DNA of 64,000 nucleotides from Minisyncoccota bacterium (GTDB lineage: Bacteria > Patescibacteriota > Minisyncoccia > Moranbacterales > UBA2206), in contig JARLIA010000005.1 in NCBI GenBank assembly GCA_031291955.1, positions 9,214 through 73,213 on the forward strand. The letters run 5' to 3'. The position numbers and the translations under genes were made by a program. This document shows positions 1 through 64,000 of this stretch, in pieces (the stretch's first letter is position 1; each line of letters opens with the position of its first letter). The notes under the pieces were generated by a model. It made no database searches. It was given only the letters and a program-made list of their open reading frames with translations, and was not told the origin of the DNA.

Positions 1-256
1 CGTTTTTGAAGAGCTTCATGTTGGGGATGCTCATTATGGCGTAGCGCATAGCCAAATCCTGATTGGCGGAACTCTCGACGTCCAATTTGGCAATTTTGAT
101 TTTGCCGGACAGCTCAATGGCCAGTTCGTCCAAAATCGGAGCCATCATCTGGCACGGTCCGCACCAAGGTGCCCAAAAATCCACCAAGACCGGGATGTCC
201 GATTTCAAAACTTCTTGCTCGAAATTCTCCCCGGTCAGCTCCATTGCTTTACTCAT
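1..256 (-). CDS. trxA: thioredoxin (C-terminus runs off the window edge)
   Basis: Reverse-strand translation from the ATG at 254-256 gives MSKAMELTGENFEQEVLKSDIPVLVDFWAPWCGPCQMMAPILDELA..., with the canonical WCGPC active site. The ORF continues past position 1. Confidence 0.85.
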   Translation of the reverse strand, partial: MSKAMELTGENFEQEVLKSDIPVLVDFWAPWCGPCQMMAPILDELAIELSGKIKIAKLDVESSANQDLAMRYAIMSIPNMKLFKN

Positions 257-276
257 AGTTTTCGTATAGTTAATTA

Positions 277-534
277 TTAAAACTTAAAAAGGCTTCTTAG
301 ATATTTTTCGTCCACCTTTTTCTTTTCTTTTTGCCGGCAGACGAGCTCATTTCTGAGCACTTCCGCCCCCAAGCCGGCGAGGGCTTCTTTGGCGGCGGCC
401 ACCTGGGTGACGACGTCCCGGCAATTTCGGTTTTCTTCAATCATTTTCCGGATGCCTCTAACTTGTCCCTCGATCCGGGAGATGCGATGGAGCATTTTTT
501 CCAATTCTGCTTTATAGTGCTTTCCTTTTTCCAT
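277..534 (-). CDS. csoR: CsoR/RcnR-family metal-sensing transcriptional repressor
   Basis: 85 aa. HRISRIEGQVRGIRKMIEENRNCRDVVTQVAAAKEAL matches the DUF156/CsoR helix bundle, including the conserved Cys and His. Confidence 0.8.
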   Translation of the reverse strand: MEKGKHYKAELEKMLHRISRIEGQVRGIRKMIEENRNCRDVVTQVAAAKEALAGLGAEVLRNELVCRQKEKKKVDEKYLRSLFKF

Positions 535-550
535 ATTTAAATATTACTAC

Positions 551-567
551 ATACCACTATGGGGTAT
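551..567. promoter_or_regulatory. candidate CsoR operator, pseudo-palindrome ATACC-N6-GGGTAT
   Basis: Sequence ataccactatggggtat lies about 20 nt upstream of the csoR start codon. Known CsoR operators are TACC...GGGTA-like pseudo-palindromes. Confidence 0.35.
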
Positions 568-595
568 ATTACAAAACTGTTCCAAGATTGTCAAA

Positions 596-646
596 CGAAA
601 AACCGGCCTGTTGGCCGGGGGAGGTACGTAATTAATTACGTACCTC
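596..646 (-). terminator. tandem-hairpin intrinsic terminator after the VOC gene
   Basis: A perfect 26-nt palindrome gaggtacgtaattaattacgtacctc (621-646) is followed by hairpin ccggcctgttggccgg (603-618) and a U-run on the minus strand (plus A-run 598-602). It starts directly after the TAA stop at 658. Confidence 0.5.
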
Positions 647-657
647 ATGAAAATAAT

Positions 658-1068
658 TTATTTCGGCTGCCAGTCGGTCGGCTGCATGATGGCAAAGCGA
701 TTGCCTTCCGTGTCGACGGCGCCGGCAAACCACCCCACACCTTTCAGTTCATTCTTTTCTTGGCCGGTTTTCTCGGTGCGTATTTTGCCCCCGTTCATTT
801 TTATCGCTTTTATCGCCTTGTCGATGTCGTCCACCATAATCGTGCAATCGTAGGTGTAGATTTTTTCCTTGGGGTCACGCTTGTATATCCCGCCGTTAAT
901 GCCCGGCGTGCCGTCTTTTCCGGTCATTATCATCCAATATTCCATCATATCCGGATTATCTCCGGACTCGTATTTTTCGATTTTCCAACCGAGGGCACTC
1001 TCGTAAAATTTCTTGGCCCGCTCGACGTCGTCGGCCTGGATCTCGAAATGCATGACGCGATTATTCAT
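658..1068 (-). CDS. VOC/glyoxalase-family protein
   Basis: 136 aa. Starts MHFEIQADDVERAKKFYESALGW, which is the glyoxalase/bleomycin-resistance fold signature. Confidence 0.7.
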   Translation of the reverse strand: MNNRVMHFEIQADDVERAKKFYESALGWKIEKYESGDNPDMMEYWMIMTGKDGTPGINGGIYKRDPKEKIYTYDCTIMVDDIDKAIKAIKMNGGKIRTEKTGQEKNELKGVGWFAGAVDTEGNRFAIMQPTDWQPK

Positions 1069-1206
1069 ATATTTTTTATTAAGGGTTATTTATGAATTTA
1101 CTACAAGCTAAGGGGTGAAATTTTTTCGCGAATAAAAAAACTCCCGTGGATTATCCGGAAGGTTTTTTTGAAAGTAAGTACCAGTAAAAACATTATCCGA
1201 TCGTGT

Positions 1207-1932
1207 TTAGATGAATCGGGTCACGATAAATATGAATAATGTCCCTAAAACAGTGAGGGCGATGAGTCCGCCGGAACTCTTTTGGCTATGGGCTTCCGGC
1301 AGGATGTCGCTGGCGCCGATGTAAAGGAGAAAACCGGCAAAAAAACCGAGGTAGAGAACCAGGAAATGATCGGAGACCGAAAAAAGCAAAGTGGAAGCGG
1401 CGCCAAGGACCGGGGCAAAGGCATCTAATAACAAGAAACTTTTGGCGCGTGAAACGGTGTTGTTATTAGTCAACATGAGCGTGACCGTGTTCATGCCGTC
1501 GGTAAAATCATGGGAGATGACGGCGATAGCCACGATGAGTCCGACCGTCGCGTTGACCTGGAACCCGAGACCGATGCCGACTCCGTCCATAAAGCTGTGC
1601 CCAATAAGCGCCAGAGCTGAGAGCACCCCGACGTCCGGATGTTTGTGTTTGCAGTAGTCGCACTCGTGGGCGTGGTGGATGAGGATGGTCTTTTCCAGAA
1701 TATGAAACAGCAGAAAGCCGACGACCAAAGCAATCATGACTTGGTCGGTGGGGAAGTTGTTGTTTTTGGTGATATTGATGATTTCCGGCAGGATGTCAAA
1801 AGCCACCACACCCAAAAGCACGCCGGCGACAAAGGCCATGATGTGATGCAGTTTGTCTTTGAGTTTGACGGCCGTCGATCCGCCGAGATACGTCGAGACA
1901 AACGTGGCGAGAGAAAGAAGAATTGCTTCCAT
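1207..1932 (-). CDS. zupT: ZIP-family divalent metal (Zn/Fe) transporter
   Basis: 241 aa polytopic membrane protein with the His-rich loop HHAHECDYCKHKH and a ZupT-like C-terminal half (HSFMDGVGIGLGF, ISHDFTDG). Confidence 0.8.
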   Translation of the reverse strand: MEAILLSLATFVSTYLGGSTAVKLKDKLHHIMAFVAGVLLGVVAFDILPEIINITKNNNFPTDQVMIALVVGFLLFHILEKTILIHHAHECDYCKHKHPDVGVLSALALIGHSFMDGVGIGLGFQVNATVGLIVAIAVISHDFTDGMNTVTLMLTNNNTVSRAKSFLLLDAFAPVLGAASTLLFSVSDHFLVLYLGFFAGFLLYIGASDILPEAHSQKSSGGLIALTVLGTLFIFIVTRFI

Positions 1933-2009
1933 GAAATAAGCATAGCGGATTATCCCGGTTGTTTCAAGGTAAAGAAAAACTCGCCGCGAGATTTATCTCT
2001 GGAAGAAAA

Positions 2010-2516
2010 TTATTTATCGGCGGCCGCTTGTTTCAACTCGGCGATGTAGATTTTTTTCATGCTCAGCATAGCACTCATGACACGCCGGGCCTTTTCCGGA
2101 TTGGGGTCGCTCAAGAGCTCCGGCAAAATAGTCGGGGTGACCTGCCAGGAGAGACCGAACTCGTCCTTCAACCAGCCGCAGACCTGAGCTTTTGGGTCGC
2201 CGCCTTCGGATAGTTTTTCCCAATAATAATCCACTTCTTCCTGTGTCTCGCAATTTATGACGAACGAAACCGCTTCCGACAATTTAAACGGCGGGCCACC
2301 GTTTATGGCCGCGAACTTTTGGCCGGCCAACCGGAAAGCGACTGTCATTGCCGATCCCTCCGCCTGTCCGGACGCCTGGGAACTTTCCTTGTTATAATAT
2401 GTAACGTTCTCAATGGCGGCGTCTTCCCCGCGTCCGGCAAAAACGGAAACATAAAAATTGGCCGCCTCTTCGGCCTCGTGGTCGAACCACAAAAAAGGAG
2501 TGATTTTTTGAAACAT
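2010..2516 (-). CDS. VOC-family protein (PhnB-like)
   Basis: 168 aa. The N-terminus ITPFLWFDHEAEEAANFYVSVF is typical of the PhnB/3-demethylubiquinone methyltransferase-like VOC family. Confidence 0.65.
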   Translation of the reverse strand: MFQKITPFLWFDHEAEEAANFYVSVFAGRGEDAAIENVTYYNKESSQASGQAEGSAMTVAFRLAGQKFAAINGGPPFKLSEAVSFVINCETQEEVDYYWEKLSEGGDPKAQVCGWLKDEFGLSWQVTPTILPELLSDPNPEKARRVMSAMLSMKKIYIAELKQAAADK

Positions 2517-2576
2517 ATGTTTTTGTTATGGATTAGCTGCTATTACTACAAAACCAAGCAGGCAAGTATTCGTGCC

Positions 2577-2605
2577 ATTGACAAAACCGCTTTCCCGTGC
2601 TAGAC
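2577..2605 (+). promoter_or_regulatory. sigma70-type promoter for the helicase gene
   Basis: TTGACA - 17 nt - TAGACT. A leader of about 135 nt follows and contains a 9-bp inverted repeat ctcattccg/cggaatgag. Confidence 0.4.
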
Positions 2606-2741
2606 TGGCTTTTTATGTTAATACTTCTCGTTTGACTGACAACTGACATGAGTATCTAAACATAAAAACATTTAATTTTTTATGTTTAGGCTCATTCCGG
2701 GCTGATAAGTTTTTTTTGGATCGGAATGAGTACCGCATACT

Positions 2742-3938
2742 ATGTACAGAAAAACGAACGCGCGGGGCTCGCGCGGAGGCGAAGGCCGAAGAAAAGCCCC
2801 AACGAAAAGCCGTTCCGGCCGGCGAGGATTCTCCGGGGAAAACATCAACATTAATCGCTTCATCCGAAAAGCCGAAGAGACGAAACCAACGGAGGCCTAT
2901 AAACAGCGCTACGCCTTTTCCGATTTTGCTATCGGGGAAGCCTTGAAACGCGTTATCGCCAATCGCGGTTTTTCTGTCCCAACGCCCATCCAAGACCGGG
3001 CTATTCCGGCTATTGTGGCCGGGCACGATGTTATCGGGCTGGCTGACACTGGCACTGGAAAAACGGCCGCCTTTCTCATTCCAATGCTCCACAAGATTCT
3101 CACCGACCCGCAACAGAAAGTGTTGATCGTGGTGCCGACCCGGGAACTGGCTATTCAGATCCAGGAAGAATTCATAGCACTCGCCCGAACACTCCGGATT
3201 TTTTCCGTGGTCGTGGTGGGCGGCGCCAACATTCAAAGACAAATTTCCCAATTGCGCGCTCGCCATAATATGGTGATCGGCACGCCAGGGAGATTGAAAG
3301 ATCTGATCGAGCGGCGCGCGCTCAATCTCTCCGGTTTCAATAACGTCGTTTTGGACGAAGCGGACCGGATGCTGGACATGGGATTCTTGCCGGATGTGCG
3401 TTTGCTTCTTTCGCTCGTATCTCAAAAAAGACAGACCATGCTTTTCTCGGCCACTTTTTCCCAGGAACTTGAAAAATTAGTCAATCAGTTTTTGAAGAGT
3501 CCCGAAAGAATTTCCATCAAGACCGGCGACACTGCCGCTCAGGTGGATCAGGATATTGTCCGCATCGGCGCGGGCGACAAAGTGGAGGTACTTCACGATC
3601 TTTTGAATCAGGCGAATTTTGAAAAAGTTTTGGTTTTCACCCGCACTAAGTGGGGCGCGGACAAGTTGTCCAAAAGCTTGCATGCCCGGGGATTCAAGAC
3701 CGAATCCATCCACGGGGACAAATCGCAAGGGAAGCGTCAGCGGGCTCTCAAAATGTTCAAAGAAAACGCGGTTGAGATCCTGGTGGCGACCGACGTGGCG
3801 GCTCGGGGTCTGGATATCCCGAACGTCAGTCATGTCATCAACTATGACCTTCCGGCGACATATGAAGATTACGTCCACCGCATCGGCAGAACAGGCCGCG
3901 CCGACCAAAAAGGAGTGGCTTTGACTTTTGTGGAATAG
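2742..3938 (+). CDS. DEAD-box ATP-dependent RNA helicase
   Basis: Has the Q motif PTPIQ, Walker A DTGTGKT, VLDEADRMLDMGF, SAT, and HRIGRTGRA. The N-terminal extension is Arg-rich. Confidence 0.9.
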   Translation: MYRKTNARGSRGGEGRRKAPTKSRSGRRGFSGENININRFIRKAEETKPTEAYKQRYAFSDFAIGEALKRVIANRGFSVPTPIQDRAIPAIVAGHDVIGLADTGTGKTAAFLIPMLHKILTDPQQKVLIVVPTRELAIQIQEEFIALARTLRIFSVVVVGGANIQRQISQLRARHNMVIGTPGRLKDLIERRALNLSGFNNVVLDEADRMLDMGFLPDVRLLLSLVSQKRQTMLFSATFSQELEKLVNQFLKSPERISIKTGDTAAQVDQDIVRIGAGDKVEVLHDLLNQANFEKVLVFTRTKWGADKLSKSLHARGFKTESIHGDKSQGKRQRALKMFKENAVEILVATDVAARGLDIPNVSHVINYDLPATYEDYVHRIGRTGRADQKGVALTFVE

Positions 3939-3976
3939 AAAAACTCATGTACGTAATTAGTTACGTAATTAAAAAA

Positions 3977-4010
3977 GAACGGGCGCGAGCCCGTTCTTTT
4001 TTGTTTTTTT
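3977..4010. terminator. bidirectional intrinsic terminator between the helicase and ABC-F genes
   Basis: Hairpin gaacgggcgcgagcccgttc with a T-run on the plus strand and an A-run upstream that gives a U-run on the minus strand. It is preceded by the tacgtaatta-g-ttacgtaatta element at 3949-3972. Confidence 0.7.
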
Positions 4011-5493
4011 ATTTCTCCAGATCCAGCGTTTCATCGATCCGGATCTGCGCTACGAATTCCGGAACGTGGCTGACCAGGATCATGGCGCCTTTGTAAGAAT
4101 CCAAGGCTTGGGCGATGATGGGCAAGTGGCGGAAGTTGATGTGGTTGGTCGGTTCGTCGAGAATCAAAAGTCCCGGCTCTTCGAGCATCAAGCGGGCGAA
4201 AGCCACCAAGCCTTTTTGCCCTTCGGAAAGGGAGTCAATTTTGGCATAGACCGTTTCCTTGGTGAGGAGAAAGCCGGCCGCGACGCTCCGCAAGCGCTCT
4301 TCGTCTGGGCCGCCCATCGCTTCAGTCAGTGTCTCAAAAACGGTTTTTTCAAAATCAAGATTGGAAAAATCCTGGCGGTAATAGCCGACTTTGACGCCGT
4401 CAGAAATTTTCGCGCCGGTTGCCGTGCCGTTGGCCAATGATTCTAAAAGCGTCGTTTTGCCGATGCCGTTCGGACCGGAAAGGAGAAGATGGCGGTTTTT
4501 CGGGAGAGATACGTTGACTTTTTTCTCGACCGGCGCGTGATTTTTCATGACCACAAGCGATAAGATATTAATAATCTCGCCGGATAAATTTTCCTGGCAG
4601 GGGATTTCAAAATGGCGGATAGCCTTGTCTTCTTTCCGCACCGCCACTTTGGCAGCTTCCATCTGCTCGGCTTTCACGCGCATTTTTCGGGCAACGAGGC
4701 GCATCTTGCCGCCTTTGTTGGCGAAGAAGTTGGCCTTTTCTTTGTTGGCCAGGATCTCTTTTTCGTATTGCGCGTTCTTGCGTTCTTCTTTTTCAATTTC
4801 GGCCGCGATCTCTTCAAGGACGGTGAAATAGTCGCCGAGATGCTGGTGGATTTTTTTGGTGAAGATATCGAGATAGAGGACGCCGTCAGTGAAGCAGTTC
4901 AAGAAGTTGGCGTCGTGCGAAATGACGATGCAAGTTTTGTTGGTGCCCATCAAATAGACCATCAAATTTCCGATGCCTTCGGCGTCCAGATTGTTGGTCG
5001 GTTCGTCCAGGATTAAAACATCCGGATCTTGGATAAGGGCGGAAGCGAGAAGCAAGCGCGCTTGTTGGCCGCCGGAATATTTTTCAATCTTTTTCTCGTG
5101 ATCCACCCGGAGGCCCACGATTTCTAGGACAGCGTCAATGCGGCGGTCGAGGTCATAAATCTTGTCTTTGCCGTTGGCGGCTTTAGCGAGCGCGGCGCCA
5201 GTGAAACATTTTTCAAAAAATTGGCGCGTGGTGAGGAACAGGTCTTCGCGGGGAATGACTTGCTTGGCTATCGCGATGACCAGATCTGGATCGACAAAAA
5301 TTGATCCGTCATTGGGTTTTAGATTGCCGGTGATGAGGTCAAGAATAGTGCTTTTCCCGGCGCCGTTCTGGCCCATGATGGTGAACTTGGCTCCGCGCCG
5401 GATGGCAAAAGAAGCCTCATCCAAAATGGGCTTGTCTTTCCGGTATTCAAAAGTGACTTTGTTGAATCTGATCGCGACGTCGCTGCTCGACAT
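4009..5493 (-). CDS. ABC-F family ATPase (tandem ABC domains, no transmembrane domain)
   Basis: Two Walker A motifs (GQNGAGKST and GPNGIGKTT), two ABC signatures (LSGGQQ and LSEGQK), and a linker between the domains. Confidence 0.85.
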   Translation of the reverse strand: MSSSDVAIRFNKVTFEYRKDKPILDEASFAIRRGAKFTIMGQNGAGKSTILDLITGNLKPNDGSIFVDPDLVIAIAKQVIPREDLFLTTRQFFEKCFTGAALAKAANGKDKIYDLDRRIDAVLEIVGLRVDHEKKIEKYSGGQQARLLLASALIQDPDVLILDEPTNNLDAEGIGNLMVYLMGTNKTCIVISHDANFLNCFTDGVLYLDIFTKKIHQHLGDYFTVLEEIAAEIEKEERKNAQYEKEILANKEKANFFANKGGKMRLVARKMRVKAEQMEAAKVAVRKEDKAIRHFEIPCQENLSGEIINILSLVVMKNHAPVEKKVNVSLPKNRHLLLSGPNGIGKTTLLESLANGTATGAKISDGVKVGYYRQDFSNLDFEKTVFETLTEAMGGPDEERLRSVAAGFLLTKETVYAKIDSLSEGQKGLVAFARLMLEEPGLLILDEPTNHINFRHLPIIAQALDSYKGAMILVSHVPEFVAQIRIDETLDLEK

Positions 5494-5615
5494 AATTTTA
5501 TGGCTTTAAGGATAACGGCCCTGAATTTCTATTCTAAAACACTTAGGGTCTGTTTGTAAAGGCAAGAAAAAACCGCCCCGTCAAGCGGAGCGGTTTTCAA
5601 TGTTGAAGCGATGTC

Positions 5616-5819
5616 CTAGATCTTTGACACGTTGACGGCGTTCGGTCCTTTCGGACTTTCGGCCACTTCAAACTGGACTTTGTCGCCTTCTCTTAGTTCT
5701 TCAAAGGTTGCGCCCTGAAGTTCTTTTGAATGAAAGAAGAGATCCTTGTCGCCGCTTTCGCGGGTGATGAATCCGAAACCGCGATCGGAGACCAGTTTCT
5801 TGATTGTTCCTTGTTCCAT
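5616..5819 (-). CDS. cspA: cold-shock protein CspA family
   Basis: 67 aa. GTIKKLVSDRGFGFI...FFHSKEL carries the RNP1 and RNP2 motifs of the cold-shock domain. Confidence 0.9.
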   Translation of the reverse strand: MEQGTIKKLVSDRGFGFITRESGDKDLFFHSKELQGATFEELREGDKVQFEVAESPKGPNAVNVSKI

Positions 5820-5901
5820 TTTGGATATGATAATGATTTATTAGAGGCTTTGCAAAAAAGTTCGACGAGTCTTCCGCTGCAGGCCCACTTGGACTGTGTT
5901 C

Positions 5902-5930
5902 ATTATAGGCTCATTCCGGGTGTTTGTCAA
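5902..5930 (-). promoter_or_regulatory. consensus sigma70 promoter for csp
   Basis: The minus-sense sequence is TTGACA - 17 nt - TATAAT (plus coordinates 5925-5930 and 5902-5907). It is followed by a leader of about 80 nt. Confidence 0.5.
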
Positions 5931-7236
5931 AGTTTTCGGCGGCGCTCTGGCCGGAAGCGTGTCCGGTAGTCCAGGCGATCTGGAGATTGTATCCGCCAGT
6001 CGGACCGTCCAGATCCAAAACTTCTCCGGCCAAAAAAAGATTTTTGACGATTTTGGAGCGCATCGTTTGGGGGTCGACTTCTTTGAGACTCGCTCCGCCG
6101 CGGGTGACCATGGCCTGATTGAAATCCAAGAGCGACGCGACCGTTAAGCGGAGATTCTTCATGAGCCGAATGAGATCCGTTCTCTCGGCTCTGGTTACGG
6201 AATGAATTTTTCTGTCTTTTTCGATCCCGGCCAGTTCCATTATTTTTTCCGCCAGCTTTTGCGGGAAATATTCGCCGAGATAATTTTTCAGATCCTTCTT
6301 TTTGTGCCGGTCGAGATCGGTTTTGAATTTTTTTTCGAGCTCTGAAATATCAAGCGCGGGCAAAAGATCAAGCTCTAAAAAAACTTTATCATCCCCGAGA
6401 TGTTCGCCGATGAATTTGCTGGCATTGATGATGGCTGGACCGGAAATTCCGAAATGGGTGAAAATTATTTCGCCTATCCCGAGATTGATCCGGCGATTAT
6501 TCCGGACAAGATATATCCCGGCGTCGGCGAGACTTATGCCTTGCAAATCTTTAACCCAGGTTTCTTTTGTTCTTACCGGAACCAGGGCTGGAGCAGTGGA
6601 GACGAGAGTGTGTCCGATAGCTGCGAGCCAGGAATATCCGTCGCCGGTCGAACCGGTGGCCGGATATGATTTTCCGCCAGTGGAAAGGATAAAATTGGCG
6701 GCCTGAATTTTCTCTTTTCGTAGAGACGCATTGCAATGGGGAGACGCGATTAGTTGCGTCTCTACGACATTTATATAATCTATTTTTCCGTCTTTCATTT
6801 CCAAACCAATCACATTCCGGCCGAGCATTATTTTCACTTTGTTTCTCTTTAAGGCTTTCTCCAAAACGTCAAGGACATCTCGGGCTTTGTTACTGGCCGG
6901 AAAAACGCGGCCGTCTTTTTCTGTTTTCAGCCGGATACCCAAGTCCTCAAAAAAATCCATCGTTTCATGCGGGCCGAAGGCGGCAAGAGCGGAAAAAAGA
7001 AATCGGCCGTTTTTCCCGAGCTTCCCGATAAAATCGGATTTAGAAAAATTAGCCTGAGTGAGATTGCAGCGGCCATTTCCAGTCAGCAGCAGTTTTTTTC
7101 CCAGCGAATTGTTTTTCTCGATAAGCGCTACTTTCTTTCCGCCTTCACTGGCGCAAATAGCGGCCAGCATGCCTGCCGCTCCGCCGCCGATCACGGCGAT
7201 GTCGAAATGTTCGGTTTTAATCTTAGCGGTCTGCAT
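5911..7236 (-). CDS. FAD-dependent oxidoreductase, HI0933/BaiN-like (aminoacetone-oxidase family)
   Basis: 441 aa. Begins with the dinucleotide-binding motif DIAVIGGGAAGMLAA, then GNGRCNLT, which is typical of the HI0933 family. Confidence 0.85.
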   Translation of the reverse strand: MQTAKIKTEHFDIAVIGGGAAGMLAAICASEGGKKVALIEKNNSLGKKLLLTGNGRCNLTQANFSKSDFIGKLGKNGRFLFSALAAFGPHETMDFFEDLGIRLKTEKDGRVFPASNKARDVLDVLEKALKRNKVKIMLGRNVIGLEMKDGKIDYINVVETQLIASPHCNASLRKEKIQAANFILSTGGKSYPATGSTGDGYSWLAAIGHTLVSTAPALVPVRTKETWVKDLQGISLADAGIYLVRNNRRINLGIGEIIFTHFGISGPAIINASKFIGEHLGDDKVFLELDLLPALDISELEKKFKTDLDRHKKKDLKNYLGEYFPQKLAEKIMELAGIEKDRKIHSVTRAERTDLIRLMKNLRLTVASLLDFNQAMVTRGGASLKEVDPQTMRSKIVKNLFLAGEVLDLDGPTGGYNLQIAWTTGHASGQSAAENFDKHPE

Positions 7237-7363
7237 AGTGAAAATATTAGATCTCTGTCATGTATCTTAGCATACTAATTTAAAAAGCCGCCCGGATAAT
7301 GCCTGGGACGACTTTTCGGCTTGAGGTTCCAAAGTTTTTCTTCCGGTGAGTATTTTTGTGGAG

Positions 7364-7618
7364 CTAATCATCTTTCCGTTTAGGCCATAGTCCCATGGCT
7401 ACATTTGGAAGGAAATCAATAATGTCAACAGTGCCTTCTAAAAGATAATCGCAGGCGCAGTAGGCGCCGATTAAAACAATGCCCACCGGTATGGCGACGC
7501 TGATAATATCCGCCGTTTTTTCTCCAAAAGAAATACCCGTTACATCTTCAATGGCCATTAAACCGCACCTGGTCATTTTAATGCCCGGTTTCAATTTGTA
7601 AAGAACTTTCCTGATCAT
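7364..7618 (-). CDS. hypothetical small membrane protein
   Basis: 84-aa ORF with one hydrophobic segment. No homologue recognised. Confidence 0.3.
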   Translation of the reverse strand: MIRKVLYKLKPGIKMTRCGLMAIEDVTGISFGEKTADIISVAIPVGIVLIGAYCACDYLLEGTVDIIDFLPNVAMGLWPKRKDD

Positions 7619-7725
7619 ATCATCTTCTCCTTGTTACGGGTTTATTCGGATACGATGACATAGCTTCTTTCTTCAACGGTAGCATAGAAAAACAATCATG
7701 CAATTTGGGGAATTACGACCAGATT

Positions 7726-8148
7726 TTATTGTTGTTTCAGGATTGAAGCATGGATTTCCTCGGTCAGCCGGTTGTTGATTTCTATCAGCCGGTGGACCTC
7801 GTCCTGGATGGAGAGCAACGCTTCGGCGTCTTTGTAGGTTTCCAGGGCTTGCTTGTCGGAAGCGGCCGCCGCCACTTTTTGGCCAACCATGATGACGGAG
7901 AGAAGGACCAGTTGGAGAAAAGTTTGAGCGATCCAGGAGACCAAGGCCGCCGTGCCGGCATGGATGGCCGCCGGCAGACTGATAAGAGCCAGGGCTGCAA
8001 AAATATAGGCGCACCACATAGTGCCGACGACGTCTGTTATGAATACAGCCAGTCGTCCATTCAAGCCGACGTGTTCGTTTTTGGTCAGATGCGGGCCGGA
8101 TTTTTTGCGCTCAGCCAGGCGTGGGTGGGGAGTGTGTTTTGGTTCCAT
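7726..8148 (-). CDS. membrane protein, possibly DUF1003 family
   Basis: 140 aa. Two predicted TM helices, a basic N-terminus and a C-terminal coiled-coil-like tail. Confidence 0.45.
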   Translation of the reverse strand: MEPKHTPHPRLAERKKSGPHLTKNEHVGLNGRLAVFITDVVGTMWCAYIFAALALISLPAAIHAGTAALVSWIAQTFLQLVLLSVIMVGQKVAAAASDKQALETYKDAEALLSIQDEVHRLIEINNRLTEEIHASILKQQ

Positions 8149-8269
8149 AATAATATGAAGAGTTAATAATGGTTGGGTATTTTATGGATTAATAATAACA
8201 TAATCCCTAAGTCCAGACTAGAATCTCATCTAAGACGAGACAGGAATTGAAATTAGTGGTTGAAAAATA

Positions 8270-8306
8270 AAAACGGACCAGCTTATTGGCTGGTCCGGAA
8301 GACTTA
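8270..8306 (-). terminator. intrinsic terminator after the response regulator gene
   Basis: Hairpin ggaccagcttattggctggtcc, followed by a U-run in minus sense. Confidence 0.5.
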
Positions 8307-8349
8307 CGGGAAATCGCGCTTTTTTCGCTCGATTTTTTGGACTGTCAGA

Positions 8350-9030
8350 TTACCTTGAGATCAATCCTTTTTCCATGGCGAACGCAGTCAGTGACGAAAC
8401 GCTATGGAGATTGAGCTTTTTCATCAGGTTGCTTCGATGTTTTTCAACGGTTTTGGTAGAGAGGCAAAGGTAACTAGCGATATCCTTATTTTTGTAACCT
8501 TCGACAACCATCTTAAAAATTTCACGCTCACGCTGGGTGAGTGTATCCCAGCTGGTGCTGGAACTGGAACTGAGACTTCTTCTCCCCTCCAGATATCCCT
8601 CAATGACTTTCTCACTGATCGAGGGACTGAGATAGGATTTGCCTTCAAGGATGCGCTGAATTGCTTTTTTTAGTTCCTCTTCGTCGATATCTTTTGTGGC
8701 GTACCCATCCGCTCCGCATTTCAGAGCGGTCAGAATGTGCTCTTCGGTTTTGTGGACCGTTAGCACGAGTATTTTGATGGCTGGTTGCCGCTTCTTTATT
8801 TCTGGAATGGCTCCCGTGCCGTTCATGCGAGGCATAGAAAGATCAAGAAGCATCATGTCTGGCTTCATAATTTCGGCCAACCTGATGGCTTCCAGACCGT
8901 CTCCGGCTTCTCCAACTACTTTCCAGCCATCTTGTCCATTGATGAAGTCGCGCAGAAGTTCCCTTAGAATATTATGATCTTCTACTACAACAAATTTAAC
9001 CTTGTTATTCTCCAGTTGTTTCTCATTCAT
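8350..9030 (-). CDS. response regulator, NarL/FixJ family (REC + LuxR-type HTH)
   Basis: REC domain with the phospho-acceptor context MLLDLSMP, and a C-terminal HTH LTQREREIFKMVVEGYKNKDIASYLCLSTKTVEKHRSNLMKKL. There is no histidine kinase in the window. Confidence 0.9.
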   Translation of the reverse strand: MNEKQLENNKVKFVVVEDHNILRELLRDFINGQDGWKVVGEAGDGLEAIRLAEIMKPDMMLLDLSMPRMNGTGAIPEIKKRQPAIKILVLTVHKTEEHILTALKCGADGYATKDIDEEELKKAIQRILEGKSYLSPSISEKVIEGYLEGRRSLSSSSSTSWDTLTQREREIFKMVVEGYKNKDIASYLCLSTKTVEKHRSNLMKKLNLHSVSSLTAFAMEKGLISR

Positions 9031-9161
9031 ACCCCCACCCCTTTCCTGGTGATTTGACCCACTCTGTTGGCCAAAATGGCAAAAAAATATCCCACACCAA
9101 CCTTGTTTGATTCGCCGTGTTAAAGAGCATGTTCTGTGTATAATAGGATAAACTAAATAAA

Positions 9162-9228
9162 TGTCAAATGTTACAACAAAAAAAGGTTGATTAAGGCCTT
9201 AAAATTAACTTTGCTCCGCGGACTGGAA
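9162..9228. repeat. copy A of a 62-bp imperfect direct repeat (about 80% identical to 23642-23703) that ends in a tRNA-Asn 3'-end-like 12-mer
   Basis: tgtcaaatgttacaacaaaaaaaggttgattaaggccttaaaattaactttgctccgcgga aligns with tgtcaaatataatcaacaaaaaaaggcttattaaagccttaaagttgtgttgctccgcgga. Similarity stops exactly where copy B runs into the tRNA body. Confidence 0.55.
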
Positions 9229-9302
9229 GAAGTTTAAACCTGCTTGTGAAATTCCCAAGGAATTGCGCAATGGGGAATATTGAATTCAATGGTCTTATTT
9301 TT

Positions 9303-12300
9303 TTATTTCTCCTCTTTCACAAAAGTGACAAACAACACCGGCACCAGAAAGAGGGTGAGGAAAGACGAAAGAAGCAGGCCGAAGATGATGGCGGATCCAA
9401 GCGCGCGCCAGAGTTCATTGGAAAGAGTGATTGGGATGATGCCAAAGATAGTGCAGATGGAAGTGATGAAGATGGCCTCCAAGCGGGACTTGCCGGCGTC
9501 GACGACCGAATCGACGAAAGGAATTTCGCTTTTCAAGTTGAGATTTATCTTGTCGATAAGAATGATGGCGTTTTTGACCACGATTCCGAAAAGCGCCAGA
9601 ATCCCGATCAGCCCCGGAAAGCTCAGGGAGATGCCGAAAATCGCCATGCCGATGAATGTTCCGATGAGCGCCAGTGGCAGAGTCACCAGAACGATGGCGG
9701 CTTTTTTGAACGAGTTGAATTGAACGACCATTGTGGAGACGATCAAAAGCGCGGCGATCAGCATGGCTTGCAAGATGGATTGCACCGACTGGGTGTTCTG
9801 TTCGTTCTGTCCGCCGTAGGTTATTTCATATCCGCTCGGGAGGTGATAATTTTTGGCCAGCTTTTTTTGGAACTCGGCCAGCACTTGGTTGGCATTGGTC
9901 GTGCCGGAAACGTCCGCCGTCAGCATGACAGTGCGTTTCTGATCAAGGCGCGTAATTGATTCTACCGAAGGATTGAGTTCAATTTTGGCCACATCTTTAA
10001 TGAAGACGGGTTGGTTGGCGGTATTCAGAATTTCCAGGTTCTGGATCGCGTCCAGCGTCGGAATCTTGTTTTTTTCAAATTTGGCTACCACGTCAATGGT
10101 TTTGTTGCCGAGGATGACCGTGGAAATTTTAGTTCCGGAGATGGCCGTGCGGAGAGTGTTGCCCACGAGAGACGCATTCAGATTATAAAAAGCCATCTTG
10201 ACCGGATCGAGCGCGAAAGTATATTCAGCTGGCGCGTCTTTCAAAGAAATGTCGCTGTTGACGGTTCCCGGAATCGAATCAAGGAACGGTTTCAAGTCGG
10301 TGGCGATTTTGTCGAGAGTTGAGAGATCGTCTCCGGCAATCTGAGCTTGGAAAGCCGCGCCGGACGGCGGACCGCCACTAGGAGCTGAAACATTGATGGT
10401 CGCTCCTTGGATGTTGGCGAGATCGGCGCGGATCTCGTCGGCTAGCGTGTAAGACGGGATGCGTTTGGCGGTCGTGGGTGTCAGCTGAAGGTTGATCGAA
10501 GCGGTGTTGGAAGTGTCTTGAGAAACGCCGGTGTCCGAACCGTTGTTGCCAGGATTTCCGACCAAGGTTGAAAAGCTGGCGATTTCTTTATATTTCAAAA
10601 GTCGCGCTTCGACTTTTTGCGTGATGAGATTAGTCTCGTCCAAAGTCAGACCGACCGGCGCGCGGAGGCTGATGGAAAGCGTGTCCTCGTTCGAGGCTGG
10701 AAAAAATTCCGTTTTGAGAATTCCGGCAACCGGCAAGGAAACAGCCAAGAGAAAAATAATCAGGACGGCGGAGATGAAAAATATCCGGCGTTTTTTCGTT
10801 CTTAGGATTTTCCGCAAATATTTTTCATATACCGGAAGCGCCCGGTCGAAATGGATGATGCCGTGGATCAGGCGGCTGCCGAAACTAGCCGCCGCGTGGT
10901 TACCTTGGGTGCGCAGTTTCTGCTTTATGAGTTCGTCGTCTTTCCATTCTCTGTCGGCCAAAATCCTGTTTTCCTCAAGTTTTCTTTGGCCGATTCCGAA
11001 ATACCAGGCCATCATCCAGAGAATTATTATGAAAGTGAGGCCCGCCGCCGCGTAGCCGTAAACCGAATGGGTTGTGACGCCAAACAGGCCGATTCCCAAA
11101 AGAATGGCGGCGATGATCAGGAAGAATTTTTTGGTCAGCCGGATACGTTCCAGGACGGCCGCCAAGGGGTGGTTAATTGCAAGCGCGATAAAAAGCGAAG
11201 CGGCTAGAGTCACGGAAACGGTGATGGGGATGGAGCGGATGAACTGCCCAATGATTCCGGTGGACATGAGAAGCGGCAAAAACGCCCAAATGGTGGCCAA
11301 GGTCGTGGTGGTGAGCACGACCTTGAAATCGTTGAGCACCAAAAGGACCGCTTCTTCCGGCGTGAATTTTCCGGTCTTCATATATTGCTTAGTGGCCGAG
11401 ACGACCACAATCGCATCATCGACCAAAAGGCCGAGGGCCAAAAGCAAAGAAAAAATTGAAAGGAAGTTGAGAGATGTGCCGGTCGCGAGCATGACGCCGA
11501 AAGTGGCAAAAAACACCAATGGGATGGCCAGTCCCGCCACAAACGCTTCTTTCAGTCCAACGATGAGAAGGAGAACACCCACCACCAGCACCAGCGTGAT
11601 GAAAAAATCCCGCGTCAATTCGGAAAAACTCTGGTTGATCTGATCGGCCTGATTAAGGGTCGTGGCGGTGCTGATCCCCGGCGGAAGGGTGGCCAATTGG
11701 CTGGTGACAGAATTTTGGGCTGCGTCGATCGTATCCAAAATGGAACTGCCGGTGCGTTTCACAACTTGGATCGTCACTGAATTTTGTGGCGAACTGCCAT
11801 TTTTAGAGAAGCGCGACAGAACCGTTTTTTCCACGGCGGTTTCCTGGACGTCGGCGATATCTTTCAAATAAACGATTGCCCCGTTGCTTTCGTGAAGGAC
11901 GGGAATGTTTCCAAGGGCGGTTGCGGAATATACGCGGGCGTCGGCGCGGACCGGATAGTTGAATTGCCGGCCTTCGAAATTCCCGCCGGGAATGGCGTGG
12001 TTGGTGGCTGTGACGATCTGATTGGCTTGGTCGGCCGTGATGCCATATTGCGCCAATTTGTCGGGATCGTAAGAGATATCAAATTCATACTGATCGCCGC
12101 CGGAAACATCTACTTGCCTTACGCCGGGAATTTTTTCCAATTCGCTCTGGATATTTTCGGCGTAAGTCCGGAGCGTGAATCCGTCGTACGGACCGGTCAG
12201 CTCGAAAGTGACAACCGGCGTGTTGTCGAGCGAAATTTGGATGACTTGCGGATCATTGGCGTCCGTCGGGATGTCGTTTCGAATTGTGGACAATTGGTCG

Positions 12301-12761
12301 CGCAGCCGCCGAGTGGCGTCGTCAACATTCTGGTCGGAATCGAATTCGACCGTGACTGACGAAAAAGAATTGCTGGAGGTCGAGGTGATTTTGTTTATCC
12401 CGGCTACGCCGGAAATGTCCGTTTCGATTTTTTTTGTGACCAGTTCTTCGACGTCGGCGGGTGAAGCGCCTGGATAAACATCGGTGATGACGGCCACCGG
12501 AATGGTTACTTCCGGATTGGATTCGCGCGGCAGCTTCAGGAAAGAATAAATTCCCCAACCGGAAAGCAGGATGATCATCAAAATCACGACGCGAAAATTG
12601 GTGATGAAAAAATTGAACCAAGTTTTTCGAAGTTCCGGGCGGAATTTGAGTTTGGCAAGATAAGCCAAGTCGCTTGACCTGGAGGCGTCTTTTTTCTGGC
12701 CGGCTTCCTGGTCGTTTTTTGAGTCTTGATTTTTCATTGAGAAGATATTAGTTCTGCGCAA
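9303..12761 (-). CDS. RND-family efflux transporter permease (AcrB/HAE-like)
   Basis: 1152 aa, 12-TM architecture with two large periplasmic loops and conserved AcrB-family segments. Confidence 0.9.
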   Translation of the reverse strand: MRRTNIFSMKNQDSKNDQEAGQKKDASRSSDLAYLAKLKFRPELRKTWFNFFITNFRVVILMIILLSGWGIYSFLKLPRESNPEVTIPVAVITDVYPGASPADVEELVTKKIETDISGVAGINKITSTSSNSFSSVTVEFDSDQNVDDATRRLRDQLSTIRNDIPTDANDPQVIQISLDNTPVVTFELTGPYDGFTLRTYAENIQSELEKIPGVRQVDVSGGDQYEFDISYDPDKLAQYGITADQANQIVTATNHAIPGGNFEGRQFNYPVRADARVYSATALGNIPVLHESNGAIVYLKDIADVQETAVEKTVLSRFSKNGSSPQNSVTIQVVKRTGSSILDTIDAAQNSVTSQLATLPPGISTATTLNQADQINQSFSELTRDFFITLVLVVGVLLLIVGLKEAFVAGLAIPLVFFATFGVMLATGTSLNFLSIFSLLLALGLLVDDAIVVVSATKQYMKTGKFTPEEAVLLVLNDFKVVLTTTTLATIWAFLPLLMSTGIIGQFIRSIPITVSVTLAASLFIALAINHPLAAVLERIRLTKKFFLIIAAILLGIGLFGVTTHSVYGYAAAGLTFIIILWMMAWYFGIGQRKLEENRILADREWKDDELIKQKLRTQGNHAAASFGSRLIHGIIHFDRALPVYEKYLRKILRTKKRRIFFISAVLIIFLLAVSLPVAGILKTEFFPASNEDTLSISLRAPVGLTLDETNLITQKVEARLLKYKEIASFSTLVGNPGNNGSDTGVSQDTSNTASINLQLTPTTAKRIPSYTLADEIRADLANIQGATINVSAPSGGPPSGAAFQAQIAGDDLSTLDKIATDLKPFLDSIPGTVNSDISLKDAPAEYTFALDPVKMAFYNLNASLVGNTLRTAISGTKISTVILGNKTIDVVAKFEKNKIPTLDAIQNLEILNTANQPVFIKDVAKIELNPSVESITRLDQKRTVMLTADVSGTTNANQVLAEFQKKLAKNYHLPSGYEITYGGQNEQNTQSVQSILQAMLIAALLIVSTMVVQFNSFKKAAIVLVTLPLALIGTFIGMAIFGISLSFPGLIGILALFGIVVKNAIILIDKINLNLKSEIPFVDSVVDAGKSRLEAIFITSICTIFGIIPITLSNELWRALGSAIIFGLLLSSFLTLFLVPVLFVTFVKEEK

Positions 12762-13896
12762 TGTTCACCGGATCGCCGTCTTGGACAAGTCTGCTGCCGT
12801 TTAGGATAATTTTAGCGTTCGACGGAATGTCCGCTTTTATTTCGGCGGCTTCTCCTTCGACCGAAACAATAGCCGCGTCTATTTTTTTGGCTTTCCCGTC
12901 GCTGTCAATGAAAAGATAGCTGTTGTTTTGACCAACGGTTATGGCGGAAAGAGGCAAAAGAAAATCGCCGCTCACGCTCGGGTGTCGGGTTGTTTCGAGC
13001 GTGACTGTGGCCAGCGTGCCGGGGGCGAGCAATGGACCGACCGGGATTTGGCTTTGGGGGTAGGCTTCAAGGAGGAATCTTTTGGTGGCCGGATCGGCGA
13101 CGGGGGAGATGTTTTTGACCGAAGCAGTGATGTTTTGACCGCCATCGCTGACCACAGACACAATTTGGCCTTGGGGAAATTCCGCCAGGTGATCCGGGTC
13201 GACGAAAAATTGCAGTTTGACGTTTTTGGTCTGGCTGATCGTGGCGAGAGTTTGCCCGACATTCACCGAATCTCCGACTGAAACGGATTTTCCAATGATG
13301 AATCCGGCAATGGGGCTCGTGATGATGTGATCATCGAGTGTGCTTTTCAGGCTGACTCGCAAACCGCTGAGCTTGAGATTGTCGATATCGATCTGCTTTT
13401 GAGCGGCGTCTACCTGGGCTTTTGAAACTGTTTTGGCGAGCGTCGAGTTGTTCTGCTCTTGGTCGTAAGCTTTCTTGAGATCCTTATAATTTTTTTTGTC
13501 CAGGCTGAGTTGCTCGGCGGCTTGTTCTTTGGAAAACTGGGTCTCTTGGACTTGGCTGGACTGGAAATCCTCGTAGCCTTGGCCAAGCGTGTTTCCCGTG
13601 TCGTCTATCCGCGCCAAAAGAGAACCGGCTGAGACCTGATCGCCGAGACTAAACGGCACCTCGCTCGCGTTGCCGGCGGCTTTGGCGGTCACGGTTATTT
13701 CCTGATCGGAGGCGACTGTGGCCGGGTAGGTGAGAGTTTCCTTGAAATCATGGCTGTTGGCGGCTGTTTGAAAGGTGATGTCCAGTGGCGCCCGAGATTG
13801 GGATTGTGTCTCAGTCGGCGCTTTTTTGGAGAAGCGGTAGACAAGGAAAAAAATGAGAATGAGTCCGACAGCTGAAGCGATTATTTTCTTTTTCAT
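12748..13896 (-). CDS. RND efflux periplasmic adaptor (membrane fusion protein, HlyD-like)
   Basis: 382 aa. N-terminal anchor, coiled-coil hairpin, lipoyl and beta-barrel regions. Its stop overlaps the RND gene start. Confidence 0.85.
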   Translation of the reverse strand: MKKKIIASAVGLILIFFLVYRFSKKAPTETQSQSRAPLDITFQTAANSHDFKETLTYPATVASDQEITVTAKAAGNASEVPFSLGDQVSAGSLLARIDDTGNTLGQGYEDFQSSQVQETQFSKEQAAEQLSLDKKNYKDLKKAYDQEQNNSTLAKTVSKAQVDAAQKQIDIDNLKLSGLRVSLKSTLDDHIITSPIAGFIIGKSVSVGDSVNVGQTLATISQTKNVKLQFFVDPDHLAEFPQGQIVSVVSDGGQNITASVKNISPVADPATKRFLLEAYPQSQIPVGPLLAPGTLATVTLETTRHPSVSGDFLLPLSAITVGQNNSYLFIDSDGKAKKIDAAIVSVEGEAAEIKADIPSNAKIILNGSRLVQDGDPVNIAQN

Positions 13897-14026
13897 AACT
13901 GTTTTTGATAATTTTTTTATGATTCAACATAGGGAAGTCTATCAATTATATGGGCATCTTGTCAAAGAAAAAAAGCCATTGGGTTGAGTGAGTTGGCAGT
14001 AATAATAACCGGTAGTTACGATCTTA

Positions 14027-15823
14027 TCAGCTTTGCCTTTCTTCGTGCAAAAGCATGTTTATTGCATGAGACATGGAACCGGCGTGAGTGACTTCACCCG
14101 CGTTAATAAAGAAAATGTCGTCGGCGTTTTCGATGGTGTTGAGCCGGTGCGCGATGATGACTTTAGTTGTTTTTTTCGGCAAGTTGCTAATTATCTCTTC
14201 CAGCAACTGTTCCGTGACGGTGTCGATGTTGGCCGTGGCTTCATCTAAAATCAGAATGTCGGGACTCCGCAATACTGCCCGGATAAAGGCGATCAATTGT
14301 TTTTGTCCGAGACTGATAGCGTCTCCGCTTGAAACTACCTTGGTATCCAGGCCTTCGGAAAATCGCGCGAGCAGTTTTGTCAGATTGGCTTTTTCCAGCA
14401 TGGTGGTCAGCTCGGCGTTTGTATAATTATTGTAATTCCCGTTTCCATACAAGATATTTTCCCGGACCGTGCCGTTGAACAGGAATGGTTCTTGCAGGAT
14501 GAAGCCGATCTTTTTTGCCCTCTCGGCTGACTCGTAAAAACGAATGTCTTTTCCTTCTAGATAGATCGTGCCTAGAGTCGGATCGTACAGGCGCGCCATC
14601 AAAGAGGCTGTGGTGGTTTTTCCTCCGCCGGTCGGTCCAACCAGTGCATAGGTTCGGCCTTTTTGCAGAGAAAAGTTGATATTTTTCAAAACATCTTTTC
14701 CTGGAGTGTACTGGAAAGAGACGTCTTTGAATTCCAAAACAGTTCCCGAGGTGGCCGGCGTTCCAGCTGTCGCTTTCTTTTCGGACATCGTTTTTAGGTC
14801 CGACTCAAGGTCGAGAACTTCCGAGATGCGGTCCAGCCCGGCCAGGGCCAGCTGGAGAGAAGACCACACGGAAGCGAGCTGGCGAAGCGGGTTGTAAAAA
14901 TTATTGACGTAGAGCAAAAAACCGATAAGCAGTCCGACCGTGAACTGGCCAAGTGTTATGAGATAGATTCCATAGGCTAGAACAGTCAGCTGAGCCAGGG
15001 ACGAAGCCAGCACATAGATAGGATTAAAGATGTTGCTGGCCACGCCGGCCGCCACCGAGGCGGAATAATTTATCTCGTTGGACTCTTTAAATTTATTCCG
15101 GAAATAATCCAGGCGATTGAAGGCTACAATCACTTTGAAATTATTGATACTTTCCTGGATTTCCGCGCTCATGCCGCCCAAAGACCGGAGGCTTCTAAGG
15201 CTGGTGCGCTTGACCCAGGGAGAGAGAAGTTGGGTGGCGAGAAGGGCGATAGCCGCGGGTAAAAGCGCGACTAGACCGAGTCGAAAATTGATAAATATAA
15301 TGAAAATGCCCGTGCTGATGATAAGGATGATGTTGCTGACAAATTGCATCAGCGCCTGGGAGAAAAACTGGTTGAGCTTGTCGGTGTCGTTATTTATGCG
15401 CGAGATGAGATCGCCGGCTTTATTGGCATTGAAAAAAGACACTGGCAACTCTTGGAGTTTGCCAAATATTTTGTTGCGCAGATTGAAAAGCAATCGCCGG
15501 CCCATTCCTCCCATATTCAGAATCTGTATATAGCTGGAAACGAGGCCCGCGATAAAAATAATGGCCAGGAGGACTGAAAATAACAAGACCCCGTGGAAAT
15601 CTTTTCCCATGATGTAGACGTCTACGATATGGGCGATGATGATAGGCACGACCAATGAAACGGCGGAGTTGACAAGGATGGCCGTAAGGGCGATTGCCAC
15701 AGACCTTTTTTCTTCCGCCATAAGAGGCACCAGCCGGCGCCAGGCGGTAGTCAGGACGCTTTTTTCTTTTTCTTTCGCAAGGTCTGTTTTGGCAAGAGAA
15801 TAATCTGTCATATTATTTTTCAT
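14027..15823 (-). CDS. ABC exporter, fused permease-ATPase (MsbA-like half transporter)
   Basis: Six TM helices, then Walker A GPTGGGKTT, the signature LSGGQKQ, and Walker B ILILDEATANID. Confidence 0.9.
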   Translation of the reverse strand: MKNNMTDYSLAKTDLAKEKEKSVLTTAWRRLVPLMAEEKRSVAIALTAILVNSAVSLVVPIIIAHIVDVYIMGKDFHGVLLFSVLLAIIFIAGLVSSYIQILNMGGMGRRLLFNLRNKIFGKLQELPVSFFNANKAGDLISRINNDTDKLNQFFSQALMQFVSNIILIISTGIFIIFINFRLGLVALLPAAIALLATQLLSPWVKRTSLRSLRSLGGMSAEIQESINNFKVIVAFNRLDYFRNKFKESNEINYSASVAAGVASNIFNPIYVLASSLAQLTVLAYGIYLITLGQFTVGLLIGFLLYVNNFYNPLRQLASVWSSLQLALAGLDRISEVLDLESDLKTMSEKKATAGTPATSGTVLEFKDVSFQYTPGKDVLKNINFSLQKGRTYALVGPTGGGKTTTASLMARLYDPTLGTIYLEGKDIRFYESAERAKKIGFILQEPFLFNGTVRENILYGNGNYNNYTNAELTTMLEKANLTKLLARFSEGLDTKVVSSGDAISLGQKQLIAFIRAVLRSPDILILDEATANIDTVTEQLLEEIISNLPKKTTKVIIAHRLNTIENADDIFFINAGEVTHAGSMSHAINMLLHEERQS

Positions 15824-17582
15824 CTTTTAATTCGTATTGGTTGGTGCTTTGCTGCGAGCGGAAGATCTGGACGTATTCCGGAGACGTGCGGAGCAGTTCT
15901 TCGTGCGTGCCTTTGGCCAGCAGTTCTCCTTCCATGAGCAGGATGATCTGGTTGTAATGCTCGATAGACGAAATTTTTTGGGTGACGGATATGAGTGTGA
16001 GATCCGGATAATTTTGAGCGATATTTCCGAGGATGTTGCGTTCGGTGGCAGTGTCCACGCGTGCGGTAAAATCGTCCAGGAGGAGTATCTTTGGGTCGAG
16101 TGCCAAGGCGCGGGCCAGCATGATGCGCTGCTTTTGACCGCCGGAAAGACTGGTGCCTCTTTCTGAAACTATGGTGTCCAATTTTTGCGGCAAGGCGGCA
16201 ACGTAATCTTTCAATTGGGCGGTCTCGATCGCTTTTTCAATATGCCGGTCTTTGGCGGTGTTGCTGAAGGCAATGTTTTCCCGGAGGCTCATATTGAACA
16301 TGACGCTGTCTTGAAATACGAAACCGACCTGGCTGTGCAGACTTTCCTTGTCATATTTATCAATATCTTTTCCGTCAAAATATATCTTGCCCGTTGTCGG
16401 CGCCAGAAGGCCCGTGAGCAGGTAGAGCAGTTGAGTTTTTCCGGCGGCCGTCGGGCCGATGATGGCCGTCTTGCTGCCGGCCGGCACGGAAAAGGAAATG
16501 TCTTTGAGTGCCATTTTTTCTCCGAAATTAACCGAGACGCTCTTCACTTCGATATCTCCCTGGAGCGTCGCTTTGATCCCCTGGATTTTTTTTGGCACGG
16601 GCGCGTTGAGGACCAGTCGGATCCGTCCGTATGAAGCTTCGGCCTGGGCAATTAGGTTGCTTATAAATCCGAGAATGATTATCGGGAAAATAAGGATAGC
16701 CAGGTAGCTGTTGAAGGCCGTAAAATTTCCCAGTGACATATTATCCTGGATGACAAAATGCCCTCCCAGAAGAACTATCATCAGTGTAGCCAGATTGGTG
16801 AAAAAAGTGATGACGGGAATAAGACTTGAAAACAAGGCCAGGATTTCAAAGCTGATGTCTTTGGCTTGGGTGTTGGCGGCGAGAAACTTTTCGTTTTCAT
16901 GTCGCTGGGAATTAAGCAGGCGGATAAGCGCGCTGCCCAGGATGCTCTCGCTGATAACTTTGTTGAGCCAATCTATGGCTTCCTGTGATTTCACGAAAAG
17001 CTTTCGGACTTTTTTCAACACGAAAAAGAAGGTTAGCCCGATAACGGGCGTGATTGAAAGCACGGCCAGTCCCAGTTTCCAATCGGTGATGAGGAGCAGC
17101 ACTGAAACGCCGACAATCAAGAAAGCGGACGAAACGAGGGATGAAACGGCCGTCGAGACGAAGGTTTTGACCGCGTCCACGTCGGAAGTAAGATTGGTCA
17201 GAATTTTGGCTGGCGTGGCGGTTTCGATATATGCGTAAGGCTGTACTGAAATTTTTGCCGCGATATTATTGCGCATGTCCCGGGCCACTTTTTCGGAGGC
17301 GTAGACCTGGACGATATTTTGCAAATAGGTGAAGAGAAAGATGAGGAGGGCGATAACCGAAAATTCGACAACGAGATGGGAAATGAGAAAGCTGCCTTTG
17401 GTATAAGTGTCGATGGCGTTGGCGATGATTTTGGGAACCGCAATACTCAGCCCGTTGGCAATGACGGTAAGTGCCGCCAAAAGGACAATGATGCCCATGT
17501 ATTTTCTGAGCAATCCAAAAAGGCTCGGAGAATGGGAAGTGACAGTCTTGCCGCGGTCGTTAAGTTTTTTTTGTTCCTTCAT
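15813..17582 (-). CDS. ABC exporter, fused permease-ATPase (heterodimer partner)
   Basis: Walker A GPTAAGKTQ, signature LSGGQKQRIMLARAL, Walker B LLLDDFTARVD. It overlaps the neighbouring ABC gene and the marR gene. Confidence 0.9.
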   Translation of the reverse strand: MKEQKKLNDRGKTVTSHSPSLFGLLRKYMGIIVLLAALTVIANGLSIAVPKIIANAIDTYTKGSFLISHLVVEFSVIALLIFLFTYLQNIVQVYASEKVARDMRNNIAAKISVQPYAYIETATPAKILTNLTSDVDAVKTFVSTAVSSLVSSAFLIVGVSVLLLITDWKLGLAVLSITPVIGLTFFFVLKKVRKLFVKSQEAIDWLNKVISESILGSALIRLLNSQRHENEKFLAANTQAKDISFEILALFSSLIPVITFFTNLATLMIVLLGGHFVIQDNMSLGNFTAFNSYLAILIFPIIILGFISNLIAQAEASYGRIRLVLNAPVPKKIQGIKATLQGDIEVKSVSVNFGEKMALKDISFSVPAGSKTAIIGPTAAGKTQLLYLLTGLLAPTTGKIYFDGKDIDKYDKESLHSQVGFVFQDSVMFNMSLRENIAFSNTAKDRHIEKAIETAQLKDYVAALPQKLDTIVSERGTSLSGGQKQRIMLARALALDPKILLLDDFTARVDTATERNILGNIAQNYPDLTLISVTQKISSIEHYNQIILLMEGELLAKGTHEELLRTSPEYVQIFRSQQSTNQYELKDEK

Positions 17583-18036
17583 AAATTCGTTTATTGTTTT
17601 TTCTCGCTGCCAAGTTTCGGGCTATTTTGTCGAACAATCGGCAGTAGGATTCGAATTCCGTATCAGTCAACGCGTCAAAAACATGTGCCATGATCTCTAC
17701 GCGTTTTTCCCACAGTGTCCCCAGGTGCTTTTTGCTTTTGTCTGAAAGCGAGAGAGCGAGTGCCCGCTTATCATCGCTGTTCGTTTTTCTGACAACGTAT
17801 TTTTTTTGGACCAGGGATTCGACCAGTTGAGTGGCCGCGCTGGAAGTCATGCTAAGGGTCCGGGCGATTTCCTTGACGGTTGCTCCTTCGTTTTTCCGCA
17901 AATACTGAAGCACTAGCCACTCGGAAGCGGTGATATGGGTGCTTTTCAGAGAGGAAGACGTCCTGGCCAGTATCTTGCGTTTCAGAACTTGGATATCCTC
18001 AAGTAGCTTTTCGATCTGTTTTTTGCGCCGTACCAT
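17560..18036 (-). CDS. MarR-family transcriptional regulator
   Basis: 158 aa. Winged HTH with ASEWLVLQYLRKNEGATVKEIARTLSMTSSAATQLVESLVQKKYVVR. It is the first gene of the marR-ABC-ABC operon. Confidence 0.85.
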   Translation of the reverse strand: MVRRKKQIEKLLEDIQVLKRKILARTSSSLKSTHITASEWLVLQYLRKNEGATVKEIARTLSMTSSAATQLVESLVQKKYVVRKTNSDDKRALALSLSDKSKKHLGTLWEKRVEIMAHVFDALTDTEFESYCRLFDKIARNLAARKNNKRIYEGTKKT

Positions 18037-18179
18037 ATCGTTCTTAATTATGTAAGTATCTTAACTAATTACGGGGCGGCTGTCAATGAGGCCATATCCA
18101 ATGGGCAAAGTCCATTGCGGGATAATAAAAAAGGCATATCCGACCTTATCCGCGGGCGTTCGCTTGGCGGGACAGCTTT

Positions 18180-19916
18180 TTATCCGAAGGTGAAGGTGTA
18201 GGCTTGCGTTCCCGGTGTTTGAAACTCAAGCTTGAGAATGTGGCTCTCTGTTTTTCCATGCAGATCAACAATATTATATAATCGGTCAGTATCGACGGTA
18301 ACCGTGCTGTCTTTCACGTCCGCGCCGGCTTCCGCCGGATCAATAATCTTTCCATCGAGGAGCACCCTGACCTTGGCGGCCGCAGAACTATCCGAGTTAA
18401 GAATGATATAGACTTTGCTCGCGATAAAGTTGTAGTTCAGCGTCGCGCCGCTGCCAGCCACGGCATACTCATCGTTTATCGTCCACGTTCCGCCGTAACT
18501 GAAACTGTTCGGGCTAAGATTGTCCGACAGCGAAAATGTCTGTGTTCCGTTGCCCAAGCTCCCGCTCGGGAAGTAGTATTGCATTTTGGCCGAACCGATA
18601 TAAGTTTCCGGGGAAGTATAATTTTGCGGCGTCTGGTCGGGAACGGAAGACAGTGAGGCGGCAACGTTTCTCCCGGACTCCTTAAGCAAAGCTTGGATAG
18701 CCTGCTCCATCTGGTCGTATTCGCCTTCGCCGAAATGGGTCCGCCGGACCGCTCCCTTGGCGTCGATGAGATATTCCGCCGGCCAATATTCGTTATTATA
18801 ATTGTTCCAAGTTTTGTATTCATTATCCTGGGCGACCGGATAATGGATACCGTACATTTTGATTGCGTCCTGGACGTTGTTTGTGTCATGCTCGAATTGA
18901 AATTCCGGCGTGTGGACGCCAATCACCACAAATCCATCGTTTTTGTATTTGTCGTACCAGGCTGTCACGTGCGGCAGCGTGCGGATGCAATTGATGCAGG
19001 AATATGTCCAAAAATCAACCAGAACAACTTTCCCTTTGAGACTGGCGATGGTCGGCGGCGTGGAAGTGTCGAGCCACTTGTCTATTCCGACAAAATCCGG
19101 CGCCGAATAGTCCGCATTGAAAAGGCCGCTCGTTTTTGCTTCCGGCGCGGATTTTTTTCCCTTCAAGAGATCAAGCTGGCGCGTGACTAGTTGGCTGTTT
19201 TCAAAGCCGTTGACGGCTTTTCCGAGCGCCGGGTATCTATTCAGGAGATCCAGCTGCAGCGTCTGGTCATAGTTGGTGAAAATCGCGATCGCCGCCAGGA
19301 TCATCAGTACGCCGAAAGCCTGTTGGATTTTGGGCGTGTATTTATTCACGCCGCGCGCCCGAGCGACAAACTGCTTGCCGCCATAGGCGAACAGAAACAA
19401 CGGGACGCCGACCCCGGTGATGTAGGCTAGGGTGAGCAGGAGGACGGAAAAAGAAACTTGTCCGGTGGCCGATAGGGCCGCAATCGTTGCCAGGATCGGT
19501 CCCGCGCAAGGGGACCACAATATGCCAAGAGACAGCCCGGTGACAAATCCCGGCCAGAATCCGCTCCCGGTCTCGGCGGGACCGCGTCCGAAAATGTTGG
19601 ACAGCTTTGAAACAAAGATTTCAAATTTTTTTCCCAAAGCGGGAATGATCATGGTGAGCCCGAGAAAGGCGATGATGACAACCGCCAGCGTCCGCAGGGC
19701 GTCCGGATTAAAATGAAAGATACTGACGAGGTAGGAAATGAATAGGGTAAAAACCGTGAAACTCAACATGATGCCGAGCGTAACGCCGAGCGGCCGCTTG
19801 TGGCCAATTCCTCCGGCGATCGAAGAAGAGAGAACGATTGGCAGGACCGGCCAGATGCACGGGGCCAAAATTGTGACAAATCCGGCCAAAAATGCGAATA
19901 GGAGCAATAGAATCAT
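18180..19916 (-). CDS. DipZ-like protein-disulfide reductase (CcdA/DsbD transmembrane domain + thioredoxin-like domain + C-terminal domain)
   Basis: The N-terminal DsbD/CcdA membrane domain has LAPCIWP and SPCAGP cysteines. The central redoxin domain has the motif WTYSCINC. Architecture matches mycobacterial DipZ. Confidence 0.8.
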   Translation of the reverse strand: MILLLLFAFLAGFVTILAPCIWPVLPIVLSSSIAGGIGHKRPLGVTLGIMLSFTVFTLFISYLVSIFHFNPDALRTLAVVIIAFLGLTMIIPALGKKFEIFVSKLSNIFGRGPAETGSGFWPGFVTGLSLGILWSPCAGPILATIAALSATGQVSFSVLLLTLAYITGVGVPLFLFAYGGKQFVARARGVNKYTPKIQQAFGVLMILAAIAIFTNYDQTLQLDLLNRYPALGKAVNGFENSQLVTRQLDLLKGKKSAPEAKTSGLFNADYSAPDFVGIDKWLDTSTPPTIASLKGKVVLVDFWTYSCINCIRTLPHVTAWYDKYKNDGFVVIGVHTPEFQFEHDTNNVQDAIKMYGIHYPVAQDNEYKTWNNYNNEYWPAEYLIDAKGAVRRTHFGEGEYDQMEQAIQALLKESGRNVAASLSSVPDQTPQNYTSPETYIGSAKMQYYFPSGSLGNGTQTFSLSDNLSPNSFSYGGTWTINDEYAVAGSGATLNYNFIASKVYIILNSDSSAAAKVRVLLDGKIIDPAEAGADVKDSTVTVDTDRLYNIVDLHGKTESHILKLEFQTPGTQAYTFTFG

Positions 19917-20158
19917 AGTATTTCTTTGATGAGTTTAGAATTGTTTATGGAAAAATATGGAGCATTGAACGCGAAAAAAAAGATATCTTAATTATTACAA
20001 TTTTAGCATGGAAAATTCCATGTTCCCAATTAGGAATAAAAAACCAAGATTGCTTAAGTCTTGAAAAATTTTTCTCCGCGCTTTGGAGGAAGTCGGAACT
20101 TCTTTTATAAAATCCAACAGCCAAAGCCTGCGGTGAAAACTTCCATTTAGTAGCATTT

Positions 20159-20371
20159 ATGGTCTTTTCTTTAGCTAACAGGGCTTTGGAAATTTTCGAA
20201 AGTTCTGAAGTAAATGAAAAACGACAGCTCTTGAGTTTTCTACTTCAGAACTGTCGCCTTCAGGATAAAAAGCTTTTATTTGAGCTACGTTCGCCCTTTA
20301 ATGACATACTCGAATATGCTCATTATCCTTCTATGCTCCACGAACTGGAAAGAGTTCGAATCTATTTGTAA
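20159..20371 (+). pseudogene. possible C-terminal remnant of a large serine recombinase
   Basis: The 70-aa ORF EKRQLLSFLLQNCRLQDKKLLFELRSPFND resembles the extreme C-terminal tail of large serine recombinases. The reading frame is open upstream but has no start codon and no catalytic domain. Confidence 0.25.
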
Positions 20372-20378
20372 AAATAAG

Positions 20379-21485
20379 TCACTGAATTTTTTCCGCTAAC
20401 TCAGCCTTCGTCAGCGGTCCGACGGTTCCGGTCTGCGGCAAGCCGTTGTTTGCTTGGAACTTTGTGATTGCATCGATAGTTATCTGTCCGTAATTTCCGG
20501 TAATATATTGGGAATCAAGCAATCCCAGTTTGCCGAGAACGGTCTGGATGTTTTTAATGCCTTCCATTGTCTGAGTATTAAAATCATCGGCGGAAAGATT
20601 AAGGGAAACATTGTCCAGATCTATCTGTTTATCGGCTTCATCTTTGCCGGTGTCGGGATTTTGCACCGTAATAGTCCTTATGTGGTCAGTCTGGTCATTA
20701 AGCAATTTAGCTAAGCAAAACTTAGCCACAATCTTTTGGCTGGAATTTTTGGTGACTGAAGCGGCGTCATGACCGCCGATCATCACGTCGGTGTCATTGG
20801 TGAAATGCCGGCCATCAATGATGAGTTTCAATCTTTGGGGACAACTAGCTTTGTTAGCATTGGTGTATTGGTAAGCGGACCAGGAATCGATTTTAGCTTT
20901 TTGATTTACGGAATCCGAGTCTTGATTAGTCGTATTTTCCGTAGAGTTAATATTAGAATTGTCTCCGCCAGTAACAACAATATCCTGAGAATAATTACTT
21001 TCGGTGTCGGCATCTTCGCAGTTGTTTCCATCTGAATCGCAAGTGGCCAGTCCGACATAATATTTTAAAGTATAGGTTCCTGCTTTCTGTCCGACGACTA
21101 CGTCGATATTAAAAGTATCATAATCGCTATTATTACCATAAGCATTGTCAGTTATCCATTTGAACCAAACATATCCAGACGGAGCACTGGCCGGATCCGG
21201 TTGTGAGCTGCCAGATACCATCGTAAAATGTTCTTCAGAATCAGTGATCGATGTCACTGCCCAATCTTCGGGAATGAGCACGGCTAAATAGATTTTGTGA
21301 GTATTGGGGCTATTTTGGTCATCCGCGCCTCCATTGGTATGACCATTGACTGACAGAGTAGTGTGCTCTCCGGGCGCGACCGTGTCGGGTTGCGAAACGC
21401 CGTCAATATAAGCACTACAGCCTGATAGAAAAAGCACGACCAAAGAAATTGCCACTACCTTGATCCAATTCGATATATTCTTCAT
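20379..21485 (-). CDS. lipoprotein with a C-terminal peptidoglycan-binding (PG_binding_1-like) domain
   Basis: Signal peptide with lipobox LSGCSA, a low-complexity N/D/S/T-rich middle, and a C-terminal TKFQANNGLPQTGTVGPLTKAELAE motif. Confidence 0.6.
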   Translation of the reverse strand: MKNISNWIKVVAISLVVLFLSGCSAYIDGVSQPDTVAPGEHTTLSVNGHTNGGADDQNSPNTHKIYLAVLIPEDWAVTSITDSEEHFTMVSGSSQPDPASAPSGYVWFKWITDNAYGNNSDYDTFNIDVVVGQKAGTYTLKYYVGLATCDSDGNNCEDADTESNYSQDIVVTGGDNSNINSTENTTNQDSDSVNQKAKIDSWSAYQYTNANKASCPQRLKLIIDGRHFTNDTDVMIGGHDAASVTKNSSQKIVAKFCLAKLLNDQTDHIRTITVQNPDTGKDEADKQIDLDNVSLNLSADDFNTQTMEGIKNIQTVLGKLGLLDSQYITGNYGQITIDAITKFQANNGLPQTGTVGPLTKAELAEKIQ

Positions 21486-21817
21486 TGAATTTTATTTTTA
21501 TGTTGTTGTTTATGCGGATATTATAGCATAAAGTTCGAATCCTGATCAGGTCATTCCAAAAAGAGCTTAAATAAAGCACGAGAAAATCAAATTATTTTTC
21601 TGGTTCGAACCTCCTGATTCCCGTTATATTAAAGCAAAAATCGCCTCTTGTGAAAGCGATTTTCAATAAGGGCTCCAACTGGTGGATATGTTTAGAACTT
21701 TAATTTATGTTAATATCCTGCAAGAATTGGAATTATACAGTTTCTCAGTATGTGCAAAAACTTTATAAAATAGGGATCGGGTGTATACTAAGGTTAATAA
21801 ATCATAAAAAATCAGAT

Positions 21818-22219
21818 ATGTCACAAAAAAAAGTAACTATTTGCGCTAGCATCGCCTTTTTGGATGATATAAGTATATGGAAAGAAAAATTAAAAAATGA
21901 TGGTTATGATGTTGTTCAATACCCCAAAAAGCTTATCGGTGAATTTCTACCAAGCTACAAAGTAGAATTTACTGAACATTACCAGAAGATGGCCGAATCC
22001 GACATAGTGCTTATTTTGAATATGAAAAAGAAAGGCGTCGATGGCTATATCGGTGCCGCAGTATTCGCGGAAATTGCTTTCGCAATAGGTCTCAATAGAA
22101 CATCCCGCTATGATAAAAAAATAGATGTCTACTGTCTTAATCATTTCCCAAATTCATTGCCACACGCAGAGGAGTTGCAATATTGGGTAGATCTGGGATG
22201 GTTAAAATTTTGGAACTAA
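21818..22219 (+). CDS. nucleoside 2-deoxyribosyltransferase-like protein
   Basis: Start chosen at the internal ATG (MSQKK). The pattern VTICASIAF...SDIVLILNMKKKGVDGYIGAAVFAEIAFAIGLN matches the Nuc_deoxyrib_tr-like Rossmann fold. Confidence 0.4.
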   Translation: MSQKKVTICASIAFLDDISIWKEKLKNDGYDVVQYPKKLIGEFLPSYKVEFTEHYQKMAESDIVLILNMKKKGVDGYIGAAVFAEIAFAIGLNRTSRYDKKIDVYCLNHFPNSLPHAEELQYWVDLGWLKFWN

Positions 22220-22271
22220 CACTCTTATATAAAATGAAAGACCGCTAATATTAAACGGTCTTTTTTTTGAA

Positions 22272-23561
22272 TCACCCCCATTTTTTTAAGATAAATTCAG
22301 CTAATTGCTTGTAAGATTCTTCCAAAACGTGAAAGTCTTTTTTGTCACCCCACCAATGATTTGGGTTGTGATGGATGTGACATTTTTTCCAATCATTGTC
22401 CTTGAGGTGCAGTTTATTTTTCTCTGCTTCATTGTAAACGCGGCTTCCAGGAAGAGGCACGAAACGAAATAAAGACACTCTTTTGATCATGGCCCAAAGA
22501 TCATCCAGAAGTGTGATTGTTTCTTGTGTTGTTTCCATATTTTCACCCGGATAACCGTGCACAATGAAGTTTTTTACTTTGATACCTGCAGAATGGGTCA
22601 TCTTAATCGCGTTATAGATTTGGTTTACGGAAATGCCTTTGCCCATAGCTTTAAGGATTTTTTCACTTCCTGATTCAACGCCAAATTTAATCTCTATGCA
22701 ACCGGCGTCGCGAATGATTTCAAGATCGTCGTAACTCACCGTATCAACCCGTGATAAGATTGACCATTTTAAGTCTAAGTCGCAGATAGACTCGCATATA
22801 TCCCGCACCCGCCTTTTGTTTACTAGAAAATTATCATCAACAACGGCAAATCCTTCTATTCCATAAGTATTCTTCAAATGCTCAAGCTCTTGGCGGATGT
22901 GCCACCCTGGGCGATATTGCATTTGTTTTTGTTGCCCCGCGCAAAAGTTGCATGAATATGGGCATCCTTGGCTGAACATGACATGAGTCATTCGCAGGTT
23001 CGTGCTAGAGAGTCGGTTTGTCATTATGAAATCAGACTCTGGCAATAGGTGCCTTGCGGGGATAATTGGCCAGTAATCGAGGTTTTTCTTTAATGCTCGC
23101 TGCTCAGTAAAGCGGGGATTACCATTTTTCATGTAGCAGATCCCCTTGATATGAGAAAATTGCTTCATCCTCTTCGCGTGTATGAGTTCCAGTATCGTCT
23201 CATCACCGTGGCCAATGTTCACAGCATGAACCTTGAGTTCTTGCAGTGTTTGTATGGGGAAGATATTCGCATGGACACCACCTGCGATTACGAGAGTATC
23301 ATGTGCGTATATGCTATTGAAACGCACATTTTTGATGACATCATAAGTAGCCGAGGATGGTATGCTAAACGCTACAACATCAAAAGTGGTTAAATCTAGG
23401 GTATCTTGATCAGTTCCCACGCTGAAAACTTTTACTTCCATTCCATTCTGAGCGCTTACAATTGTTGCCAGGTATAATACCCCAAACGGTGGAAATTCCT
23501 TTCTATTTTTTCCAAACCGAGCGATATCATATACCTCTGGATATACGATTGCTATTTTCAT
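22272..23561 (-). CDS. B12-binding-domain radical SAM protein
   Basis: N-terminal B12-binding-like domain, then the radical-SAM cluster motif CPYSCNFC (CxxxCxxC) and SAM-binding segments. Confidence 0.85.
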   Translation of the reverse strand: MKIAIVYPEVYDIARFGKNRKEFPPFGVLYLATIVSAQNGMEVKVFSVGTDQDTLDLTTFDVVAFSIPSSATYDVIKNVRFNSIYAHDTLVIAGGVHANIFPIQTLQELKVHAVNIGHGDETILELIHAKRMKQFSHIKGICYMKNGNPRFTEQRALKKNLDYWPIIPARHLLPESDFIMTNRLSSTNLRMTHVMFSQGCPYSCNFCAGQQKQMQYRPGWHIRQELEHLKNTYGIEGFAVVDDNFLVNKRRVRDICESICDLDLKWSILSRVDTVSYDDLEIIRDAGCIEIKFGVESGSEKILKAMGKGISVNQIYNAIKMTHSAGIKVKNFIVHGYPGENMETTQETITLLDDLWAMIKRVSLFRFVPLPGSRVYNEAEKNKLHLKDNDWKKCHIHHNPNHWWGDKKDFHVLEESYKQLAEFILKKWG

Positions 23562-23641
23562 TTTGACACCTCCAAATTGTTAAGTTGCAAATGGTGATAT
23601 AAATTATACCAACAGTGTAGAATAGAGGTAAAAAGATAATT

Positions 23642-23703
23642 TGTCAAATATAATCAACAAAAAAAGGCTTATTAAAGCCTTAAAGTTGTGTTGCTCCGCG
23701 GAG
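23642..23703. repeat. copy B of the 62-bp direct repeat (tRNA-Asn 3' end plus its terminator hairpin)
   Basis: See copy A. It includes the hairpin aaggcttattaaagcctt and a U-run in minus sense, directly downstream of tRNA-Asn. Confidence 0.55.
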
Positions 23704-23765
23704 AGGACTCGAACCTCTAACCAATTGATTAACAGTCAACTGCTCTACCATTGAGCTACCGCGGA
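23694..23765 (-). tRNA. tRNA-Asn (anticodon GUU)
   Basis: Minus-sense sequence TCCGCGG-TA-GCTC-AATGGTA-GAGC-A-GTTGA-CTGTTAA-TCAAT-TGGTT-AGAGG-TTCGAGT-CCTCT-CCGCGGA-G. It folds into a cloverleaf with a 7-bp acceptor stem and a T-loop TTCGAGT. CCA is not encoded. Confidence 0.85.
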
Positions 23766-23950
23766 ATGTATTATATTGCTGGATTGTTAAATTGCTATAT
23801 CGCTGATAATAAATTAGTCCTTGCGGACTACTCCACACTTCCAAAACAAATTGATTATAGCAAATATTTCAGGAATGGCAAGGGTGGGGGGAATAAAAAT
23901 AAGGCGGCCTCAATGGGCCGCCCGAAAGGAACGAGTTGAGGGAGCTTGGT

Positions 23951-24238
23951 TCAAGGCAGGTAGGTATTGCCGCATTCTTCCCGAATGCATCCGGGTTTGC
24001 AAACTACATACGATTTGCATTTGCAGTCGCAACATTCCACTACCCGAAGTCCGCAACGAGGACATTCATTGCTGGTTCTTTTTGCGTCGCATTCGGGACA
24101 ATGATTATCGGACGTGTAGCGCGGGGTTTTTTCCATAAAACCCAGAACTAGCGGAGGATCTTCATTGGTAATTTCTGATACGGCAAATGCGCCATCATAC
24201 AATTCCACAACATTCAAACCATCTTCTTGAAAGAACAT
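23951..24238 (-). CDS. cysteine-rich small protein (zinc ribbon CPEC-x9-CPRC plus a CCDCKC cluster)
   Basis: 95 aa, with a strong SD (aaggag 8 nt upstream of the ATG). The N-terminal 45 aa have no cysteines. The C-terminal 50 aa contain 11 cysteines. Confidence 0.55.
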   Translation of the reverse strand: MFFQEDGLNVVELYDGAFAVSEITNEDPPLVLGFMEKTPRYTSDNHCPECDAKRTSNECPRCGLRVVECCDCKCKSYVVCKPGCIREECGNTYLP

Positions 24239-24424
24239 CTGCTTCTCCTTTTTTATTTTACGTTGAAAACAAAAACCGCCCCGCTGGCGATTGTCGAATG
24301 AACTCGGGATCTATCTCATGAGAACTTCAAAACAACCGCCGGGTGCCGGGTGGGCAACAACAAGAAATTGTTTTGGAAAGTTTTCATAGGTTTAATTTTT
24401 CTGATATATTTTAAAAAATGTTAT

Positions 24425-24460
24425 TTCAATTGGAGCACCTGGTCGGTCGTTGCGACCAGG
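24425..24460 (-). terminator. intrinsic terminator
   Basis: Perfect 10-bp stem cacctggtcg...cgaccaggtg, followed by a U-run in minus sense. Confidence 0.5.
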
Positions 24461-24472
24461 TGCGGATTCGAT

Positions 24473-24627
24473 TAGGAGAGATTGAGATGTTGGGTGATTT
24501 GAGCGTGTAACTTGTCGGAGGCTGTTTTTATTTGATACGCCATTTTTCCGCGAGCTTGTCTTGCTTGTTCTTTGTTGCAAGACGTTTCGAAGTTTGGCTT
24601 ACTGGATCGTATTTTTTTCTTGGCCAT
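24473..24627 (-). CDS. small basic protein (51 aa), not present in the supplied ORF track
   Basis: MAKKKIRSSKPNFETSCNKEQARQARGKMAYQIKTASDKLHAQITQHLNLS, with GGAGG 5 nt upstream of the ATG and a terminator directly downstream. Confidence 0.4.
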
Positions 24628-24660
24628 GATTGCCTCCTACGGTGGCCTTTTATAAGTCCA

Positions 24661-25080
24661 TTAAATGATCGAGTCCATCGCCTGTTCAACAAGCGACAAT
24701 TCATTGTAAAACTTAATTTTTTCCTCAAGCTCCGCCTTGCGCAGATAACAGCGGGCGCGTTTGGCAAGAGGAATTTTTTGCGAAAGTGTCAAATTTATCT
24801 GTTGAATTTCCTGGCGCAAGACGATTTCGCAAACTAGATCAAATCCGTTCATATACCCCCCCTTAAAAAAGGTATTCTCGAAAAAATCCACCGGTTGGCA
24901 TTTCGGGAGATTTCCCCGATCAAAAAGCGCTCGCATTCTGTCGTATTCCACTCTCTGGTGGGAGATGGCCGCGCCGCATCCGCCTTTTGGGCTTTCGCGT
25001 AAACATTGCGGTTTTGACAATTTTGCAATTGCCGATCGATCGAAGGAAATCATCCGTATGCCGCAGAAAACACAACTCAA
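24661..25080 (-). CDS. hypothetical Cys-containing protein
   Basis: 139-aa ORF. The start in the track is TTG. An in-frame ATG at 25053 is an alternative start. No recognisable family. Confidence 0.4.
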   Translation of the reverse strand: MSCVFCGIRMISFDRSAIAKLSKPQCLRESPKGGCGAAISHQRVEYDRMRALFDRGNLPKCQPVDFFENTFFKGGYMNGFDLVCEIVLRQEIQQINLTLSQKIPLAKRARCYLRKAELEEKIKFYNELSLVEQAMDSII

Positions 25081-25340
25081 ATTATATTCTCAGCGGCATG
25101 CGGATTTTTAATGCCAGTTTATTTTTTCAAAGAACTATCTCAATAAAACAAAAACCCCGCTTTTGCCGGGATTGGATTTTCTTATTTTTCTTCTCTTGAT
25201 CCCGGCGAAAAATTATCGTTTAAAAACGATGGACAATGTCTTAATAAAGCCGTAATTTTTCGCGAGATTTCTCATGGAGGAACTGTAGCAAATCCCCAGG
25301 AATCCGTCAAGGTCGGCTGTGGATAACTTCGGATAGGGGC

Positions 25341-25369
25341 TTGACTTTTCCTGGGGATTTGCTATAATA
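25341..25369 (+). promoter_or_regulatory. consensus sigma70 promoter for the RRM protein gene
   Basis: TTGACT - 17 nt - TATAAT. A leader of about 115 nt follows. Confidence 0.5.
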
Positions 25370-25487
25370 GCTCCATTGTAAGTCTTCTCAATGAGTTATC
25401 GTCCCCAGGTTAAGTCACTTAATGTAAGGGCAAACAAAGTGAGAAAGGTCGCCTTACAGTTTTGTAACTAGCCAATAAGACACGAAA

Positions 25488-25781
25488 ATGGCACAGAAAC
25501 TTTACGTAGGCAATTTGCCCTACAGCATGAGAGACGACTCCTTGAGCGATTTGTTCGCCCAGGCGGGATCGGTGGTTTCGGCTTCCGTCATCACTGATCG
25601 GATGTCCGGCCGCTCCAAAGGTTTCGGTTTCGTTGAAATGAGTTCCGATGCGGAAGCGCAAGCGGCAATCGATATGTTCAACGGAAAGGAAATCGAAGGT
25701 CGCCCTCTGACCGTCAATGAAGCTCGTCCCAAAGAAGATCGTCCGAAACGGGATTTCGGCGGACAACGGGATCGCTACTAA
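25488..25781 (+). CDS. RNA-binding protein (single RRM domain)
   Basis: RNP2 LYVGNL and RNP1 KGFGFVEM, with a Gly/Arg-rich tail. Confidence 0.9.
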   Translation: MAQKLYVGNLPYSMRDDSLSDLFAQAGSVVSASVITDRMSGRSKGFGFVEMSSDAEAQAAIDMFNGKEIEGRPLTVNEARPKEDRPKRDFGGQRDRY

Positions 25782-25798
25782 GTACGCGAATCAAAAAA

Positions 25799-25830
25799 AC
25801 AGCTCTCCTTGAGGGGGCTGTTTTTTGGTT
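25799..25830 (+). terminator. intrinsic terminator
   Basis: Hairpin agctctccttgagggggct followed by TTTTTT. Confidence 0.5.
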
Positions 25831-25957
25831 TTAGATTTTTTGGTATAATAGAACACGTACCGTCTCGCTTGGATTTTTTTTAAAAAAATGCTAAGATTGG
25901 ATGGTTCGAATCGTCCGGTTTGTTCGAATTAAGAAGCTGTAAAATTAAATCATTTAT

Positions 25958-26356
25958 ATGACCAAAAGAAATCAGATCATTTTTCTGATCGGCGTGGTGA
26001 TCGCGCTCGCGTTCGGCGGATATTTTTTAGCGCGCCACAAAAAGGCTTCTGTTGAAGGAGTCAGTACTAGCCAAGTGACAGTTGACAATGCCAGCATCAT
26101 TTTCTTCTACGGGGCCGAGTGTCCGCATTGCCAGAATGTGGAAAAATATATCGCGGACAACCATCTTGATCAAAAAGTGAAATATTCCAAATTGGAAGTG
26201 TGGTTCAACAAACCAAATTCCAATCTGATGCTCCAAAAAGCCCAGCAGTGCGGCATCAGCCCGGATCAATTGGGCGTGCCGTTTGTCTGGAACAACGGCA
26301 AGTGCTATATGGGAGAGCAGGACGTGGAAAATTTTTTAAGCAGCCAGGCGAAATAA
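25958..26356 (+). CDS. membrane-anchored thioredoxin/glutaredoxin-fold protein (CPHC motif)
   Basis: N-terminal TM anchor, then IIFFYGAECPHCQNVEKY. It resembles a DsbA/glutaredoxin-like periplasmic oxidoreductase. Confidence 0.6.
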   Translation: MTKRNQIIFLIGVVIALAFGGYFLARHKKASVEGVSTSQVTVDNASIIFFYGAECPHCQNVEKYIADNHLDQKVKYSKLEVWFNKPNSNLMLQKAQQCGISPDQLGVPFVWNNGKCYMGEQDVENFLSSQAK

Positions 26357-26393
26357 TCGCGTAACGCGTAACTCGTAACGCAAGATGTGAAAT

Positions 26394-26927
26394 ATGGAAA
26401 ATAAATTTAATTTAAACAGAAAATATTTTCTCGTAGTAATATTGTTAATAACGGGCGGATTGTTCATGGCTACTGCCGCACAGGCGTTTTGTCCGGTGTG
26501 TACGATCGCGGTGGCCGGCGGAGTGGGACTGTCACGCTGGCTCGGAGTAGACGACACGATCACCGGCCTTTGGATCGGCGGGCTTCTGATTTGCATGGTT
26601 GTTTGGACATTGGACTGGTTCGACAAGAAAAAAATCGATTTCGTAGCGAAAAAAAGCGTGACCACAGTCGCGTGGTATCTGATGGTGGTTGCACCGCTCT
26701 GGTGGGAAGATATAATCGGTCATCCGCTGAATCGCATCTGGGGCATGGACAAACTGGTGGTCGGCATCTTTTTCGGAAGCGTCTTTTTTCTTCTGGGCGG
26801 AGGACTGCATTTCACTCTTAAGAAAAAAAATGGCAACAAAGTCTATTTTCCCTTTCAGAAAGTGGTTTTTGCGGTTAGTCCGCTCATTGTTTTGAGCGCG
26901 GTTTTCTACCTTTTGGTCCGACGGTAA
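26394..26927 (+). CDS. polytopic membrane protein with a CPVC motif
   Basis: 177 aa, 4-5 TM helices, with CPVCT at the start of TM1. It is adjacent to the thioredoxin-like gene. Confidence 0.5.
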   Translation: MENKFNLNRKYFLVVILLITGGLFMATAAQAFCPVCTIAVAGGVGLSRWLGVDDTITGLWIGGLLICMVVWTLDWFDKKKIDFVAKKSVTTVAWYLMVVAPLWWEDIIGHPLNRIWGMDKLVVGIFFGSVFFLLGGGLHFTLKKKNGNKVYFPFQKVVFAVSPLIVLSAVFYLLVRR

Positions 26928-26956
26928 TAATTTTCTAATTTTTACGTATATCAACT

Positions 26957-27550
26957 ATGGAAACAAACAATAATCCCGTCAAAAATCTCAACGAGCTGAT
27001 TGAAAAAGTGGACGCCATGAAAAAACAGGACAAGCTGGATTTGTCGTCCGATCAGGATTTGACCATTGCCATCATGAACCTGGTGAGTATCGAAGAGCAT
27101 TTTTTCTTTACCGGCGCGAAACTCGGGAAGCCTGAATATTTCGACCTTCTTCAAGAAGCGCGCAAGATGCGCGGAGATTTGCTTCGAAAAATCGTGAAAG
27201 ATCCCGAAGGAGAAGTCTGGTGCATCTCGAAACACTTGCTGGCAGCTTCCATGCGTCTTATGGAAGTGGGCACCAAACAGCAGGGGATGGGCAAGAAGGA
27301 GGAGGCGCGGGAATTTTTCCAAAAAGCCTATGACCTCTATTCTCTTTTCTGGGGAATAAATATGAAAGTGATTTCCACCGATAACGTAAAAAAAATCGAC
27401 GAAGGGGCCATGAATGTTCATGACAAAGAGCCTAAGCCCGCCCGCAACGCTTCGCAAGCGGGCGCTGGCTCGCGTAGCGATGCGGGCGGGGGCTTTATGG
27501 GAAAATTGGGCGAACTGGTCAGGAAAGCGGTGGATTGCTGTATCGAATAG
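26957..27550 (+). CDS. hypothetical protein carrying an in-frame GC-rich palindromic element
   Basis: 197 aa. No family recognised. The C-terminal segment PARNASQAGAGSRSDAGGG is encoded by the element at 27437-27492. Confidence 0.5.
   Translation: METNNNPVKNLNELIEKVDAMKKQDKLDLSSDQDLTIAIMNLVSIEEHFFFTGAKLGKPEYFDLLQEARKMRGDLLRKIVKDPEGEVWCISKHLLAASMRLMEVGTKQQGMGKKEEAREFFQKAYDLYSLFWGINMKVISTDNVKKIDEGAMNVHDKEPKPARNASQAGAGSRSDAGGGFMGKLGELVRKAVDCCIE
27437..27492. repeat. GC-rich palindromic element, copy 1, lying in-frame inside a CDS
   Basis: The arms cccgcccgcaacgcttcgc and gcgtagcgatgcgggcggg are 17 of 19 complementary. The same arms occur at 47815-47893. Confidence 0.6.
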
Positions 27551-27635
27551 TCATTTTAACACGTTAGCATATTAACATATTAGCATCGAAAATTTTGTTA
27601 AAATGTTAATATGTTAAAATGTTAATATGCCTCGG
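27551..27635. repeat. AT-rich palindromic element built from TTAACAT/ATGTTAA heptads, copy a
   Basis: cattttaacacgttagcatattaacatattagcat...ttgttaaaatgttaatatgttaaaatgttaatatg. The left half is the reverse complement of the right half. Confidence 0.55.
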
Positions 27636-27696
27636 TTTTAATCAATTTTAATTATCTTACGCCCGGTCTGATTGACGTTAAGAAGAAAAAACAAGT

Positions 27697-28455
27697 ATGA
27701 GGAAAAAACATCTCATTATTATGCTGGCAGCAGTTATATTGGTGCCGCTGGCGACAGTCCAGGCCGATACTAACGCGACTACTGGCGCTGATTGCGGCAG
27801 TGCGCCCGCTCATCCAACCGCCGCCAGTGGAAACGTGCTGACTCAGGCGCAAATGCAGGCGTTTCGGCAGGCCATGCAAACATATAACAGGTGCAGGGGC
27901 ATTGCACCGGGCCAGGGTCATGGCGCCGGAATGCTTCGTGGTCTGGACAAGGGCGCGAACGGAACAAACGGCGCGAACGCGCAAGTCAATAAGCAAGACC
28001 GTTGCACCATGATCAACCAGCGCCTGACCAATCGAGTCAGCGTTTTTCAGAACAACCAGAGCAATGACAAGACCATTTTCGGCAATCTGTCTAATCGCTT
28101 GAGTAATATCCAAGTGCGTCTCAAGAACGCCGGGATTAATACGGACACTCTCTCGAGCGACCTGTCGACTTTGCAAGGCGACATCAATCAAGTGAATTCC
28201 GATTATGCAAAATTCATCAGTGGCTTGCAATCCGTCCAAAGTTCCAGCGCGACGTGCGGTGATTCCAATGGCCAATTCATGACCAATCTCAAATCAGCCC
28301 GCACTATTTTGACAACCGTGCGCGCCGATCGGCAAACAGTCCGTAGCTATGTGACCAGTACGATTGTTCCGGAAATAAACACCCTGCGCCAGCAGTTGCA
28401 AAACAAAAACGGATCCAGCACTTCTTCCACCAGCACCAGCACCTCTTCCAATTAG
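27697..28455 (+). CDS. secreted hypothetical protein
   Basis: Signal peptide, a Q/N/S-rich middle, and an S/T-rich tail. Confidence 0.6.
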   Translation: MRKKHLIIMLAAVILVPLATVQADTNATTGADCGSAPAHPTAASGNVLTQAQMQAFRQAMQTYNRCRGIAPGQGHGAGMLRGLDKGANGTNGANAQVNKQDRCTMINQRLTNRVSVFQNNQSNDKTIFGNLSNRLSNIQVRLKNAGINTDTLSSDLSTLQGDINQVNSDYAKFISGLQSVQSSSATCGDSNGQFMTNLKSARTILTTVRADRQTVRSYVTSTIVPEINTLRQQLQNKNGSSTSSTSTSTSSN

Positions 28456-28488
28456 GAGAGATAATTATTAAAATAAACGGAAAATTTT

Positions 28489-28851
28489 ATGAAAAAAATA
28501 CTAGCCATCTCTGGAGTTGCGTTGGGAGTGCTGGTTTTGGCCGGCTGCGGAGCAAAGCAAGCGGCAGTTGCTCCCTCAACTCAACCGGTCGCGTCAACAA
28601 CTGCTAAGCCGACTATGCCCGCTCCGAACGCGGCAACTACGGCCGAGAGCAATCCGGCTGCCAGTTTGCCGCCGGTGCCCACTACGACCGCGCCGGCTAC
28701 GACCAGCGACGTCGAAAGCGCAGTTAGCTCGGTCAATGCCGATCTGAATGCGGTCGACAAAAACGCGCCGGACCAAAACGGGCTCAACGACGCGAGCGTC
28801 GGAACTGGCACGGCCGCGGCTGGTGCGACAACCGGAACTTCTAGCAACTAA
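28489..28851 (+). CDS. low-complexity lipoprotein
   Basis: Lipobox LAGCGA, followed by A/T/P-rich sequence. Confidence 0.6.
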   Translation: MKKILAISGVALGVLVLAGCGAKQAAVAPSTQPVASTTAKPTMPAPNAATTAESNPAASLPPVPTTTAPATTSDVESAVSSVNADLNAVDKNAPDQNGLNDASVGTGTAAAGATTGTSSN

Positions 28852-28875
28852 ATTTAAATTCCAGCCAAGTTAAAA

Positions 28876-28903
28876 ATCCACCCCTTCGCGGGGTGGATTT
28901 TTT
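28876..28903 (+). terminator. intrinsic terminator
   Basis: Hairpin atccaccccttcgcggggtggat followed by TTTTTT. Confidence 0.65.
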
Positions 28904-28937
28904 GCGCGGAAACGGGTAGAATAGAGAAAATAGATCT

Positions 28938-30128
28938 ATGTTCGAACGCACTCAAAATTTGAAACTTTCAGTGATAAAACAGATGGAGCTGCGGGCTTCG
29001 AAGTTTCCGGATGTCATTTCGCTCGCCCAGGGCGTGCCGAGTTTTGATACGCCGGAGTGCGTGAAAAGGCGGGTGGAACGGGCCATGCGTGACGGCGTGA
29101 CGGCCAAATATTCTTTGTCGCCGGGGTTGCCGGAACTGCGGGAACTCGTTGAGCAGAAACTGGCCGAAGAGAATATGTTTTATGATTTTGAAAAAGAAAT
29201 CATTGTGACGGCTGGCTCGATTGAAGGAATAACCGCGACAATCATGGCCATTACCAATCCCGGCGACGAAATCATCATTCCCGAGCCGACTTACACGAGC
29301 TATCGCGAAGTGATCATTCTGGCTGGCTGCACGCCGGTGTTCGTGCCGCTCAATGAAGAAAAAGGCTGGGCGCTGGAGCTCGAAAAATACGAAGCGGCCA
29401 TTACGTCCAAAACCAAAGCCATCTTCTATTGCAATCCCAACAATCCGACCGGCACGATCTACACCGAAGAACAACTACGCCAGTTGGCCAAACTAGCCGA
29501 AAAATATAATTTATATTTAATCTCCGACGAAGTTTACAAAGATTTCATTTTTGAGCGTCTCGCCGAGCGAAAAAAAATATTCAGTCTGGCGGAAATTCCG
29601 GAGTTGCGGAAAAGAGTGATCCGGCTTTTCAGTTTTTCAAAATCCTACGCCATGACCGGCTGGCGGGTCGGGTATTTGCATAGTGATGAAAGTATCGTGA
29701 AAGAAATTTTGAAAGTCCACGACTCGCTAGTTACTTGCGCGCCGGTGGTGTCGCAATACGCCGCCATGGGAGCGCTTGAGATGGCCGAGAAAGACATCGC
29801 TCATTTCAGGCGGGAATATCAAAAACGCCGCGATCTGATTTGCGCGCGGTTGGATAAATTTAAAAATGTTTTCGAGTACGTCCAACCGACCAGCGCCTAC
29901 TATGTCTTTCCTAAGATTATTAAAAAAGATATTTCTTTCGGAAGCTACGACTGTCCAGACAGTCTGTCTTGGAAATTCGCTTTGTATTTGCTCGAGAAAG
30001 CCCAGGTGGCGGTTGTCCCCGGTGTGGCCTTTGGTCCGAACGGAGAAGATCATGTGAGAATGAGTTTCGGACGGAGCGAGAAAGATATTAATCGGGCGAT
30101 GGATAGGCTGGAGAAACTGTTTCTTTAA
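28938..30128 (+). CDS. pyridoxal-phosphate-dependent aminotransferase, class I/II (aspartate/aromatic type)
   Basis: 396 aa. The PLP-lysine region is SFSKSYAMTGWRVGY. The N-terminal LAQGVPSFDTP matches the family. Confidence 0.9.
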   Translation: MFERTQNLKLSVIKQMELRASKFPDVISLAQGVPSFDTPECVKRRVERAMRDGVTAKYSLSPGLPELRELVEQKLAEENMFYDFEKEIIVTAGSIEGITATIMAITNPGDEIIIPEPTYTSYREVIILAGCTPVFVPLNEEKGWALELEKYEAAITSKTKAIFYCNPNNPTGTIYTEEQLRQLAKLAEKYNLYLISDEVYKDFIFERLAERKKIFSLAEIPELRKRVIRLFSFSKSYAMTGWRVGYLHSDESIVKEILKVHDSLVTCAPVVSQYAAMGALEMAEKDIAHFRREYQKRRDLICARLDKFKNVFEYVQPTSAYYVFPKIIKKDISFGSYDCPDSLSWKFALYLLEKAQVAVVPGVAFGPNGEDHVRMSFGRSEKDINRAMDRLEKLFL

Positions 30129-30143
30129 ATTCTCAGTTAAAAT

Positions 30144-30884
30144 ATGAAGTCTTTCTTCAAAATCATCCTCCAGTATTATCTCAAGTACATCACCAAGTTG
30201 GTGCTGTTTATCCATCAGCCGATCGTGATTGCCGTGGCCGGTTCAACCAATAAGACTTTCGCGCGGGATGAAATTAAAAAAATACTTCTGGCTTCCGGGA
30301 AAAGCGTCCGGGCCAATCCGCGAAATTTCAACACCGAAATCGGTTTGCCTTTGGCCATTCTCAATATTAGGAGCGGATACAATTCCTATCGCGATTGGCT
30401 GCCGGTCATTGCTGCGGCTTTTGCGGCGATTTTCCAGAAAAATTTTCCGGAGTATCTCGTTTTGGAATTGGGTGTTTCCCGCCGGGGCGATATGAAATAT
30501 TTACTGTCCATCGTTAATCCAAAAATATCCGTCATCACTGATATCACGCAAAGATATTTGGAAGCGTTTTCCGATATGGATGGTCTGGTTGGGGAATATG
30601 CGTATCTTGTCAAAAATACTAAAAAAGACGGCGTGGTCATTTTGAATTATGATAACTTCCGCGTTCGGGTGCTGTCCGAAAAGGCGAAAGCGAGGGTGGA
30701 ATATTTCGGAAAAGGCGCCGGGGCGGTTTGGAAAATTTCAGAAATCACAAAAACGGAAAAAGGCCAGATGATAAAAGTAGAACATCAAAACAAAATCCAG
30801 AATTATTCTTCGGCGCGTTTCGGCGAACATCATGCCTACGCGCTCACGGCGGCGCTAGCGGCAGAGGAGGCACTGGAAAAATAA
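30144..30884 (+). CDS. Mur ligase family protein, MurF-like, truncated with a degenerate P-loop
   Basis: IAVAGSTNKTFA (GKT has become NKT), NFNTEIGLPLAIL, LVLELGVSRRGDM, and IVNPKISVITDI match the MurF N-terminal and central domains. The protein is only 246 aa and the C-terminal domain is absent. Confidence 0.55.
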   Translation: MKSFFKIILQYYLKYITKLVLFIHQPIVIAVAGSTNKTFARDEIKKILLASGKSVRANPRNFNTEIGLPLAILNIRSGYNSYRDWLPVIAAAFAAIFQKNFPEYLVLELGVSRRGDMKYLLSIVNPKISVITDITQRYLEAFSDMDGLVGEYAYLVKNTKKDGVVILNYDNFRVRVLSEKAKARVEYFGKGAGAVWKISEITKTEKGQMIKVEHQNKIQNYSSARFGEHHAYALTAALAAEEALEK

Positions 30885-30969
30885 AATGTAGCTAATTAGG
30901 CAGTGGGTTGAAATTGACGCCTTTTCTTGAAATGCTAAAATAAAATTATAAGATAAGAATAGCAAAAAA

Positions 30970-33900
30970 ATGCCCGGGCCATCCCCCACTTTTTTCGCCA
31001 GAAAATTTTTCCCCAAACGCGCTTTTTCGCGGCTGGTTTTTGTCCTCCCGATTGTTTTGGGAAGTTTTTTGTTTTTGGGGACAGGGCGGGCGAGCGCGGC
31101 GGCCACTCATTTCATCCGAACAGACGGAAATGACACTTATTGCACTGGCGGAACCGACGCGGCCTGGAACAGCATTTCAAGTTCCGGACAACCTTGCGCC
31201 TGGGCCACACTTGATTATACTTTGACCGGGAAACATATAAGCTACGGGGACACAGTGACAATGGACGCGGGAACCTATCAACCGGTCGGAAGGGTGATTT
31301 CCAGCATCGGAGGTACTTATTCCGGACAGACAACGACAATCGCGGCCAAAAGCGGGGATACGGTGAATATAAACATGCCTTCGGGGTGCGTTTCTCCTTT
31401 GATTCTTGTCACACCCGGCTTTCTCTTGCAACATTTGAATTTTACTAATACCAATTCGGCTTCCGCCGGCTTTTTAAATTTATATACGGCGGGAGCTTAC
31501 GAAGTTCAAGACAGTACTTTTGACGGACACGGGGCCGCCGCTTACGTGGCAAATGCGAACGCGAACAATGTCACTATCAAAATTACCCGATGCAAAATTA
31601 AAAACATAATGCCGGTCGGGGCCGCGATAGAATTATCCTCCGACACAAATGTTGCGGGGATAGTTCAGTCATCCGAATTTAATTCAGCTTCACTTGTTCA
31701 GGTTTCTTCCAATGAGACCAATACGACATTGGATATACGGAACAACACGATCATGAATGTGCCGTCGGGCAGTTATCCGGTAAAGATTGATAACTCGAAT
31801 TCGACGCAGATGGGTCCCTTGGCCATGTATAACAATATCATTCAAATGCAGGATTCGAACAGATACGGAATGTATTTCAGTGATAACGCGGGCAATTATT
31901 ACATCACCAATCCGTCGTCATTTAGCATGAAAGGAAACATATTTTATAATCCGGTTATCACTGACAACACGAGCTTTGATAATATTATATATGCAAATAA
32001 CAACCTCATTCCCATCGATCCGTCGAACAAATTTATAAATCCCAATTTTGTCAGTTCAACCGATCTGCATCTTAATAATAGCGGAGTGACAAATTATGCT
32101 TCTCAAAGAGGCATAAGCGGTTATCTACCCGGAACGGATGCGAACGGCTCACCGTGGTCGGGCACAGATGATGTCGGTTGTTACGCGAATCCCACTGCTG
32201 TTCCGAATGCCTTAAGCTTAATCAATGAGGCAGCCTTTCTGGGGGATTCGATAATGAAAGGCACGGCGGCCACTTCGGGAAACGCGGAGTATAATAAATT
32301 TTCCCAGATGACTGGTGTTCCTGTAGTAACTAGTGGCGCCGGGGTGGGCGGATTAAAAATTCAGGGATCATTCTGGCTGGCCGACAAAGTGGTTTTTGAA
32401 AACGCGGCAAATACTGTTTTTTATGCCATTGGTGTCAACAACTATAGCCGTTCTCCGATCACGCCCGCGAATATGATCACGCAGGAAGCGTCTGATATGA
32501 TAACGTCGACAATGGAGAAATTGGCCGGTTATGGAGTTGTTCCCATATGGTTGGGGGCGGAAAGCGGCTCTGGCACGCAAACGCAAATAGATTCATACAA
32601 CGCGACCATTGAAGATTTCAATTCCAAGGTAGAGGCAAGTTGTGCCAATAATGACTGGTCTTGCGGGTCGATTCTTGATCAAATGAAATTTAATTCCAGC
32701 TGGGAATCGCAATACGAATCCGGCGGATATTACGGTTGCACCAACTCGGCAAACTGCAGCAATATTGGAAATACGCTAGCGACGGATGTCCATCCTAACA
32801 ATTCCGGCCACGCGCTGATTGCGGGACTGGCGGAATATTTATATTTCAATCGCCATACCATAGGAGCTGATAAGATTGATACCGGTGCTGGAGCTCGGAT
32901 ATATGCCAATGGACAGTTCAGGGATTTAGGAATCGCTTCCGGCAACACAGCCAATCTATCTATCACTCCTCAATCCGGCAGTTGGACTTCGGGTGATTAT
33001 GCTCCATGGCTGGACGTTACAATCAACACCTGGAACAACTCCGGCGACCGCGAAAAAAATTGGACCGAAGACGGAACTAATCTGGCTCATGCCACTCAAA
33101 CTCTCCACACTGTCGGCAACTTGGTTTCAGGCCAAGGCTACACGATCAAAATAGACGACACAAAAGCCACCAATTCCAACATCACCGGCTCCGATTGCTC
33201 TAATGGCGTCTGCACCGCCGACTCCAATGGCCAAATCACTTTCACTTACCTCGGCGGCTACTCCACCCACACTTTTGATGTTTCCGACACCACCCCGCCA
33301 TCTCTTTCTGTCACTTCTCCCACGGCCGGAACAATCGTTTCCGGAGACGACACCATCACTTTCACTGATTCAGAAATCACCAATCCCCAATGCAGTCTCG
33401 ACAACACCAACTGGACAAACTGCACTTCCGGAACAACCAGCTTCTCCCAACTGACCGGTTGGAGCTCTATTGCGGAAAAAGATACTTTTATTCTCTATCT
33501 GAAAGACACTGATCTATCTGGCAACACCGGGACAACCGAAGTGGACAATCTCACCAAAGCCGATACCCAGGCGCCGGTGAGATCAGACGGCGCGCCTTCC
33601 GGAGAACTCTCTTCCGGGACGTCTTCGACCACTCTTTCTCTTAAGACTGATGAGAGCGCCACTTGCAAATACGGGACGGAAATATCCGTCCCCTACGACA
33701 GCATGGCCAACGCTTTCACGACCACTGGCGGCACATCTCATTCTACCAACATCACCGGACTGGCTGCCGGCACCGACTACGTCTATTACGTCCGCTGCAA
33801 AGACGGCTCGGAAAACGCCAACGATACCGACTATTTAATTTCTTTCTCCATCGCTACCAAAGAAAACAGCAGTTCCCACACTTCCAATTCCCACCACGAT

Positions 33901-34608
33901 ACCACCGTCGATCTCAATCTTTCCCGCGTCAGCTACAAAACCATTTCTCCCACCGAAATAGACATCACTTGGCACACCAACAACAACGCCGACGAAGAAG
34001 TCAGATACGGCCTTGACCAGAATCTGAAAAACAAGAAATCCAGCAAACAAAAAAACCACCAGCATCTCATCAAAATCCAAAATCTCGCCCCCAACACTAA
34101 ATACTATTTCCGGGCGTCTTCGGAAGACGGGAATGAATCAGCGAGGACCAAAATATATTCCATAACCTTGCCGGCTGACGTACGTACGCCGGTACGTACG
34201 CCGGTACGTACCGGCGTGGGTACGCAGGGCAATGCGTCTCAGCCCGCGCCCTCTCCCCAGCCCTCTCCCGATTACGGGCGAGGGGGCAATACCGCCAAAC
34301 CCAGCGTTTGCAGCTACACCGTCCAATCCGGCGACACGCTGTGGAGCATTGCCAAGAAAGTCTATGGCGACGCGACGCAATATCAAAAAATCATCGATCA
34401 AAACAAAAATCAATATCCGAATATTGAATCAAAACTTTCCATCGGAGAAAAGCTGACCTTCGGCTGTGATAATAATTCAGCCGTTAAGGGCGCCGAGACA
34501 CAGACGTCCTCTGAGATACATGGCAATGCGTCTCTGCAGAATACCAATGCGACTAAATCGCAATCTCAATCACACGCGGTTTGGTGGAATCCATTTACCT
34601 GGTTTTGA
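30970..34608 (+). CDS. giant secreted multidomain protein (beta-helix region, SGNH/GDSL hydrolase, FN3/Ig-like domains, PVRT repeats, C-terminal LysM)
   Basis: Signal peptide; GDSL motif FLGDSIMKG and DVHPNNSGH; LysM YTVQSGDTLWSIAKKVYGDATQYQKIIDQN; and a tandem 12-bp repeat ccggtacgtacg x3 giving PVRTPVRTPVRT. Confidence 0.8.
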   Translation: MPGPSPTFFARKFFPKRAFSRLVFVLPIVLGSFLFLGTGRASAAATHFIRTDGNDTYCTGGTDAAWNSISSSGQPCAWATLDYTLTGKHISYGDTVTMDAGTYQPVGRVISSIGGTYSGQTTTIAAKSGDTVNINMPSGCVSPLILVTPGFLLQHLNFTNTNSASAGFLNLYTAGAYEVQDSTFDGHGAAAYVANANANNVTIKITRCKIKNIMPVGAAIELSSDTNVAGIVQSSEFNSASLVQVSSNETNTTLDIRNNTIMNVPSGSYPVKIDNSNSTQMGPLAMYNNIIQMQDSNRYGMYFSDNAGNYYITNPSSFSMKGNIFYNPVITDNTSFDNIIYANNNLIPIDPSNKFINPNFVSSTDLHLNNSGVTNYASQRGISGYLPGTDANGSPWSGTDDVGCYANPTAVPNALSLINEAAFLGDSIMKGTAATSGNAEYNKFSQMTGVPVVTSGAGVGGLKIQGSFWLADKVVFENAANTVFYAIGVNNYSRSPITPANMITQEASDMITSTMEKLAGYGVVPIWLGAESGSGTQTQIDSYNATIEDFNSKVEASCANNDWSCGSILDQMKFNSSWESQYESGGYYGCTNSANCSNIGNTLATDVHPNNSGHALIAGLAEYLYFNRHTIGADKIDTGAGARIYANGQFRDLGIASGNTANLSITPQSGSWTSGDYAPWLDVTINTWNNSGDREKNWTEDGTNLAHATQTLHTVGNLVSGQGYTIKIDDTKATNSNITGSDCSNGVCTADSNGQITFTYLGGYSTHTFDVSDTTPPSLSVTSPTAGTIVSGDDTITFTDSEITNPQCSLDNTNWTNCTSGTTSFSQLTGWSSIAEKDTFILYLKDTDLSGNTGTTEVDNLTKADTQAPVRSDGAPSGELSSGTSSTTLSLKTDESATCKYGTEISVPYDSMANAFTTTGGTSHSTNITGLAAGTDYVYYVRCKDGSENANDTDYLISFSIATKENSSSHTSNSHHDTTVDLNLSRVSYKTISPTEIDITWHTNNNADEEVRYGLDQNLKNKKSSKQKNHQHLIKIQNLAPNTKYYFRASSEDGNESARTKIYSITLPADVRTPVRTPVRTGVGTQGNASQPAPSPQPSPDYGRGGNTAKPSVCSYTVQSGDTLWSIAKKVYGDATQYQKIIDQNKNQYPNIESKLSIGEKLTFGCDNNSAVKGAETQTSSEIHGNASLQNTNATKSQSQSHAVWWNPFTWF

Positions 34609-34693
34609 AATATTCAAATTTTATTTTAGAGAGTCACGGAAAATCGCGCCTCTTTTTGTTTTATGGTATAATTTGGATAGAAATCTTAAACTT

Positions 34694-35011
34694 ATGGCAC
34701 CGATGAAAGGCAGACTCAAAAAAGAAGTGACCGACATTAACCGGGAGATTCGTAACCGGGTGGCCGGGTATATCGTGACAGCCTTGGGGTTGGTGGCGGG
34801 TTTGGCGTGGAACAACGCCGTCCAGGGTTTTATTGAATATTTTTTTCCGGCCAATAAAAGCGGTTCAATCTGGGCCAAATTTATCTACGCCGTAATTTTG
34901 ACTTTGGTGGTGGTTTTCATTAGTTTTTATGTGGTGAAATTGCTCCGCGGAAAAGATATCCAAGAGGAAGACAAGAAAAAATCCGAGGTCAAATCAAAAG
35001 GTTTGAAATAA
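34694..35011 (+). CDS. small conserved membrane protein
   Basis: Start chosen at the internal ATG (MAPMKGRLKKEVTDINREIRNRVAGYIVTALGLVAGLAWNNAVQGFIEYFFP). The upstream part of the track ORF overlaps the giant gene. Confidence 0.45.
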   Translation: MAPMKGRLKKEVTDINREIRNRVAGYIVTALGLVAGLAWNNAVQGFIEYFFPANKSGSIWAKFIYAVILTLVVVFISFYVVKLLRGKDIQEEDKKKSEVKSKGLK

Positions 35012-35012
35012 T

Positions 35013-35951
35013 TTGTCGATGTCTCATAACTTCCTATATTTTTATCAGCACTTGCCCGAAGCGGTCAGCCCGATCGCTTTTTCTGTCGGACCGCTCTCGA
35101 TCCAGTGGTATCCGCTGATGTACCTGATTGGGTTCGTTATCGTTTATTTTCTTTTGCGATATAGGATAAAAAAAGGAGAAGCGGAAAAAATTTTCAATTT
35201 TCAATTTTTCCGGCTACGCCAGATCTCGCAAAGCGAGACAATTTCCAAACAATTTTCAATTTTTAAATTTCAAAATAATTTATTAATCGATTTACTGCTT
35301 TGGATCTTTGCTGGTTTGGTTGTCGGTGCGCGGCTGGGGTACGTGCTTTTTTATAACTTGCCGTACTATTGGCAATATCCACTATCTATCATTTCACCCT
35401 TTGATCCGGTCACGCATCAGTATATCGGAATCTACGGCATGAGCTACCACGGGGGGCTGATCGGTGTCTTTATCGCCGGTTGGCTGTTTGCCCGAAAATA
35501 CAAAATAAATTTTTGGCACTTGGGCAACTTCATCGCGCCGGCGGTGCCAGCCGGATATTTTTTCGGACGGATTGGCAATTTTATGAACGGGGAGCTGTGG
35601 GGAAGGGCGACGACTGCCTGGTGGGGAATGTATTTCCCTGATTCCGGCGGGACGGAAAATTTTATCCAATTGCGTTACCCCTCGCAATTCATCGAAGCCT
35701 TTTTGGAAGGAATAATTTTGTTTTTGATTCTCTGGCCGCTAAGAAATAAAAAATTTGTCCGCGAAAATGCTTTGGCGGTCTATCTTCTCGGCTATGCTCT
35801 GACTCGCTTCTTGGCTGAGTTTTTCCGGGCGCCGGACAGTCAGCTGGGTTTTATTTTCGGACCATTTACTATGGGCCAAGTCTTGAGTGTTATCCTGGTC
35901 GCCGCCGTCATTCTTATTTTCTGTATTCAAAAAACAAAAAAGGTGGTATAA
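35013..35951 (+). CDS. lgt: prolipoprotein diacylglyceryl transferase
   Basis: Lgt signature GRIGNFMNGELWGR, plus conserved H and Y residues and multiple TM helices. Confidence 0.9.
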   Translation: MSMSHNFLYFYQHLPEAVSPIAFSVGPLSIQWYPLMYLIGFVIVYFLLRYRIKKGEAEKIFNFQFFRLRQISQSETISKQFSIFKFQNNLLIDLLLWIFAGLVVGARLGYVLFYNLPYYWQYPLSIISPFDPVTHQYIGIYGMSYHGGLIGVFIAGWLFARKYKINFWHLGNFIAPAVPAGYFFGRIGNFMNGELWGRATTAWWGMYFPDSGGTENFIQLRYPSQFIEAFLEGIILFLILWPLRNKKFVRENALAVYLLGYALTRFLAEFFRAPDSQLGFIFGPFTMGQVLSVILVAAVILIFCIQKTKKVV

Positions 35952-35966
35952 TTTTCAGTAAGATAA

Positions 35967-37034
35967 ATGAAAATTACCAAAAAAACAAAAACCATTGACA
36001 GCTTCTGCCGAAAAGACCGCACCGGAAAATATTTTGATTATCCACTGGCTCGCTTCGCGCGCCGCTATTCCGGGCCGGCCGTCCTCTATTCTTCCAAATA
36101 CGGCCGCGTGGATAATTTTTCTACCGATAATCTTTATCTTCATTACATTAAGAGCGACAAAAAGCCGGACTTCTCAAGTTTCGACGGCTTTTTACGTTTC
36201 GAGAAAAAAATCCCGCTTGGTTATGCCATAAAAAATCGTCTGGATATCCGCCAGGCAGTCGTCGAGCGATACGGCGGTGCCAGAGAATATTTCATGGATT
36301 TGACCCGTGGCCATTTCGGCGAACTGTCTCCGGTCAAGCTGTGGAATGTGTCCATTGTTGGCGCTCTTTTTGTGGGGATGTTTTTGATGACCTCTATCTA
36401 TCGTTATCTTGGCCAGGACGCCGGAGCAGCCGGGGTTCAAGTTTCATCGAGTACGGAAGTCCAGCCGCAAGTTTTGGGCGATCAAACTGAGAATGTCGAC
36501 TCAGGCAACACGGGCAACAGCGCGGCTGAGCAGGCGGCGCTTAAGGAATATGTAGCCAAGATCATGTCCGATTATCAGAGAGATCCCCAGCAGGATCAGC
36601 AGGAATTTCTCACCCAAGAGATGACCAAATTGGTCAAAGGATATCCGATTGAAGAGATGGTTCCCTATATCGCCAAGCAGGACAAGGTTGTGGCGGCTTT
36701 TATGATTGCTATCGCCAAGCAGGAGTCCGACTGGGGCGTGCACGTGCCGGTGGATCCTGATGGCAACGATTGCTTCAACTATTGGGGCTGGCGTGGAAAG
36801 AATGCTATTGGGACGGCTGGCCACTCATGCTTTGCCAGTCGTGAACAGGCGGTCGACACAGTGGCCAAAAGGTTGAACTTCCTAATCTCGGACGAAAAAA
36901 TAAATACGCCAGGGAAGATGGTAGTGGTTTGGAAATGCGGCTATGACTGCTCGTGGGACAATCCGGCGGCGGTCGACCAGTGGGTCTACGCCGTCAATCT
37001 ATACCTCAATAAATTAAACGTTTCATCAAGCTGA
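35967..37034 (+). CDS. hypothetical protein, paralogue A of a Cys/Trp-rich C-terminal domain family
   Basis: The C-terminal 130 aa (GYPIEEMVPYIAKQDKVVAAFMIAIAKQESDWGVH...CFNYWGW...WKCGYDC) are paralogous to the 37192 gene. Confidence 0.6.
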   Translation: MKITKKTKTIDSFCRKDRTGKYFDYPLARFARRYSGPAVLYSSKYGRVDNFSTDNLYLHYIKSDKKPDFSSFDGFLRFEKKIPLGYAIKNRLDIRQAVVERYGGAREYFMDLTRGHFGELSPVKLWNVSIVGALFVGMFLMTSIYRYLGQDAGAAGVQVSSSTEVQPQVLGDQTENVDSGNTGNSAAEQAALKEYVAKIMSDYQRDPQQDQQEFLTQEMTKLVKGYPIEEMVPYIAKQDKVVAAFMIAIAKQESDWGVHVPVDPDGNDCFNYWGWRGKNAIGTAGHSCFASREQAVDTVAKRLNFLISDEKINTPGKMVVVWKCGYDCSWDNPAAVDQWVYAVNLYLNKLNVSSS

Positions 37035-37071
37035 TCCGCGGTTGGCTGTGGATAACTTTTGGCAATTTATG

Positions 37072-37100
37072 GCTCCAGAGAGCCATTTTATTTTTTCTGT
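37072..37100 (+). terminator. intrinsic terminator
   Basis: Hairpin ggctccagagagcc followed by a T-rich run. Confidence 0.5.
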
Positions 37101-37191
37101 CCGAAAAACTCGTTGACAGTCTGACGGTAAGTCTGATAGCCTGATATGGTCGTTTTGAAAATCTGAACACAGGGGAAGGGGAAGCAATCAA

Positions 37192-37911
37192 ATGACAGAT
37201 GACAATCCTGCTAAGCGTCTGCGAAGGAAGGAAAGCAGATTAAGAGAGCTTACGGAATGCAAAAAAAGGAATATTTTAGCGCTTTTCATTCTCGTGATTT
37301 TTGCGAGGTTGTTTTTTTCTGTCTTGTTTGGCGATAGCGCTTACGCCGAAAGACCGAACTCGTCCGTGCACCCGCGTCCGGAAATCATCGATCCCATGGA
37401 AAGGATTGGAAGAAGTTCGTTGCCCGGGTATCCTGTCGAAAAAATTTGCCAAGTTCATTCCGGCTTCTTGGAGGCTGGCAATATTGACAGGGAAAACGAA
37501 AAGAATAAGGAAAAGGAAGTGGCGCTCCAGGATCTATTGGCCGGCTATCCGATCGAAAGGATGGCTCCCTATATTGCTAAACAAGATAAGACAGTGGCCG
37601 CTTTTCTTATCGGGATCGCCCGGAAGGAATCGACTTGGGGAGTTCACGCGCCGCGACTCGATGGCCGCGACTGCTACAACTACTGGGGCTACAAAGGAAG
37701 TTATAATTTAGTGGATGGCTATTCCTGCTTTGATAGTCCTGAGCAAGCCGTCGCAGTGGTGGGCGGCCGGCTCCAAACTTTAGTTTCTCAGAATCTGGAC
37801 ACGCCAGCGCGGATGGCGGTTTGGAAATGCGGCGGCCAGTGTGCATCTGATTCCGGCGTCGCCGGCTGGATCGCGACGGTGAGCGGATATTTTTATAAAT
37901 TGAATTCTTAA
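37192..37911 (+). CDS. hypothetical protein, paralogue B of the same C-terminal domain family
   Basis: GYPIERMAPYIAKQDKTVAAFLIGIARKESTWGVH...CYNYWGY...WKCGGQC. Confidence 0.6.
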   Translation: MTDDNPAKRLRRKESRLRELTECKKRNILALFILVIFARLFFSVLFGDSAYAERPNSSVHPRPEIIDPMERIGRSSLPGYPVEKICQVHSGFLEAGNIDRENEKNKEKEVALQDLLAGYPIERMAPYIAKQDKTVAAFLIGIARKESTWGVHAPRLDGRDCYNYWGYKGSYNLVDGYSCFDSPEQAVAVVGGRLQTLVSQNLDTPARMAVWKCGGQCASDSGVAGWIATVSGYFYKLNS

Positions 37912-37936
37912 CTTTGAGAAAAGAACTTTGAAAAAA

Positions 37937-37958
37937 ATCCGGTTAGCCGGATTTTTTG
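37937..37958 (+). terminator. intrinsic terminator
   Basis: Hairpin atccggttagccggat followed by TTTTTT. Confidence 0.6.
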
Positions 37959-38110
37959 TCATTTGTGGAGAGGGGAATAGCTGGTATAATAATAGTAGCA
38001 ATTCGCGCCGACGGGATTGATGGTGGAATAATTTTCAATGATTCAATTTAAAATTTTAAATTAAGATTTCACTTTAAATTTCAAATTCTAAATTTAAAAA
38101 TTATAAAAAA

Positions 38111-39268
38111 ATGCCCAACAGAAAAACAATCTTCCTGGTACTAGTTTTCTGCGGGCTTTTCGGTCTGGCGAAAAGTTCGCTGGCGGTGCCGAGTATTTCC
38201 GGCTTTTCCGGGACGGTGGTCAACGAATCATCAATCACCATATCGGGGAGTGGTTTTCAGAGTAAAGCCACGGCTAAGCCCCTGTTATGGGCTGATTTTG
38301 CGGAAGGAAATACCAATCCTTCATCGCTCGGCCAGATTACATCCTGGGATATCGCAGAAAGTCCAGTTCTAGACTCAAGTCCTTCCATTGACTGCCACTC
38401 GTCTCATTGCATGACATCTGGCTCACAATTCTGGTACAGCAATGGCGGTAATGGTATGGCAATGGGTATCAATCCCGCGGGATTGGTCGGGACTTACGGT
38501 CAACAGATGTATATTAATTTTTGGAGAAGGATTGACAGCCATTATGCCTCGGAAATTCAGACCAGCCAAGGGCCTAACGTGAAATGGCTAAGAATTTGGG
38601 GGAACGACACAAACCCGCCGCACGGATACCCCGATACATATACCTCTCAAGTACAATGCGACGGAGGGAATCCGATTTACACGGAAATGGCCGGTTCATG
38701 GGAGGTGTGGCCCGGTAGCTGGATTCTTCCCACGACCACTTGGAAAAATGAGGAATACATATATAAATACAATAGTGCGGTCGGTCAAGCCAATGGTGTA
38801 TTTGATATTCAAATGAATCAGATAATGGAGTCAACGTCTACTAATTGGCAATCCGATTCTTCATCATACCCACTGACAGGTCAGGGTGATATTGATATTC
38901 AAGATGAATTCAGCCCGGAAACTTGCGGTTCAGACTCGTCATATATGCCGCAATCACCCGATGCAGTCTGGTATGACGGCATTTATATTGACGACACGTG
39001 GCAGCGGGTGATGATTTGCGATTCTTCAACCTGGGCAAGCAGAACGCACTGCGAAATCCAGATTCCCTCCGCCTGGTCGGATAACGGAACCGCGGCATCC
39101 ATAACGGCTACCGCTAATCAAGGATCATTCCCCGACGGTTCTACCGCCTATCTCTACGTCGTCGATTCAACCAACACCACCAACGCCTCCGGCTATCCGA
39201 TCGCCTTCGGTTCTTTCGGTTCCGGCACCGCTGTTCCCAACAGCCCGACGGGACTGAGTGTGGAATGA
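38111..39268 (+). CDS. secreted hypothetical protein ending in ...VPNSPTGLSVE
   Basis: Signal peptide. No enzymatic motif recognised. The C-terminus resembles the first strand of an FN3 domain. Confidence 0.6.
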   Translation: MPNRKTIFLVLVFCGLFGLAKSSLAVPSISGFSGTVVNESSITISGSGFQSKATAKPLLWADFAEGNTNPSSLGQITSWDIAESPVLDSSPSIDCHSSHCMTSGSQFWYSNGGNGMAMGINPAGLVGTYGQQMYINFWRRIDSHYASEIQTSQGPNVKWLRIWGNDTNPPHGYPDTYTSQVQCDGGNPIYTEMAGSWEVWPGSWILPTTTWKNEEYIYKYNSAVGQANGVFDIQMNQIMESTSTNWQSDSSSYPLTGQGDIDIQDEFSPETCGSDSSYMPQSPDAVWYDGIYIDDTWQRVMICDSSTWASRTHCEIQIPSAWSDNGTAASITATANQGSFPDGSTAYLYVVDSTNTTNASGYPIAFGSFGSGTAVPNSPTGLSVE

Positions 39269-39274
39269 AAAAAC

Positions 39275-40978
39275 ATGAAAATCAATAAAGCAAAAAATCA
39301 ATTAATCACCCTCGCTATTATTTTTTTCGGGCTTTTTGGTCTGGCGAGAACGTCCCATGCCGCCGATTTCTACATCGCCCAGACAGCGGCCGGATCGGGA
39401 AATGGAACGTCGTGCGCCAACGCAAAAGCCTATACGTGGAATTGGTCAGGTGTTCAGCCGGGAGATACCATTTGGATTTGTGGTACGATCAATCTCGTTT
39501 GGGGGGAAAATGTGCTTGTCGGAGCGTCCGGTAGTGCAACCACGCATACTCCTGTGGTGCTTGCCTTTTGTGACGCTGGAGACTGCGGGGGAACATATTC
39601 TCCAGGCGTTGTCCAGTCCGTTGGTCAAGCCGATGACATAATGATCGGTTCGGGGATGCACGACATAGTGATCGACGGCAAAAATGTTGGAGTGGTCCAA
39701 GCGACTAACAACGGAAGCGCGATAGATGGATATGCAAATCAGGGTAGTCCCGTCGGGGTTTATGTCTACGGTAGTACCGATCATATCACGGTTCAAAATC
39801 TTACCATCCAAAAAATCTATGTTCATCAGTATCAGACCACTACTAATGATACTGCGCAGAATGGGATGGGGTTAGGAATATGGTTTCAAGGCACGACAAA
39901 TGCTAATGTCAACAATTGCACTATATCTGACGCAGCTACTGGCATTGTGCTAGGAAGTGGTACAAGCCTGGTTAATGTATATGATAATACTATAAAACAT
40001 TGCTGCATGGGTATATCTGGAGGTTCTGGCGCAGACGATCAGACCATGGACGCTATCGACGTATATGACAACGACATAGAAATGGGCGCGAATTGGATGA
40101 GTCTCGATGGCAATGATTGCCATGCGAACGGAATATATCTTTATAGCGATGGACACCCCAATCTGACATCATCTACTTTGACCAACGCGCAATTTTATAA
40201 TAACTATATCCATGGGCCGTTTGCATATTGGACAAACTTTCCATCGGGAAGCGTCTATGGATGCACAGGGTTTTTCCACTATGATTATGGAGCTGGTTCC
40301 GGAAATATTTTTTTTAATAATCTAGTGGTGGCTGGTCCTTATATTAATACTTCAGCCTCGCCAAATCCATCTAATGGAGCGGTGTCTTGGGCAGACCTTG
40401 AGACGTTGCCAAAGATGTGGAACAACACAGTAATTGGACCTTGGCCGGGAAGTTGGTGTTTTGCGGGTGGAACAGAGGCAGGAGGAGTCAGTCAATCGAG
40501 TGATCCGGATATTAGAAACAATGTGTGTGTTAATGTTGCTGACGGTACCTATGACGGCTTTTACAAATCGCAGGCTGATTACAATGACGAGAACTCGTTT
40601 TACGCTGCTGACATACAGGGAACCGGGTATTCCTTGGCAAACTGGAAGACTGCGTTGGGTGATTCCTGCACCGGCACACCACCGAATGCAACTCCCGCAA
40701 ACAGAGAATGCAACAGCATTGCAACTGCCCCGGCACTCTCTTTGAGTTATGTTCCAACGGGAGCGCCACTTGTTCAGGCGGGAGGAAATCTGTCGTCGTA
40801 TTGTGCCACTTACCCGGCTCTTTGTTATGACAAGCCACTAACAGTTGGCGCGGGCTCGGGCGCTACAGCCGGTGCCGCCCGGCCTAGCTCCGGCGCCTGG
40901 GACATTGGCGCCTACCAATACCAATCCGGATCCGGCACCACTGTTCCCAACGGACCGACGGGACTGACAGTAATGTGA
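39275..40978 (+). CDS. secreted right-handed beta-helix (pectin-lyase-fold-like) protein ending in ...VPNGPTGLTVM
   Basis: Signal peptide. Repeated N/G/T-rich coil motifs typical of a parallel beta-helix. The C-terminal motif is the same as in the previous gene. Confidence 0.65.
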   Translation: MKINKAKNQLITLAIIFFGLFGLARTSHAADFYIAQTAAGSGNGTSCANAKAYTWNWSGVQPGDTIWICGTINLVWGENVLVGASGSATTHTPVVLAFCDAGDCGGTYSPGVVQSVGQADDIMIGSGMHDIVIDGKNVGVVQATNNGSAIDGYANQGSPVGVYVYGSTDHITVQNLTIQKIYVHQYQTTTNDTAQNGMGLGIWFQGTTNANVNNCTISDAATGIVLGSGTSLVNVYDNTIKHCCMGISGGSGADDQTMDAIDVYDNDIEMGANWMSLDGNDCHANGIYLYSDGHPNLTSSTLTNAQFYNNYIHGPFAYWTNFPSGSVYGCTGFFHYDYGAGSGNIFFNNLVVAGPYINTSASPNPSNGAVSWADLETLPKMWNNTVIGPWPGSWCFAGGTEAGGVSQSSDPDIRNNVCVNVADGTYDGFYKSQADYNDENSFYAADIQGTGYSLANWKTALGDSCTGTPPNATPANRECNSIATAPALSLSYVPTGAPLVQAGGNLSSYCATYPALCYDKPLTVGAGSGATAGAARPSSGAWDIGAYQYQSGSGTTVPNGPTGLTVM

Positions 40979-41013
40979 TATAATAAAGAGGACAGAGAAT
41001 CAAACCTAAAAAC

Positions 41014-41400
41014 ATGAAACAGTTCGCTAAAATCTTTCTTCTTATTCTGCTAATTACCATAGTCTCTGTCTGGCTGGGAGGTGTCCCGACTTATGTTCAA
41101 GGAACAGCGATGCTGAGTTGGAACGGAGTTTCTGATTCAAATATCAGCGGCTATAAAATTTATTACGGCACTGAACCCAGAAATGGAAATTGCCCGCCGG
41201 GCGGGTACGCCCAAAATATCAATGTTGGTAAAAATACCCGCTATACTCTCAAAAATTTGGCGCTGGGGAAAACATATTATTTTTCGGTAACTTCCTACGA
41301 TTCTTCTGGAAAAGAAAGTTGTTTTTCCAAGGAGATGAAAAAAGCCATCGCCCCTTCTTTTTTTGATCGGTTCAGAAATCTCTTTCTGAAAAAGAAATGA
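41014..41400 (+). CDS. membrane-anchored single-FN3-domain protein
   Basis: Signal/anchor followed by LSWNGVSDSNISGYKIYYG...YYFSVTSYD, an FN3 signature. Confidence 0.5.
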   Translation: MKQFAKIFLLILLITIVSVWLGGVPTYVQGTAMLSWNGVSDSNISGYKIYYGTEPRNGNCPPGGYAQNINVGKNTRYTLKNLALGKTYYFSVTSYDSSGKESCFSKEMKKAIAPSFFDRFRNLFLKKK

Positions 41401-41504
41401 GGATAAATCATGATCGTGGATAACTTGGCGGTGCGGAGCTGTTGCTGAATATATTTTTATGTTAAAATACGAGTGTTGGAAAAATACAATGAAAATAAAA
41501 ATCT

Positions 41505-42101
41505 GTGGATGACCAGAAACAAAAAAAGAAACTTTTTCTCACAAGCGTTTTTGTGTTTGGCTTGCTTTTATTTTTTTCTTCCGCTCATGGCGTTTTGGCT
41601 GCCAATAGCGGACGTCTGATAGTCAACTGGACGCCGCCAACTAAAAACGCTGACGGTTCTGATCTTACCGATCTCGCCGGTTATATTGTTTATTACGGTA
41701 CCACTTCTCATTCAGGCACTTGCCCGGCGGTTTTTGGCAGTGCGGGTCCTTATGATTCTTCCGTCACTGTCGCTAATCCGGCGGCCACCAGCCAGGAGAT
41801 TACCGGGCTGACCGAAAATCAAACCTACTATTTTGCCGTAATCGCCTATAATGCCAGTGACAATATGAGCGGTTGCGCCACGACCAGCGGCAGTTCAACA
41901 GAAGTGAGCAAAAAAGCCAGATATCAGGCAGATTTTGATGAAAATGGAAGTGTGGGCTTGGGCGACTGGAGCGCGTTCCATGTCAACTATGGCATGTCAA
42001 GCGGTGCTACATTCGCCGATGGAGACGCCGATGGAGACGGGAAAGTCGGTCTGTCTGATTGGAGTATTTTTCATGGAGAATATGGCGATTCCATTAACTA
42101 A
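41505..42101 (+). CDS. secreted FN3 protein with two dockerin-like Ca-binding repeats
   Basis: FN3 (LIVNWTPP...YYFAVIAYN), then DFDENGSVGLGDWSAFHVNYG and DGDADGDGKVGLSDWSIFHGEYG. Confidence 0.55.
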   Translation: MDDQKQKKKLFLTSVFVFGLLLFFSSAHGVLAANSGRLIVNWTPPTKNADGSDLTDLAGYIVYYGTTSHSGTCPAVFGSAGPYDSSVTVANPAATSQEITGLTENQTYYFAVIAYNASDNMSGCATTSGSSTEVSKKARYQADFDENGSVGLGDWSAFHVNYGMSSGATFADGDADGDGKVGLSDWSIFHGEYGDSIN

Positions 42102-42127
42102 ATCATAAAGAAAGTAGAAAAATAAAA

Positions 42128-45121
42128 ATGAAAAATCGACGCTTTATTAAAATATTTCTTCTCAGGTCAAGTATTTTTGCGCTGACGTTGGTAGTGGCAG
42201 GTTTTTTCAGTGTTCGTAATTTTTCCACTGTCTTGAGCGCCACGGATAGCACCTTGTCTTTCAATCCGGCTACGACTACTCAAGCGATTGGTTCCGATTT
42301 CACAATGGACGCGGTGGTAAATCCGGGTTCGACCAACGAAGTTAATGGAGTGGAGTTGCATGTCACTTATGATCAGGCAAAATTAAGGCTGGACAGTATC
42401 ACCAAAGGGACCGCTTTCGTTATAACTTTGGCCGGCGCCAGCATTCCTGGCGATGGTACCGCCTCTATCGCCGTGGGAACCGATTATGGCAGCAATGTGA
42501 CAACTTCGCAAACCGTGGCTACTTTTCATTTTCATGCTCTGGCAACGGTAACCAGTTCGCCGGTGGCGTTTGCCTCTACTTGCGACATAACGGCGGACAA
42601 CACTGGCGGAACCAATGATTTTGACGCCGCCGGATCAAGCAATGGAGCGGTAACTTTGACTTCAACCGATACAACAGCTCCCACCGGCGGTTCTATTAGT
42701 TATACCAATGGAAATTACACTGCCGCAACGGTCGCGCTGACGGTTGATGATGGCACGGACGAAACCGGCGGTTCCGGCATTAATCCTGACTCGCGCATCA
42801 TTCAGCGCCAAGAGGCTACGTTGTCCGCCGGCTCTTGCGGCACTTACGGATTATGGGGCAATATTGCGACCTATTCCACTATTAATGGCACTTATCCCAA
42901 TTTTACCGATGCCACTGTCTCTTCCGGAAAATGTTACAAATATCAATATCTCGTTTCCGATAACGCCGGAAATCCAGCGACGTACACTTCCGCTAATGTG
43001 GCCAAAGTGGACACCGCCGCGCCTTCCGGAGGATCAATCACTTATACCAATGGCTATTTCACTTCGGCCAGTGTTTCGTTGACTGCGGCTGATGGCACCG
43101 ACGCGGCTTCCGGTCTCAATACTTCCAGCCGGATCGTCAAACGCCAGTCAGCCACTCTGGCCAATGGCACTTGCGGTACTTATAGTCCCTCCTGGAGCGA
43201 TGTTACTTCCAGTCTTACCGGCAGTTACCCGAATTTTACCGACGGGACGGTTGTATCGGGAAATTGCTATCAATATGAATATTTAATCTCCGATAATTTC
43301 GGCAATCAGGCGACCTATACTTCCACCAATGTAGCCAAGGTGGACACAGTCGCGCCTTCCGGCGGTTCAATGACTTATACCGATGGAAATTATACCACCG
43401 CTTCGGTGGCTCTGACTGTGGGTGATGGTACTGATTCTGTTTCTGGTATCAGTGCGGCTTCGCGGATCATTCAGCGGCAGGAAGCCACACTGTCTGCTGG
43501 ATCCTGTGGTTCTTACGGCTCATGGGGAAGTATTACTTCTGATGTAACTGGCACTTATCCTAATTTTACCGATGGAACTGTCGTGTCCGGAAAATGCTAC
43601 CAATATAAATATCTGGTTTCCGATAATGCCAGCAACCAAGCGACTTACACTTCCGCTAATGTGGCCAAAGTGGACACCGCCGCGCCTTCCGGCGGATCAA
43701 TCACTTATACTGATGGATTTCACACTTCCGCGTCGGTCGGGCTCACGGCAAATGACGGTACAGATAGTGTTTCCGGCATTAATACTTCCAGTCGAATCGT
43801 CAAGCGCCGGTCATCTACTTTAACTGGGACGACCTGCGGCAGTTACGGTTCCTGGAGCGACATTACTTCCAGCCTCACTGGCAGCTATCCTGACTTCACC
43901 GACACAACAGTAATAACGGATCATTGTTACCAATACGAATATCTGGTTTCTAACAATGTCGGCAACCAGGCGACGTACGCTTCAAACAATGCGGCCAAGG
44001 TGGATACATCCGCTCCAGTGATTTCTGGCGAAACTGCCGCCAGTATCGCCGATGTGTCCACTGTTATTACCTGGACAACCAATGAAGCAGCTACTTCGCA
44101 GGTGGAATATGGGACGGACACTTCCTATGGTTCGACCACTACGCTTGATTCTAGCTACGTCACCTCCCACTCCCAAAATCTTTCCGGGCTCACTCCTAAT
44201 ACCCCATATCATTATCGGGTAATATCCTCTGACGGCGTGCCGAACCAATCTACTGGAAATGATCATACTTTTACCACTTCGATTACCATGGTTGCGACGC
44301 CCGTGGCCGATCCGGCCGGGGACACCTATTCTTCAACTCAGTCAGTGAATCTTTCCAGTGCTACCAATGGAGCCACCATCCATTACACCGTCGATGGGAC
44401 AGATCCCAGTGCTTCTTCGCCCGTCTATTCTTCTGCTATTGGTGTTTCTTATAGCCTAACCATTAAGGCCATTGCTATGAAGTCAGGTATGGCGGATAGT
44501 GCTGTGATGTCGGAAGATTATATTATCGGTTCAAGCGGAAACTCATCAAGCTCCTCAAGTTCAAAATCAACCGATATTTCCAAACCTAAATTGAGAATTG
44601 GTTCGACCAAGGAATCTATTAAAAATAAAACTATTTATGCTGGTGCGCACACTTTCAGTTTTGAAGGACAAAGTGACGCTTTGGTCAGGGGTGAGGTGAA
44701 AGTTTATAAAAACGGCCGTCATTATAAAACGGTTTCGGCCGATTCGCACGGTTCTTGGGGAGCGAAAATAAATATTTCCAATGATGGAAATTATGATTTC
44801 AAGCTTTACTATTACGACGCTGATTCCAATGATCTTGGCCATAGCGATAAATTTACTGTTAAGGTGGACACTTCCGCGCCGGAAATTACAGATCTGCCTC
44901 TCGTTTTCCACAAGCGGGTAGGACAGCTGGTTTGGTGGACAGCTCAAGATGACCAGGGGGTTGACCATTACAAATACGAACTGGATGGGAAAATAAACAA
45001 TATCAAGAAAGCTTCTTTCATCATGCCGCAAGTCGGTTGGGGCGTGCATATTCTTACTGTCACTGTCTATGACAAGGCCGGCAACGAAACGACCAAAAAA
45101 GTGGCGATTACGGTATGGTAG
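42128..45121 (+). CDS. giant secreted protein with five tandem ~115-aa repeats, an FN3 domain and a chitobiase/beta-hexosaminidase C-terminal-like domain
   Basis: Signal peptide. The unit TAPTGGSI(S/T)YTNG..TAA(T/S)V.LT..DGTD...G.....RI.QRQ.ATL..G.CG.YG repeats five times with near-identical nucleotide sequence. Confidence 0.8.
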   Translation: MKNRRFIKIFLLRSSIFALTLVVAGFFSVRNFSTVLSATDSTLSFNPATTTQAIGSDFTMDAVVNPGSTNEVNGVELHVTYDQAKLRLDSITKGTAFVITLAGASIPGDGTASIAVGTDYGSNVTTSQTVATFHFHALATVTSSPVAFASTCDITADNTGGTNDFDAAGSSNGAVTLTSTDTTAPTGGSISYTNGNYTAATVALTVDDGTDETGGSGINPDSRIIQRQEATLSAGSCGTYGLWGNIATYSTINGTYPNFTDATVSSGKCYKYQYLVSDNAGNPATYTSANVAKVDTAAPSGGSITYTNGYFTSASVSLTAADGTDAASGLNTSSRIVKRQSATLANGTCGTYSPSWSDVTSSLTGSYPNFTDGTVVSGNCYQYEYLISDNFGNQATYTSTNVAKVDTVAPSGGSMTYTDGNYTTASVALTVGDGTDSVSGISAASRIIQRQEATLSAGSCGSYGSWGSITSDVTGTYPNFTDGTVVSGKCYQYKYLVSDNASNQATYTSANVAKVDTAAPSGGSITYTDGFHTSASVGLTANDGTDSVSGINTSSRIVKRRSSTLTGTTCGSYGSWSDITSSLTGSYPDFTDTTVITDHCYQYEYLVSNNVGNQATYASNNAAKVDTSAPVISGETAASIADVSTVITWTTNEAATSQVEYGTDTSYGSTTTLDSSYVTSHSQNLSGLTPNTPYHYRVISSDGVPNQSTGNDHTFTTSITMVATPVADPAGDTYSSTQSVNLSSATNGATIHYTVDGTDPSASSPVYSSAIGVSYSLTIKAIAMKSGMADSAVMSEDYIIGSSGNSSSSSSSKSTDISKPKLRIGSTKESIKNKTIYAGAHTFSFEGQSDALVRGEVKVYKNGRHYKTVSADSHGSWGAKINISNDGNYDFKLYYYDADSNDLGHSDKFTVKVDTSAPEITDLPLVFHKRVGQLVWWTAQDDQGVDHYKYELDGKINNIKKASFIMPQVGWGVHILTVTVYDKAGNETTKKVAITVW
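42670..44030 (+). repeat. five tandem ~345-bp near-identical coding repeats inside the 42128 gene
   Basis: For example, gtggccaaagtggacaccgccgcgccttccgg..atcaatcacttata recurs at about 42995 and about 43660. Confidence 0.7.
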
Positions 45122-45140
45122 TTGTTCTGTTATTGAGATT

Positions 45141-45173
45141 GCCGGAGATGGTTTGTCCATCTCCGGCTTTTTT
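45141..45173 (+). terminator. intrinsic terminator
   Basis: Hairpin gccggagatggtttgtccatctccggc followed by TTTTTT. Confidence 0.7.
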
Positions 45174-45225
45174 AATTCTTGCTTTTGAGTTAAAATAGAA
45201 GCAGAAAAACAAAAAACCAAAAATT

Positions 45226-46143
45226 ATGTTCTGGCTTTTTATTGCCACCTTTGCTTACCTTCTCATCGCTCTTCAATCGACGCTCGATAAGTTCCTTTTA
45301 AGCTCGCGTCGTGTGGGTCATCCAGCCACCTACACTTTTTATTCCGGCCTTTTAAGTCTTACGGCTATTCTCCTTCTTCCTTTCGGTTTCCATCTCATTG
45401 CCCCGGCAGTGGCCGCCTGGGAAATTTTGGCTGGAGCGGTTTTTTCCTATGGCGTATTTTTTCTTTTTTGGGCCATCCGCGACCACGAAGCAACGCAAGT
45501 CGTGCCAGTGGTTGGCGCGGTAACGGCCGTGGCCACTTACGTTTTTTCTTTTTTACTTTTGGGCGAGCGCCTGGATCGGCCGGAGCTTTGGGGAATTACT
45601 CTTCTTGTTCTGGGTGGTCTTTTTATTTCACTGGATTTCTCGCCTCAACGTCTCCGGCGGATTTTTTTGGGCTTTGAATCTTCTCTTTTTTCTGGTTTGC
45701 TTTTGGCTCTGGCCTATACTTGGTTTAAAAAATTTTTTGAGAGCGACAATTTTGTGAACGTCTATATTTGGACGCGCCTGGGGCTGATGCTGGGAGCGGC
45801 CAGCCTTTTGCTCTATCCGGCTTGGCGAAAAATTATTTGGTCCTCGCTTTTGAAATTTAAAAAACCGGCCGGCCAGGACGCCCACACCGGATCGATTTTC
45901 GTCCTCAATAAAACAGTAGGCGGGGTCGGGTCGTTTCTGCTCAATTATGCCATCAGCCTTGGCAGTGTCACAATTGTCAATGCCTTGATCTCTCTGGAGT
46001 ACGTATTTATATTTTTTCTCGTCTGGGGATTTTCTTTCTGGGTTGCCAAAATTTTTGACGAGCGGCGCGACTGGGTGACGATGGCTCAAAAACTTACAGC
46101 TGTGGTTATTATTACGGTCGGGATGTTTTTGGTCGCGAGGTAG
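45226..46143 (+). CDS. DMT/EamA-like polytopic membrane transporter
   Basis: 305 aa, about 10 TM helices, with internally duplicated 5-TM halves. Confidence 0.55.
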   Translation: MFWLFIATFAYLLIALQSTLDKFLLSSRRVGHPATYTFYSGLLSLTAILLLPFGFHLIAPAVAAWEILAGAVFSYGVFFLFWAIRDHEATQVVPVVGAVTAVATYVFSFLLLGERLDRPELWGITLLVLGGLFISLDFSPQRLRRIFLGFESSLFSGLLLALAYTWFKKFFESDNFVNVYIWTRLGLMLGAASLLLYPAWRKIIWSSLLKFKKPAGQDAHTGSIFVLNKTVGGVGSFLLNYAISLGSVTIVNALISLEYVFIFFLVWGFSFWVAKIFDERRDWVTMAQKLTAVVIITVGMFLVAR

Positions 46144-46188
46144 TCTCTGCGAATTACGAATAAAAAATATTAACATAATAATACAAAT

Positions 46189-47226
46189 ATGCGATACGTA
46201 AAAAAAATATTGAAATATCTTGGCTGGGTATTGCTGATGGTGATAATTTTAATCAGCTTGCTTTTTGTCTGGGTCAACTGGCCGGTGCGAAGCGAGGATA
46301 TGAACGCCAAGCTGGGCGTGACTTTTTCTTCGCGCTATGCTTCCGACATCGGGCTGGATTGGAAAAAAAGTTATCTCGCGATGCTCGACGATCTGCACGT
46401 TAAGAAAATCCGTATCCCGGTCTATTGGGACATCACCGAGCCGTCGCCCGGCCAGTATGACTTTTCGGCCATCGACTGGCAATTGGACGAGGCGAAAAAA
46501 CATAACGCCGAAGTGATTTTGGTGGTGGGACAAAAGGTTCCGCGTTGGCCGGAGTGCGCTATTCCGGCTTGGGCCAAGACGAGCGATCAGATGCGGAAAA
46601 CCTCTCTTCTGGATTTTGAAAACGTGGTTATCAACCGCTATAAAAATAATCAGCCGGAAATAAAATATTGGCAGGTGGAAAATGAACCGTTTTTGCTTTT
46701 TGGTTTGTGTCCTGCGCCAAGCGCAACTCTTTTGGATAGCGAAATTTCCGAAGTGCGCCGCGACGACCCGACGCGACAAATCATTGTGACCGATAGCGGG
46801 GAGCTTGGCCACTGGATTCCGGCCGCTTCACGGGCGGATGTTTTCGGGACGACCATGTATCGGACAATCTATAAAGAAGGCTGGGGCTATTATTCTTATC
46901 CGATTGGACCGATGTTCTTTCGGCTGAAATACGCTCTCATCAATCTTTTCGCCCATCAGAATAAAGCCATGGTCATTGAACTCCAGGCCGAGCCGTGGGT
47001 TTCCGGCTACACCACCCAGATGCCGCTCTCCGAGCAGTTTAAATCCATGAATGTCGACAAGCTGAAATCCAACGTGGAATATGCCCGGAAAGTCGGTTTT
47101 CCGGAAATATACTTATGGGGCGTGGAGTGGTGGTATTGGCTGAAAGTCAAAGAAGGCCACCCGGAACTTTGGAATGAAGCTAAAATATTATTCTCTCAGA
47201 ACGGACAGGGTGTTGGTCAGAATTAA
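46189..47226 (+). CDS. glycoside hydrolase, TIM-barrel (GH5-like)
   Basis: N-terminal anchor, IRIPVYWDITEPSPGQYDF, and the catalytic YWQVENEP motif (the NEP acid/base glutamate). Confidence 0.6.
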   Translation: MRYVKKILKYLGWVLLMVIILISLLFVWVNWPVRSEDMNAKLGVTFSSRYASDIGLDWKKSYLAMLDDLHVKKIRIPVYWDITEPSPGQYDFSAIDWQLDEAKKHNAEVILVVGQKVPRWPECAIPAWAKTSDQMRKTSLLDFENVVINRYKNNQPEIKYWQVENEPFLLFGLCPAPSATLLDSEISEVRRDDPTRQIIVTDSGELGHWIPAASRADVFGTTMYRTIYKEGWGYYSYPIGPMFFRLKYALINLFAHQNKAMVIELQAEPWVSGYTTQMPLSEQFKSMNVDKLKSNVEYARKVGFPEIYLWGVEWWYWLKVKEGHPELWNEAKILFSQNGQGVGQN

Positions 47227-47278
47227 AATCCATTAACTTCGACATTGCTTGAATTGTGGAAAAAGTGTATCGTAGAAT

Positions 47279-48211
47279 ATGCTTCCTTCGAGATGGGACT
47301 ATTCTTTTATGAGTAAAAGTAAGCTTTTTATTGTATGTTCTGTTTTGCTTGTCATTTTAGTCGGGGTTGTTTTCTGTTTTTCCAATTCTTACTCCAAGGT
47401 GATTTTTCCGGCCACGAAAAATATTTCTCAAAATGTCGAACAGCCGGCAGTGTCGAAAGCGGTCGAAAATATTACTAAGCGGGCTGATTTGAAAAATAAT
47501 AATCAAGGTAATGAAAATAACAGTCCAGTCGGGAAAGCTGATGTCGCCGTCAACAATTTTCCGGCGGAGATAAAAATCAACGTGCCCTTCACTTCTCAAG
47601 CGCCACTCGGTGTTTGGGATCAATATCACGAAGAGGCTTGCGAAGAGACAACCCTAGTCATGCTGGAATATTATTTGAAGCATAAACCGCTCACACCCAA
47701 AATTGCCGAGGATCAGATCCAAAAGATGATTGCGTTTGAAATAAAAAATTACGGCGATTACAAAGACACGAATGCCGAACAAACGGTTAATTTATTCAAC
47801 GCTTTTTATGGTCCGTTGCCAGCCCGCAACGCTTCGCCAGCCCGCGTGACTCGCGTCGGCGTGTCTGGCGGGCGTAGCGATGCGGGCGGGCCGAGTGGAA
47901 AAAAGTTGGCGGTGATTTATAATTTTTCCAAACAAGAGATCAAGAACTGGCTGGCCAAGGGCAATCCAGTCATCGTGCCGGCGGCCGGCCGGGAACTTGC
48001 CAATCCATATTTCACGCCGCCCGGCCCGCTTTATCATAACTTGGTTCTTATCGGTTATGACGGCGATAAAATCATTACCAATGATCCAGGCACCAAGCAC
48101 GGTGCCGGATATACATACGACATCGGAGCTTTATATAATGCTATTCATGATTTTCCCGGAAAACCGGAAGATATCGACCAGGGGAGAAAAGCCATGATTG
48201 TGGTGGAATAA
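47279..48211 (+). CDS. C39-like (BtrH/peptidase_C39_2) cysteine-peptidase-domain protein carrying an in-frame GC-rich palindromic element
   Basis: VPFTSQAPLGVWDQYHEEACEETTLVM...HNLVLIGYDGDKIITNDPG. The segment LPARNASPARVTRVGVSGGRSDAGGPSG is encoded by the element. Confidence 0.6.
   Translation: MLPSRWDYSFMSKSKLFIVCSVLLVILVGVVFCFSNSYSKVIFPATKNISQNVEQPAVSKAVENITKRADLKNNNQGNENNSPVGKADVAVNNFPAEIKINVPFTSQAPLGVWDQYHEEACEETTLVMLEYYLKHKPLTPKIAEDQIQKMIAFEIKNYGDYKDTNAEQTVNLFNAFYGPLPARNASPARVTRVGVSGGRSDAGGPSGKKLAVIYNFSKQEIKNWLAKGNPVIVPAAGRELANPYFTPPGPLYHNLVLIGYDGDKIITNDPGTKHGAGYTYDIGALYNAIHDFPGKPEDIDQGRKAMIVVE
47815..47893. repeat. GC-rich palindromic element, copy 2 (longer interior), in-frame in a CDS
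   Basis: Same arms as copy 1 (cccgcaacgcttcgc ... gcgtagcgatgcgggcggg). The local GC content is far above the surrounding sequence. Confidence 0.6.
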
Positions 48212-48288
48212 TTATTTGGTGAAAAAAATAGGCTGATTGTTATTTTTGATATATAATCTAGAAGGAAATAAAAAAGGTCGGCTTCATT

Positions 48289-51200
48289 ATGACAAAAATA
48301 AAAAACGGAATCTTGCCAAAGTTGTTCATAAAAACATTTGTTTTCAGTGTGTTTGGCGCACTGACTTTTTTTAGTGGTTCGTCTTTTGCGAATGCGGGAT
48401 CGGTGCCTGGAGCAGTTATGGACCACATGACCGTCCGCTACAACAATTCTCCGACCGTTAGTCTTAACTCCGGCGACACCAAGACCATTTCCATCAATGC
48501 CGATGATTCTTCCGGCAACACATTTATTTCATACACTGGCGACCAATCCATCACTCTTTCCGGCGCTTCCGCTACTGAGAGTAATCATCCGACCTGCACG
48601 GACAAAGACGGCAACCCAGTTGCTTTCGGCACCGCCATGACGCTCAACTTTGTGAACGGCGTGGCTACTTGCGACATGACCCTCTATAAGGCCGAGATGG
48701 CCCATATTAATGCTACCGACGGGACTTACAGTTCCAGCGGCGACAGCTCCTACGGACTGGATGCGACGATAAGCAGTATGGATCATCTGACGGTCCGCTA
48801 TGGCAATTCTTCGTCTATAACGGGTGATATGTGGACGACTAATCTTGATGACAAAACGGTCTCCAAAGTAACTCCGAACGGAACAGCTACTACCTACGAC
48901 GGGACAGGAAGCTATCCCAGTAGTATTGCTTTTGACGGAACCAATATGTGGGTAGCTAATGCTTTTGGCAATTCTGTGACTGAAATTGCTCCGGACGGAA
49001 CCATGGCCACCTATGCCGGTACAGGCAGAGGGCCTAATGGTATTGCTTTTGACGGGACGAATATGTGGACAGCTAATGATAATAATTCAGTCACTAAAAT
49101 TGCTCCGGACGGAACCATGACCACCTATACTGGGACGGGAGGAGAGCCTTTTGGTATCGCTTTTGACGGGACGAACATGTGGACATCTAATGATGACAGT
49201 TCGGTCACTAAGGTCGCCCCGGACGGAACCATGACCACCTATGACGGTACCGGGGTTGATCCTTATGTCATTGCTTTTGACGGGACCAACATGTGGACGG
49301 CTAATTACAGCGACAATTCCGTTACTAAGGTCGCCCCGGACGGAACCATGACCACCTACACCGGGACAGGGAGTAATCCTGGTGGCATTGCTTTTGACGG
49401 AACCAACATGTGGACAGCTAATTCTAGCGACAATTCTGTTACCGAGATTGCTCCGGATGGAACCATGACTACCTACACCGGGACAGGGAATAATCCGGTT
49501 AGTATCGCTTTTGACGGGACCAGTATGTGGACAGCCAACATGGGCGACAATTCTGTCACCAAGGTTGTCCCGGATGGAGCAATGGCTACTTATGACGGGA
49601 CAGGAACGGAGGGAAGTAGGACTTACGCTATCGCTTTTGATGGTTTCACGTTGCCATACGATGGACATGGCGCAAGCCATCAATCTTCAACCGTCACCAT
49701 GAATTCCGGCGACACCAAGACCATTTCCATTAACGCCGATGATTCTTTCGGCAACACATTTACTTCATACTCCGGTGACAAGAGCGTTACTCTTTCCGGC
49801 GCTTCCGCTGCTGGTAGCAATCATCCGACCTGCACCGACAAGGATGGCAATCCTGTTGCTTTCGGCACTGCCATGACTTTGAATTTTGTGAGCGGCGTGG
49901 CTACTTGCGACATGACCCTCTATAAGCCAGAGACGGCGCACATTGACGCTACCGACGGGACTTACAGTTCCAGTGGCGACAGTTCGTATGGGCTGGATGC
50001 GACGGTGGATGGAAGCGAAACCCCGCCAGACACTCCAACTCCGCCAGATACTCCAATCCCTCCAAATTCAGAGGATGTTTGTTCGGAGGGGGAGTCTCAT
50101 CATCTTGACTTGTCTGATAGCGGCAAAAAAAACAGGCTGACTTTCAGTGCGCGCATATCTTCCGGTGATTCGGAAACATCGGACAGCATTTCATCCGGAA
50201 AAGACCAGAATACTCGTCTATACAAAGCGGAAGTGAAAGCAGACGGAAATTCGGAAATTTGCGGATCATTCACGGTGAATAAAATCAATAATCTGCCTGC
50301 CAGAATAAAATTGCCCAAGGAATATTCCCAGTGCAGTGTTTATCGTTATCTCGATATTCAATCAAAAAATGATTTTGACAACAGTGATGTCGACAAGGCC
50401 ACGCTTTGGTTCCGCATCAATAGTAAATGGGAATTAGACAATAATATAGCCAACCCAGTGCTTGTTCAAAGCGATGCTCATGACAACAAAATACTGAATT
50501 TCAAAAAAGACAAGAAATATTCAAATGGTTATATCTACAAAGCTGACTCGTCCAAGCTTTTTGGTCATTGGACGATCTTAGGTTGTCCTGCTTCGAAGAA
50601 AATTATTCCTCCGGTTGTTACGCCGGCCAAACTGGAAAACCCGCCAACAACTCATTTCAACCGCGACAATTCGTCCGTTCCGGTTGTGACCAGCGGTGTC
50701 CTGCCGGAAAGTTCAAATACTCCCGAAAAGGCGTTGGAAAAAACAACATCAACTCCCGCGCCGGACAGAGGATCTATCCTTGGCGTCTGGGCGTCCAATT
50801 TGGTCTCTAAAAATTTCCCTGCAGTCAAATCTATCCCGGCCGCTTTCATGCTGATAAGTTTCATCCAGTTTTTGGCGCTTCTCAATAATGCCAAAGATCT
50901 GCCGGTCATGATGCGTCAATCTTTTCCTTGGATTTTCGGCATCATCGGCAAGAGAAAGAAGGAACGGATGGATTGGGGGATTGTCTACGATGTTGACACC
51001 GGAAAACCTCTCTCGCTGTCGACTGTGCGGATCGTGGATGAGAAGAGCGGTCGCGTCAAAGAAACTAAGGTGACGGACAAATACGGAGCCTACTATTTCC
51101 TGGTTCCCGCGGGCGACTACCATCTTGATCTGGAAAAGAAAGCCTACGCGCCGTTCCAGATTGCAAGCCTTTCAGCGATTCCCGCGTTTTATTCGCCAGT

Positions 51201-51705
51201 CTTCAATTACGCGCCTTTCTCATTTCAGGAAGATGAAAAGGTGGATTTCTTTCTCTCAATGCGGAAAGACAAGCCGTCGTGGACAAATTTCCTGAATCGA
51301 TCCTGGCTGACTGGCTTTTTCAGGCTAATCTTCTGGCTTGGCTTCTTCCTGGACATCTTCATTACCATTATCGCGCCCACGCCGCTCAATATTCTTCTGC
51401 TGCTTGTCTATATCTATCTAGGTTTCCTCCGGAACATGTTCTTGGATGGCCTGAAATGGGGACGCGTTATCAACAACGACGGGACTAGCCAGCCTTTTTC
51501 CACTATCAAGCTGATGAAGAACGGCGAATTGGTCACCCGAGCCGTTTCTGACGAGAAGGGTCGTTATTTCCTGGTGGCCAATCCCGGCAATTACACTTTG
51601 GAAATCACCACTCCGACCAGCACCAGCGGTCAAGTGCTCTCCGGCAGAAGAAGCGTCTCGCTGAGGCGAAGAGCTTCAATTAAGGAAATCGTGATAGTGA
51701 AGTGA
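48289..51705 (+). CDS. giant secreted/membrane protein: duplicated Ig-like module, 9-bladed NHL/YVTN-type beta-propeller, PT-rich linker, C-terminal TM segments and carboxypeptidase-regulatory-like domains
   Basis: Nine repeats of NSVTK(I/V)APDGTMTTYTGTG..P.GIAFDGTNMWTAN. A ~110-aa module is duplicated at 48430-48770 and 49690-50010. Linker PPDTPTPPDTPIPP. Confidence 0.8.
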   Translation: MTKIKNGILPKLFIKTFVFSVFGALTFFSGSSFANAGSVPGAVMDHMTVRYNNSPTVSLNSGDTKTISINADDSSGNTFISYTGDQSITLSGASATESNHPTCTDKDGNPVAFGTAMTLNFVNGVATCDMTLYKAEMAHINATDGTYSSSGDSSYGLDATISSMDHLTVRYGNSSSITGDMWTTNLDDKTVSKVTPNGTATTYDGTGSYPSSIAFDGTNMWVANAFGNSVTEIAPDGTMATYAGTGRGPNGIAFDGTNMWTANDNNSVTKIAPDGTMTTYTGTGGEPFGIAFDGTNMWTSNDDSSVTKVAPDGTMTTYDGTGVDPYVIAFDGTNMWTANYSDNSVTKVAPDGTMTTYTGTGSNPGGIAFDGTNMWTANSSDNSVTEIAPDGTMTTYTGTGNNPVSIAFDGTSMWTANMGDNSVTKVVPDGAMATYDGTGTEGSRTYAIAFDGFTLPYDGHGASHQSSTVTMNSGDTKTISINADDSFGNTFTSYSGDKSVTLSGASAAGSNHPTCTDKDGNPVAFGTAMTLNFVSGVATCDMTLYKPETAHIDATDGTYSSSGDSSYGLDATVDGSETPPDTPTPPDTPIPPNSEDVCSEGESHHLDLSDSGKKNRLTFSARISSGDSETSDSISSGKDQNTRLYKAEVKADGNSEICGSFTVNKINNLPARIKLPKEYSQCSVYRYLDIQSKNDFDNSDVDKATLWFRINSKWELDNNIANPVLVQSDAHDNKILNFKKDKKYSNGYIYKADSSKLFGHWTILGCPASKKIIPPVVTPAKLENPPTTHFNRDNSSVPVVTSGVLPESSNTPEKALEKTTSTPAPDRGSILGVWASNLVSKNFPAVKSIPAAFMLISFIQFLALLNNAKDLPVMMRQSFPWIFGIIGKRKKERMDWGIVYDVDTGKPLSLSTVRIVDEKSGRVKETKVTDKYGAYYFLVPAGDYHLDLEKKAYAPFQIASLSAIPAFYSPVFNYAPFSFQEDEKVDFFLSMRKDKPSWTNFLNRSWLTGFFRLIFWLGFFLDIFITIIAPTPLNILLLLVYIYLGFLRNMFLDGLKWGRVINNDGTSQPFSTIKLMKNGELVTRAVSDEKGRYFLVANPGNYTLEITTPTSTSGQVLSGRRSVSLRRRASIKEIVIVK

Positions 51706-51772
51706 CGGCTTTGCGGGGATAGCACTTGTGGTATAATAGAAGCGTAAAAACAAAAAGAAAGGCAGGTGAATT

Positions 51773-51949
51773 ATGCATAAAATAAAATCGGGCGAGTGGC
51801 TCATCTGGCTTTCAGTGCTGGCGGTAGTTTTGGCTGCAATTGACTTTATGACCAAGGGGAATATTCTGAATCTGGCCGGAACCCAGTGGATTTTGATTGC
51901 CATTGTTTTGGGAATTTATAGCCTGTATCTCAAAGATAAAGTCGTTTAA
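51773..51949 (+). CDS. small 2-TM membrane protein (58 aa), not present in the supplied ORF track
   Basis: MHKIKSGEWLIWLSVLAVVLAAIDFMTKGN.... aggtg lies 6 nt upstream, and the extended -10 element tgtggtataat is at 51727-51737. Confidence 0.35.
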   Translation: MHKIKSGEWLIWLSVLAVVLAAIDFMTKGNILNLAGTQWILIAIVLGIYSLYLKDKVV

Positions 51950-51964
51950 TTTTTTCCGGAACAC

Positions 51965-52456
51965 ATGAAGATAGAGAAAAAATTGTACGTTATCGTTCAC
52001 AATGTTAGGAGCGCTCATAACGTTGGCGCTATTTTTCGGACAGCGGATGGGCTGGGCGTTGAAGGGATGTATCTGACCGGATACACCCCGGCACCTTACC
52101 GCGAAAACGAAGCGCCGTATTCAACTGACGCGCAAAAAAGAATGAGCAAGACCGCTTTGGGGGCGGAGAAGTTCGTGCCCTGGGAAAAGAGAGTGGATAT
52201 TTTTTCTTTGATTTCTGATTTGAAAAAACAAGGTTTTCAAATTATTTCTCTCGAGCTGGCGCCGGAAAGCGTGGACATTCGAAAATTCCAGCCGGATTTC
52301 CAGTGTGCCTTGATTGTTGGCACAGAAACGACCGGAATAGACAATGCTATTTTAGCCGCTTCGGACGCGGTCGTATCCATTCCCATGCGCGGCCGAAAAG
52401 AATCTTTCAATGTGTCGGTGGCGGCGGGAATTGCGATGTATGAAATTTTGAAATAG
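51965..52456 (+). CDS. SpoU/TrmH-family RNA 2'-O-methyltransferase (SPOUT)
   Basis: YVIVHNVRSAHNVGAIFRTADGLGV and ALIVGTETTGI...VSIPMRG...SFNVSVAAGIAMYE are SPOUT motifs. Confidence 0.85.
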   Translation: MKIEKKLYVIVHNVRSAHNVGAIFRTADGLGVEGMYLTGYTPAPYRENEAPYSTDAQKRMSKTALGAEKFVPWEKRVDIFSLISDLKKQGFQIISLELAPESVDIRKFQPDFQCALIVGTETTGIDNAILAASDAVVSIPMRGRKESFNVSVAAGIAMYEILK

Positions 52457-52507
52457 TTTTTTTAGTTGTTTTATTGCTAGTGTATTTGTGGGCGATAATT
52501 ATAATTT

Positions 52508-53224
52508 ATGGCCAATATAAAAAACAAACTCGCCGTCTTTGATATCGACGGAACAATTTTTAGAAAAAACCTGGCCTTTGAGCTGATCAACGAGCTGGCC
52601 TGGATGAAAATTTTTCGGCGCGATGTGCGGGACGAACTGGTCCGGCACTACACCCGTTGGCTGGATCATAAGGGCACTTACGAAGAATATCGTCAGGCGC
52701 TTGTTTTGCTTTATCGAGAAAACTTGAAAGGTTGTCGCAAGCAGGATATTCTCAAGGCTTGTCGGGTGGTGATGCCGTTTTTCAAAGACCGGACGTATGT
52801 TTTTGCCGATCAGCTGATCGCGGAACTCAAGAAGAAAAAATATCACATCATTGCTATTTCTGGCTCGCCGTCTGAGATTGTCGAGGAATACAACAAATAT
52901 CTGAAATTTGACGCGGTTTACGGTTCAATCTATGAAACTGACGACGAAGATATTTACACCGGCGCGGAAGCTTTTGTGCCGACCGCCCACAAAGGTCATG
53001 TGGTAAGGCAATATGCCACCGAAAAGAAGTTGTCGCTCGAAGATTCTTACGGCGTGGGCGACACCGAATCGGACGCCAAATTCTTGGAAATTGTCGACCA
53101 CCCGATTGCCTTCAATCCAAATCTTAATTTGCAAAAAATTGCCAAAAAGGCTGATTGGCGGATCGTGGTGGAACGGAAAGATGTGATCTACGAAATTGAT
53201 AATGGAGTAAAAATAATCGAATAA
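52508..53224 (+). CDS. HAD-IB family hydrolase (phosphoserine-phosphatase-like)
   Basis: Motif I LAVFDIDGTIF, motif II IISGS, a conserved K, and the motif III GVGDTESD. Confidence 0.8.
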   Translation: MANIKNKLAVFDIDGTIFRKNLAFELINELAWMKIFRRDVRDELVRHYTRWLDHKGTYEEYRQALVLLYRENLKGCRKQDILKACRVVMPFFKDRTYVFADQLIAELKKKKYHIIAISGSPSEIVEEYNKYLKFDAVYGSIYETDDEDIYTGAEAFVPTAHKGHVVRQYATEKKLSLEDSYGVGDTESDAKFLEIVDHPIAFNPNLNLQKIAKKADWRIVVERKDVIYEIDNGVKIIE

Positions 53225-53228
53225 AATT

Positions 53229-53423
53229 ATGCTGACCGCTTACGTAATTTTGGGAGTCATCGCTTTTATTTTCCTGTTTTTGATTTATCTTGTTCTGGAT
53301 TTCGTTACCGTTAAAGGTGGTGCTAACGCTTTTTGGGATAAATGGGTTAAAAAAACTCTTTGGATCTGGCTACCTTTTTACGCCTTGCAAAGATTGATAA
53401 GACAGGTAATCCTGAAGAAGTAG
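53229..53423 (+). CDS. hypothetical small membrane protein
   Basis: 64-aa ORF with one TM helix. Confidence 0.3.
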   Translation: MLTAYVILGVIAFIFLFLIYLVLDFVTVKGGANAFWDKWVKKTLWIWLPFYALQRLIRQVILKK

Positions 53424-53455
53424 AGGCAGTATCTCGTCTCTACGAAAATCAAAAA

Positions 53456-53482
53456 CCACCCCATTTTCAGGGGTGGTTTTTT
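53456..53482. terminator. bidirectional intrinsic terminator
   Basis: Hairpin ccaccccattttcaggggtgg, flanked by an A-run and a T-run. Confidence 0.6.
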
Positions 53483-53496
53483 ATCAAGAAAATAAA

Positions 53497-53841
53497 CTAT
53501 TTCACGTTCTCGATGAATTTGGCAAAAACTTGTGGGTTTTCGACGGCCATTTGAGAGAGTACTTTGCGGTCCACCTCAATCTTCTTGTCGGTCATCAGGT
53601 GAACGAGCTGGCTATATTTCATTCCCAGCTCTCTGACGGCGATGTTGAGGCGGGTGATCCAGAGACGCCGGGTGGTTCTTTTTTTGGTCCGGCGGTCGCG
53701 ATAAGCGTAGGTGCCAGCCTTAATTACCGCTTGTTTAGCGGCTCGGTAGGTCTTACTTCTTCTCCAGCGATAACCTTTGGCGTCGGCGAGGAGATTCTTT
53801 CTTCTTTTTGAGGCGGCCAGGCCGCGTTTTACTCTAGTCAT
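53497..53841 (-). CDS. rplT: 50S ribosomal protein L20
   Basis: MTRVKRGLAASKRRKNLLADAKGYRWRRSKTYRAAKQAV.... Confidence 0.95.
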   Translation of the reverse strand: MTRVKRGLAASKRRKNLLADAKGYRWRRSKTYRAAKQAVIKAGTYAYRDRRTKKRTTRRLWITRLNIAVRELGMKYSQLVHLMTDKKIEVDRKVLSQMAVENPQVFAKFIENVK

Positions 53842-53936
53842 TTTAACATTTTAACATTTTAACATATTAACAAAAGAAAATTAGCATTATAGAACGTTAA
53901 CGTTGTTGAAATGCTAATATGTTAATATGTTGAAAT
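53842..53936. repeat. AT-rich TTAACAT/ATGTTAA palindromic element, copy b (between rpmI and rplT)
   Basis: cattttaacattttaacatattaaca...tgctaatatgttaatatgttgaaatg. Its minus-sense end runs straight into the rplT ATG. Confidence 0.55.
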
Positions 53937-53942
53937 GATCTT

Positions 53943-54134
53943 TTAGTGTAATGCTTTCAGGACATTTTTTTCGTCTGTTCGGAACAATCTCTGATCGCTT
54001 TTCTTGTCCCGGCCGACTTTCCCGTTTTCTTTGGAATTATAGTGGTTCTGGCCGGTCGATCGCCGGAGAACTTTCTTGCCTTTGGTAACCTTTATCTTTT
54101 TCACCAAAGCCTTCTTGGTTTTCATTTTAGGCAT
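53943..54134 (-). CDS. rpmI: 50S ribosomal protein L35
   Basis: MPKMKTKKALVKKIKVTKGKKVLRRSTGQNHYNSKE.... Confidence 0.9.
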   Translation of the reverse strand: MPKMKTKKALVKKIKVTKGKKVLRRSTGQNHYNSKENGKVGRDKKSDQRLFRTDEKNVLKALH

Positions 54135-54150
54135 AAATTTTTTATAAATA

Positions 54151-54693
54151 TTATTGCGGGGTGATTATTACGTTAAATCCGCCGGGGAATCTTTTGAGTT
54201 CCTGTTCAACTTTGTTGGGAACAGAAATGGAGCGCATAAAATCAGTTAGATTTTTTCGAGCCAAATCTTGGTGGGCTTTTTCCCGGCCACGGAGATGAAT
54301 TTCTATTTTAACTTTGTTGCCTTTAGCTAAGAATTTTTCGGCCTGGTTCTTCTTGAATTCCAAGTCGTGCTCGTCAGTCCGGACGCCCAGGCGGATGCCT
54401 TTGATCTCGGATTTTTTCTGTTTGGATTTGTTCTGGCGGTCTTCCCTGGATTTCTGATATTGATATTTGCCGAAATCCATGATTTTGCAGACCGGTGGGA
54501 CGGCTTTCGGGGCGATCTCAACCAGATCGGCGCCGCGCTCTTTGGCAAGAATGATCGCTTGAGGCACACTCATGACGCCCAGCTGTTCGCCGTCTTCGCC
54601 AATAATCCGGGCTTCTTTGGCCCAGATATGTTCATTTATTCTAGTTCGCAGCTCTTTCTTCTTGGGAAGCGGCCGGCGGTATGTTCTTCTTAT
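54151..54693 (-). CDS. infC: translation initiation factor IF-3, with a non-AUG start
   Basis: The track ORF starts at the Met of GVMSVPQAII, but the frame stays open upstream and encodes ...RRTYRRPLPKKELRTRINEHIWAKEARIIGEDGEQLGV, which is the conserved IF-3 N-domain. The start is most likely AUA (54691-54693) or AUU (54637-54639), as is usual for infC. Confidence 0.85.
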   Translation of the reverse strand: MRRTYRRPLPKKKELRTRINEHIWAKEARIIGEDGEQLGVMSVPQAIILAKERGADLVEIAPKAVPPVCKIMDFGKYQYQKSREDRQNKSKQKKSEIKGIRLGVRTDEHDLEFKKNQAEKFLAKGNKVKIEIHLRGREKAHQDLARKNLTDFMRSISVPNKVEQELKRFPGGFNVIITPQ

Positions 54694-54714
54694 GGGTGTA
54701 TATTACTGATTATG

Positions 54715-55104
54715 TGGAGATGGCGAGAATCGAACTCGCGTCCAAAATCATTCTAAAAAAATAATCTACAAGCTTAGCCTGTTTGGTAGTTTTGGCTGAG
54801 GATAGAAACAGACAAAATTACCTCAACCTATTCTCGAATTAATTTTACTAAAATTGCTCGAAAAAGACAATCCCAGCTAGCCCTATATTTGGCACCAGGG
54901 TCTGTCTATGGGGCGTCGACAGTCTGATGGCTAAAGCGATTAAGCTAAAGCGTAAGCGTAAGACGGAGCAAACGCCGAAGCGATCGCGGTCTTAGCTTTG
55001 GTTATAAAGTTTGCATTTATAACGTTTGATAGTGGATTAACGAGACAGCATCTTGCTCGGCTTGCCTATTTTAAAAGTACGATCTGTCGAAACCAAACAT
55101 CCCC
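54715..55104 (-). ncRNA. ssrA: tmRNA (transfer-messenger RNA)
   Basis: The 5' end GGGGAUGUUUGGUUUCGACAGAUCG matches the tmRNA consensus GGGGCUGAUUCUGGAUUCGAC. The 3' tRNA-like domain is GCGAG-UUCGAUU-CUCGC-CAUCUCC-A. The acceptor stem is GGGGAUG/CAUCUCC with a G3-U wobble. The tag ORF resumes at GCA AAC and ends ...SYAYALA-UAA. Confidence 0.8.
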
Positions 55105-55112
55105 TGATTCGG

Positions 55113-55559
55113 TTAGAAATTTTTCAGCGCTCTTCGCATTCCTCGCTCGTCCTCTCTCTTTTTGATTTTCTCGCGCTTGTCGAACTTCTTTTTTCCCTTT
55201 CCTAAGCCAAATTCAAGTTTGATGAGTCGTCTTTTAGTATACATCTGAACCGGCACTAATGTCAAGCCTTCCGTGCGGGCCTGGCCGATGAGTCTTTTGA
55301 GCTCCAACCGGCGGACTAGGAGTTTTCGCGGCCGGGCCGGATCGTAGCTAGGAACTTTCCCGGCGTGTTTATAAAGTGGGATATGGGCATTGGTTAGATA
55401 CAATTCGTTACCATGGATTGTAACAAAAGCTTCTTTCAAGCTCACATGCCCGGCTTTGACTGATTTGACCTCGTGTCCAAGAAGCGCCAAACCGGCCTCG
55501 TATTTCTCGAGGATCTCATAGTCGAAATGGGCGCGTTTATTAATGGCGAGAGTTGGCAT
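55113..55559 (-). CDS. smpB: SsrA-binding protein SmpB
   Basis: MPTLAINKRAHFDYEILEKYEAGLALLGHEVKSVK.... Its stop lies 8 nt upstream of the tmRNA 5' end. Confidence 0.9.
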   Translation of the reverse strand: MPTLAINKRAHFDYEILEKYEAGLALLGHEVKSVKAGHVSLKEAFVTIHGNELYLTNAHIPLYKHAGKVPSYDPARPRKLLVRRLELKRLIGQARTEGLTLVPVQMYTKRRLIKLEFGLGKGKKKFDKREKIKKREDERGMRRALKNF

Positions 55560-55682
55560 ATCTGAAGTCTATCAATATATTTTTAATAAAGCAATGAAGC
55601 CCATCATGGCTTTTCGCGGTTTGTAGACATAAAACAACTCCCTCGGAGAAGGGAATCTGTTTTAAGATTTTTATAAAACCAA

Positions 55683-55940
55683 TTATCCTCTCAAGTAGCC
55701 GGTTCGGCCCGTAAACAGCCCGACGATGAGCACCAGAATGATGGCGCCGATGGCCGCCACAATGATTGTTCCAATGATGCCATATCCGGCTCCAAGCCCG
55801 GAAAAAATCCAGCCACCAATAAAAGCACCGATGATGCCGACAATTATGTCGCCCAAGATGCCAAAGCCGGTTCCTCGCACCACCACTCCGGCCAGCCAGC
55901 CGGCGATGAGTCCCACGATAATTAAAGTCAGAATGCTCAT
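55683..55940 (-). CDS. GlsB/YeaQ/YmgE-family small membrane protein
   Basis: 85 aa, glycine-zipper membrane helices (GLIAGWLAG...GAFIGGWIF). Confidence 0.7.
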   Translation of the reverse strand: MSILTLIIVGLIAGWLAGVVVRGTGFGILGDIIVGIIGAFIGGWIFSGLGAGYGIIGTIIVAAIGAIILVLIVGLFTGRTGYLRG

Positions 55941-55954
55941 TTTTTTACGTTTAT

Positions 55955-56188
55955 CTAATTATGGTCATATAGCTCAATCTTTCTCTCCTTACTCACGGCG
56001 CAACCGATGATTAGGCCAATGACTGCGCCAATCCCGGCCGCCATCAAGGCCGCTTTCTTGGGATTTTCGCTGATATATTTTTCTGCCTTTTCCCGTTTCT
56101 CAGCGGCTGTTTGTTTGAGCTCGGCATATTTATCTTTGGCTTTTTCTTTGGCCGCGTTCATATTTTCTTGCAAGTTTTCCTTGTCCAT
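55955..56188 (-). CDS. DUF883/ElaB-like membrane-anchored protein
   Basis: 77 aa. Charged helical N-terminus, then the C-terminal TM segment AALMAAGIGAVIGLIIGCAV. Confidence 0.5.
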   Translation of the reverse strand: MDKENLQENMNAAKEKAKDKYAELKQTAAEKREKAEKYISENPKKAALMAAGIGAVIGLIIGCAVSKERKIELYDHN

Positions 56189-56257
56189 ATAATTTTTTTT
56201 CTTATACCATTGCTATTAGTAGTCATCAGACCAGGTTTTTATTTCATCCGAAAAATA

Positions 56258-56283
56258 AAAAGACTCGCTCAGGTCTTGAGCGA
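56258..56283 (-). terminator. intrinsic terminator after efp
   Basis: Hairpin gactcgctcaggtcttgagcgagtc, followed by a U-run in minus sense. Confidence 0.55.
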
Positions 56284-56304
56284 GTCTTGCTGATTTTATG
56301 GTTC

Positions 56305-56862
56305 TTAGGCCCGTCCCACGTATTCGCCGCGTTCGGTGTTCACGATGATCTCATCGCTCTCATTGACAAAGAGAGGAGCGGAGACTTTAAGTCCGGTTTC
56401 CAAGGTTACGACTTTACCGCCGGTGGAAACAGTGTTGCCGCGGACGCCGGGCGGCGCTTCGATCACTTTCAAAGTCACCTTTACCGGCAGTTCAATGTTG
56501 ATTGGTTGGCCGTTGAAATTTAGGAGGGTCACTTCAGTGCCTTCCTTGAGATAATTCACATTGTTACCCAGTGCTTCGGAGGACAGTGAGAACTGTTCGT
56601 AGTTATCGTTATCCATGAAATTATAATCATCGCCTTCGCGGTAGGTGTATTGCGCTTTAGATTTGGCAATGTCCGCCTCATAGACGGCCTCCGATCCTTG
56701 GAAAGTTTTTTCCTGGACCGCGCCGGTAATCAGGTTTTTGAGTTTGGTACGCAAAACCGCTCCGGGTCGGCCGGTTTTGGAATGTTCATGATGGACGACT
56801 ACATAAGGCGTGTCGTTCCACAAGATATTTTTTCCAGTTTTGATGTCGGAAAGAGAAAGCAT
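56305..56862 (-). CDS. efp: elongation factor P
   Basis: 185 aa. KTGKNILWNDTPYVVV...GRPGAVLRTKLKNL includes the conserved beta3-beta4 loop. Confidence 0.95.
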   Translation of the reverse strand: MLSLSDIKTGKNILWNDTPYVVVHHEHSKTGRPGAVLRTKLKNLITGAVQEKTFQGSEAVYEADIAKSKAQYTYREGDDYNFMDNDNYEQFSLSSEALGNNVNYLKEGTEVTLLNFNGQPINIELPVKVTLKVIEAPPGVRGNTVSTGGKVVTLETGLKVSAPLFVNESDEIIVNTERGEYVGRA

Positions 56863-56945
56863 ATTAGCATTTTAGCATATTAACATTTTAACAATAAAAA
56901 CTTAGCATATTGCTGATATGCTGACATGCTAAAATGTTAACATGA
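56863..56945. repeat. AT-rich TTAGCAT/ATGCTAA palindromic element, copy c (between rpsR and efp)
   Basis: attagcattttagcatattaacattttaacaat...atgctaaaatgttaacatg. It abuts the efp ATG. Confidence 0.55.
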
Positions 56946-56948
56946 AAA

Positions 56949-57167
56949 TTATTTGACGACGAATGGCACAAGTGCCATTGAACGGGCTTTTTTGATGGCG
57001 TTGGCCAAGGTTCGCTGATGGCGGGCGCAAGTGCCGTGCCTCTTGGGCGGATAGATTTTGCCCTGCGAGTTCATGAAGCGACGCAAAAGATAAGCGTCTT
57101 TGAAATCGATCTTATCCATCTTGTGCTGGCAGAAATAGCAAAGCTTTTTTTCTTGTTGAATTTCCAT
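56949..57167 (-). CDS. rpsR: 30S ribosomal protein S18
   Basis: CYFCQHKMDKIDFKDAYLLRRFMNSQGKIYPPKRHGTCARHQRTLANAIKKAR. Confidence 0.9.
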   Translation of the reverse strand: MEIQQEKKLCYFCQHKMDKIDFKDAYLLRRFMNSQGKIYPPKRHGTCARHQRTLANAIKKARSMALVPFVVK

Positions 57168-57226
57168 AAGTATTTACCGCATCAAGTTAAAAGTCTAACT
57201 TTTAACTTTTACTTTTTAACTTTTAA

Positions 57227-57736
57227 CTAGAATGGTACGTCTTCAATTCTCACTTCTTCCTCTTCGTCCAAATCGATGGTCGGCAATTGTTCGGCCGGGA
57301 CTTCCGGGGCGGGAGCGGCTTGGGGTCTGGCCGGTGCCGGATTTTGCGGAGTGTTGTAATTATTTCCAGCCGGAGCGAAGTTTCCCGCGCCTGATTCATA
57401 GGCGCTTCGGGGCTTGGCGCCGAGTTGCATATTTTCGACCACGATATCCGTCCGGTAGCGGTCGACGCCGCTCTTGTCGGAGTATTTAGTGGTTTGGAGA
57501 CGACCCTCAAAATAGGCTTCCTGGCCCTTGATCAGATATTGGCCGGCGATTTCGCCCAGTCTTCCCCAGAGAACCAAGTTGTGGAATTCGGTCTTCTCCT
57601 GCTTCTGTCCATTTTTATCTTTCCAGGTGTGACTGGTGGCGAGAGATACCGAGGCGACGGTCTGGCCGGAGGGCGTAGTCCGCACTTCCGGATCGCGCGT
57701 CAGCCGTCCGACGAGCATGACTTTGTTGACATTCAT
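57227..57736 (-). CDS. ssb: single-stranded DNA-binding protein
   Basis: OB fold MNVNKVMLVGRLTRDPEVR...LWGRLGE, a P/Q/A-rich linker, and the acidic tail ending DVPF. Confidence 0.9.
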   Translation of the reverse strand: MNVNKVMLVGRLTRDPEVRTTPSGQTVASVSLATSHTWKDKNGQKQEKTEFHNLVLWGRLGEIAGQYLIKGQEAYFEGRLQTTKYSDKSGVDRYRTDIVVENMQLGAKPRSAYESGAGNFAPAGNNYNTPQNPAPARPQAAPAPEVPAEQLPTIDLDEEEEVRIEDVPF

Positions 57737-57807
57737 AATATTCTCGTAACGCGAAACGTGGAGCGCGAAACGGAGTCGTTACGCGTTATGTGTTACGCGT
57801 TTTGCGA

Positions 57808-58365
57808 TTAGATATTAAGTATTTCTTCCAATTTTTTGTCAATGTCTTCGTTTTGCTTTTTCTGGTCTTCCTCGCTTTTTTCTTCGGGAGCTTCTTCTTG
57901 GAGCGTTTCGGCAGCTGGCTTCTCTTTTGGAGCTGCTTCAACGGTTTCCTTTTTCTTTTCAATCGGCTTCACTTCGGTCGGTGCTTTTTCTTTGGCTGTC
58001 TTTTCTTCTTTTCTTCTTTGCGGCGCGCTTTCTTTTTGGAGTGCTTCATTGATCCTTTCTTCTTTGGTTTTCAGTTCCGGCAGTTCCGAAGCCCGGCTCA
58101 AGAGGAAGCGTAGAACTCCACCGTTCAGATTAAGCTTGCTGCTTATGTCATTCAAACTCTCCGCGTTCTCCAGCTCGAACCGAGAAGCGACATAGACGCC
58201 GTGGGTGTCGTGCTTGATCTTGTAGGCCAACTTTCTTTTCTCCTGGGTTTCTTTCTCCTCAAAAACCCCGCCGGCTTCGGTGACCAGCTTCTTGATTTCC
58301 GCTTTCACTTTTTCGACTTCGGCTTCCTTGGAACCGCTGATGAGGTAAAACAGTTCGTATCTCAT
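57808..58365 (-). CDS. rpsF: 30S ribosomal protein S6 with a long K/E-rich C-terminal extension
   Basis: MRYELFYLISGSKEAEVEKV...HGVYVASRFE. It sits in the conserved rpsF-ssb-rpsR order. Confidence 0.9.
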   Translation of the reverse strand: MRYELFYLISGSKEAEVEKVKAEIKKLVTEAGGVFEEKETQEKRKLAYKIKHDTHGVYVASRFELENAESLNDISSKLNLNGGVLRFLLSRASELPELKTKEERINEALQKESAPQRRKEEKTAKEKAPTEVKPIEKKKETVEAAPKEKPAAETLQEEAPEEKSEEDQKKQNEDIDKKLEEILNI

Positions 58366-58398
58366 ATTATCATTTTAACATATTAACATTTAAACAAA
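58366..58398. repeat. AT-rich TTAACAT element, half-copy d, at the rpsF start
   Basis: The minus-sense sequence gtttaaatgttaatatgttaaaatgataatATG leads directly into rpsF. Confidence 0.5.
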
Positions 58399-58402
58399 AA
58401 CC

Positions 58403-58432
58403 GCCGACAGAAAGTCCTTGGCGGATGATTTT
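58403..58432 (-). terminator. terminator/attenuator-like hairpin 5' of rpsF
   Basis: The minus-sense sequence ccgccaaggactttctgtcggcgg followed by UUUUUG lies immediately upstream of the AT-rich leader element. Confidence 0.4.
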
Positions 58433-58700
58433 CCTCTTATCTCACCTCGCCGAAGCTTTAGCGCAGGCGGGTCGGTATGTCTTAGCATACCGGTCCGCTT
58501 CTGTCCAAAAGACTACAGCGTGACAAGCGAGAGGAAAGTGGGACTTTCTAGGTTGGTTAAATTGTAGTTGTTATTTCGCTATCCGTCAATATTGACAGGA
58601 AATGTCTTTTGTGATAGGGTGATATGATTGCTGGAAATGACCGGCAATCGAGGAAAAAGAAGTTTTTTTAAAACATTTTTTAAGAAAAAAGGAGAAAACG

Positions 58701-59726
58701 ATGAGTAACGCCATCGGAGCAGAAGCGGCCAAATTGGCTGGTCTGCAAATCGACACACTTACAAAGCTCCGCAAGGGGGAAGTGACTCTTAGTGAGTGGG
58801 AATGGTTTCTTAATCTCACTAAAGAAAAGCGGAACGAGCTCTCAGGGATTTCCGTCCCTGCAAAAAACCTCAACCTAAAAAAGTTTCTGATCTGGCTCAA
58901 AAAAAATGAACTGGAACAGAAGCTTCCGGGTGGATTGATAGAGCAGATTGCCGAACAGGAAATTTTCTATCGCCGGTTTTATGGTTCGGATTTCCGTATC
59001 GACCTTAAGAAAATCTCCATCAATCCTCGCAGGTTGCCGGCTATCAAGGCCGGACTGGAAGCGGGCTGTGTCAACTACGCGCTCGTCAAGGCCACGCCAG
59101 TTTTATTTGGCGCTCAACCACTGATGACTGGCGCGGAGTTTTTTTATGAACTGATCGTAAAATGGCTTCGGAAAGAGGACTTTAAAATTTGGGCGGAGAC
59201 CGGCACAGATCGGTGGACGAAACTCACTCTTTTGGAGTTGCTCCAGCGATGCCATCCCGTTGAACCGGAAGTCTTCAACGGAGAAGCCTTCAAGGTCGAC
59301 TGGGCGAAGGAAGAAATACGTGTCATTGACAAAATAGTGCCTTCGTCCAAGGTGATGACCGGCATAGTTGATCTGGTTTTTACAAATGACGCCGTGGATA
59401 TCCCCGCCGACCAGACCATTGTCAACAAGGATGGTCAGATCGTGAAACTTTCTGATCGCTCGTACATTTCGGCGATCGAGCAGAAAGTGCGAGTTCTTTC
59501 GCAGGAAGAGGGAATAGTCTTGGCGAGCCAACTTTTCGCCAGAGACAAAACCTATCTCGCTCCCGATACTTGGGAGTGGAGAAGGGATGTTATCGACCAT
59601 CGTGACAAAGGCACGAGTCCCGGTGTTTCGATTGGCGTTTCCAGTTCGCACGTCGTCGAGCTCCTCCTCAGCTCCCGCGATGCCGACGGCTCCTTCGGCA
59701 GCGGCCGGTTGCGTCTCGCTCTATGA
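58701..59726 (+). CDS. DGR target (variable) protein
   Basis: 341 aa, no signal peptide. The last 33 codons (VR, 59624-59723) correspond to the Asn-codon-rich TR. Confidence 0.7.
   Translation: MSNAIGAEAAKLAGLQIDTLTKLRKGEVTLSEWEWFLNLTKEKRNELSGISVPAKNLNLKKFLIWLKKNELEQKLPGGLIEQIAEQEIFYRRFYGSDFRIDLKKISINPRRLPAIKAGLEAGCVNYALVKATPVLFGAQPLMTGAEFFYELIVKWLRKEDFKIWAETGTDRWTKLTLLELLQRCHPVEPEVFNGEAFKVDWAKEEIRVIDKIVPSSKVMTGIVDLVFTNDAVDIPADQTIVNKDGQIVKLSDRSYISAIEQKVRVLSQEEGIVLASQLFARDKTYLAPDTWEWRRDVIDHRDKGTSPGVSIGVSSSHVVELLLSSRDADGSFGSGRLRLAL
59624..59723 (+). repeat. DGR variable repeat (VR)
   Basis: tgtttcgattggcgtttccagttcgcacgtcgtcgag...ccggttgcgtctcgctcta. The 3' 22 nt are identical to the TR, which is an IMH-like end. 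Confidence 0.85.
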
Positions 59727-59740
59727 TTTCGGGTTCAGAT

Positions 59741-59831
59741 TTCCCGCCGCAGGCGGGAAGGATTTTCTCGCGAAGCGAGAAAGGATTCCGGATTGATTCT
59801 TCACCCCGCAGAAACATTGCGGGGTTTTTTT
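59741..59831 (+). promoter_or_regulatory. post-VR hairpins (ttcccgcc-GCAG-ggcgggaa; tctcgc-gaa-gcgaga) plus an intrinsic terminator ccccgca-gaaacat-tgcgggg-T7
   Basis: The 8-bp GC stem with a 4-nt loop 17 nt after the VR mirrors the hairpin/cruciform needed for target recognition in the Bordetella phage DGR. Confidence 0.55.
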
Positions 59832-60054
59832 ATATCAAAATATTCTTGAGAGGAAAAAAATATGCTAGAATAACTTTGAGTTCAGCAGGATTTTCGTACG
59901 CGGAATCCTCCTCATACAAAACCCGAAGTTCAGCGCGGTTTCAGGGACGGAGAAAAATTAAATTATGTTAGCGTCCAAACGGAGTTCCGAAACAACGGAA
60001 TATAAAAAGAAGAGCGATCTTCTTTTTGAAATCAAGGACGGAACAGCGCTATTT

Positions 60055-60154
60055 TGTTTCGATTGGCATTTCCAATTCGAACGACAACGAGCTCAACCTC
60101 AACTCCCACGATGCCGACAACTCCAACAGCAACAACCGGTTGCGTCTCGCTCTA
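60055..60154 (+). repeat. DGR template repeat (TR)
   Basis: tgtttcgattggcatttccaattcgaacgacaacgagctcaacctcaactcccacgatgccgacaactccaacagcaacaaccggttgcgtctcgctcta is rich in AAC. All 18 mismatches to the VR fall on TR adenines. Confidence 0.85.
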
Positions 60155-60424
60155 ACACTTCGGGCCTTTTGTTTTCAGCCACTTTCCGATATCTTTTCCA
60201 ATGGAAGCGATAATTTCAAAATGAGCCGAATACCAACCACGGGAAATTAATTTTTTATCCACAGAGATTCGCAAAGATTTTTTAAATAAGTCAAAATTAG
60301 CGCTGGCTAAAGAGAGGTATGTCGGGCTATAAATCGAAATTAATGCGGCCTTGTGTGCATCGTTAAGAAATTCTAAAATTTCTTTTCCCAAGAGATTTTT
60401 ATCTAGTTTGGGAAAATTTTTCAC
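60152..60424 (-). CDS. hypothetical ORF between TR and RT. It could be an Avd-like helical accessory protein, but it is on the opposite strand and has a GTG start
   Basis: 90 aa, predicted all-helical and basic. No strong motif. Confidence 0.2.
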   Translation of the reverse strand: MKNFPKLDKNLLGKEILEFLNDAHKAALISIYSPTYLSLASANFDLFKKSLRISVDKKLISRGWYSAHFEIIASIGKDIGKWLKTKGPKC

Positions 60425-60500
60425 GCTGTCATAACAATCTGAATATAGTTTTTCGAGATTGATAAATAATCTAGGTTTGTTATCTTTATGAACAACATCA

Positions 60501-61538
60501 GTGCCGGAAACTCCGTTGGGGGGGGGCTTTAAAAGGAACGTTTGTCATAGTATTTTCGATGAAATTATTAGCCTGGAAAACTTATTTCTGGCTTGGCGGG
60601 AATTTCGAGAGGGGAAAAGAAAGAAACCGGATGTTCAAAAATTCGAGTTCGATCTCGAAGATAAGCTATTTCAGTTGCACCGTGAATTAAAAGATAAAAC
60701 CTACAAACATTCCCATTATACCGCGTTTAACGTCTGCGATCCAAAACTGCGGCGGATTCATAAAGCGTGCGTCAGAGATCGCGTTCTTCATCACGCTATT
60801 TTTCGAATCATTTATCCTATTTTTGACAAGACTTTCATTTTTGATTCCTATTCCTGTTGAAGCGAAAAAGGAACGCATCGAGCAGTTTTAAGATTGGAAC
60901 AATTCTGCCGAAAGGCTAGCCGAAATAATCATAGAAATATTTTTGCGCTTAAATTAGATATTAAAAAATTCTTTAATTCCATCGACCAAGAAATATTATT
61001 GAAGCTTATTCAAAAGAAAGTTGATGACAAAGATGCCGTTTGGCTGGTTGAGAGGATAATTGGAAGTTTCGAACCGGGCTTGCCACTGGGAAATGTGACC
61101 AGCCAGATATTTTCCAATATTTATCTCAATGAACTTGATTGGTTCATCAAGCACAAATTAAAAATCAAATATTATCTACGTTATTGCGATGATTTTATAA
61201 TTTTGTCTGAAGATAAAGAATGCTTAGAAAAATTAATCCAGAAAGTTGGCGATTTTTTGGAAGAAGATTTAAAATTAACGCTCCATCCTGATAAAATAAT
61301 AATCAGGAAATGGAAACGGGGGATTGATTTTTTGGGTTACGTCGCTTTGCCGCATTATCGGGTATTGAGAACAAAAACAAAGAAAAGAATATTGAAAAAA
61401 ATTAAACAAAAAAAGTTAAGTCTGGACAAAAAAATGATTTCTCAAAAATCTTTCGAGACTAGCGTGCAATCATATTTTGGCGTTTTGAAACATTGCCGGG
61501 GATATAAAATCAAGAAAAAAATCAATTTTATATCTTAA
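60501..61538 (+). pseudogene. DGR reverse transcriptase, interrupted by an in-frame TGA at 60858-60860, with a G9 tract at codons 6-9
   Basis: RT motifs: 1/2 RRIHKACVRDRVLHHAIF; 3 ALKLDIKKFFNSI; 4 GLPLGNVTSQIFSNIYL (DGR-type [ILV]GxxxSQ); 5 YLRYCDDFII; 6/7 LHPDKIIIRKWKRGIDFLGY. The frame is the same on both sides of the TGA (...FDSYSC*SEKGTHRAV). The homopolymer g9 is at 60518-60526. Confidence 0.75.
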
Positions 61539-62592
61539 ATTCAATCACATCCCCATCCTGCACGATATATTCCTTCCCTTCCAGCCGCAATCTACCCATT
61601 TCTCTGGCTTTGCTCCACGAGCCGATTTCGAGCAGTTTATCCCAAGCAATCACTTCGGCGCGGATGAAGCGGTCTTTGAAATCATTGTGGATGGCGGCAC
61701 CAGCCAATGGAGCGGTCGAATCCTTTTTGATGGTCCAAGCACGCGACTCGTCTTCGCCGGTGGTGAGGAAAGTAATCAATCCCAAGGTGTAATATGCTTT
61801 GACGATGAGCGCTTCCAAATTTGATTTGATTTCCAATTCGGCCGCTTCTTCGGCGCTCATTTCCAACAATTCTTCTTCGATTTTAATGTCTAAACATAGA
61901 TGATTAAATTTCTTCAATTCTTCCGGTAGGGACAGGTCGCGACCTGTCCCTACCGGAGAATCGGATACGTTAAAAACATAAATAAACGGTTTCATGGTCA
62001 GCAGTGACAATTCGCGGATGATCTGTCCGGTGTTTTCTTCTGTTAGATCCAGGGAAACGGCATTGGCTAATTTTCCTTCTTCCAATATTTTCTGGATCTT
62101 ATCAACCGCCTCCAGCTGCATATCAGCTCCCTTTTTGTTGCTGCGGACATCTTTTTCCAAACGCGTTTTCACCTTTTTGACCGTTTCCAAATCGGCCAAA
62201 ATCAGTTCGGTATTAATCACCTCGATGTCGCTCGTCGGATCGATCTGATTATGGACGTGAATAATATTCGGATTTTGGAATGCCCGCACCACTTGGACAA
62301 TGGCGTCCACCTCGCGGATGTTGGCCAGGAATTTGTTGCCCAAGCCTTCGCCGGTGGCGGCGCCTTTCACTAGTCCCGCGATATCCACGAATTCCACCAC
62401 GGCCGGTACGATCTTTTTCGATTTTGACATCGCGGCCAATTTTAAAAGGCGTTCATCCGGGACTTTGACGATGCCGACGTTCGGTTCAATGGTGCAGAAC
62501 GGATAGTTATTGATGTCCACTGGTGTCCGGGTGAGCGCCTTAAACAAGGTTGATTTTCCGACATTGGGAAGGCCGACGATGCCGATTTTCAT
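61528..62592 (-). CDS. ychF: ribosome-binding ATPase YchF (Obg-family GTPase fold + TGS domain)
   Basis: [21 protein letters not shown]... and the TGS C-terminus ...[16 protein letters not shown]. It contains a perfect 34-bp palindrome at 61923-61956. Confidence 0.9.
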
Positions 62593-62728
62593 AGAAGTTG
62601 ATTATTGTGGGTGATGCTATTACCATATAATAGTATTATGATTGAGGCAAATAGTGTGAAATTTTAAATTTTAAATTTAAAATCAAATTAAAATTCATTT
62701 CAAATTTATAATTTAAAATTATCTCGCC

Positions 62729-63274
62729 ATGCTTCTTAAACGCAGCTTCTACAATCGCCACACTCTCCAGGTCGCCCGCGATCTCTTGGGCTGTTTTTTG
62801 GTAAGAAAATACAAAGGGAAAATTATCCGTGCCATGATCACCGAAACGGAAGCTTATCGCGGGGAATATGATCTGGCCAGTCACGCTTCCAAGGGACGGA
62901 CGGAAAGGACAGAAGCCATGTATGGTGCGCCGGGCCATGCCTATATTTACATGATCTACGGAATGTATTTTATGTTGAACGTCGTGACGGAAGAAAAAGA
63001 TTTTCCGGCGGCGGTCTTGATTCGTGCTGTTAAAACCGTAGGGGGCAAAAATTTTTGCTCCCTACGGCTGGATGGGCCGGGGAAATTAACGAAATATTTA
63101 CATATTGATAAATCCCTGAACGGCCACAATCTGACCCGCGGCGATAAATTGTGGATTGAATGTCCGGCGGAGAAGAAGAAATATAAAATAACAAGATCCC
63201 CGCGGCGGAGGATCGAGTATGCCAAACATTGTAAGGATTGGAAATGGAATTTCCAGATTAGCGCATTGGACTAG
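62729..63274 (+). CDS. DNA-3-methyladenine glycosylase (Mpg/AAG family)
   Basis: ITETEAYRGEYDLASHASKGRTERTEAMYGAPGHAYIYMIYGMYFMLNVV is the family core. Confidence 0.85.
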   Translation: MLLKRSFYNRHTLQVARDLLGCFLVRKYKGKIIRAMITETEAYRGEYDLASHASKGRTERTEAMYGAPGHAYIYMIYGMYFMLNVVTEEKDFPAAVLIRAVKTVGGKNFCSLRLDGPGKLTKYLHIDKSLNGHNLTRGDKLWIECPAEKKKYKITRSPRRRIEYAKHCKDWKWNFQISALD

Positions 63275-63585
63275 CTGAGCAACAATTCCTCAACTCTTTC
63301 GGCTAGAAATTTCGCTTTCCCTTTTTCCAAATTTTCCGCTTCTTCTTCTGTTTTGGCGGCGGATAGTTCTCCTGCCCATTTGTCCTTATATACCCTTAAG
63401 GCGTAAGCGATCTTTTCTCCCAGTTCATCGTCGCTTAGTTCTTTGGCGGTCACTGATTCGTTTTCTTTTAGCAGAGCAAGAGTTTTTTCCGTAATTCTGC
63501 CCCAGACGGTCACTTCTGGGACGTCGCTTTCCCTGTACTGTCGGCTGGGCATTTTCTCTTTTCTGCCGAAGCTCATATTTTCCAT
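63271..63585 (-). CDS. hypothetical acidic protein
   Basis: 104-aa ORF, helical and E/K-rich. It overlaps the glycosylase stop by 4 nt. Confidence 0.4.
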   Translation of the reverse strand: MENMSFGRKEKMPSRQYRESDVPEVTVWGRITEKTLALLKENESVTAKELSDDELGEKIAYALRVYKDKWAGELSAAKTEEEAENLEKGKAKFLAERVEELLLS

Positions 63586-63709
63586 ATGGATTTTTATTAA
63601 GGTTTAACAAATTCATTTTCTCATACGCCCGCTTTTGTGTAAAGCCGGCTCAATTGGAAATTTAGAGCGGATTTTGCTAGAATAAAGAGGTAATTGGTAA
63701 TTTATATTT

Positions 63710-64000
63710 ATGGAAAAAACCATCAATGCGTCAATTTTTAAGGCGTATGATATTCGGGGAATTTATCCGCAAGACATGGACGAGAAAACGGCCTATAACA
63801 TCGGTCGCGCGTTAGTGGTCCACACCCGGGCCAAAAAAATTTCGGTCGGATATGACATGCGGACCTCGTCGCCGGCTTTGGAAGCGGGACTGATCAAGGG
63901 CATAATCGACCAGGGCGCCGATGTAGTGAAAATCGGATTGGCCAGCACTCCCTTGGTTTATTTCTCTTCCTGGAATTTAGATGTGGACGCGGCGGTCGCC
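63710..64000 (+). CDS. glmM: phosphoglucosamine mutase/phosphohexomutase, N-terminus (runs off the window edge)
   Basis: MEKTINASIFKAYDIRGIYPQDMDEKTAYNIGRALV...SVGYDMRTSSP is the alpha-D-phosphohexomutase domain I. Confidence 0.8.
   Translation, partial: MEKTINASIFKAYDIRGIYPQDMDEKTAYNIGRALVVHTRAKKISVGYDMRTSSPALEAGLIKGIIDQGADVVKIGLASTPLVYFSSWNLDVDAAVA

Follow-up and report, generated by a model that had tools for sequence, protein, structure and literature searches.

Related integration systems

SCCmec and other SCC elements use Ccr serine recombinases to enter the rlmH/orfX gene at its 3' end, without inactivating it. They have imperfect direct repeats and form tandem composite arrays, including pseudo-elements that lack a recombinase. 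In SSV1-type archaeal viruses, the attP lies in the int gene, a tRNA is the target, and integration alters the integrase ORF. These integrases belong to the tyrosine recombinases, and their gene is broken into two large parts. Tyrosine-integrase islands in tRNA genes (P4-like; integrative mobilizable elements) also target the 3' part of the tRNA, which stays intact, and leave part of a tRNA 3' end at the far boundary; composite tandem arrays with chimeric junctions also occur (PMC5704250). For elements with serine recombinases, very short repeats and the disruption of dispensable genes are usual (review, PMC5704250). The large serine integrases of the phages A118/LI, Bxb1 and phiC31 comprise Resolvase, Recombinase and zinc-ribbon domains. 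Their junctions are hybrids, attR consisting of B-left and P-right, and the outer zinc-ribbon motif of attB half-sites is 5 bp nearer the centre than that of attP half-sites (PMC3783163). In the tRNA-dependent lysogeny of mycobacteriophages, a short core of ~10 bp is located at the tRNA and the outcome hinges on the tRNA 3' end. The integrases are of the tyrosine type, the tRNA is not rebuilt, and a replacement tRNA is carried (PMC10865867).

The window, i.e. the whole stretch of 64 kb analysed here from a Minisyncoccota bacterium, contains a block of ~14.5 kb between two repeat copies, A and B, with a tRNA-Asn at its right end. The best explanation, held to be probable, is that large serine recombinase (LSR) elements shaped this tRNA-Asn region and that the 14.5 kb are a composite. 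As in the tyrosine-integrase islands, the putative target is the 3' part of a tRNA, the tRNA is intact, the far boundary bears part of a tRNA 3' end, and chimeric junctions in a composite array occur. The recombinase is, however, of the large serine type, the repeat covers 12-17 nt of tRNA plus 50-75 nt downstream, and the far junction carries last codons of the recombinase itself. With the phage serine integrases, the locus shares the three domains in family members, a hybrid junction of B-left and P-right in copy A, and the 5-bp displacement of the outer motif. The predicted attB, in contrast, is a tRNA 3' end and the predicted attP a tRNA mimic inside the recombinase ORF; integration would therefore replace the C-terminal residues of the enzyme. 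The window itself contains just a 70-aa tail. A serine recombinase, a putative insertion at the end of a conserved gene that is left intact, imperfect direct repeats and a composite array with recombinase-less pieces recall SCC, whereas a tRNA takes the place of the protein-coding target, the att site and the recombinase gene overlap, and the hosts are bacteria of the candidate phyla radiation. An attachment site within the integrase ORF that resembles a tRNA segment is common to the SSV1 type. Unlike there, only the last ~10-25 codons would be exchanged and the enzyme would stay full length. A short common core at a tRNA gene and a dependence on the fate of the tRNA 3' end recall the mycobacteriophages, but the tRNA at this junction is intact.

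Repeat copies A and B

9138-9222, minus strand: left arm of copy A (B-left type) with acceptor end TCCGCGGAGCAA (12 nt), degenerate tRNA-Asn terminator and promoter
9223-9252, plus strand: right arm of copy A (P-right type), last-codon relic of a large serine recombinase, ..LEEV*
23617-23702, minus strand: copy B with acceptor 3' strand and discriminator (TCCGCGGAGCA), terminator and promoter; alignment core 23642-23703
23693-23765, minus strand: intact tRNA-Asn(GTT) (ARAGORN; Rfam RF00005, 74.4 bits)

The imperfect direct repeat proposed in the first-pass annotation is real: between copy A (9162-9228) and copy B (23642-23703) the identity is ~80% with one indel, far above chance. Their local alignment score was 77, while the best of 60 Markov-shuffled windows reached 32. 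A 30-nt degenerate pattern matched A and B only within the 64-kb window (expected 0). Both copies contain the exact 12-mer TTGCTCCGCGGA (9211-9222 and 23691-23702), i.e. the tRNA 3' end, which is repeated at A with 15/17 identities when extended to 9211-9227. The 12-mer occurs once more without mismatch at 34940; this copy, inside a small ORF and without flanking similarity, is a chance match. The homology continues past the tRNA end into 50-75 nt of downstream sequence, and a weaker similarity runs on through the -35 box (TTGACA) and the -10 box as far as ~9138 and 23617, respectively. The A/B module was not found in viral contigs.

In copy B, the terminator is intact. A hairpin (23681-23664; -11.4 kcal/mol, z = -2.2) is followed by a T-run, and the -35/-10 promoter points into a radical SAM gene. 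A promoter-like site was located at 23881-23854. The T-arm and acceptor of the tRNA-Asn may serve as the right arm of an attB-type site, and copy B is interpreted as an attB-type junction at the live tRNA, B-left being joined to B-right. Its plus strand reads ..LLRGEDSNL*, an ending shared with integrated members of the recombinase family.

Copy A is located ~80 nt past the stop codon of an RND pump gene. Its promoter, TTGACA-16-TATTAT, points into a response-regulator gene. The hairpin is degenerate (4-bp stem, -4.4 kcal/mol, z = +1.5) and folds no better than shuffled sequence; of the hairpins earlier assigned to each copy, only that of B is a good terminator hairpin. The left arm matches B-left in 28/48 ungapped positions (~80% with one indel). 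The tRNA similarity then stops abruptly, as had been noticed earlier: the 69 nt from the RND stop to the relic, aligned with the tRNA body, scored lower than the mean of the shuffled sequences. The right arm, with a decayed T-loop mimic GTTTAAAC, matches the end of a recombinase ORF (site D, below) in 22/36 ungapped positions (P ~5e-5) and the tRNA arm (B-right) in 6/36. By these alignments copy A is a hybrid of the putative attR type, the downstream module of tRNA-Asn joined to the last codons of a recombinase, and the hybrid structure is counted as established. Copy A is not a terminator in its own right, nor is it a decayed tRNA. The data support copy A as a displaced tRNA-Asn 3' end with its native downstream module, which would have been made by site-specific recombination at the tRNA, and not as another member of a family of terminators. 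The crossover can be narrowed down only to the 12-nt block or its edge.

Recombinase remnant, site D and copy C

20037-20118, plus strand: copy C, a weaker attR-like scar with hairpin (20045-20063), minus-strand T-run, core CTCCGCG and P-right arm
20127-20371, plus strand: 5'-truncated LSR tail (homologues, C-terminal profile match)
20159-20371, plus strand: ATG-ORF of the tail, 70 aa, no catalytic, recombinase or zinc-ribbon domain left
20335-20373, plus strand: site D, attP-type core in the last codons of the recombinase, with acceptor mimic GCTCCACGAA and T-loop mimic GTTCGAAT

The 70-aa ORF had been likened to the C-terminal tail of a large serine recombinase. The suggested comparison with serine recombinases retrieved homologues and bore this out: the ORF matches positions 33-109 of the tail HMM, and the full-length matches align at their C-termini. 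The remnant lies 3.3 kb from the tRNA-Asn and lacks the first ~400 codons of the enzyme. A catalytically complete recombinase (Resolvase, Recombinase and zinc ribbon) is absent from the window. The T-loop mimic of site D is positioned 5 bp further out than the T-loop in the tRNA.

Copy C lies at a GC break, directly before the truncated tail. The scar was placed at 20073-20118, and its P-right arm encodes ..LRALEEVGTSFIKS in translation. The local score of A versus C (37; shuffle maximum 32) is marginally significant. The degenerate core pattern matched A, C and D only, in one orientation (expected 0); the match in C has three mismatches (expected 0). Copy C is probably a second attR, and the weakest element of the model. 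At least three junctions in the block, namely A, C and D, are of the recombinase type.

Recombinase family and attachment-site geometry

A search with the tail profile yielded 3809 cluster representatives, mostly from bacteria of the candidate phyla radiation. Full-length matches carry Resolvase, Recombinase and Zn_ribbon_recom domains (e.g. P0044, P0079, P0089 and P0119), and the tail corresponds to their C-termini. The ending ..DSN.., antisense of the tRNA T-loop, is read by 38/146 family tails, among them seven of the 12 full-length enzymes, and another 44 of the 146 tails show the element-type end ..xRT..; these counts refer to predicted proteins from metagenomes, most without DNA context. 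In L110, the recombinase tail continues at the DNA level straight into an antisense tRNA-His. A T(C/A)GAAC motif is located at +17 in tRNA-Asn and tRNA-His, and at +22 in the five element-type tails bearing it, D, L099, L101 and L103 among them, and, in decayed form, in A. This shift equals the 5-bp attB/attP shift of the zinc-ribbon motif (PMC3783163), the known attP/attB geometry of LSRs; the motif may be the zinc-ribbon contact. At the level of the predicted sequences, the family-wide fusion to tRNA and the 5-bp shift are counted as demonstrated. Membership of the remnant in the enzyme family responsible for copy A is supported.

The following course is proposed. Elements with an LSR would integrate at tRNA 3' ends, and such integrations would have shaped the region between the tRNA-Asn and copy A. 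The attachment site of the element would lie inside the last codons of the recombinase gene, which on the opposite strand mimic the tRNA acceptor strand and T-loop. Integration would join the recombinase body to antisense tRNA (attL). The original last codons would be carried to the far end of the element and joined to the displaced acceptor end, terminator and promoter (attR). In the window, A would be an attR, C probably a second one, D an attP-type site on the remnant, and B an attB-type site at the live tRNA. These assignments would make the 14.5 kb a composite of at least two pieces. Geometry of the LSR-tail family and scars together argue that integration at the tRNA 3' end took place, by a serine and not a tyrosine recombinase. 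LSR catalysis of these particular junctions and the order of events are what we infer from this pattern. Junction B, being of the attB type and not the attL of a simple integration, means that extra events must be assumed. Re-use of an attL as target is not known from LSRs, so tandem accretion would need non-canonical or RDF-type reactions. Further points against the model are the lack of a catalytically complete recombinase in the window and of an empty-site allele in the contigs compared, the marginal significance of copy C, and the native composition of the outer segment together with its L115 synteny.

Gene content and composition

9303-19916, minus strand: outer segment with RND pump, membrane-fusion protein, two ABC exporters, MarR and DsbD/thioredoxin protein (Pfam)
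20379-23561, no strand assigned: inner segment, three genes of foreign composition
20379-21485, minus strand: PG_binding_1 protein (Pfam), inner segment
21707-22219, plus strand: 170-aa ORF, inner segment
22272-23561, minus strand: B12-radical SAM protein (Pfam), inner segment

Pfam families identified in the block are RND, membrane-fusion adaptor, two ABC half-transporters, MarR, a DsbD/thioredoxin protein and a B12-radical SAM protein. The earlier gene list was mostly upheld by these matches. The supposed lipoprotein is a PG_binding_1 protein, and the gene labelled NDT-like has no significant family match. No integrase, tyrosine type included, was found by Pfam in the ten main ORFs of the block; the lost tyrosine-type integrase implied by the first-pass annotation has as its counterpart only the 70-aa serine-recombinase tail.

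The composition check by tetranucleotides and GC3 separated the two segments: the inner one differs from the flanks, as expected of an island, and the outer one does not. The outer segment (9.3-19.9 kb) has a GC3 of 0.53-0.64 and a flank-like tetranucleotide correlation (0.885-0.92); its composition is native-like and its genes are typical of the clade. In the inner segment, the correlation falls to 0.66-0.82. GC3 is 0.35-0.45 at 20.1-23.6 kb versus 0.53-0.66 in the other genes examined (mostly at least 0.53), with a lowish 0.49 in the response-regulator gene. Within the block, only 20.1-23.6 kb looks compositionally foreign. The distal, native-looking piece of 10.8 kb would be old and predate the split from the congener L115. 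The tRNA-proximal piece of 3.3-3.6 kb is low in GC and would be younger.

Synteny and alternative explanations

The comparison gave no empty-site allele: the arrangement is the same in every same-species contig, and in more distant relatives synteny is lost. None of the relatives examined has a tRNA after the RND gene. If the outer segment was inserted, this would have happened before the split from L115, or from a very close relative.

An improbable but serious alternative confines the integrated remnant to the tRNA-proximal 3.6 kb (C to B). The genes from RND to DipZ would always have been downstream of the tRNA-Asn beside HI0933-CSD-ABCF, and copy A and the response regulator would have entered the variable slot after RND secondarily; A could be e.g. 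a piece of another tRNA-Asn locus on an imprecisely excised element. The native composition of the outer block fits, as does an RND pump typical of the clade, with homologues 66-94% identical across Parcubacteria and Moranbacteria. In L115, ABC-ABC-MFP-RND adjoins the left-flank genes HI0933-CSD-ABCF in the order RND-(other gene)-HI0933-CSD-ABCF, with neither relic nor response regulator; the contig ends before any tRNA. In comparison with L115, dS does not differ between the two sides of boundary A (0.47-1.04), and the slot after RND is different in every relative examined. The response regulator, with its GC3 of 0.49, has 80 homologues, all in another context without tRNA. Against this explanation, a second mechanism of insertion is needed that acts away from a tRNA and is itself unexplained. 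Copy C would be the native module, yet it is the least similar to the module conserved in B, A and L099. The insert would measure just ~0.95 kb, because o140 beside HI0933 is ancestral (L004).

The single classical island of 14.5 kb, bounded by direct repeats and decayed after loss of its integrase, was the earlier model and is very unlikely. Its geometry of intact tRNA, block and partial 3' repeat at the far end is present, and a recombinase remnant lies inside. The repeat, however, takes in just 12-17 nt of tRNA sequence and 50-75 nt further downstream, the other arm of A is recombinase-derived, and three recombinase-type junctions were found instead of two ends. For 75% of the block, the composition is native and L115 shows synteny with the flank, and a tyrosine integrase is missing from its ten main ORFs. 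The parts of that model which hold are the recombination scar at the tRNA-Asn and an LSR remnant of the responsible family.

It is hardly credible that the live tRNA-Asn itself was brought in on a low-GC segment (~20.1-24.3 kb), leaving A as the remains of a redundant original tRNA-Asn, in the manner of elements with a replacement tRNA. Low GC and atypical tetranucleotides do span 20-26 kb on both sides of the tRNA, and there are documented phages which interrupt a host tRNA but bring a copy of their own (PMC10865867). Clearly low GC3, however, is seen only in the 20.1-23.6 kb genes and in a doubtful ORF of 95 aa. No tRNA body is left at A despite 80% conservation of the adjacent 62 nt, a plain deletion leaves A's recombinase-type right arm unexplained, and no relative has a tRNA after RND.

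Two related intrinsic terminators without any recombination, the alternative considered earlier, can practically be dismissed: both copies have a hairpin-like element with a minus-strand T-run and A follows the RND stop, but A contains the exact 12-nt acceptor end, its degenerate hairpin folds no better than shuffled sequence, the 64-kb window holds no further member, the similarity extends into the promoter, and the other arm of A matches a recombinase end.

Possible occurrence beyond the locus

A large and mostly candidate-phyla-radiation family of LSRs may target tRNA 3' ends; this wider reading is rated slightly more likely than not. The attP would be a mimic of tRNA acceptor and T-loop formed by the terminal codons of the recombinase gene, with the T-loop motif shifted by exactly 5 bp. 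On integration, the C-terminus would change from ..xRT.. to ..DSN.., and tail scars would pile up by tRNA genes. Segments between scars, e.g. the radical SAM cassette, could then be movable as cassettes that lack a recombinase. In favour of the LSR explanation of the present locus, in the L098-L100 lineage a recombinase tail lies 1.3 kb from a tRNA-Asn in the same orientation. An inserted gene separates this tRNA-Asn from a 24-nt relic and a homologous terminator, the stem of which carries a compensatory change.

tRNA-Asn and the direct repeat

An intact tRNA-Asn(GTT) gene is called by ARAGORN and Rfam on the minus strand. Its 3' side, read in tRNA sense, continues into a 7-bp hairpin with a T-run (23681-23664), then TTGACA -35 and -10 boxes, and then the B12-radical SAM gene. 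The direct repeat described in the first-pass annotation is real: copy A, at the far boundary, and copy B, abutting the tRNA gene, align at about 80% identity with one indel, share the exact 12-mer TTGCTCCGCGGA, and reach a local score of 77 against a shuffled-window maximum of 32. The 12-mer in copy B consists of the acceptor 3' strand, the discriminator and two more bases, and the likeness extends, more weakly, across the -35 and -10 boxes. A 30-nt degenerate pattern matches the window at copies A and B only. A third TTGCTCCGCGGA, at 34940, lies within a small ORF with dissimilar flanks and was rejected as chance. The terminator motif was not found in the viral contigs searched.

Features of the repeat and the recombinase tail, with + strand translations of the sites
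9162-9228: copy A (site A), ..LLRG|LEEV*
20073-20100: site C, a weaker third scar, core-pattern match with 3 mismatches, ..FLRA|LEEVGTSFIKS
20159-20371, +: 70-aa ORF, recombinase tail
20335-20373: site D, the last codons of that ORF, ..MLHE|LERVRIYL*
23642-23703: copy B (site B), ..LLRG|EDSNL*
23693-23765, -: tRNA-Asn(GTT), intact

The recombinase tail and sites C and D

The resemblance of the 70-aa ORF to the C-terminal end of a large serine recombinase (LSR) was confirmed. Thirty-eight short ORFs, none with a Pfam domain, are most closely related to it. A profile built from these matched 3809 cluster representatives, including proteins of about 500 aa with Resolvase, Recombinase and Zn_ribbon_recom domains, which align at their extreme C-termini. 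LSR homology in the window begins near 20127, and about 400 upstream codons are missing. The identity of the tail was obtained from large protein searches only; phage genomes (tblastn), PHROGs and Pfam gave no match, and scans of viral contigs with the tail alignment and full-length recombinases returned truncated or uninformative loci only.

A degenerate core pattern, for which chance predicts no match, finds only A, D and C, and all three share one orientation. Site C lies exactly at a GC break, directly before the truncated tail, and its score of 37 against a shuffle maximum of 32 gives it modest support. The acceptor mimic in site D (20335-20345) reads TCGTGGA in tRNA sense. Opposite the tRNA-Asn 5' acceptor strand, TCCGCGG, it could still form five Watson-Crick and two G-U pairs, so that a tRNA rebuilt from the site D arm would keep a 7-bp stem.

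Nature of copy A

Two related intrinsic terminators had been offered as the alternative explanation of the repeat. This does not account for copy A: the hairpin of copy B is good (-11.4 kcal/mol, z = -2.2), whereas that of copy A is degenerate, with 4 bp left and a z of +1.5, no better than shuffled sequence. Decay of a full-length tRNA gene was likewise rejected: from the RND stop codon to the tRNA-like core of A, a stretch of 69 nt, there is no similarity to the tRNA body (below the null mean). Across the core from it, 62 nt are conserved at 80%, which makes the boundary of A a breakpoint rather than the result of gradual decay.

The part of copy A beyond the tRNA core shares homology with the final codons of the LSR ORF (site D), read in antisense. 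In ungapped comparisons anchored at the core, the right arm of A is identical to that of D at 22/36 positions (P about 5e-5) and to the tRNA arm at 6/36. The left arms of A and B agree at 28/48 positions ungapped, or about 80% with the indel. Together with the translations, these identities describe a host-type left arm joined to an element-type right arm. Judged by its sequence, copy A is a putative attR, a host/element hybrid.

The response regulator gene downstream of copy A (8350-9030, -) has the tRNA-Asn-type promoter of A as its upstream region. Its homologues occur on 80 metagenome contigs and are 58-75% identical. In many of them a second, divergently transcribed gene, also response-regulator-like, lies upstream; the window has no such gene there.

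The recombinase family at tRNA ends

Tail classes among the 146 family members with parsable tails
DSN-type tail, ..L(R/P)G.DSN(L/Q/P)(R)P..: 38/146
Element-type tail, ..L(R/P)(L/I)(L/V)(D/N)x(V/I/F)RT..: 44/146
Stop a few codons past L(R/P): 37/146

Translating a tRNA acceptor and T-loop in antisense yields the DSN-type ending, which is present in 7/12 full-length enzymes. Only 12 of the 150 best profile hits reach at least 380 aa; most are 5'-truncated tails of 90-250 aa. The tail bears the attachment-site arm; many of the contigs are short. At three related loci (L110-L112), the DNA of the tail (..AHHSSM|GA*) continues straight into an antisense tRNA-His. There (L110 737-1432, and equally in L111 and L112), a 91-aa recombinase tail is the sole content between tRNA-Ile and tRNA-His, and its stop codon overlaps the 3' end of tRNA-His on the opposite strand.

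In real tRNAs (B and L110), the motif T(C/A)GAAC and the TGCTCC anchor are 17 nt apart. Among element-type tails the motif is carried by five (D, A and the loci L099, L101 and L103), where the distance is 22 nt. The T-loop-like motif is thus shifted 5 bp outward in element tails relative to tRNAs. A zinc-ribbon-domain motif placed 5 bp further out in attP than in attB has been proposed as distinguishing the sites of serine integrases (Rutherford et al., PMC3783163). The T-loop motif of the tRNA would presumably be the zinc-ribbon contact; the geometry itself is shown, and with it the attP/attB 5-bp rule is seen directly in natural sequence.

Insertions have recurred at the tRNA-Asn 3' end. A Parcubacteria lineage unrelated to this one (L098-L100) has an intact tRNA-Asn, then a 309-bp GIY-YIG gene, and beyond that gene a 24-nt relic of the tRNA's 3' end. 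Next come a terminator and a TTGACA box, homologous to those of A and B, and the terminator stem shows a compensatory A-T to T-A change. The acceptor-terminator-promoter module is therefore the native region downstream of tRNA-Asn in this clade. At L099 9855-10411, and equally in L098 and L100, the 102-aa GIY-YIG gene fits exactly between the intact tRNA and the T-loop/acceptor relic with its native terminator; it is a minimal insertion at tRNA-Asn, with a crossover point different from that of the window. L099 also repeats the last ~88 nt of its recombinase tail (8906-8993) at 9376-9463, 470 nt downstream, at 74% identity. Since the upstream coding part is absent from this second copy, it is a further element-type scar, with a small gene on either side.

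Composition and age of the 14.5-kb segment

Composition of the two parts
9.3-19.9 kb: RND, adaptor, two ABC exporters, MarR, DsbD-like protein; GC3 0.53-0.64; tetranucleotide correlation 0.885-0.92, like most of the window
20.1-23.6 kb: LSR tail, PG-binding protein, 170-aa ORF, radical SAM protein; GC3 0.35-0.45; tetranucleotide correlation 0.66-0.82

Within the 14.5-kb segment, then, only the inner part looks foreign in composition. The 170-aa ORF (21707-22219, +) has the lowest GC3, 0.345, and no significant family match. Between the PG-binding and radical SAM genes, two same-species contigs have an ORF of 133 aa (L104, 5352-5753; L105, 2272-2673) and another has one of 170 aa; over this region the same-species contigs are 100% identical at the protein level. 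The ORF is a doubtful gene.

The window belongs to a Candidatus Paceibacterota (Parcubacteria) MAG. Homologues of the RND pump are 66-94% identical throughout Parcubacteria and Moranbacteria, the 94% belonging to the closest relative available, a congener (L115). The gene order of L115 is ABC-ABC-MFP-RND-(rhodanese/YceI)-HI0933-CSD-ABCF, so the supposed cargo genes adjoin the same left-flank genes. Synonymous divergence from L115 does not differ across boundary A (0.48-1.04 inside, 0.47-0.96 outside), and a recent transfer of the RND block relative to its flank was rejected. Synteny and divergence together show that the outer segment is not recently acquired accessory cargo. It is either native DNA or an ancient insertion predating the L115 split, with its scar overwritten in L115. 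The first-pass view of a tRNA-integrated island was right in kind. The segment is neither a single unit nor a recent acquisition, and the enzyme implicated is of the serine rather than the tyrosine class. A recombinase-like 12-mer downstream of RND in L115 was treated as chance; a six-frame profile scan found no tail there.

Empty sites were not found. With the HI0933-like flavoprotein as anchor in the genome collection, the best relative was 65% identical, with synteny of DEAD/CSD only and no tRNA; with the response regulator as anchor in metagenomes, 0/80 loci had tRNA-Asn or another window gene nearby. Exact look-ups gave no record for DipZ; those for the radical SAM protein and for the response regulator led to contigs of this species alone, all arranged in the same way.

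Proposed order of events

Host-type left arms occur at three of the window junctions (A, C and B), and element-type right arms likewise at three (A, C and D). D also has the one element-type left arm, and B the one tRNA arm; none of the junctions is an attL. An old event may have left copy A. A recombinase-bearing element would then have lost its interior and most of its gene through one internal deletion, of which C, the truncated tail and D remain. A recombinase-less, low-GC cassette would now lie between D (attP-type) and B (attB-type). In direct orientation, these two would be the substrates that such an enzyme uses to excise the cassette as a circle.

The main rival holds that the inner 3.6 kb alone was inserted, and that A and the response regulator came separately into a variable slot after RND. 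Between RND and HI0933, L115 is without the response regulator, o140, o84 and copy A. This rival is considered unlikely, and the three-step order appears to be the simplest reading. Canonical LSRs are not known to take attL as a target a second time, so the scheme calls for non-canonical or RDF-assisted reactions, or else for recombination with the DNA of relatives.

Relation to known systems

According to a review (PMC5704250), tRNA 3' ends are used by elements of the tyrosine type, whereas those with serine recombinases typically disrupt dispensable genes. The present case is like tyrosine-integrase islands at tRNA genes in site and outcome, and like phage serine integrases in enzyme and site geometry. 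SCC elements at rlmH form tandem, partly recombinase-less arrays, which the array in the window resembles. The att site inside the recombinase ORF recalls SSV1-type integrases, whose att site lies within the integrase ORF. No description of serine recombinases with this combination was found in the literature searched; coverage was incomplete and an earlier description is possible.

If correct, an LSR family with tRNA ends as targets, which leaves the tRNA intact and has the attachment site within the codons of its own C-terminus, would represent a separate answer to the same problem. It would explain the abundance of the family's short 'hypothetical' ORFs beside tRNAs in small, poorly studied genomes, and would serve as a marker by which gene flow among candidate-phyla-radiation bacteria can be traced. 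Genome engineering, too, has a practical interest in serine integrases whose natural targets are short and highly conserved. For the window itself, the efflux genes should not be read as recently acquired cargo.

Other features of the window

Further features
54712-55104, -: tmRNA gene with a long predicted tag, ANFITKAKTAIASAFAPSYAYALA
27549-27645, 53836-53945, 56844-56945 and 58355-58406: clusters of 8-bp-period repeats (TTAACATATTAACATTTTAACA and complement)
42668-44016 and 48829-49655: coding tandem repeats in large ORFs

The 3' ends of tmRNAs are tRNA-like; tail-profile and core-pattern scans found no recombinase-type scar beside this one. The four TTAACATATTAACATTTTAACA clusters are inverted arrays around short spacers, the arms of different clusters being 90-95% complementary, and might be iterons or arrays of regulator-binding sites. 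The units of the coding tandem repeats are about 330 nt and 114-117 nt long and 62-85% identical, and their regions also show a low tetranucleotide correlation.

What the first reader, a model, noticed from the sequence alone, without database searches (positions are those of the whole stretch)
27437..27492. GC-rich palindromic element inserted in-frame into two unrelated protein-coding genes
Seen in the sequence: about 55 bp (27437-27492, inside the 26957-27550 gene) and about 79 bp (47815-47893, inside the C39-like peptidase gene) share the arms cccgc(c)cgcaacgcttcgc and gcgtagcgatgcgggcggg. The two arms are mutually complementary at 17 of 19 positions, so each copy can form a long GC hairpin. 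Copy 2 has about 20 bp of extra interior sequence. Both copies are far more GC-rich than the roughly 45% GC surroundings. Both are read in-frame and add an Ala/Arg/Gly/Ser-rich loop to the host protein (PARNASQAGAGSRSDAGGG in copy 1, PARNASPARVTRVGVSGGRSDAGGPSG in copy 2).

From established knowledge, this behaviour is that of Rickettsia palindromic elements, which colonise ORFs in-frame. Inference: this is a small selfish or structural repeat family, apparently not described for this lineage.
Basis: partly seen in the sequence, partly recalled or inferred. Interest (0 to 1): 0.6.

Follow-up and report, generated by a model that had tools for sequence, protein, structure and literature searches.

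The report
Mobile GC-rich hairpin inside CPR genes
Two proteins of this candidate-phyla-radiation bacterium each carry an in-frame copy of a short GC-rich palindrome from a widespread repeat family; elsewhere that family sits beside a tiny GIY-YIG nuclease gene at tRNA and tmRNA genes, which points to an undescribed kind of small mobile DNA.

Summary
Copy 1 (27437-27490, 54 nt) and copy 2 (47819-47890, 72 nt) share 19-nt arms that are complementary at 17 of 19 positions. Both are about 77% GC in 41-46% GC DNA and fold at -44 and -54 kcal/mol. Both are precise in-frame insertions: 17 of 18 aligned orthologues of the C39-like peptidase lack the 24 residues, and a syntenic relative of the other host (93% identical protein) lacks exactly the 54 nt, with no target duplication.

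The element belongs to a family with a near-invariant 52-nt consensus. I collected 155 distinct copies from many CPR lineages. About 35% lie in long reading frames (all six frames used), and I found no clear case of a copy breaking a gene's frame.

The unexpected result is that 28% of copies lie within 150 nt of an 81-residue GIY-YIG nuclease gene, against 3% of random positions. All seven GIY-YIG homologues picked without regard to the hairpin carry one too. These sit either in a duplicated tRNA 5' fragment or directly before tmRNA.

I infer, but have not shown, that the nuclease cassette is the source or mobiliser. I found no published description.

The parts
27437..27490 (+). Copy 1: a 54-nt GC-rich imperfect palindrome inserted in frame. 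It encodes PARNASQAGAGSRSDAGG. It belongs to the '54-nt / 48-nt core' subfamily.
   Evidence: Sequence. Profile match E=9e-14. The empty-site relative L240 lacks exactly these 54 nt. About ten other copies in other reading frames elsewhere have the same 54-nt PARNAS..SRSDAGG layout.
27437..27455 (+). Left arm of copy 1 (CCCGCCCGCAACGCTTCGC).
27472..27490 (+). Right arm of copy 1 (GCGTAGCGATGCGGGCGGG). It pairs with the left arm at 17 of 19 positions; the two non-pairs are A.A and T.T.
47819..47890 (+). Copy 2: a 72-nt 'long form' of the same element inserted in frame. It encodes PARNASPARVTRVGVSGGRSDAGG.
   Evidence: Sequence. Profile match E=1e-7. 17 of 18 orthologues lack the 24 residues. 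The one orthologue that has it (L001) is 97% identical over the insert and 77-78% over the flanks.
47838..47871 (+). Inner hairpin of copy 2 (CAGCCCGCGTGACTCGCGTCGGCGTGTCTGGCGGG). It replaces the short central stem-loop of the standard form.
   Evidence: Fold. In about 11 other distinct copies of the long subfamily the inner segment differs, and in some it is inverted relative to the arms.
26957..27550 (+). Host gene 1: a 197-aa protein, very conserved in CPR, with no Pfam family. The element sits in the only variable linker, before the C-terminal GFMGKLGELVRKAxDCCIE.
47279..48211 (+). Host gene 2: a C39-like peptidase (PF13529). The element sits in a loop between helix 166-177 and strand 210-214.
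   Evidence: In the AlphaFold2 model residues 185-203 have pLDDT below 50 while the flanking blocks score 82-95.
55105..55112 (-). Unoccupied site for comparison. Here only 8 nt separate the smpB stop (smpB 55113-55559) from the 5' GGGG of tmRNA (54712-55104). In many relatives a GIY-YIG gene plus this hairpin lie at this junction.
   Evidence: compared.

Best explanation
The two segments are copies of a short, non-coding, GC-rich imperfect palindrome. Its consensus is CCCGCCCGCAACGCTTCGCAAGCGAGCTTGCTCGCGTAGCGATGCGGGCGGG (52 nt), with 30-nt, 54-nt and 67-72-nt variants. The family is dispersed through candidate-phyla-radiation (Patescibacteria) genomes.

Shown. Each window copy is a precise insertion without target-site duplication into a permissive loop or linker of a protein. 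Each is translated as an Ala/Arg/Gly/Ser-rich stretch. Presence is patchy among close relatives. I found no clear case of a copy that breaks a gene's frame.

Also shown. The family is tightly linked to an 81-residue stand-alone GIY-YIG nuclease gene, in two layouts. In the first, a duplicated tRNA 5' fragment carries the hairpin in its D-arm, followed by the GIY-YIG gene and then the intact tRNA. In the second, the order is smpB, GIY-YIG, hairpin, tmRNA.

Inferred. The GIY-YIG cassette is a homing-type mobile unit aimed at tRNA and tmRNA genes, and the hairpin is its cis-acting partner. The nuclease probably makes the DNA break, and the hairpin is copied into breaks. Solo copies such as the two here would be satellites, comparable to REP or MITE elements. 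Selection then keeps only copies that are in frame, stop-free and in tolerant loops, after which they drift or are lost precisely.
For: Insertion and in-frame status.

They yielded 155 distinct copies, and among the 56 CPR copies from the genome scan 15 were identical over 52 nt. The CCC and GGG ends were not part of the search patterns yet are present in 145 and 144 of 148 copies.

Coding behaviour: 55 of 155 copies lie in long reading frames and all six frames are used. The sense frame PARNAS... occurs in 21 copies; 20 of those are non-canonical forms of 36-72 nt, as needed because the canonical form has a TAG stop in that frame (the one left at 50 nt is a trimmed profile match). Only one doubtful frame-breaking case was found among the 100 other copies.

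Mobility: the closest relatives of host 1 are empty while more distant ones are filled. The copy-2 insert is 70/72 identical to its orthologue's insert while flanks are 77-78% identical (binomial P=2.5e-6). Nested copies and inverted inner segments occur.

GIY-YIG link: 43 of 155 copies lie within 150 nt of a GIY-YIG ORF, against 2.9% of random positions in the same loci. GIY-YIG is the most recurrent neighbour family (39 loci), and no transposase or recombinase recurs. All 7 GIY-YIG homologues chosen only for contig length carry a family hairpin within about 35 nt, including a tandem array. Copies next to GIY-YIG are closer to the consensus than coding copies (median edit distance 1 versus 5, Fisher P=2e-4). 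The smpB-tmRNA junction is occupied in many genomes and empty in the window. The protein is a bare PF01541 catalytic domain.
Against: No GIY-YIG ORF was detected in this 64-kb window. Whether this genome encodes one elsewhere is unknown.

The hairpin lies on one side of the nuclease gene, upstream or downstream and in either orientation. It does not flank the gene as terminal repeats would, and I found no case of arms separated by a GIY-YIG gene. A classical parent-and-MITE relation is therefore not shown.

No cleavage or mobility has been demonstrated. Co-location could reflect a role of the hairpin in cassette expression, or shared permissive sites.

Loci were retrieved with patterns fixing 22-28 nt, so family homogeneity is overestimated. 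The seven 'independent' GIY-YIG genes all belong to the one subfamily found with a hairpin-linked query. No viral contig carries the element, so the route of spread between lineages is unknown.
Confidence: 0.62

Rival explanations
1. The hairpins spread by a route unrelated to the GIY-YIG nuclease, such as an unidentified transposase, or host replication or repair template switching at hairpins. On this view they sit next to GIY-YIG genes either because they serve that cassette (transcript end, 5' or 3' stabiliser, insulation from the tRNA or tmRNA) or because both accumulate in the few dispensable spots of tiny genomes.
For: The hairpin lies in the 5' leader of GIY-YIG in 17 cases and after its stop codon in 26, which fits untranslated-region hairpins. 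The window has two solo copies and no GIY-YIG ORF. Other, unrelated GC-rich palindromes occupy the same D-arm position in some cassettes (L192, L019, L055), so what recurs there is a hairpin rather than this particular sequence.
Against: Both orientations are about equally frequent next to GIY-YIG, which argues against a strand-specific RNA signal. No U-tract follows the hairpin before tmRNA. No other candidate enzyme recurs within 1.5 kb of 155 copies. The enrichment is about ten-fold and the reciprocal test gave 7 of 7.
Confidence: 0.25
2. The segments are kept because they are useful where they are. They could act as an mRNA structure (pausing, stability, processing site) or as a functional protein loop, acquired repeatedly by selection rather than as selfish DNA.
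For: The copy-2 insert is far more conserved than its host gene (97% versus 77-78%). The copy-1 site holds related inserts in many orthologues.
Against: The same DNA is read in all six frames in unrelated proteins, giving different peptides. The insert is a low-confidence loop in the structure model. At the copy-1 site the peptides drift freely, and the closest relatives lack any insert. No Rfam family matches.
Confidence: 0.08
3. The similarity is chance, ancestral protein sequence, or an assembly or contamination artefact.
For: A nearly invariant 52-nt sequence across very different assemblies could raise suspicion of a technical contaminant.
Against: Shuffles give 0.02 expected matches. Orthologues lack the segment. 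Copies occur in independent NCBI, ENA, JGI and Logan assemblies, in frame, with point variants, length variants and nested forms, and at fixed positions relative to tRNA, tmRNA and GIY-YIG genes.
Confidence: 0.02

Closest known systems
Rickettsia palindromic elements (RPE)
   Same: Both are palindromic repeats that colonise ORFs in frame without destroying the host protein. Both also occur in non-coding DNA and at the tmRNA gene. [quoted passage not shown] Both show patchy presence among orthologues.
   Different: From my own knowledge, RPEs are about 100-150 bp, are confined to Rickettsia, and have no known associated enzyme. The element here is 52-72 nt and about 77% GC, spans many CPR lineages with a near-invariant consensus, and is linked to a GIY-YIG gene. 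I did not test sequence relatedness to RPE consensus sequences.
REP / REPIN elements with RAYT (Y1 tyrosine transposase)
   Same: Both are short GC-rich imperfect palindromes with conserved non-paired bases. Both are dispersed as satellites of a single-gene enzyme partner (PMC3337134 and PMC3733652, listed).
   Different: REPs are extragenic and carry a terminal GTAG or CGTC tag, and their partner is an IS200/IS605-type transposase. Here 35% of copies are in long reading frames and the ends are CCC/GGG. No Y1 transposase recurs nearby, and the partner is a bare GIY-YIG nuclease domain.
Free-standing GIY-YIG homing endonuclease cassettes (for example phage T4 Seg proteins, with SegB in the tRNA gene region), and the GIY-YIG ORFs in non-intron insertions of CPR rRNA genes
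   Same: Both involve a GIY-YIG gene inserted between or inside conserved genes for structured RNAs, with presence/absence polymorphism. GIY-YIG ORFs in CPR rRNA insertions are reported in PMC11270868. The T4 SegB comparison is from my own knowledge.
   Different: Classical enzymes carry a DNA-binding domain, whereas this protein is only the 81-residue catalytic core. As far as I found, no dispersed hairpin satellite and no duplicated tRNA 5' fragment are described for them.
GC clusters of yeast mitochondrial DNA (own knowledge) and the ORF-invading MITEs of Coxiella burnetii (PMC5896051, listed)
   Same: Both are short GC-rich palindromes in AT-richer genomes that can sit in frame inside a protein gene as optional insertions.
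   Different: They occur in a different lineage and have different sequences. Classical MITEs and yeast GC clusters have target-site duplications, and none is seen here. Neither has a GIY-YIG partner.

Membership tests
Rickettsia palindromic elements | Palindromic repeat able to form a long hairpin | tested here: met
   17 of 19 arm positions are complementary. Predicted folds are -44 and -54 kcal/mol.
Rickettsia palindromic elements | In-frame insertion in ORFs whose orthologues lack it | tested here: met
   for the window copies. 55 of 155 family copies lie in long reading frames.
Rickettsia palindromic elements | Sequence homology to an RPE family, size about 100-150 bp, Rickettsia lineage (own knowledge) | tested here: not met
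   The element is 52-72 nt, about 77% GC, and found in CPR bacteria. I made no direct alignment to RPE consensus sequences.
Rickettsia palindromic elements | Tens to hundreds of copies per genome | tested here: inconclusive
   There are 2 copies in this 64 kb.
REP / RAYT | Extragenic location | tested here: not met
   35% of copies lie inside long reading frames.
REP / RAYT | Terminal GTAG or CGTC tetranucleotide | tested here: not met
   The ends are CCC and GGG in 145 and 144 of 148 copies. A GTAG is present only inside the right arm.
REP / RAYT | Associated Y1 (IS200/IS605-type) transposase gene | tested here: not met
   No such family appears among recurrent neighbours within 1.5 kb of 155 copies. 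Only GIY-YIG and tmRNA-region genes recur. Whole genomes were not searched.
MITE | Target-site duplication | tested here: not met
   Comparison of empty and filled sites shows none. No 4- or 5-nt duplication occurs in 148 copies.
MITE | Parent element carrying the same terminal inverted repeats around its gene | tested here: not met
   The whole hairpin lies on one side of the GIY-YIG gene. No arms were found separated by a gene.
Free-standing GIY-YIG homing cassette (applies to the linked gene, not to the window copies) | GIY-YIG catalytic domain | tested here: met
   PF01541, E about 1e-14. The nearest solved structures are UPF0213 proteins 1zg2 and 1ywl.
Free-standing GIY-YIG homing cassette | Presence/absence polymorphism at a conserved site | tested here: met
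   The smpB-tmRNA junction is empty in the window and occupied in many relatives.
Free-standing GIY-YIG homing cassette | Site-specific cleavage of the empty allele, and a DNA-binding domain | not testable with these tools
   The protein is 81 aa and consists of the catalytic core only. Its activity is unknown.

The most novel reading that the evidence does not exclude
The hairpin and the 81-residue GIY-YIG protein together form a minimal two-part mobile system of a kind not yet described. A structure-specific nuclease with no DNA-binding domain would recognise its own GC-rich hairpin or cruciform. It would home into the D-arm-coding DNA of tRNA genes and the 5' edge of tmRNA genes across the candidate phyla radiation. 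It would also scatter solo hairpins that invade protein genes in frame. This would be functionally parallel to REP/RAYT but built on a different nuclease fold.
Probability: 0.4. Interest if true: 0.8.

Novelty: new variant of a known kind. Interest (0 to 1): 0.64.

Why it matters
CPR bacteria have very small genomes and few recognised mobile elements, yet this 52-nt sequence is almost unchanged across many of their lineages and has entered protein-coding genes. If the GIY-YIG link is causal, it gives a concrete and testable mechanism for palindromic repeats that colonise ORFs, something never resolved for the Rickettsia elements. It would also assign a function to the abundant small UPF0213/COG2827-type GIY-YIG proteins.

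There are practical consequences too. These inserts add disordered loops to proteins and create tRNA pseudo-fragments, and both can mislead annotation, alignment and binning of CPR genomes.

Tried and rejected
(1) Chance, ancestral sequence or artefact: rejected.

(2) Known RNA family: only sub-threshold generic hairpin noise in Rfam.

(3) Intron-like or frame-breaking copies that would need removal from the RNA: one doubtful case among 100 non-coding copies.

(4) Target-site duplication: none.

(5) Insertion into the loop of a pre-existing host hairpin: flanks just outside CCC/GGG pair less than shuffled controls (0.30 versus 0.68 consecutive pairs).

(6) Phage carriage: 0 exact matches in 2.9 million viral contigs.

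(7) A transposase or recombinase partner: none recurs nearby.

(8) Hairpin arms flanking a GIY-YIG gene, as an autonomous parent of a MITE would have: not found.

(9) More copies or other family members in the window: none. Other GC-rich stretches (40838-40912, 57281-57348 and others) are ordinary coding sequence.

(10) Covariation analysis of the 52-nt class: too little variation for a formal test, with 20 distinct sequences among 69 copies. Only anecdotal compensatory changes were seen in the central stem, for example GTGAGC/GCTCAC.

(11) High-GC hits of the genome scan (Actinomycetota, Proteobacteria and others) are chance matches without the central consensus.

Full report
1. THE OBSERVATION

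The two segments exist as described. Copy 1 is 27437-27490 (54 nt) and copy 2 is 47819-47890 (72 nt). They share the arms CCCGCCCGCAACGCTTCGC (CCAGCCCGC... in copy 2) and GCGTAGCGATGCGGGCGGG.

- In the 64-kb window these arms occur nowhere else. A dinucleotide-preserving shuffle expects 0.76 and 0.02 matches, and no shuffle reached the observed numbers.
- The arms are complementary at 17 of 19 positions. The two exceptions are an A.A and a T.T opposition.
- GC content is 77-78%, against 41-46% in the flanks.
- Predicted hairpins are -44 and -54 kcal/mol, with z-scores of -3 to -5 on either strand.
- A profile built from family members finds only these two copies in the window.

2. BOTH ARE TRUE IN-FRAME INSERTIONS

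The window comes from a CPR bacterium. Both host proteins are 100% identical to NCBI proteins of a 'Candidatus Pacebacteria' MAG on a 273,958-bp contig.

Host 2 (47279-48211) is a C39-like peptidase (PF13529).
- In an alignment with 18 orthologues, 17 have a gap exactly where the window protein reads ARNASPARVTRVGVSGGRSDAGG. Only P0002 shares the insert.
- An AlphaFold2 model places the insert in a low-confidence loop (residues 185-203, pLDDT below 50) between a helix and a strand of an otherwise confident domain.

Host 1 (26957-27550) is a very conserved CPR protein with no Pfam family.
- The element sits in its only variable linker.
- A syntenic relative, L240 (P0126, 93% identical), shows the empty site: GAACCAAAA|GGCTTTGTA, against GAGCCTAAG[54 nt]GGCTTTATG in the window. 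The insertion is therefore exactly 54 nt with no target-site duplication.
- Outside the linker, the four closest relatives (91-93% identical) are all empty. Orthologues with recognisable ARNAS...SDAGG-type inserts are 75-89% identical and are interleaved with orthologues that have unrelated linkers. This patchiness needs repeated gain at a permissive site, precise loss, or both.

3. A LARGE AND VERY HOMOGENEOUS FAMILY

- The high-GC hits are chance matches.
- The 56 low-GC hits share one consensus: CCCGCCCGCAACGCTTCGCAAGCGAGCTTGCTCGCGTAGCGATGCGGGCGGG. Fifteen copies are identical over all 52 nt.
- They come from MAGs labelled Moran-, Pace-, Parcu-, Sacchari-, Nealson-, Portnoy-, Falkow-, Gribaldo- and Buchananbacteria. 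A few are labelled Bdellovibrionales, Margulisiibacteriota or Gammaproteobacteria.

Viral contigs gave nothing.

After removing duplicates there are 155 distinct copies in 1.26 Mb.
- The terminal CCC and GGG were not in the search patterns yet are present in 145 and 144 of 148 copies. Sequence conservation stops at that boundary.
- Length variants are arms-only forms of about 30 nt, the 52-nt standard form, a 54-nt form to which copy 1 belongs, and a 67-72-nt long form to which copy 2 belongs. In the long form a second hairpin replaces the central stem, sometimes in inverted orientation.
- Nested copies occur, for example L007.

Caveat: retrieval fixed 22-28 nt of the sequence, so homogeneity is overestimated.

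4. BEHAVIOUR IN GENES

Fifty-five of 155 copies (35%) lie in long open frames, against 64% of random positions. The hosts include clearly real genes, such as a glycosyltransferase, a FolC-like ligase and a tRNA-dihydrouridine synthase.

All six frames are used.
- The commonest are the sense frame PARNAS...SRSDAGG (21 copies) and the antisense frame PPASLREQARLRSVAGG (14 copies).
- The canonical sequence has a TAG in the PARNAS frame. Accordingly, 20 of the 21 copies read in that frame are non-canonical forms of 36-72 nt, mostly 54, 51 or 45 nt; the one left at 50 nt (L067) is a trimmed profile match. Copy 1 is such a variant, with 2 extra nt in the centre.

Only one doubtful case was found of a copy separating two long frames on one strand. 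There is therefore no sign of intron-like removal: the copies are translated, and only harmless ones persist.

No Rfam family matches.

5. SIGNS OF RECENT OR CONSTRAINED HISTORY

The copy-2 insert and the one in its orthologue L001 are 70/72 identical, while the 135-nt flanks on either side are 77-78% identical (binomial P=2.5e-6). Divergence resumes at the first base outside the element.

At the copy-1 site, inserts in L241 and L242 are also closer to the window's insert than the flanks are. More distant orthologues, however, show freely drifting peptides.

So copies are either younger than their host genes or are homogenised, and older copies decay.

6. THE UNEXPECTED LINK TO A SMALL GIY-YIG NUCLEASE AT tRNA AND tmRNA GENES

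Forty-three of 155 copies (28%) lie within 150 nt of an ORF of about 81 aa with a GIY-YIG catalytic domain. The domain is PF01541 at E about 1e-14, and the nearest solved structures are the UPF0213 proteins 1zg2 and 1ywl. There is no DNA-binding domain. Only 2.9% of random positions in the same loci are that close to such an ORF.

Twenty-one copies lie within 60 nt of a tRNA or tmRNA gene, against 2% for controls.

GIY-YIG is the most recurrent neighbour family (39 loci). It is followed by SmpB, IF3, L35 and L20, which are the tmRNA neighbourhood. No transposase or recombinase recurs.

Two layouts recur.
- Layout A: a duplicate of the first 14-26 nt of a tRNA gene, with the hairpin inserted in its D-arm. 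This is followed within 10-50 nt by the GIY-YIG start codon, and then within 5-10 nt of the stop codon by the intact tRNA. Examples include Gln and Glu tRNAs and at least three other tRNA sequence types.
- Layout B: smpB, then GIY-YIG, then a short spacer, then the hairpin, whose terminal GGG runs directly into the 5' GGGG of tmRNA.

The hairpin occurs upstream (17 cases) or downstream (26 cases) of the nuclease gene, in both orientations about equally.

The window's own smpB-tmRNA junction is empty, with 8 nt between the genes. No GIY-YIG ORF was detected in the window.

Reciprocal test. Seven GIY-YIG homologues were chosen only because they lie on long or many contigs. All seven carry a hairpin of this family within about 35 nt, in layout A, in layout B, or (L251) with only a hairpin after the stop codon. 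One locus has a tandem array, [tRNA-Gln fragment + hairpin + GIY-YIG] twice, followed by tRNA-Gln. These homologues all belong to the subfamily found with a hairpin-linked query, so the test shows tight coupling within that subfamily, not for all GIY-YIG proteins.

Copies next to GIY-YIG are closer to the consensus than coding copies (median edit distance 1 versus 5, Fisher P=2e-4). Adjacent GIY-YIG genes are about 65% identical in DNA where their hairpins are about 98% identical (with the ascertainment caveat above).

7. MECHANISM

Shown: precise, duplication-free, in-frame insertions of a dispersed palindrome; patchy presence; coupling to a GIY-YIG cassette that is itself present or absent at conserved RNA-gene sites.

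Inferred (confidence about 0.4 for this part): the cassette is a homing-type unit aimed at tRNA and tmRNA genes. Its bare nuclease core acts on, or together with, the hairpin, possibly recognising it as a structure. The conserved A.A and T.T oppositions would suit protein recognition. Solo hairpins would then be satellites copied into breaks elsewhere, and selection leaves only in-frame, stop-free copies in loops.

What does not fit a classical MITE or IS picture: the whole hairpin is on one side of the gene, and there is no target duplication.

The idea that the element targets the loop of a pre-existing host hairpin is rejected, because flanks pair less than chance.

The main rival (about 0.25) is that the hairpin serves the cassette, for example as a transcript-end structure, and spreads by another route. 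The use of both orientations and the absence of a U-tract count against this, but do not exclude it.

8. COMPARISON WITH KNOWN SYSTEMS

- Rickettsia palindromic elements. The behaviour matches: in-frame in ORFs, and also at tmRNA (R. bellii: 526 copies, 53 in genes, 1 in tmRNA; PMC1458961). Size, composition, lineage and the enzyme link differ, so this is an analogue and not a member.
- REP/RAYT. It shares the logic of a short imperfect GC-rich palindrome plus a single-gene partner. It fails three REP criteria: it is not extragenic, it lacks a terminal GTAG or CGTC tag, and no Y1 transposase is associated.
- Free-standing GIY-YIG homing endonucleases. The linked gene resembles these, as well as the GIY-YIG ORFs reported in non-intron insertions of CPR rRNA genes (PMC11270868). 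Those reports mention no dispersed hairpin.

Seven full-text searches found no description of this family or of the hairpin/GIY-YIG/tRNA-fragment layout. That is absence of evidence within one library only.

9. VERDICT

As an ORF-colonising palindrome it is a new example of a known phenomenon. The near-invariant consensus across CPR lineages and the tight coupling to a minimal GIY-YIG nuclease at tRNA and tmRNA genes make it a new variant worth experimental follow-up.

Noticed in passing
L008, L014, L075, L082, L006, L158, L161, L166, L167, L190, L192, L195, L201, L243, L244, L248, L250 (upstream of each GIY-YIG gene): A duplicated 5' fragment of a tRNA gene (14-26 nt) with the hairpin in its D-arm precedes the GIY-YIG gene, and the intact tRNA follows. 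L243 has two such units in tandem. The orientation of the hairpin relative to the fragment differs between loci, for example L082 versus L008.
   Followed up: partly
L192 (downstream of GIY-YIG 3739-3981), L019 (after 6547), L055 (upstream of 1347-1601), L097 (T-arm of the pseudo-tRNA): Other, unrelated GC-rich palindromes (for example TCGCCTCTCCGGCGACCCGCCGATGAGGCGGG and CCGCCAAAAGC...GCATTTTGGCGG) sit at the same kind of position inside tRNA fragments. This suggests several hairpin families with the same habit.
   Followed up: no
L053 3321-3560 and flanks: One GIY-YIG gene not linked to this hairpin is bracketed by an inverted repeat of about 21 nt (GACCCCGCACTAACTTTCGCT / AGCGAAAGTTAGTGCGGGGTT). 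It looks as if the gene sits in the loop of a large palindrome.
   Followed up: no
L006, L019, L037, L079, L109 (labelled Bdellovibrionales); L008 and L244 (Margulisiibacteriota / Saganbacteria); L093 (Gammaproteobacteria): MAGs with non-CPR labels carry the same hairpin and GIY-YIG layout. This reflects either mis-binning or mislabelling, or spread of the cassette beyond CPR.
   Followed up: no
Its function is unknown. The only variable part is the linker where the element sits.
   Followed up: partly
window 54712-55559 (- strand): smpB and tmRNA are separated by only 8 nt here. This is the unoccupied state of the junction that holds GIY-YIG plus the hairpin in many relatives.
   Followed up: yes
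window 40838-40912 and 57281-57348: Other GC-rich stretches that fold well are ordinary coding sequence: a surface-protein C-terminus and the Pro/Ala-rich tail of a likely single-stranded-DNA-binding protein. They are not members of the family.
   Followed up: partly
window 48289-51705: The 1138-aa ORF directly downstream of the peptidase has many tandem '...NSVTKVAPDGTMTTYTGTG..PxGIAFDGTNMWTAN' repeats, like a beta-propeller, plus two near-identical N-terminal modules.
   Followed up: no
L001 98-1405 versus window 47279-48211: The only orthologue sharing the copy-2 insert is fused to an N-terminal VanZ-like domain (435 aa), as are many other family members. The window protein lacks that domain.
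   Followed up: no

Follow-up and report, generated by a model that had tools for sequence, protein, structure and literature searches.

Periodic palindromes of short tandem units in operon spacers of Patescibacteria, best read as a new variant of MITE/REPIN-like repeats

Genomes of the candidate phyla radiation are usually described as streamlined and repeat-poor, and to our knowledge nothing is known experimentally about the start of transcription and translation without Shine-Dalgarno (SD) pairing in these bacteria. In other bacteria, palindromic non-coding repeats are well represented by the Correia elements of Neisseria (CREE/NEMIS), which are ~100-150 bp long, have inverted ends and are present in many copies. 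They insert near genes, where they may provide promoters directed outwards, and their transcripts fold into hairpins. Their terminal inverted repeats measure 26 bp, their target duplication is TA, and an IHF site is located in their conserved core. The REP/BIME and REPIN families are species-specific extragenic palindromes, the inverted doublets of which form ~100-nt hairpins. They reside between co-directional or convergent genes without target duplication; each REP has a short, GC-rich stem, is marked by a GTAG or CGTC tag and is associated with a RAYT transposase (PMC3116915, PMC3733652). As far as gene starts are concerned, a -10 box located 6-8 nt from the start codon is a signature of leaderless transcription (PMC6028130), and the loss of the anti-SD sequence has been documented for about half of Parcubacteria (PMC9297842). 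We found no description of the elements reported below in the literature on leaderless transcription, SD usage, MITEs and palindromic repeats in Patescibacteria.

In this contribution, we describe four loci in a 64-kb window (the whole stretch of DNA that was analyzed, to which all positions refer) where an 8-bp unit, TTARCATN or, read on the other strand, NATGYTAA, builds three imperfect palindromes of 85-100 bp and one half copy (Table 1). The loci look like dispersed, fast-turnover palindromic DNA repeats of many candidate-phyla-radiation bacteria and not like dedicated control elements of ribosomal genes, and the periodic palindromes as a class are best read as a new variant of MITE/REPIN-like repeats. 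The fuller account, according to which the four loci are non-coding, DNA-level MITE/REPIN-like periodic palindromes that arose by inter-locus copying and are not translation leaders, with a putative promoter signal as a side effect, is considered here about as likely as not.

Table 1. Positions of periodic elements and associated signals in the window
Feature	Positions	Strand	Remarks
TTARCAT periodic palindrome, whole rpmI-rplT spacer	53838-53938	.	RNA fold -24.2 kcal/mol, z -4.4
Parts of the rpmI-rplT element	arm 53838-53873, centre 53874-53902, distal arm 53903-53938		
TTARCAT periodic palindrome, whole rpsR-efp spacer	56860-56944	.	RNA fold -29.5 kcal/mol, z -5.8
Arms of the rpsR-efp element	56860-56896 and 56908-56944		
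TTARCAT periodic palindrome between two plus-strand genes	27549-27632	.	RNA fold -29.7 kcal/mol, z -6.5
Single TTARCAT arm (half copy), directly 5' of rpsF	58366-58398	minus	
Extended -10-like TGTTAAAAT at rplT	53848-53856	minus	hexamer TAAAAT 53853-53848
Extended -10-like TGCTAAAAT at efp	56869-56877	minus	hexamer TAAAAT 56874-56869
Extended -10-like TGTTAAAAT at rpsF, inside the half copy		minus	hexamer TAAAAT 58377-58372
Terminator-like hairpin CCGCC...GGCGG, then TTTTTGTTT	58392-58424	minus	immediately 5' of the half copy
Palindrome of like architecture, AACGCG/CGCGTT-type units, rpsF-ssb spacer	57737-57807	.	20 Watson-Crick pairs, single hairpin
Period-7 AAAGTTA/TAACTTT array with small hairpin, ssb-rpsR spacer	57168-57226	.	

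The window contains 35 matches to TTARCAT compared to 16.3 +/- 4.0 in shuffled sequences, none of which reaches 35. The four clusters hold 22 of the 35 matches, and a density scan revealed no further comparable cluster in the window. The first-pass annotation had described four loci made of reiterated heptads, all of which are present; the heptad holds as the core of the unit, but the true repeat period determined with TRF is 8 bp, i.e., a heptad plus one variable base. Its view of three loci as imperfect palindromes and of 58366-58398 as a single arm was also borne out. The arms of the three long copies are 36-37 nt long, are 78-83% complementary, contain ~4 units each and are separated by 29, 10 and 11 nt, so that terminal inverted repeats, a feature of classical MITEs, are present in all three. 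When the window copies are aligned, they have the unit arrays alone in common, while their centers and flanks are unrelated. A search for target-site duplications at the flanks of the three full copies yielded no common direct repeat, and a sequence logo has no information content outside of the arrays, whose borders are fuzzy and form no defined termini. The earlier suggestion of a MITE-like repeat is therefore correct in part: the elements are dispersed, palindromic and turn over fast, but target-site duplication, defined termini and near-identical copies are missing. No transposase or recombinase domain was found among the ~49 proteins of the window, and no Y1 transposase (RAYT) was seen there.

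Pfam matches identify the flanking genes as those of L20, L35, IF3, EF-P, S18, SSB and S6, which are arranged on the minus strand in the orders infC-rpmI-element-rplT and rpsF-ssb-rpsR-element-efp. The proximal arm of the first of these elements has the NATGYTAA orientation towards rplT on the minus strand, and the elements do run into the start codons of rplT, efp and rpsF as had been claimed, with the last unit directly adjoining the ATG in all three cases. The palindrome at 27549-27632 is flanked by plus-strand genes 26957-27550 and 27697-28455; there is no real gene start at either of its arms, and a Pfam search of both flanking proteins revealed no family. The window stems from a patescibacterial genome. 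Its EF-P has a counterpart of 100% identity in a "Candidatus Pacebacteria" MAG, followed by relatives with the label Moranbacteria or Parcubacteria. A non-ATG start is usual for infC, and the Pfam IF3_N match of the window infC (54151-54573) begins at profile position 23 of 70; the true start is probably a non-ATG codon 5' of the first ATG. Elsewhere in the window, the tmRNA gene (55113-55559) begins 8 nt after the stop codon of smpB (54712-55104) on the same strand, and a 1138-aa ORF at 48289-51705 contains a tandem repeat (48923-49604) with a period of 117 nt (39 codons) and ~5.9 copies.

Periodic arrays made of other units are also present in the window. The palindrome in the rpsF-ssb spacer, which was absent from the first-pass list, has a homologous element in a related locus (L126). 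The ssb-rpsR spacer, earlier taken for a degenerate relative of the heptad arrays, is a member of the broader class that lies outside of the TTARCAT family, with a period of 7 and no TG/ATG core. In addition, AT-rich short-period arrays (AAATTTT/TTTAAA type, period 6-8) at 38042-38109 and 62659-62721 lie directly 5' of genes at 38111 and 62729, and a direct array of CGCGTAA (26358-26381, 3.4 copies, period 7), which resembles the ACGCG-type units of the rpsF-ssb palindrome, lies just 5' of a gene at 26394.

Comparison with related genomes revealed that the gene junctions are retained and the spacers are not. In syntenic loci of relatives with 79-89% identical EF-P, the gene order is kept and the TTARCAT element is absent, which is the observation that the earlier note had itself named as speaking against a regulatory role. 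The rpsR-efp spacer is only 6 nt long in L003 and 20 nt long in L001, and it ranges from 0 to 132 nt when loci L124-L126 and about 70 metagenomic loci are considered. The long spacers are nearly always imperfect palindromes of tandem 7-9-bp units, and the unit is lineage-specific, e.g., TACGAA, CATGTT, AACGCG, TTTGAAAT, TTGGAAAT or ATGCAAAT. A TTARCAT element does occupy the rpsR-efp junction of the more distant L128 (76% EF-P identity) and is lacking in closer relatives, which implies that this junction has been colonized repeatedly. The rpmI-rplT spacer of the window is 101 nt long, in agreement with the split of about 100 bp that had been reported, but the two genes are not normally contiguous in this clade, since their spacers in relatives consist of 56, 90 and 77 nt of unrelated sequence. 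A GC-richer palindromic repeat (gtcatcctgagcgaagcgaaggatc... / ...ggatgacaa), which is another dispersed family, was observed near rpsR-efp in L143, L149, L193, L195 and L196.

A single long hairpin is present in 53 of 176 distinct co-directional spacers of 55-170 nt, where it extends from a median of ~4 nt past the stop codon to ~7 nt short of the ATG. When the arms are compared with themselves, the best period is 7-8 bp in 62 out of 106 cases versus 24 out of 106 for shuffled arms. In a sample biased to co-directional spacers, 17 of 209 of these, 1 of 31 divergent and 0 of 49 convergent spacers contain periodic hairpins, and the sole divergent case is a miscalled rpsS-rplV junction. A purely DNA-level parasite would not be expected to show such a near-restriction to co-directional spacers, although the bias of the sample has to be kept in mind. 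In each of L128 and L130, one element is present as near-identical full-length copies in two neighboring spacers, indicating copy-paste, by mobility or conversion, for unit families other than TTARCAT. Near-identical non-orthologous TTARCAT copies were sought inside the sampled genomes and none was found, so there is no sign of recent TTARCAT transposition in any of them; TTARCAT copies of different genomes have a common 80-bp consensus architecture at 80-86% identity.

The exact three-unit TTARCAT pattern occurs at more than 119 loci in GTDB species representatives; ~50 of the matches listed are in Patescibacteria MAGs, Moranbacteria-like ones among them, often several per genome, with at least 10 tiles carrying the pattern in GW2011_GWF2_35_54. 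Several unlinked loci per genome carry this unit family in more than 25 genomes. Among 57 arrays, 12 have an in-phase ATG behind their last unit from which a long ORF extends, and a further ~14 have a start codon within 9-32 nt. By our reading of the context table, ~20 solo arms point NATGYTAA-wise towards a gene start within 60 nt and 8 point away; ~20 arms face gene 3' ends. The neighboring genes encode RecG, ClpB, a radical-SAM activase, enolase, RelA/SpoT, Pth, NusG, YchF and thioredoxin-reductase-like and endonuclease-IV-like proteins, together with the ribosomal proteins L28, S13, L11, S20 and L22, and one palindrome is located between the tRNA-Ile and tRNA-Phe genes. Genes of ribosomal proteins account for ~6-7 of 23 identified neighbors outside of the window and are thus over-represented without being the rule. 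The element at pth is 100% identical over ~128 nt in two species, the flanking coding DNA of which is mostly ~86-98% identical; this, together with the narrow range of arm length (4-5 units), hints at constraint and not at neutrality. A second conserved repeat (ctccactcgtatatttttgagtacaaaaatata.tcggtcgaaatgaca) is found immediately 5' of several TTARCAT arms in GW2011_GWF2_35_54 and UBA9337 (Moranbacteria), at L054 ~1150-1230, L106, L098 ~6300-6370 and L109 ~7480-7550. Many genomes of Bacteroidota contain tandem 8-bp (GCTAATRT)n arrays of up to 16 units (L005, L012, L013, L039, L040, L045, L058, L061, L088, L112 and others). They have the opposite orientation (TTAGCAYA towards the gene) and lie 3-20 nt 5' of start codons. 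Such arrays may represent a microsatellite that has nothing to do with TTARCAT, or a phenomenon that arose in parallel in a second SD-poor phylum.

We propose that TTARCAT is the most widespread flavor of a class of periodic palindromes in this clade of Patescibacteria, whose genomes would differ in the 7-9-bp unit and whose members would repeatedly occupy very short spacers between co-directional genes. New copies would arise by inter-locus copying, either by an enzyme provided in trans or through gene conversion, their arms would then lengthen or shorten by slippage, and the copies would persist where they are harmless. That the elements end at start codons is mainly explained by the length of the ancestral spacers (0-20 nt), and their extent from stop to start by settling in the very short spacers of compact operons, which is sufficient alone.

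Since the elements had been described as sitting exactly where SD sequences would be, it is tempting to assign them a role in translation initiation. It is true that rplT, efp and rpsF have no GGAGG-like SD, but this is not special to them: a GGAG, GAGG or AGGA motif is found at -20..-4 in just 3 of the 49 window genes, whose upstream regions are 45% A. In view of this number and of the anti-SD loss in Parcubacteria, the lack of an SD is a property of the genome and not of the element, and the placement at the SD site is true yet uninformative because the genome hardly uses SDs. The SD-site position in front of translation genes is no evidence of translational control here, and this tempting over-interpretation is hereby corrected.

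In one respect, however, the unit is probably not neutral. Its logo is A(.86) T(.99) G(.97) Y T(.99) A(.90) A(.90) W, and two consecutive units spell TGYTAAWAT, which is the extended -10 consensus TGnTAnnAT. T2, G3 and T5 are nearly invariant, the variable positions of the unit fall on the least constrained positions of TGnTAnnAT, and consecutive TGYTAAWAT motifs overlap by one T, which results in the 8-bp period. At rplT, the hexamer is followed by the 6-nt spacer GTTAAA and the ATG (53841-53839); the respective spacers are GCTAAT at efp (ATG at 56862-56860) and GATAAT at rpsF (ATG at 58365-58363), so that TGnTAnnAT with a hexamer 6 nt from the ATG is found at all three genes. Of the near-identical orthologous loci L054 and L106, one has TATAAT where the other has the end of the array, with the 7-nt distance kept, and at non-array genes of related MAGs, -10-like hexamers peak at spacers 6-7 (28 and 17 versus a background of 8.75). 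No leaderless geometry was found at non-array genes of the window, and no -10-like hexamer in other unit families. A generic promoter/terminator scan was uninformative at the elements. We also considered a -35 element for the array hexamers, but the TTGTTA/TTAACA spacings are 13-14, 19 or 21-22 bp and never 17. A mini-ORF allowing reinitiation (AUG UUA AAA UGA over the start codon) fits rplT and rpsF but not efp, whose upstream AUG begins an ORF of 23 codons in another frame.

Judging from these motifs, the TTARCAT copies may be internal promoters for leaderless mRNAs. A copy would then act as a portable outward-facing promoter, with transcription starting at or beside the AUG, and the leaderless mRNA produced would suit a lineage that does not use SD pairing. 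The full combination, in which TTARCAT arrays are portable leaderless-start cassettes and the periodic palindromes constitute a new non-autonomous superfamily of operon spacers, is put forward only tentatively, as a less probable proposal than the account given above. If it is true, a mobile palindrome with 4-5 overlapping extended -10 motifs per arm would direct RNA polymerase to start at the adjacent AUG or at the +1 of a tRNA, and the conservation of architecture with free unit sequence would define a new bacterial non-autonomous superfamily adapted to operon-internal spacers. If the promoter reading is right, the elements also provide a directly testable model of leaderless expression in uncultured bacteria.

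The same observations could mean that the arrays are selected promoter modules and not selfish DNA, i.e., reiterated extended -10 sequences in front of highly expressed genes, from which leaderless or near-leaderless transcripts would start, with the palindromes being two back-to-back promoters. The fit of the unit to TGnTAnnAT with a period of 8 arising through overlap, and the TAAAAT-N6-ATG arrangement at rplT, efp and rpsF as well as at the S20 gene in L105, which agrees with the published leaderless spacing of 6-8 nt (PMC6028130), are what such modules should have, but palindromes of non-promoter units fill the same spacers in relatives, and closer relatives live without any element. Likewise, arrays are in phase with the ATG and biased in orientation to gene starts, yet in most cases the other arm is directed at the 3' end of the preceding gene. 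The array 5' of tRNA-Phe, the fully conserved pth element of two species and the over-representation of ribosomal-protein genes among neighbors can all be cited for selection; the array-free window genes without leaderless geometry count against it, as does the fact that rplT and efp are inside operons that end in canonical GC-rich terminators (listed by the scan after efp, 56260-56288, and after rplT, 53451-53481) and need no promoter of their own. On balance, we consider selected promoter modules unlikely.

The situation at rpsF is particular, since the terminator-like hairpin directly 5' of the half copy, which is kept in L001, L003, L124 and L126, leaves ~35 bp for any rpsF promoter, inside the arm only. 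Further upstream on the minus strand, there is a promoter-like TTGACG-N17-TACAAT at 58589-58561, which is a good sigma-70-like match. L001, L003, L124 and L126 have retained the ends (CTAnAAAGTCC ... GGACTTT ... GGCGGTTT) of the ~150-nt region between this promoter and the hairpin (58400-58560), just 5' of rpsF. The region has the appearance of a small RNA or leader that has escaped annotation, and an Rfam search with it gave no match even at E<=1. Between ychF and rpsF, the window contains a 341-aa ORF of unknown function (58701-59726) and an RVT_1 reverse transcriptase (60894-61538) that probably continues from 60501-60860. In relatives, ychF adjoins the rpsF region, and L001 has an RVT_1 and bAvd cassette elsewhere; the 58701-61538 segment may therefore be an insertion of a diversity-generating retroelement.

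A role of the elements at the RNA level appears improbable. In E. coli, rpmI-rplT expression involves translational coupling or unmasking, and by analogy a ~35-bp mRNA hairpin could join the stop codon and the AUG of neighboring genes or serve as an RNase III site. The hairpins indeed span the spacer from ~4 nt after the stop to ~7 nt before the ATG and occur almost only between co-directional genes. A check of palindrome folding had been suggested, and the folds of the window palindromes are significant (-24 to -30 kcal/mol, z -4.4 to -6.5), but they show no selected RNA pairing: their significance stems from inverted arrays of one motif and not from conserved pairing. In 13 TTARCAT palindromes, the arms of one element are 0.845 identical compared to 0.841 +/- 0.013 between elements, and the variable positions of paired arms match at chance level, i.e., there is no co-variation. 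Single mismatches in the hairpins on the sense strand include 29 G.U and 28 A.C, the mean MFE is -25.00 kcal/mol for sense and -25.01 kcal/mol for antisense strands (Wilcoxon p = 0.91), and 170 G.U pairs on the sense strand stand against 183 on the antisense strand. With no G.U excess and no difference in folding between the strands, no RNA structure is apparently under selection. A hairpin device is, moreover, impossible for solo arms and for the element between two tRNA genes. No intrinsic terminator (GC-rich stem with a U tract) was found at the elements by the promoter/terminator scan. RNase III is retained in the phylum Patescibacteria (PMC12641178), which would fit the processing variant of this explanation.

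About equally improbable is that the palindromes are a local mutational by-product without function, which grew in place by slippage and template switching at start or stop codons with no copying between loci. Unit sequences specific to locus and lineage and the fuzzy array borders would follow naturally, as would several families with an ATG in phase with the start codon (L125, L134) and relatives whose efp starts with ATGTTAAAT or ATGCTAAAT, which is itself one unit. Growth in place does not, however, account for one unit family at several unlinked loci of a genome in more than 25 genomes, for the near-identical full-length copies in adjacent spacers or for the 80-bp consensus architecture that genomes have in common at 80-86% identity. 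Finally, the lineage-specific leader or operator of translation genes, one of the two alternatives of the first-pass annotation, would involve a protein, be it ribosomal or a factor of its own, that recognizes the units on DNA or RNA and controls rplT, efp and rpsF. This reading is largely refuted and hardly credible any more. Translation genes do follow three of the four copies in the window, ~6-7 of 23 identified neighbors elsewhere are ribosomal-protein genes and the constant number of 4-5 units per arm would be in line with an oligomeric binder, but relatives lack the element at these genes, most neighbors are unrelated genes, neither an Rfam family (the known L20 leader included) nor a signature of selected pairing was detected, and the units change between close genomes far faster than expected of a protein-site pair.

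Whatever their origin, the fast-evolving palindromes present across the clade inside ultra-conserved ribosomal operons offer a marker for strain-level evolution. Their several in-phase ATGs per arm make miscalled gene starts likely.

Several known systems can be compared with the elements of the window. The L20 and S6:S18 ribosomal-protein leaders are likewise located 5' of rplT or rpsF, but the window element lies between rpmI and rplT and not 5' of infC/rpmI, and it matches neither leader in Rfam sequence or structure. An Rfam scan of the window at gathering thresholds yielded the tmRNA and one tRNA only and no leader, the known L20 leader included, and an E-value search of 58360-58640 gave no match, which agrees with the earlier statement that the elements do not resemble known ribosomal-protein leaders. 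The orthologous conservation and compensatory changes of such leaders are not seen in the window elements. Three other likenesses were considered and rejected. The CIRCE/HrcA operator (TTAGCAC...GTGCTAA) is similar in part, but its CTC/GAG parts and N9 spacing are missing; an analogy to integron attC sites, with conserved structure and free sequence, fails as the flanking genes form a conserved syntenic operon and not cassettes. The TIGR-Tas arrays of parasitic bacteria, whose units are 36 nt long and contain box C/D motifs, have no relation to the elements (PMC12045711).

Close counterparts also exist among DNA repeats and promoters. Classical MITEs occur as near-identical copies with conserved internal sequence, which is true of the unit families in L128 and L130 and not of TTARCAT. 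Correia elements are also palindromic non-coding repeats of similar size near genes, with inverted ends, many copies per genome, potential outward promoters and hairpins in their transcripts; in contrast to them, the window copies have no target duplication and no core, their ends are fuzzy and their arms are tandem 8-bp units. With REPs and REPINs, the window elements have in common that they are species-specific extragenic palindrome families between co-directional or convergent genes, with inverted doublets that form hairpins of ~100 nt and no target duplication, but their arms are AT-rich, consist of TTARCATN units only and have no GTAG/CGTC tag. The extended -10 promoters of leaderless genes (GeneMarkS-2 'group C', PMC6028130) have the same TGnTAnnAT motif and 6-nt spacing as found in the window; however, the known leaderless promoters are single sites, whereas the window motif comes in 4-5 overlapping repetitions, usually with an inverted array as its partner.
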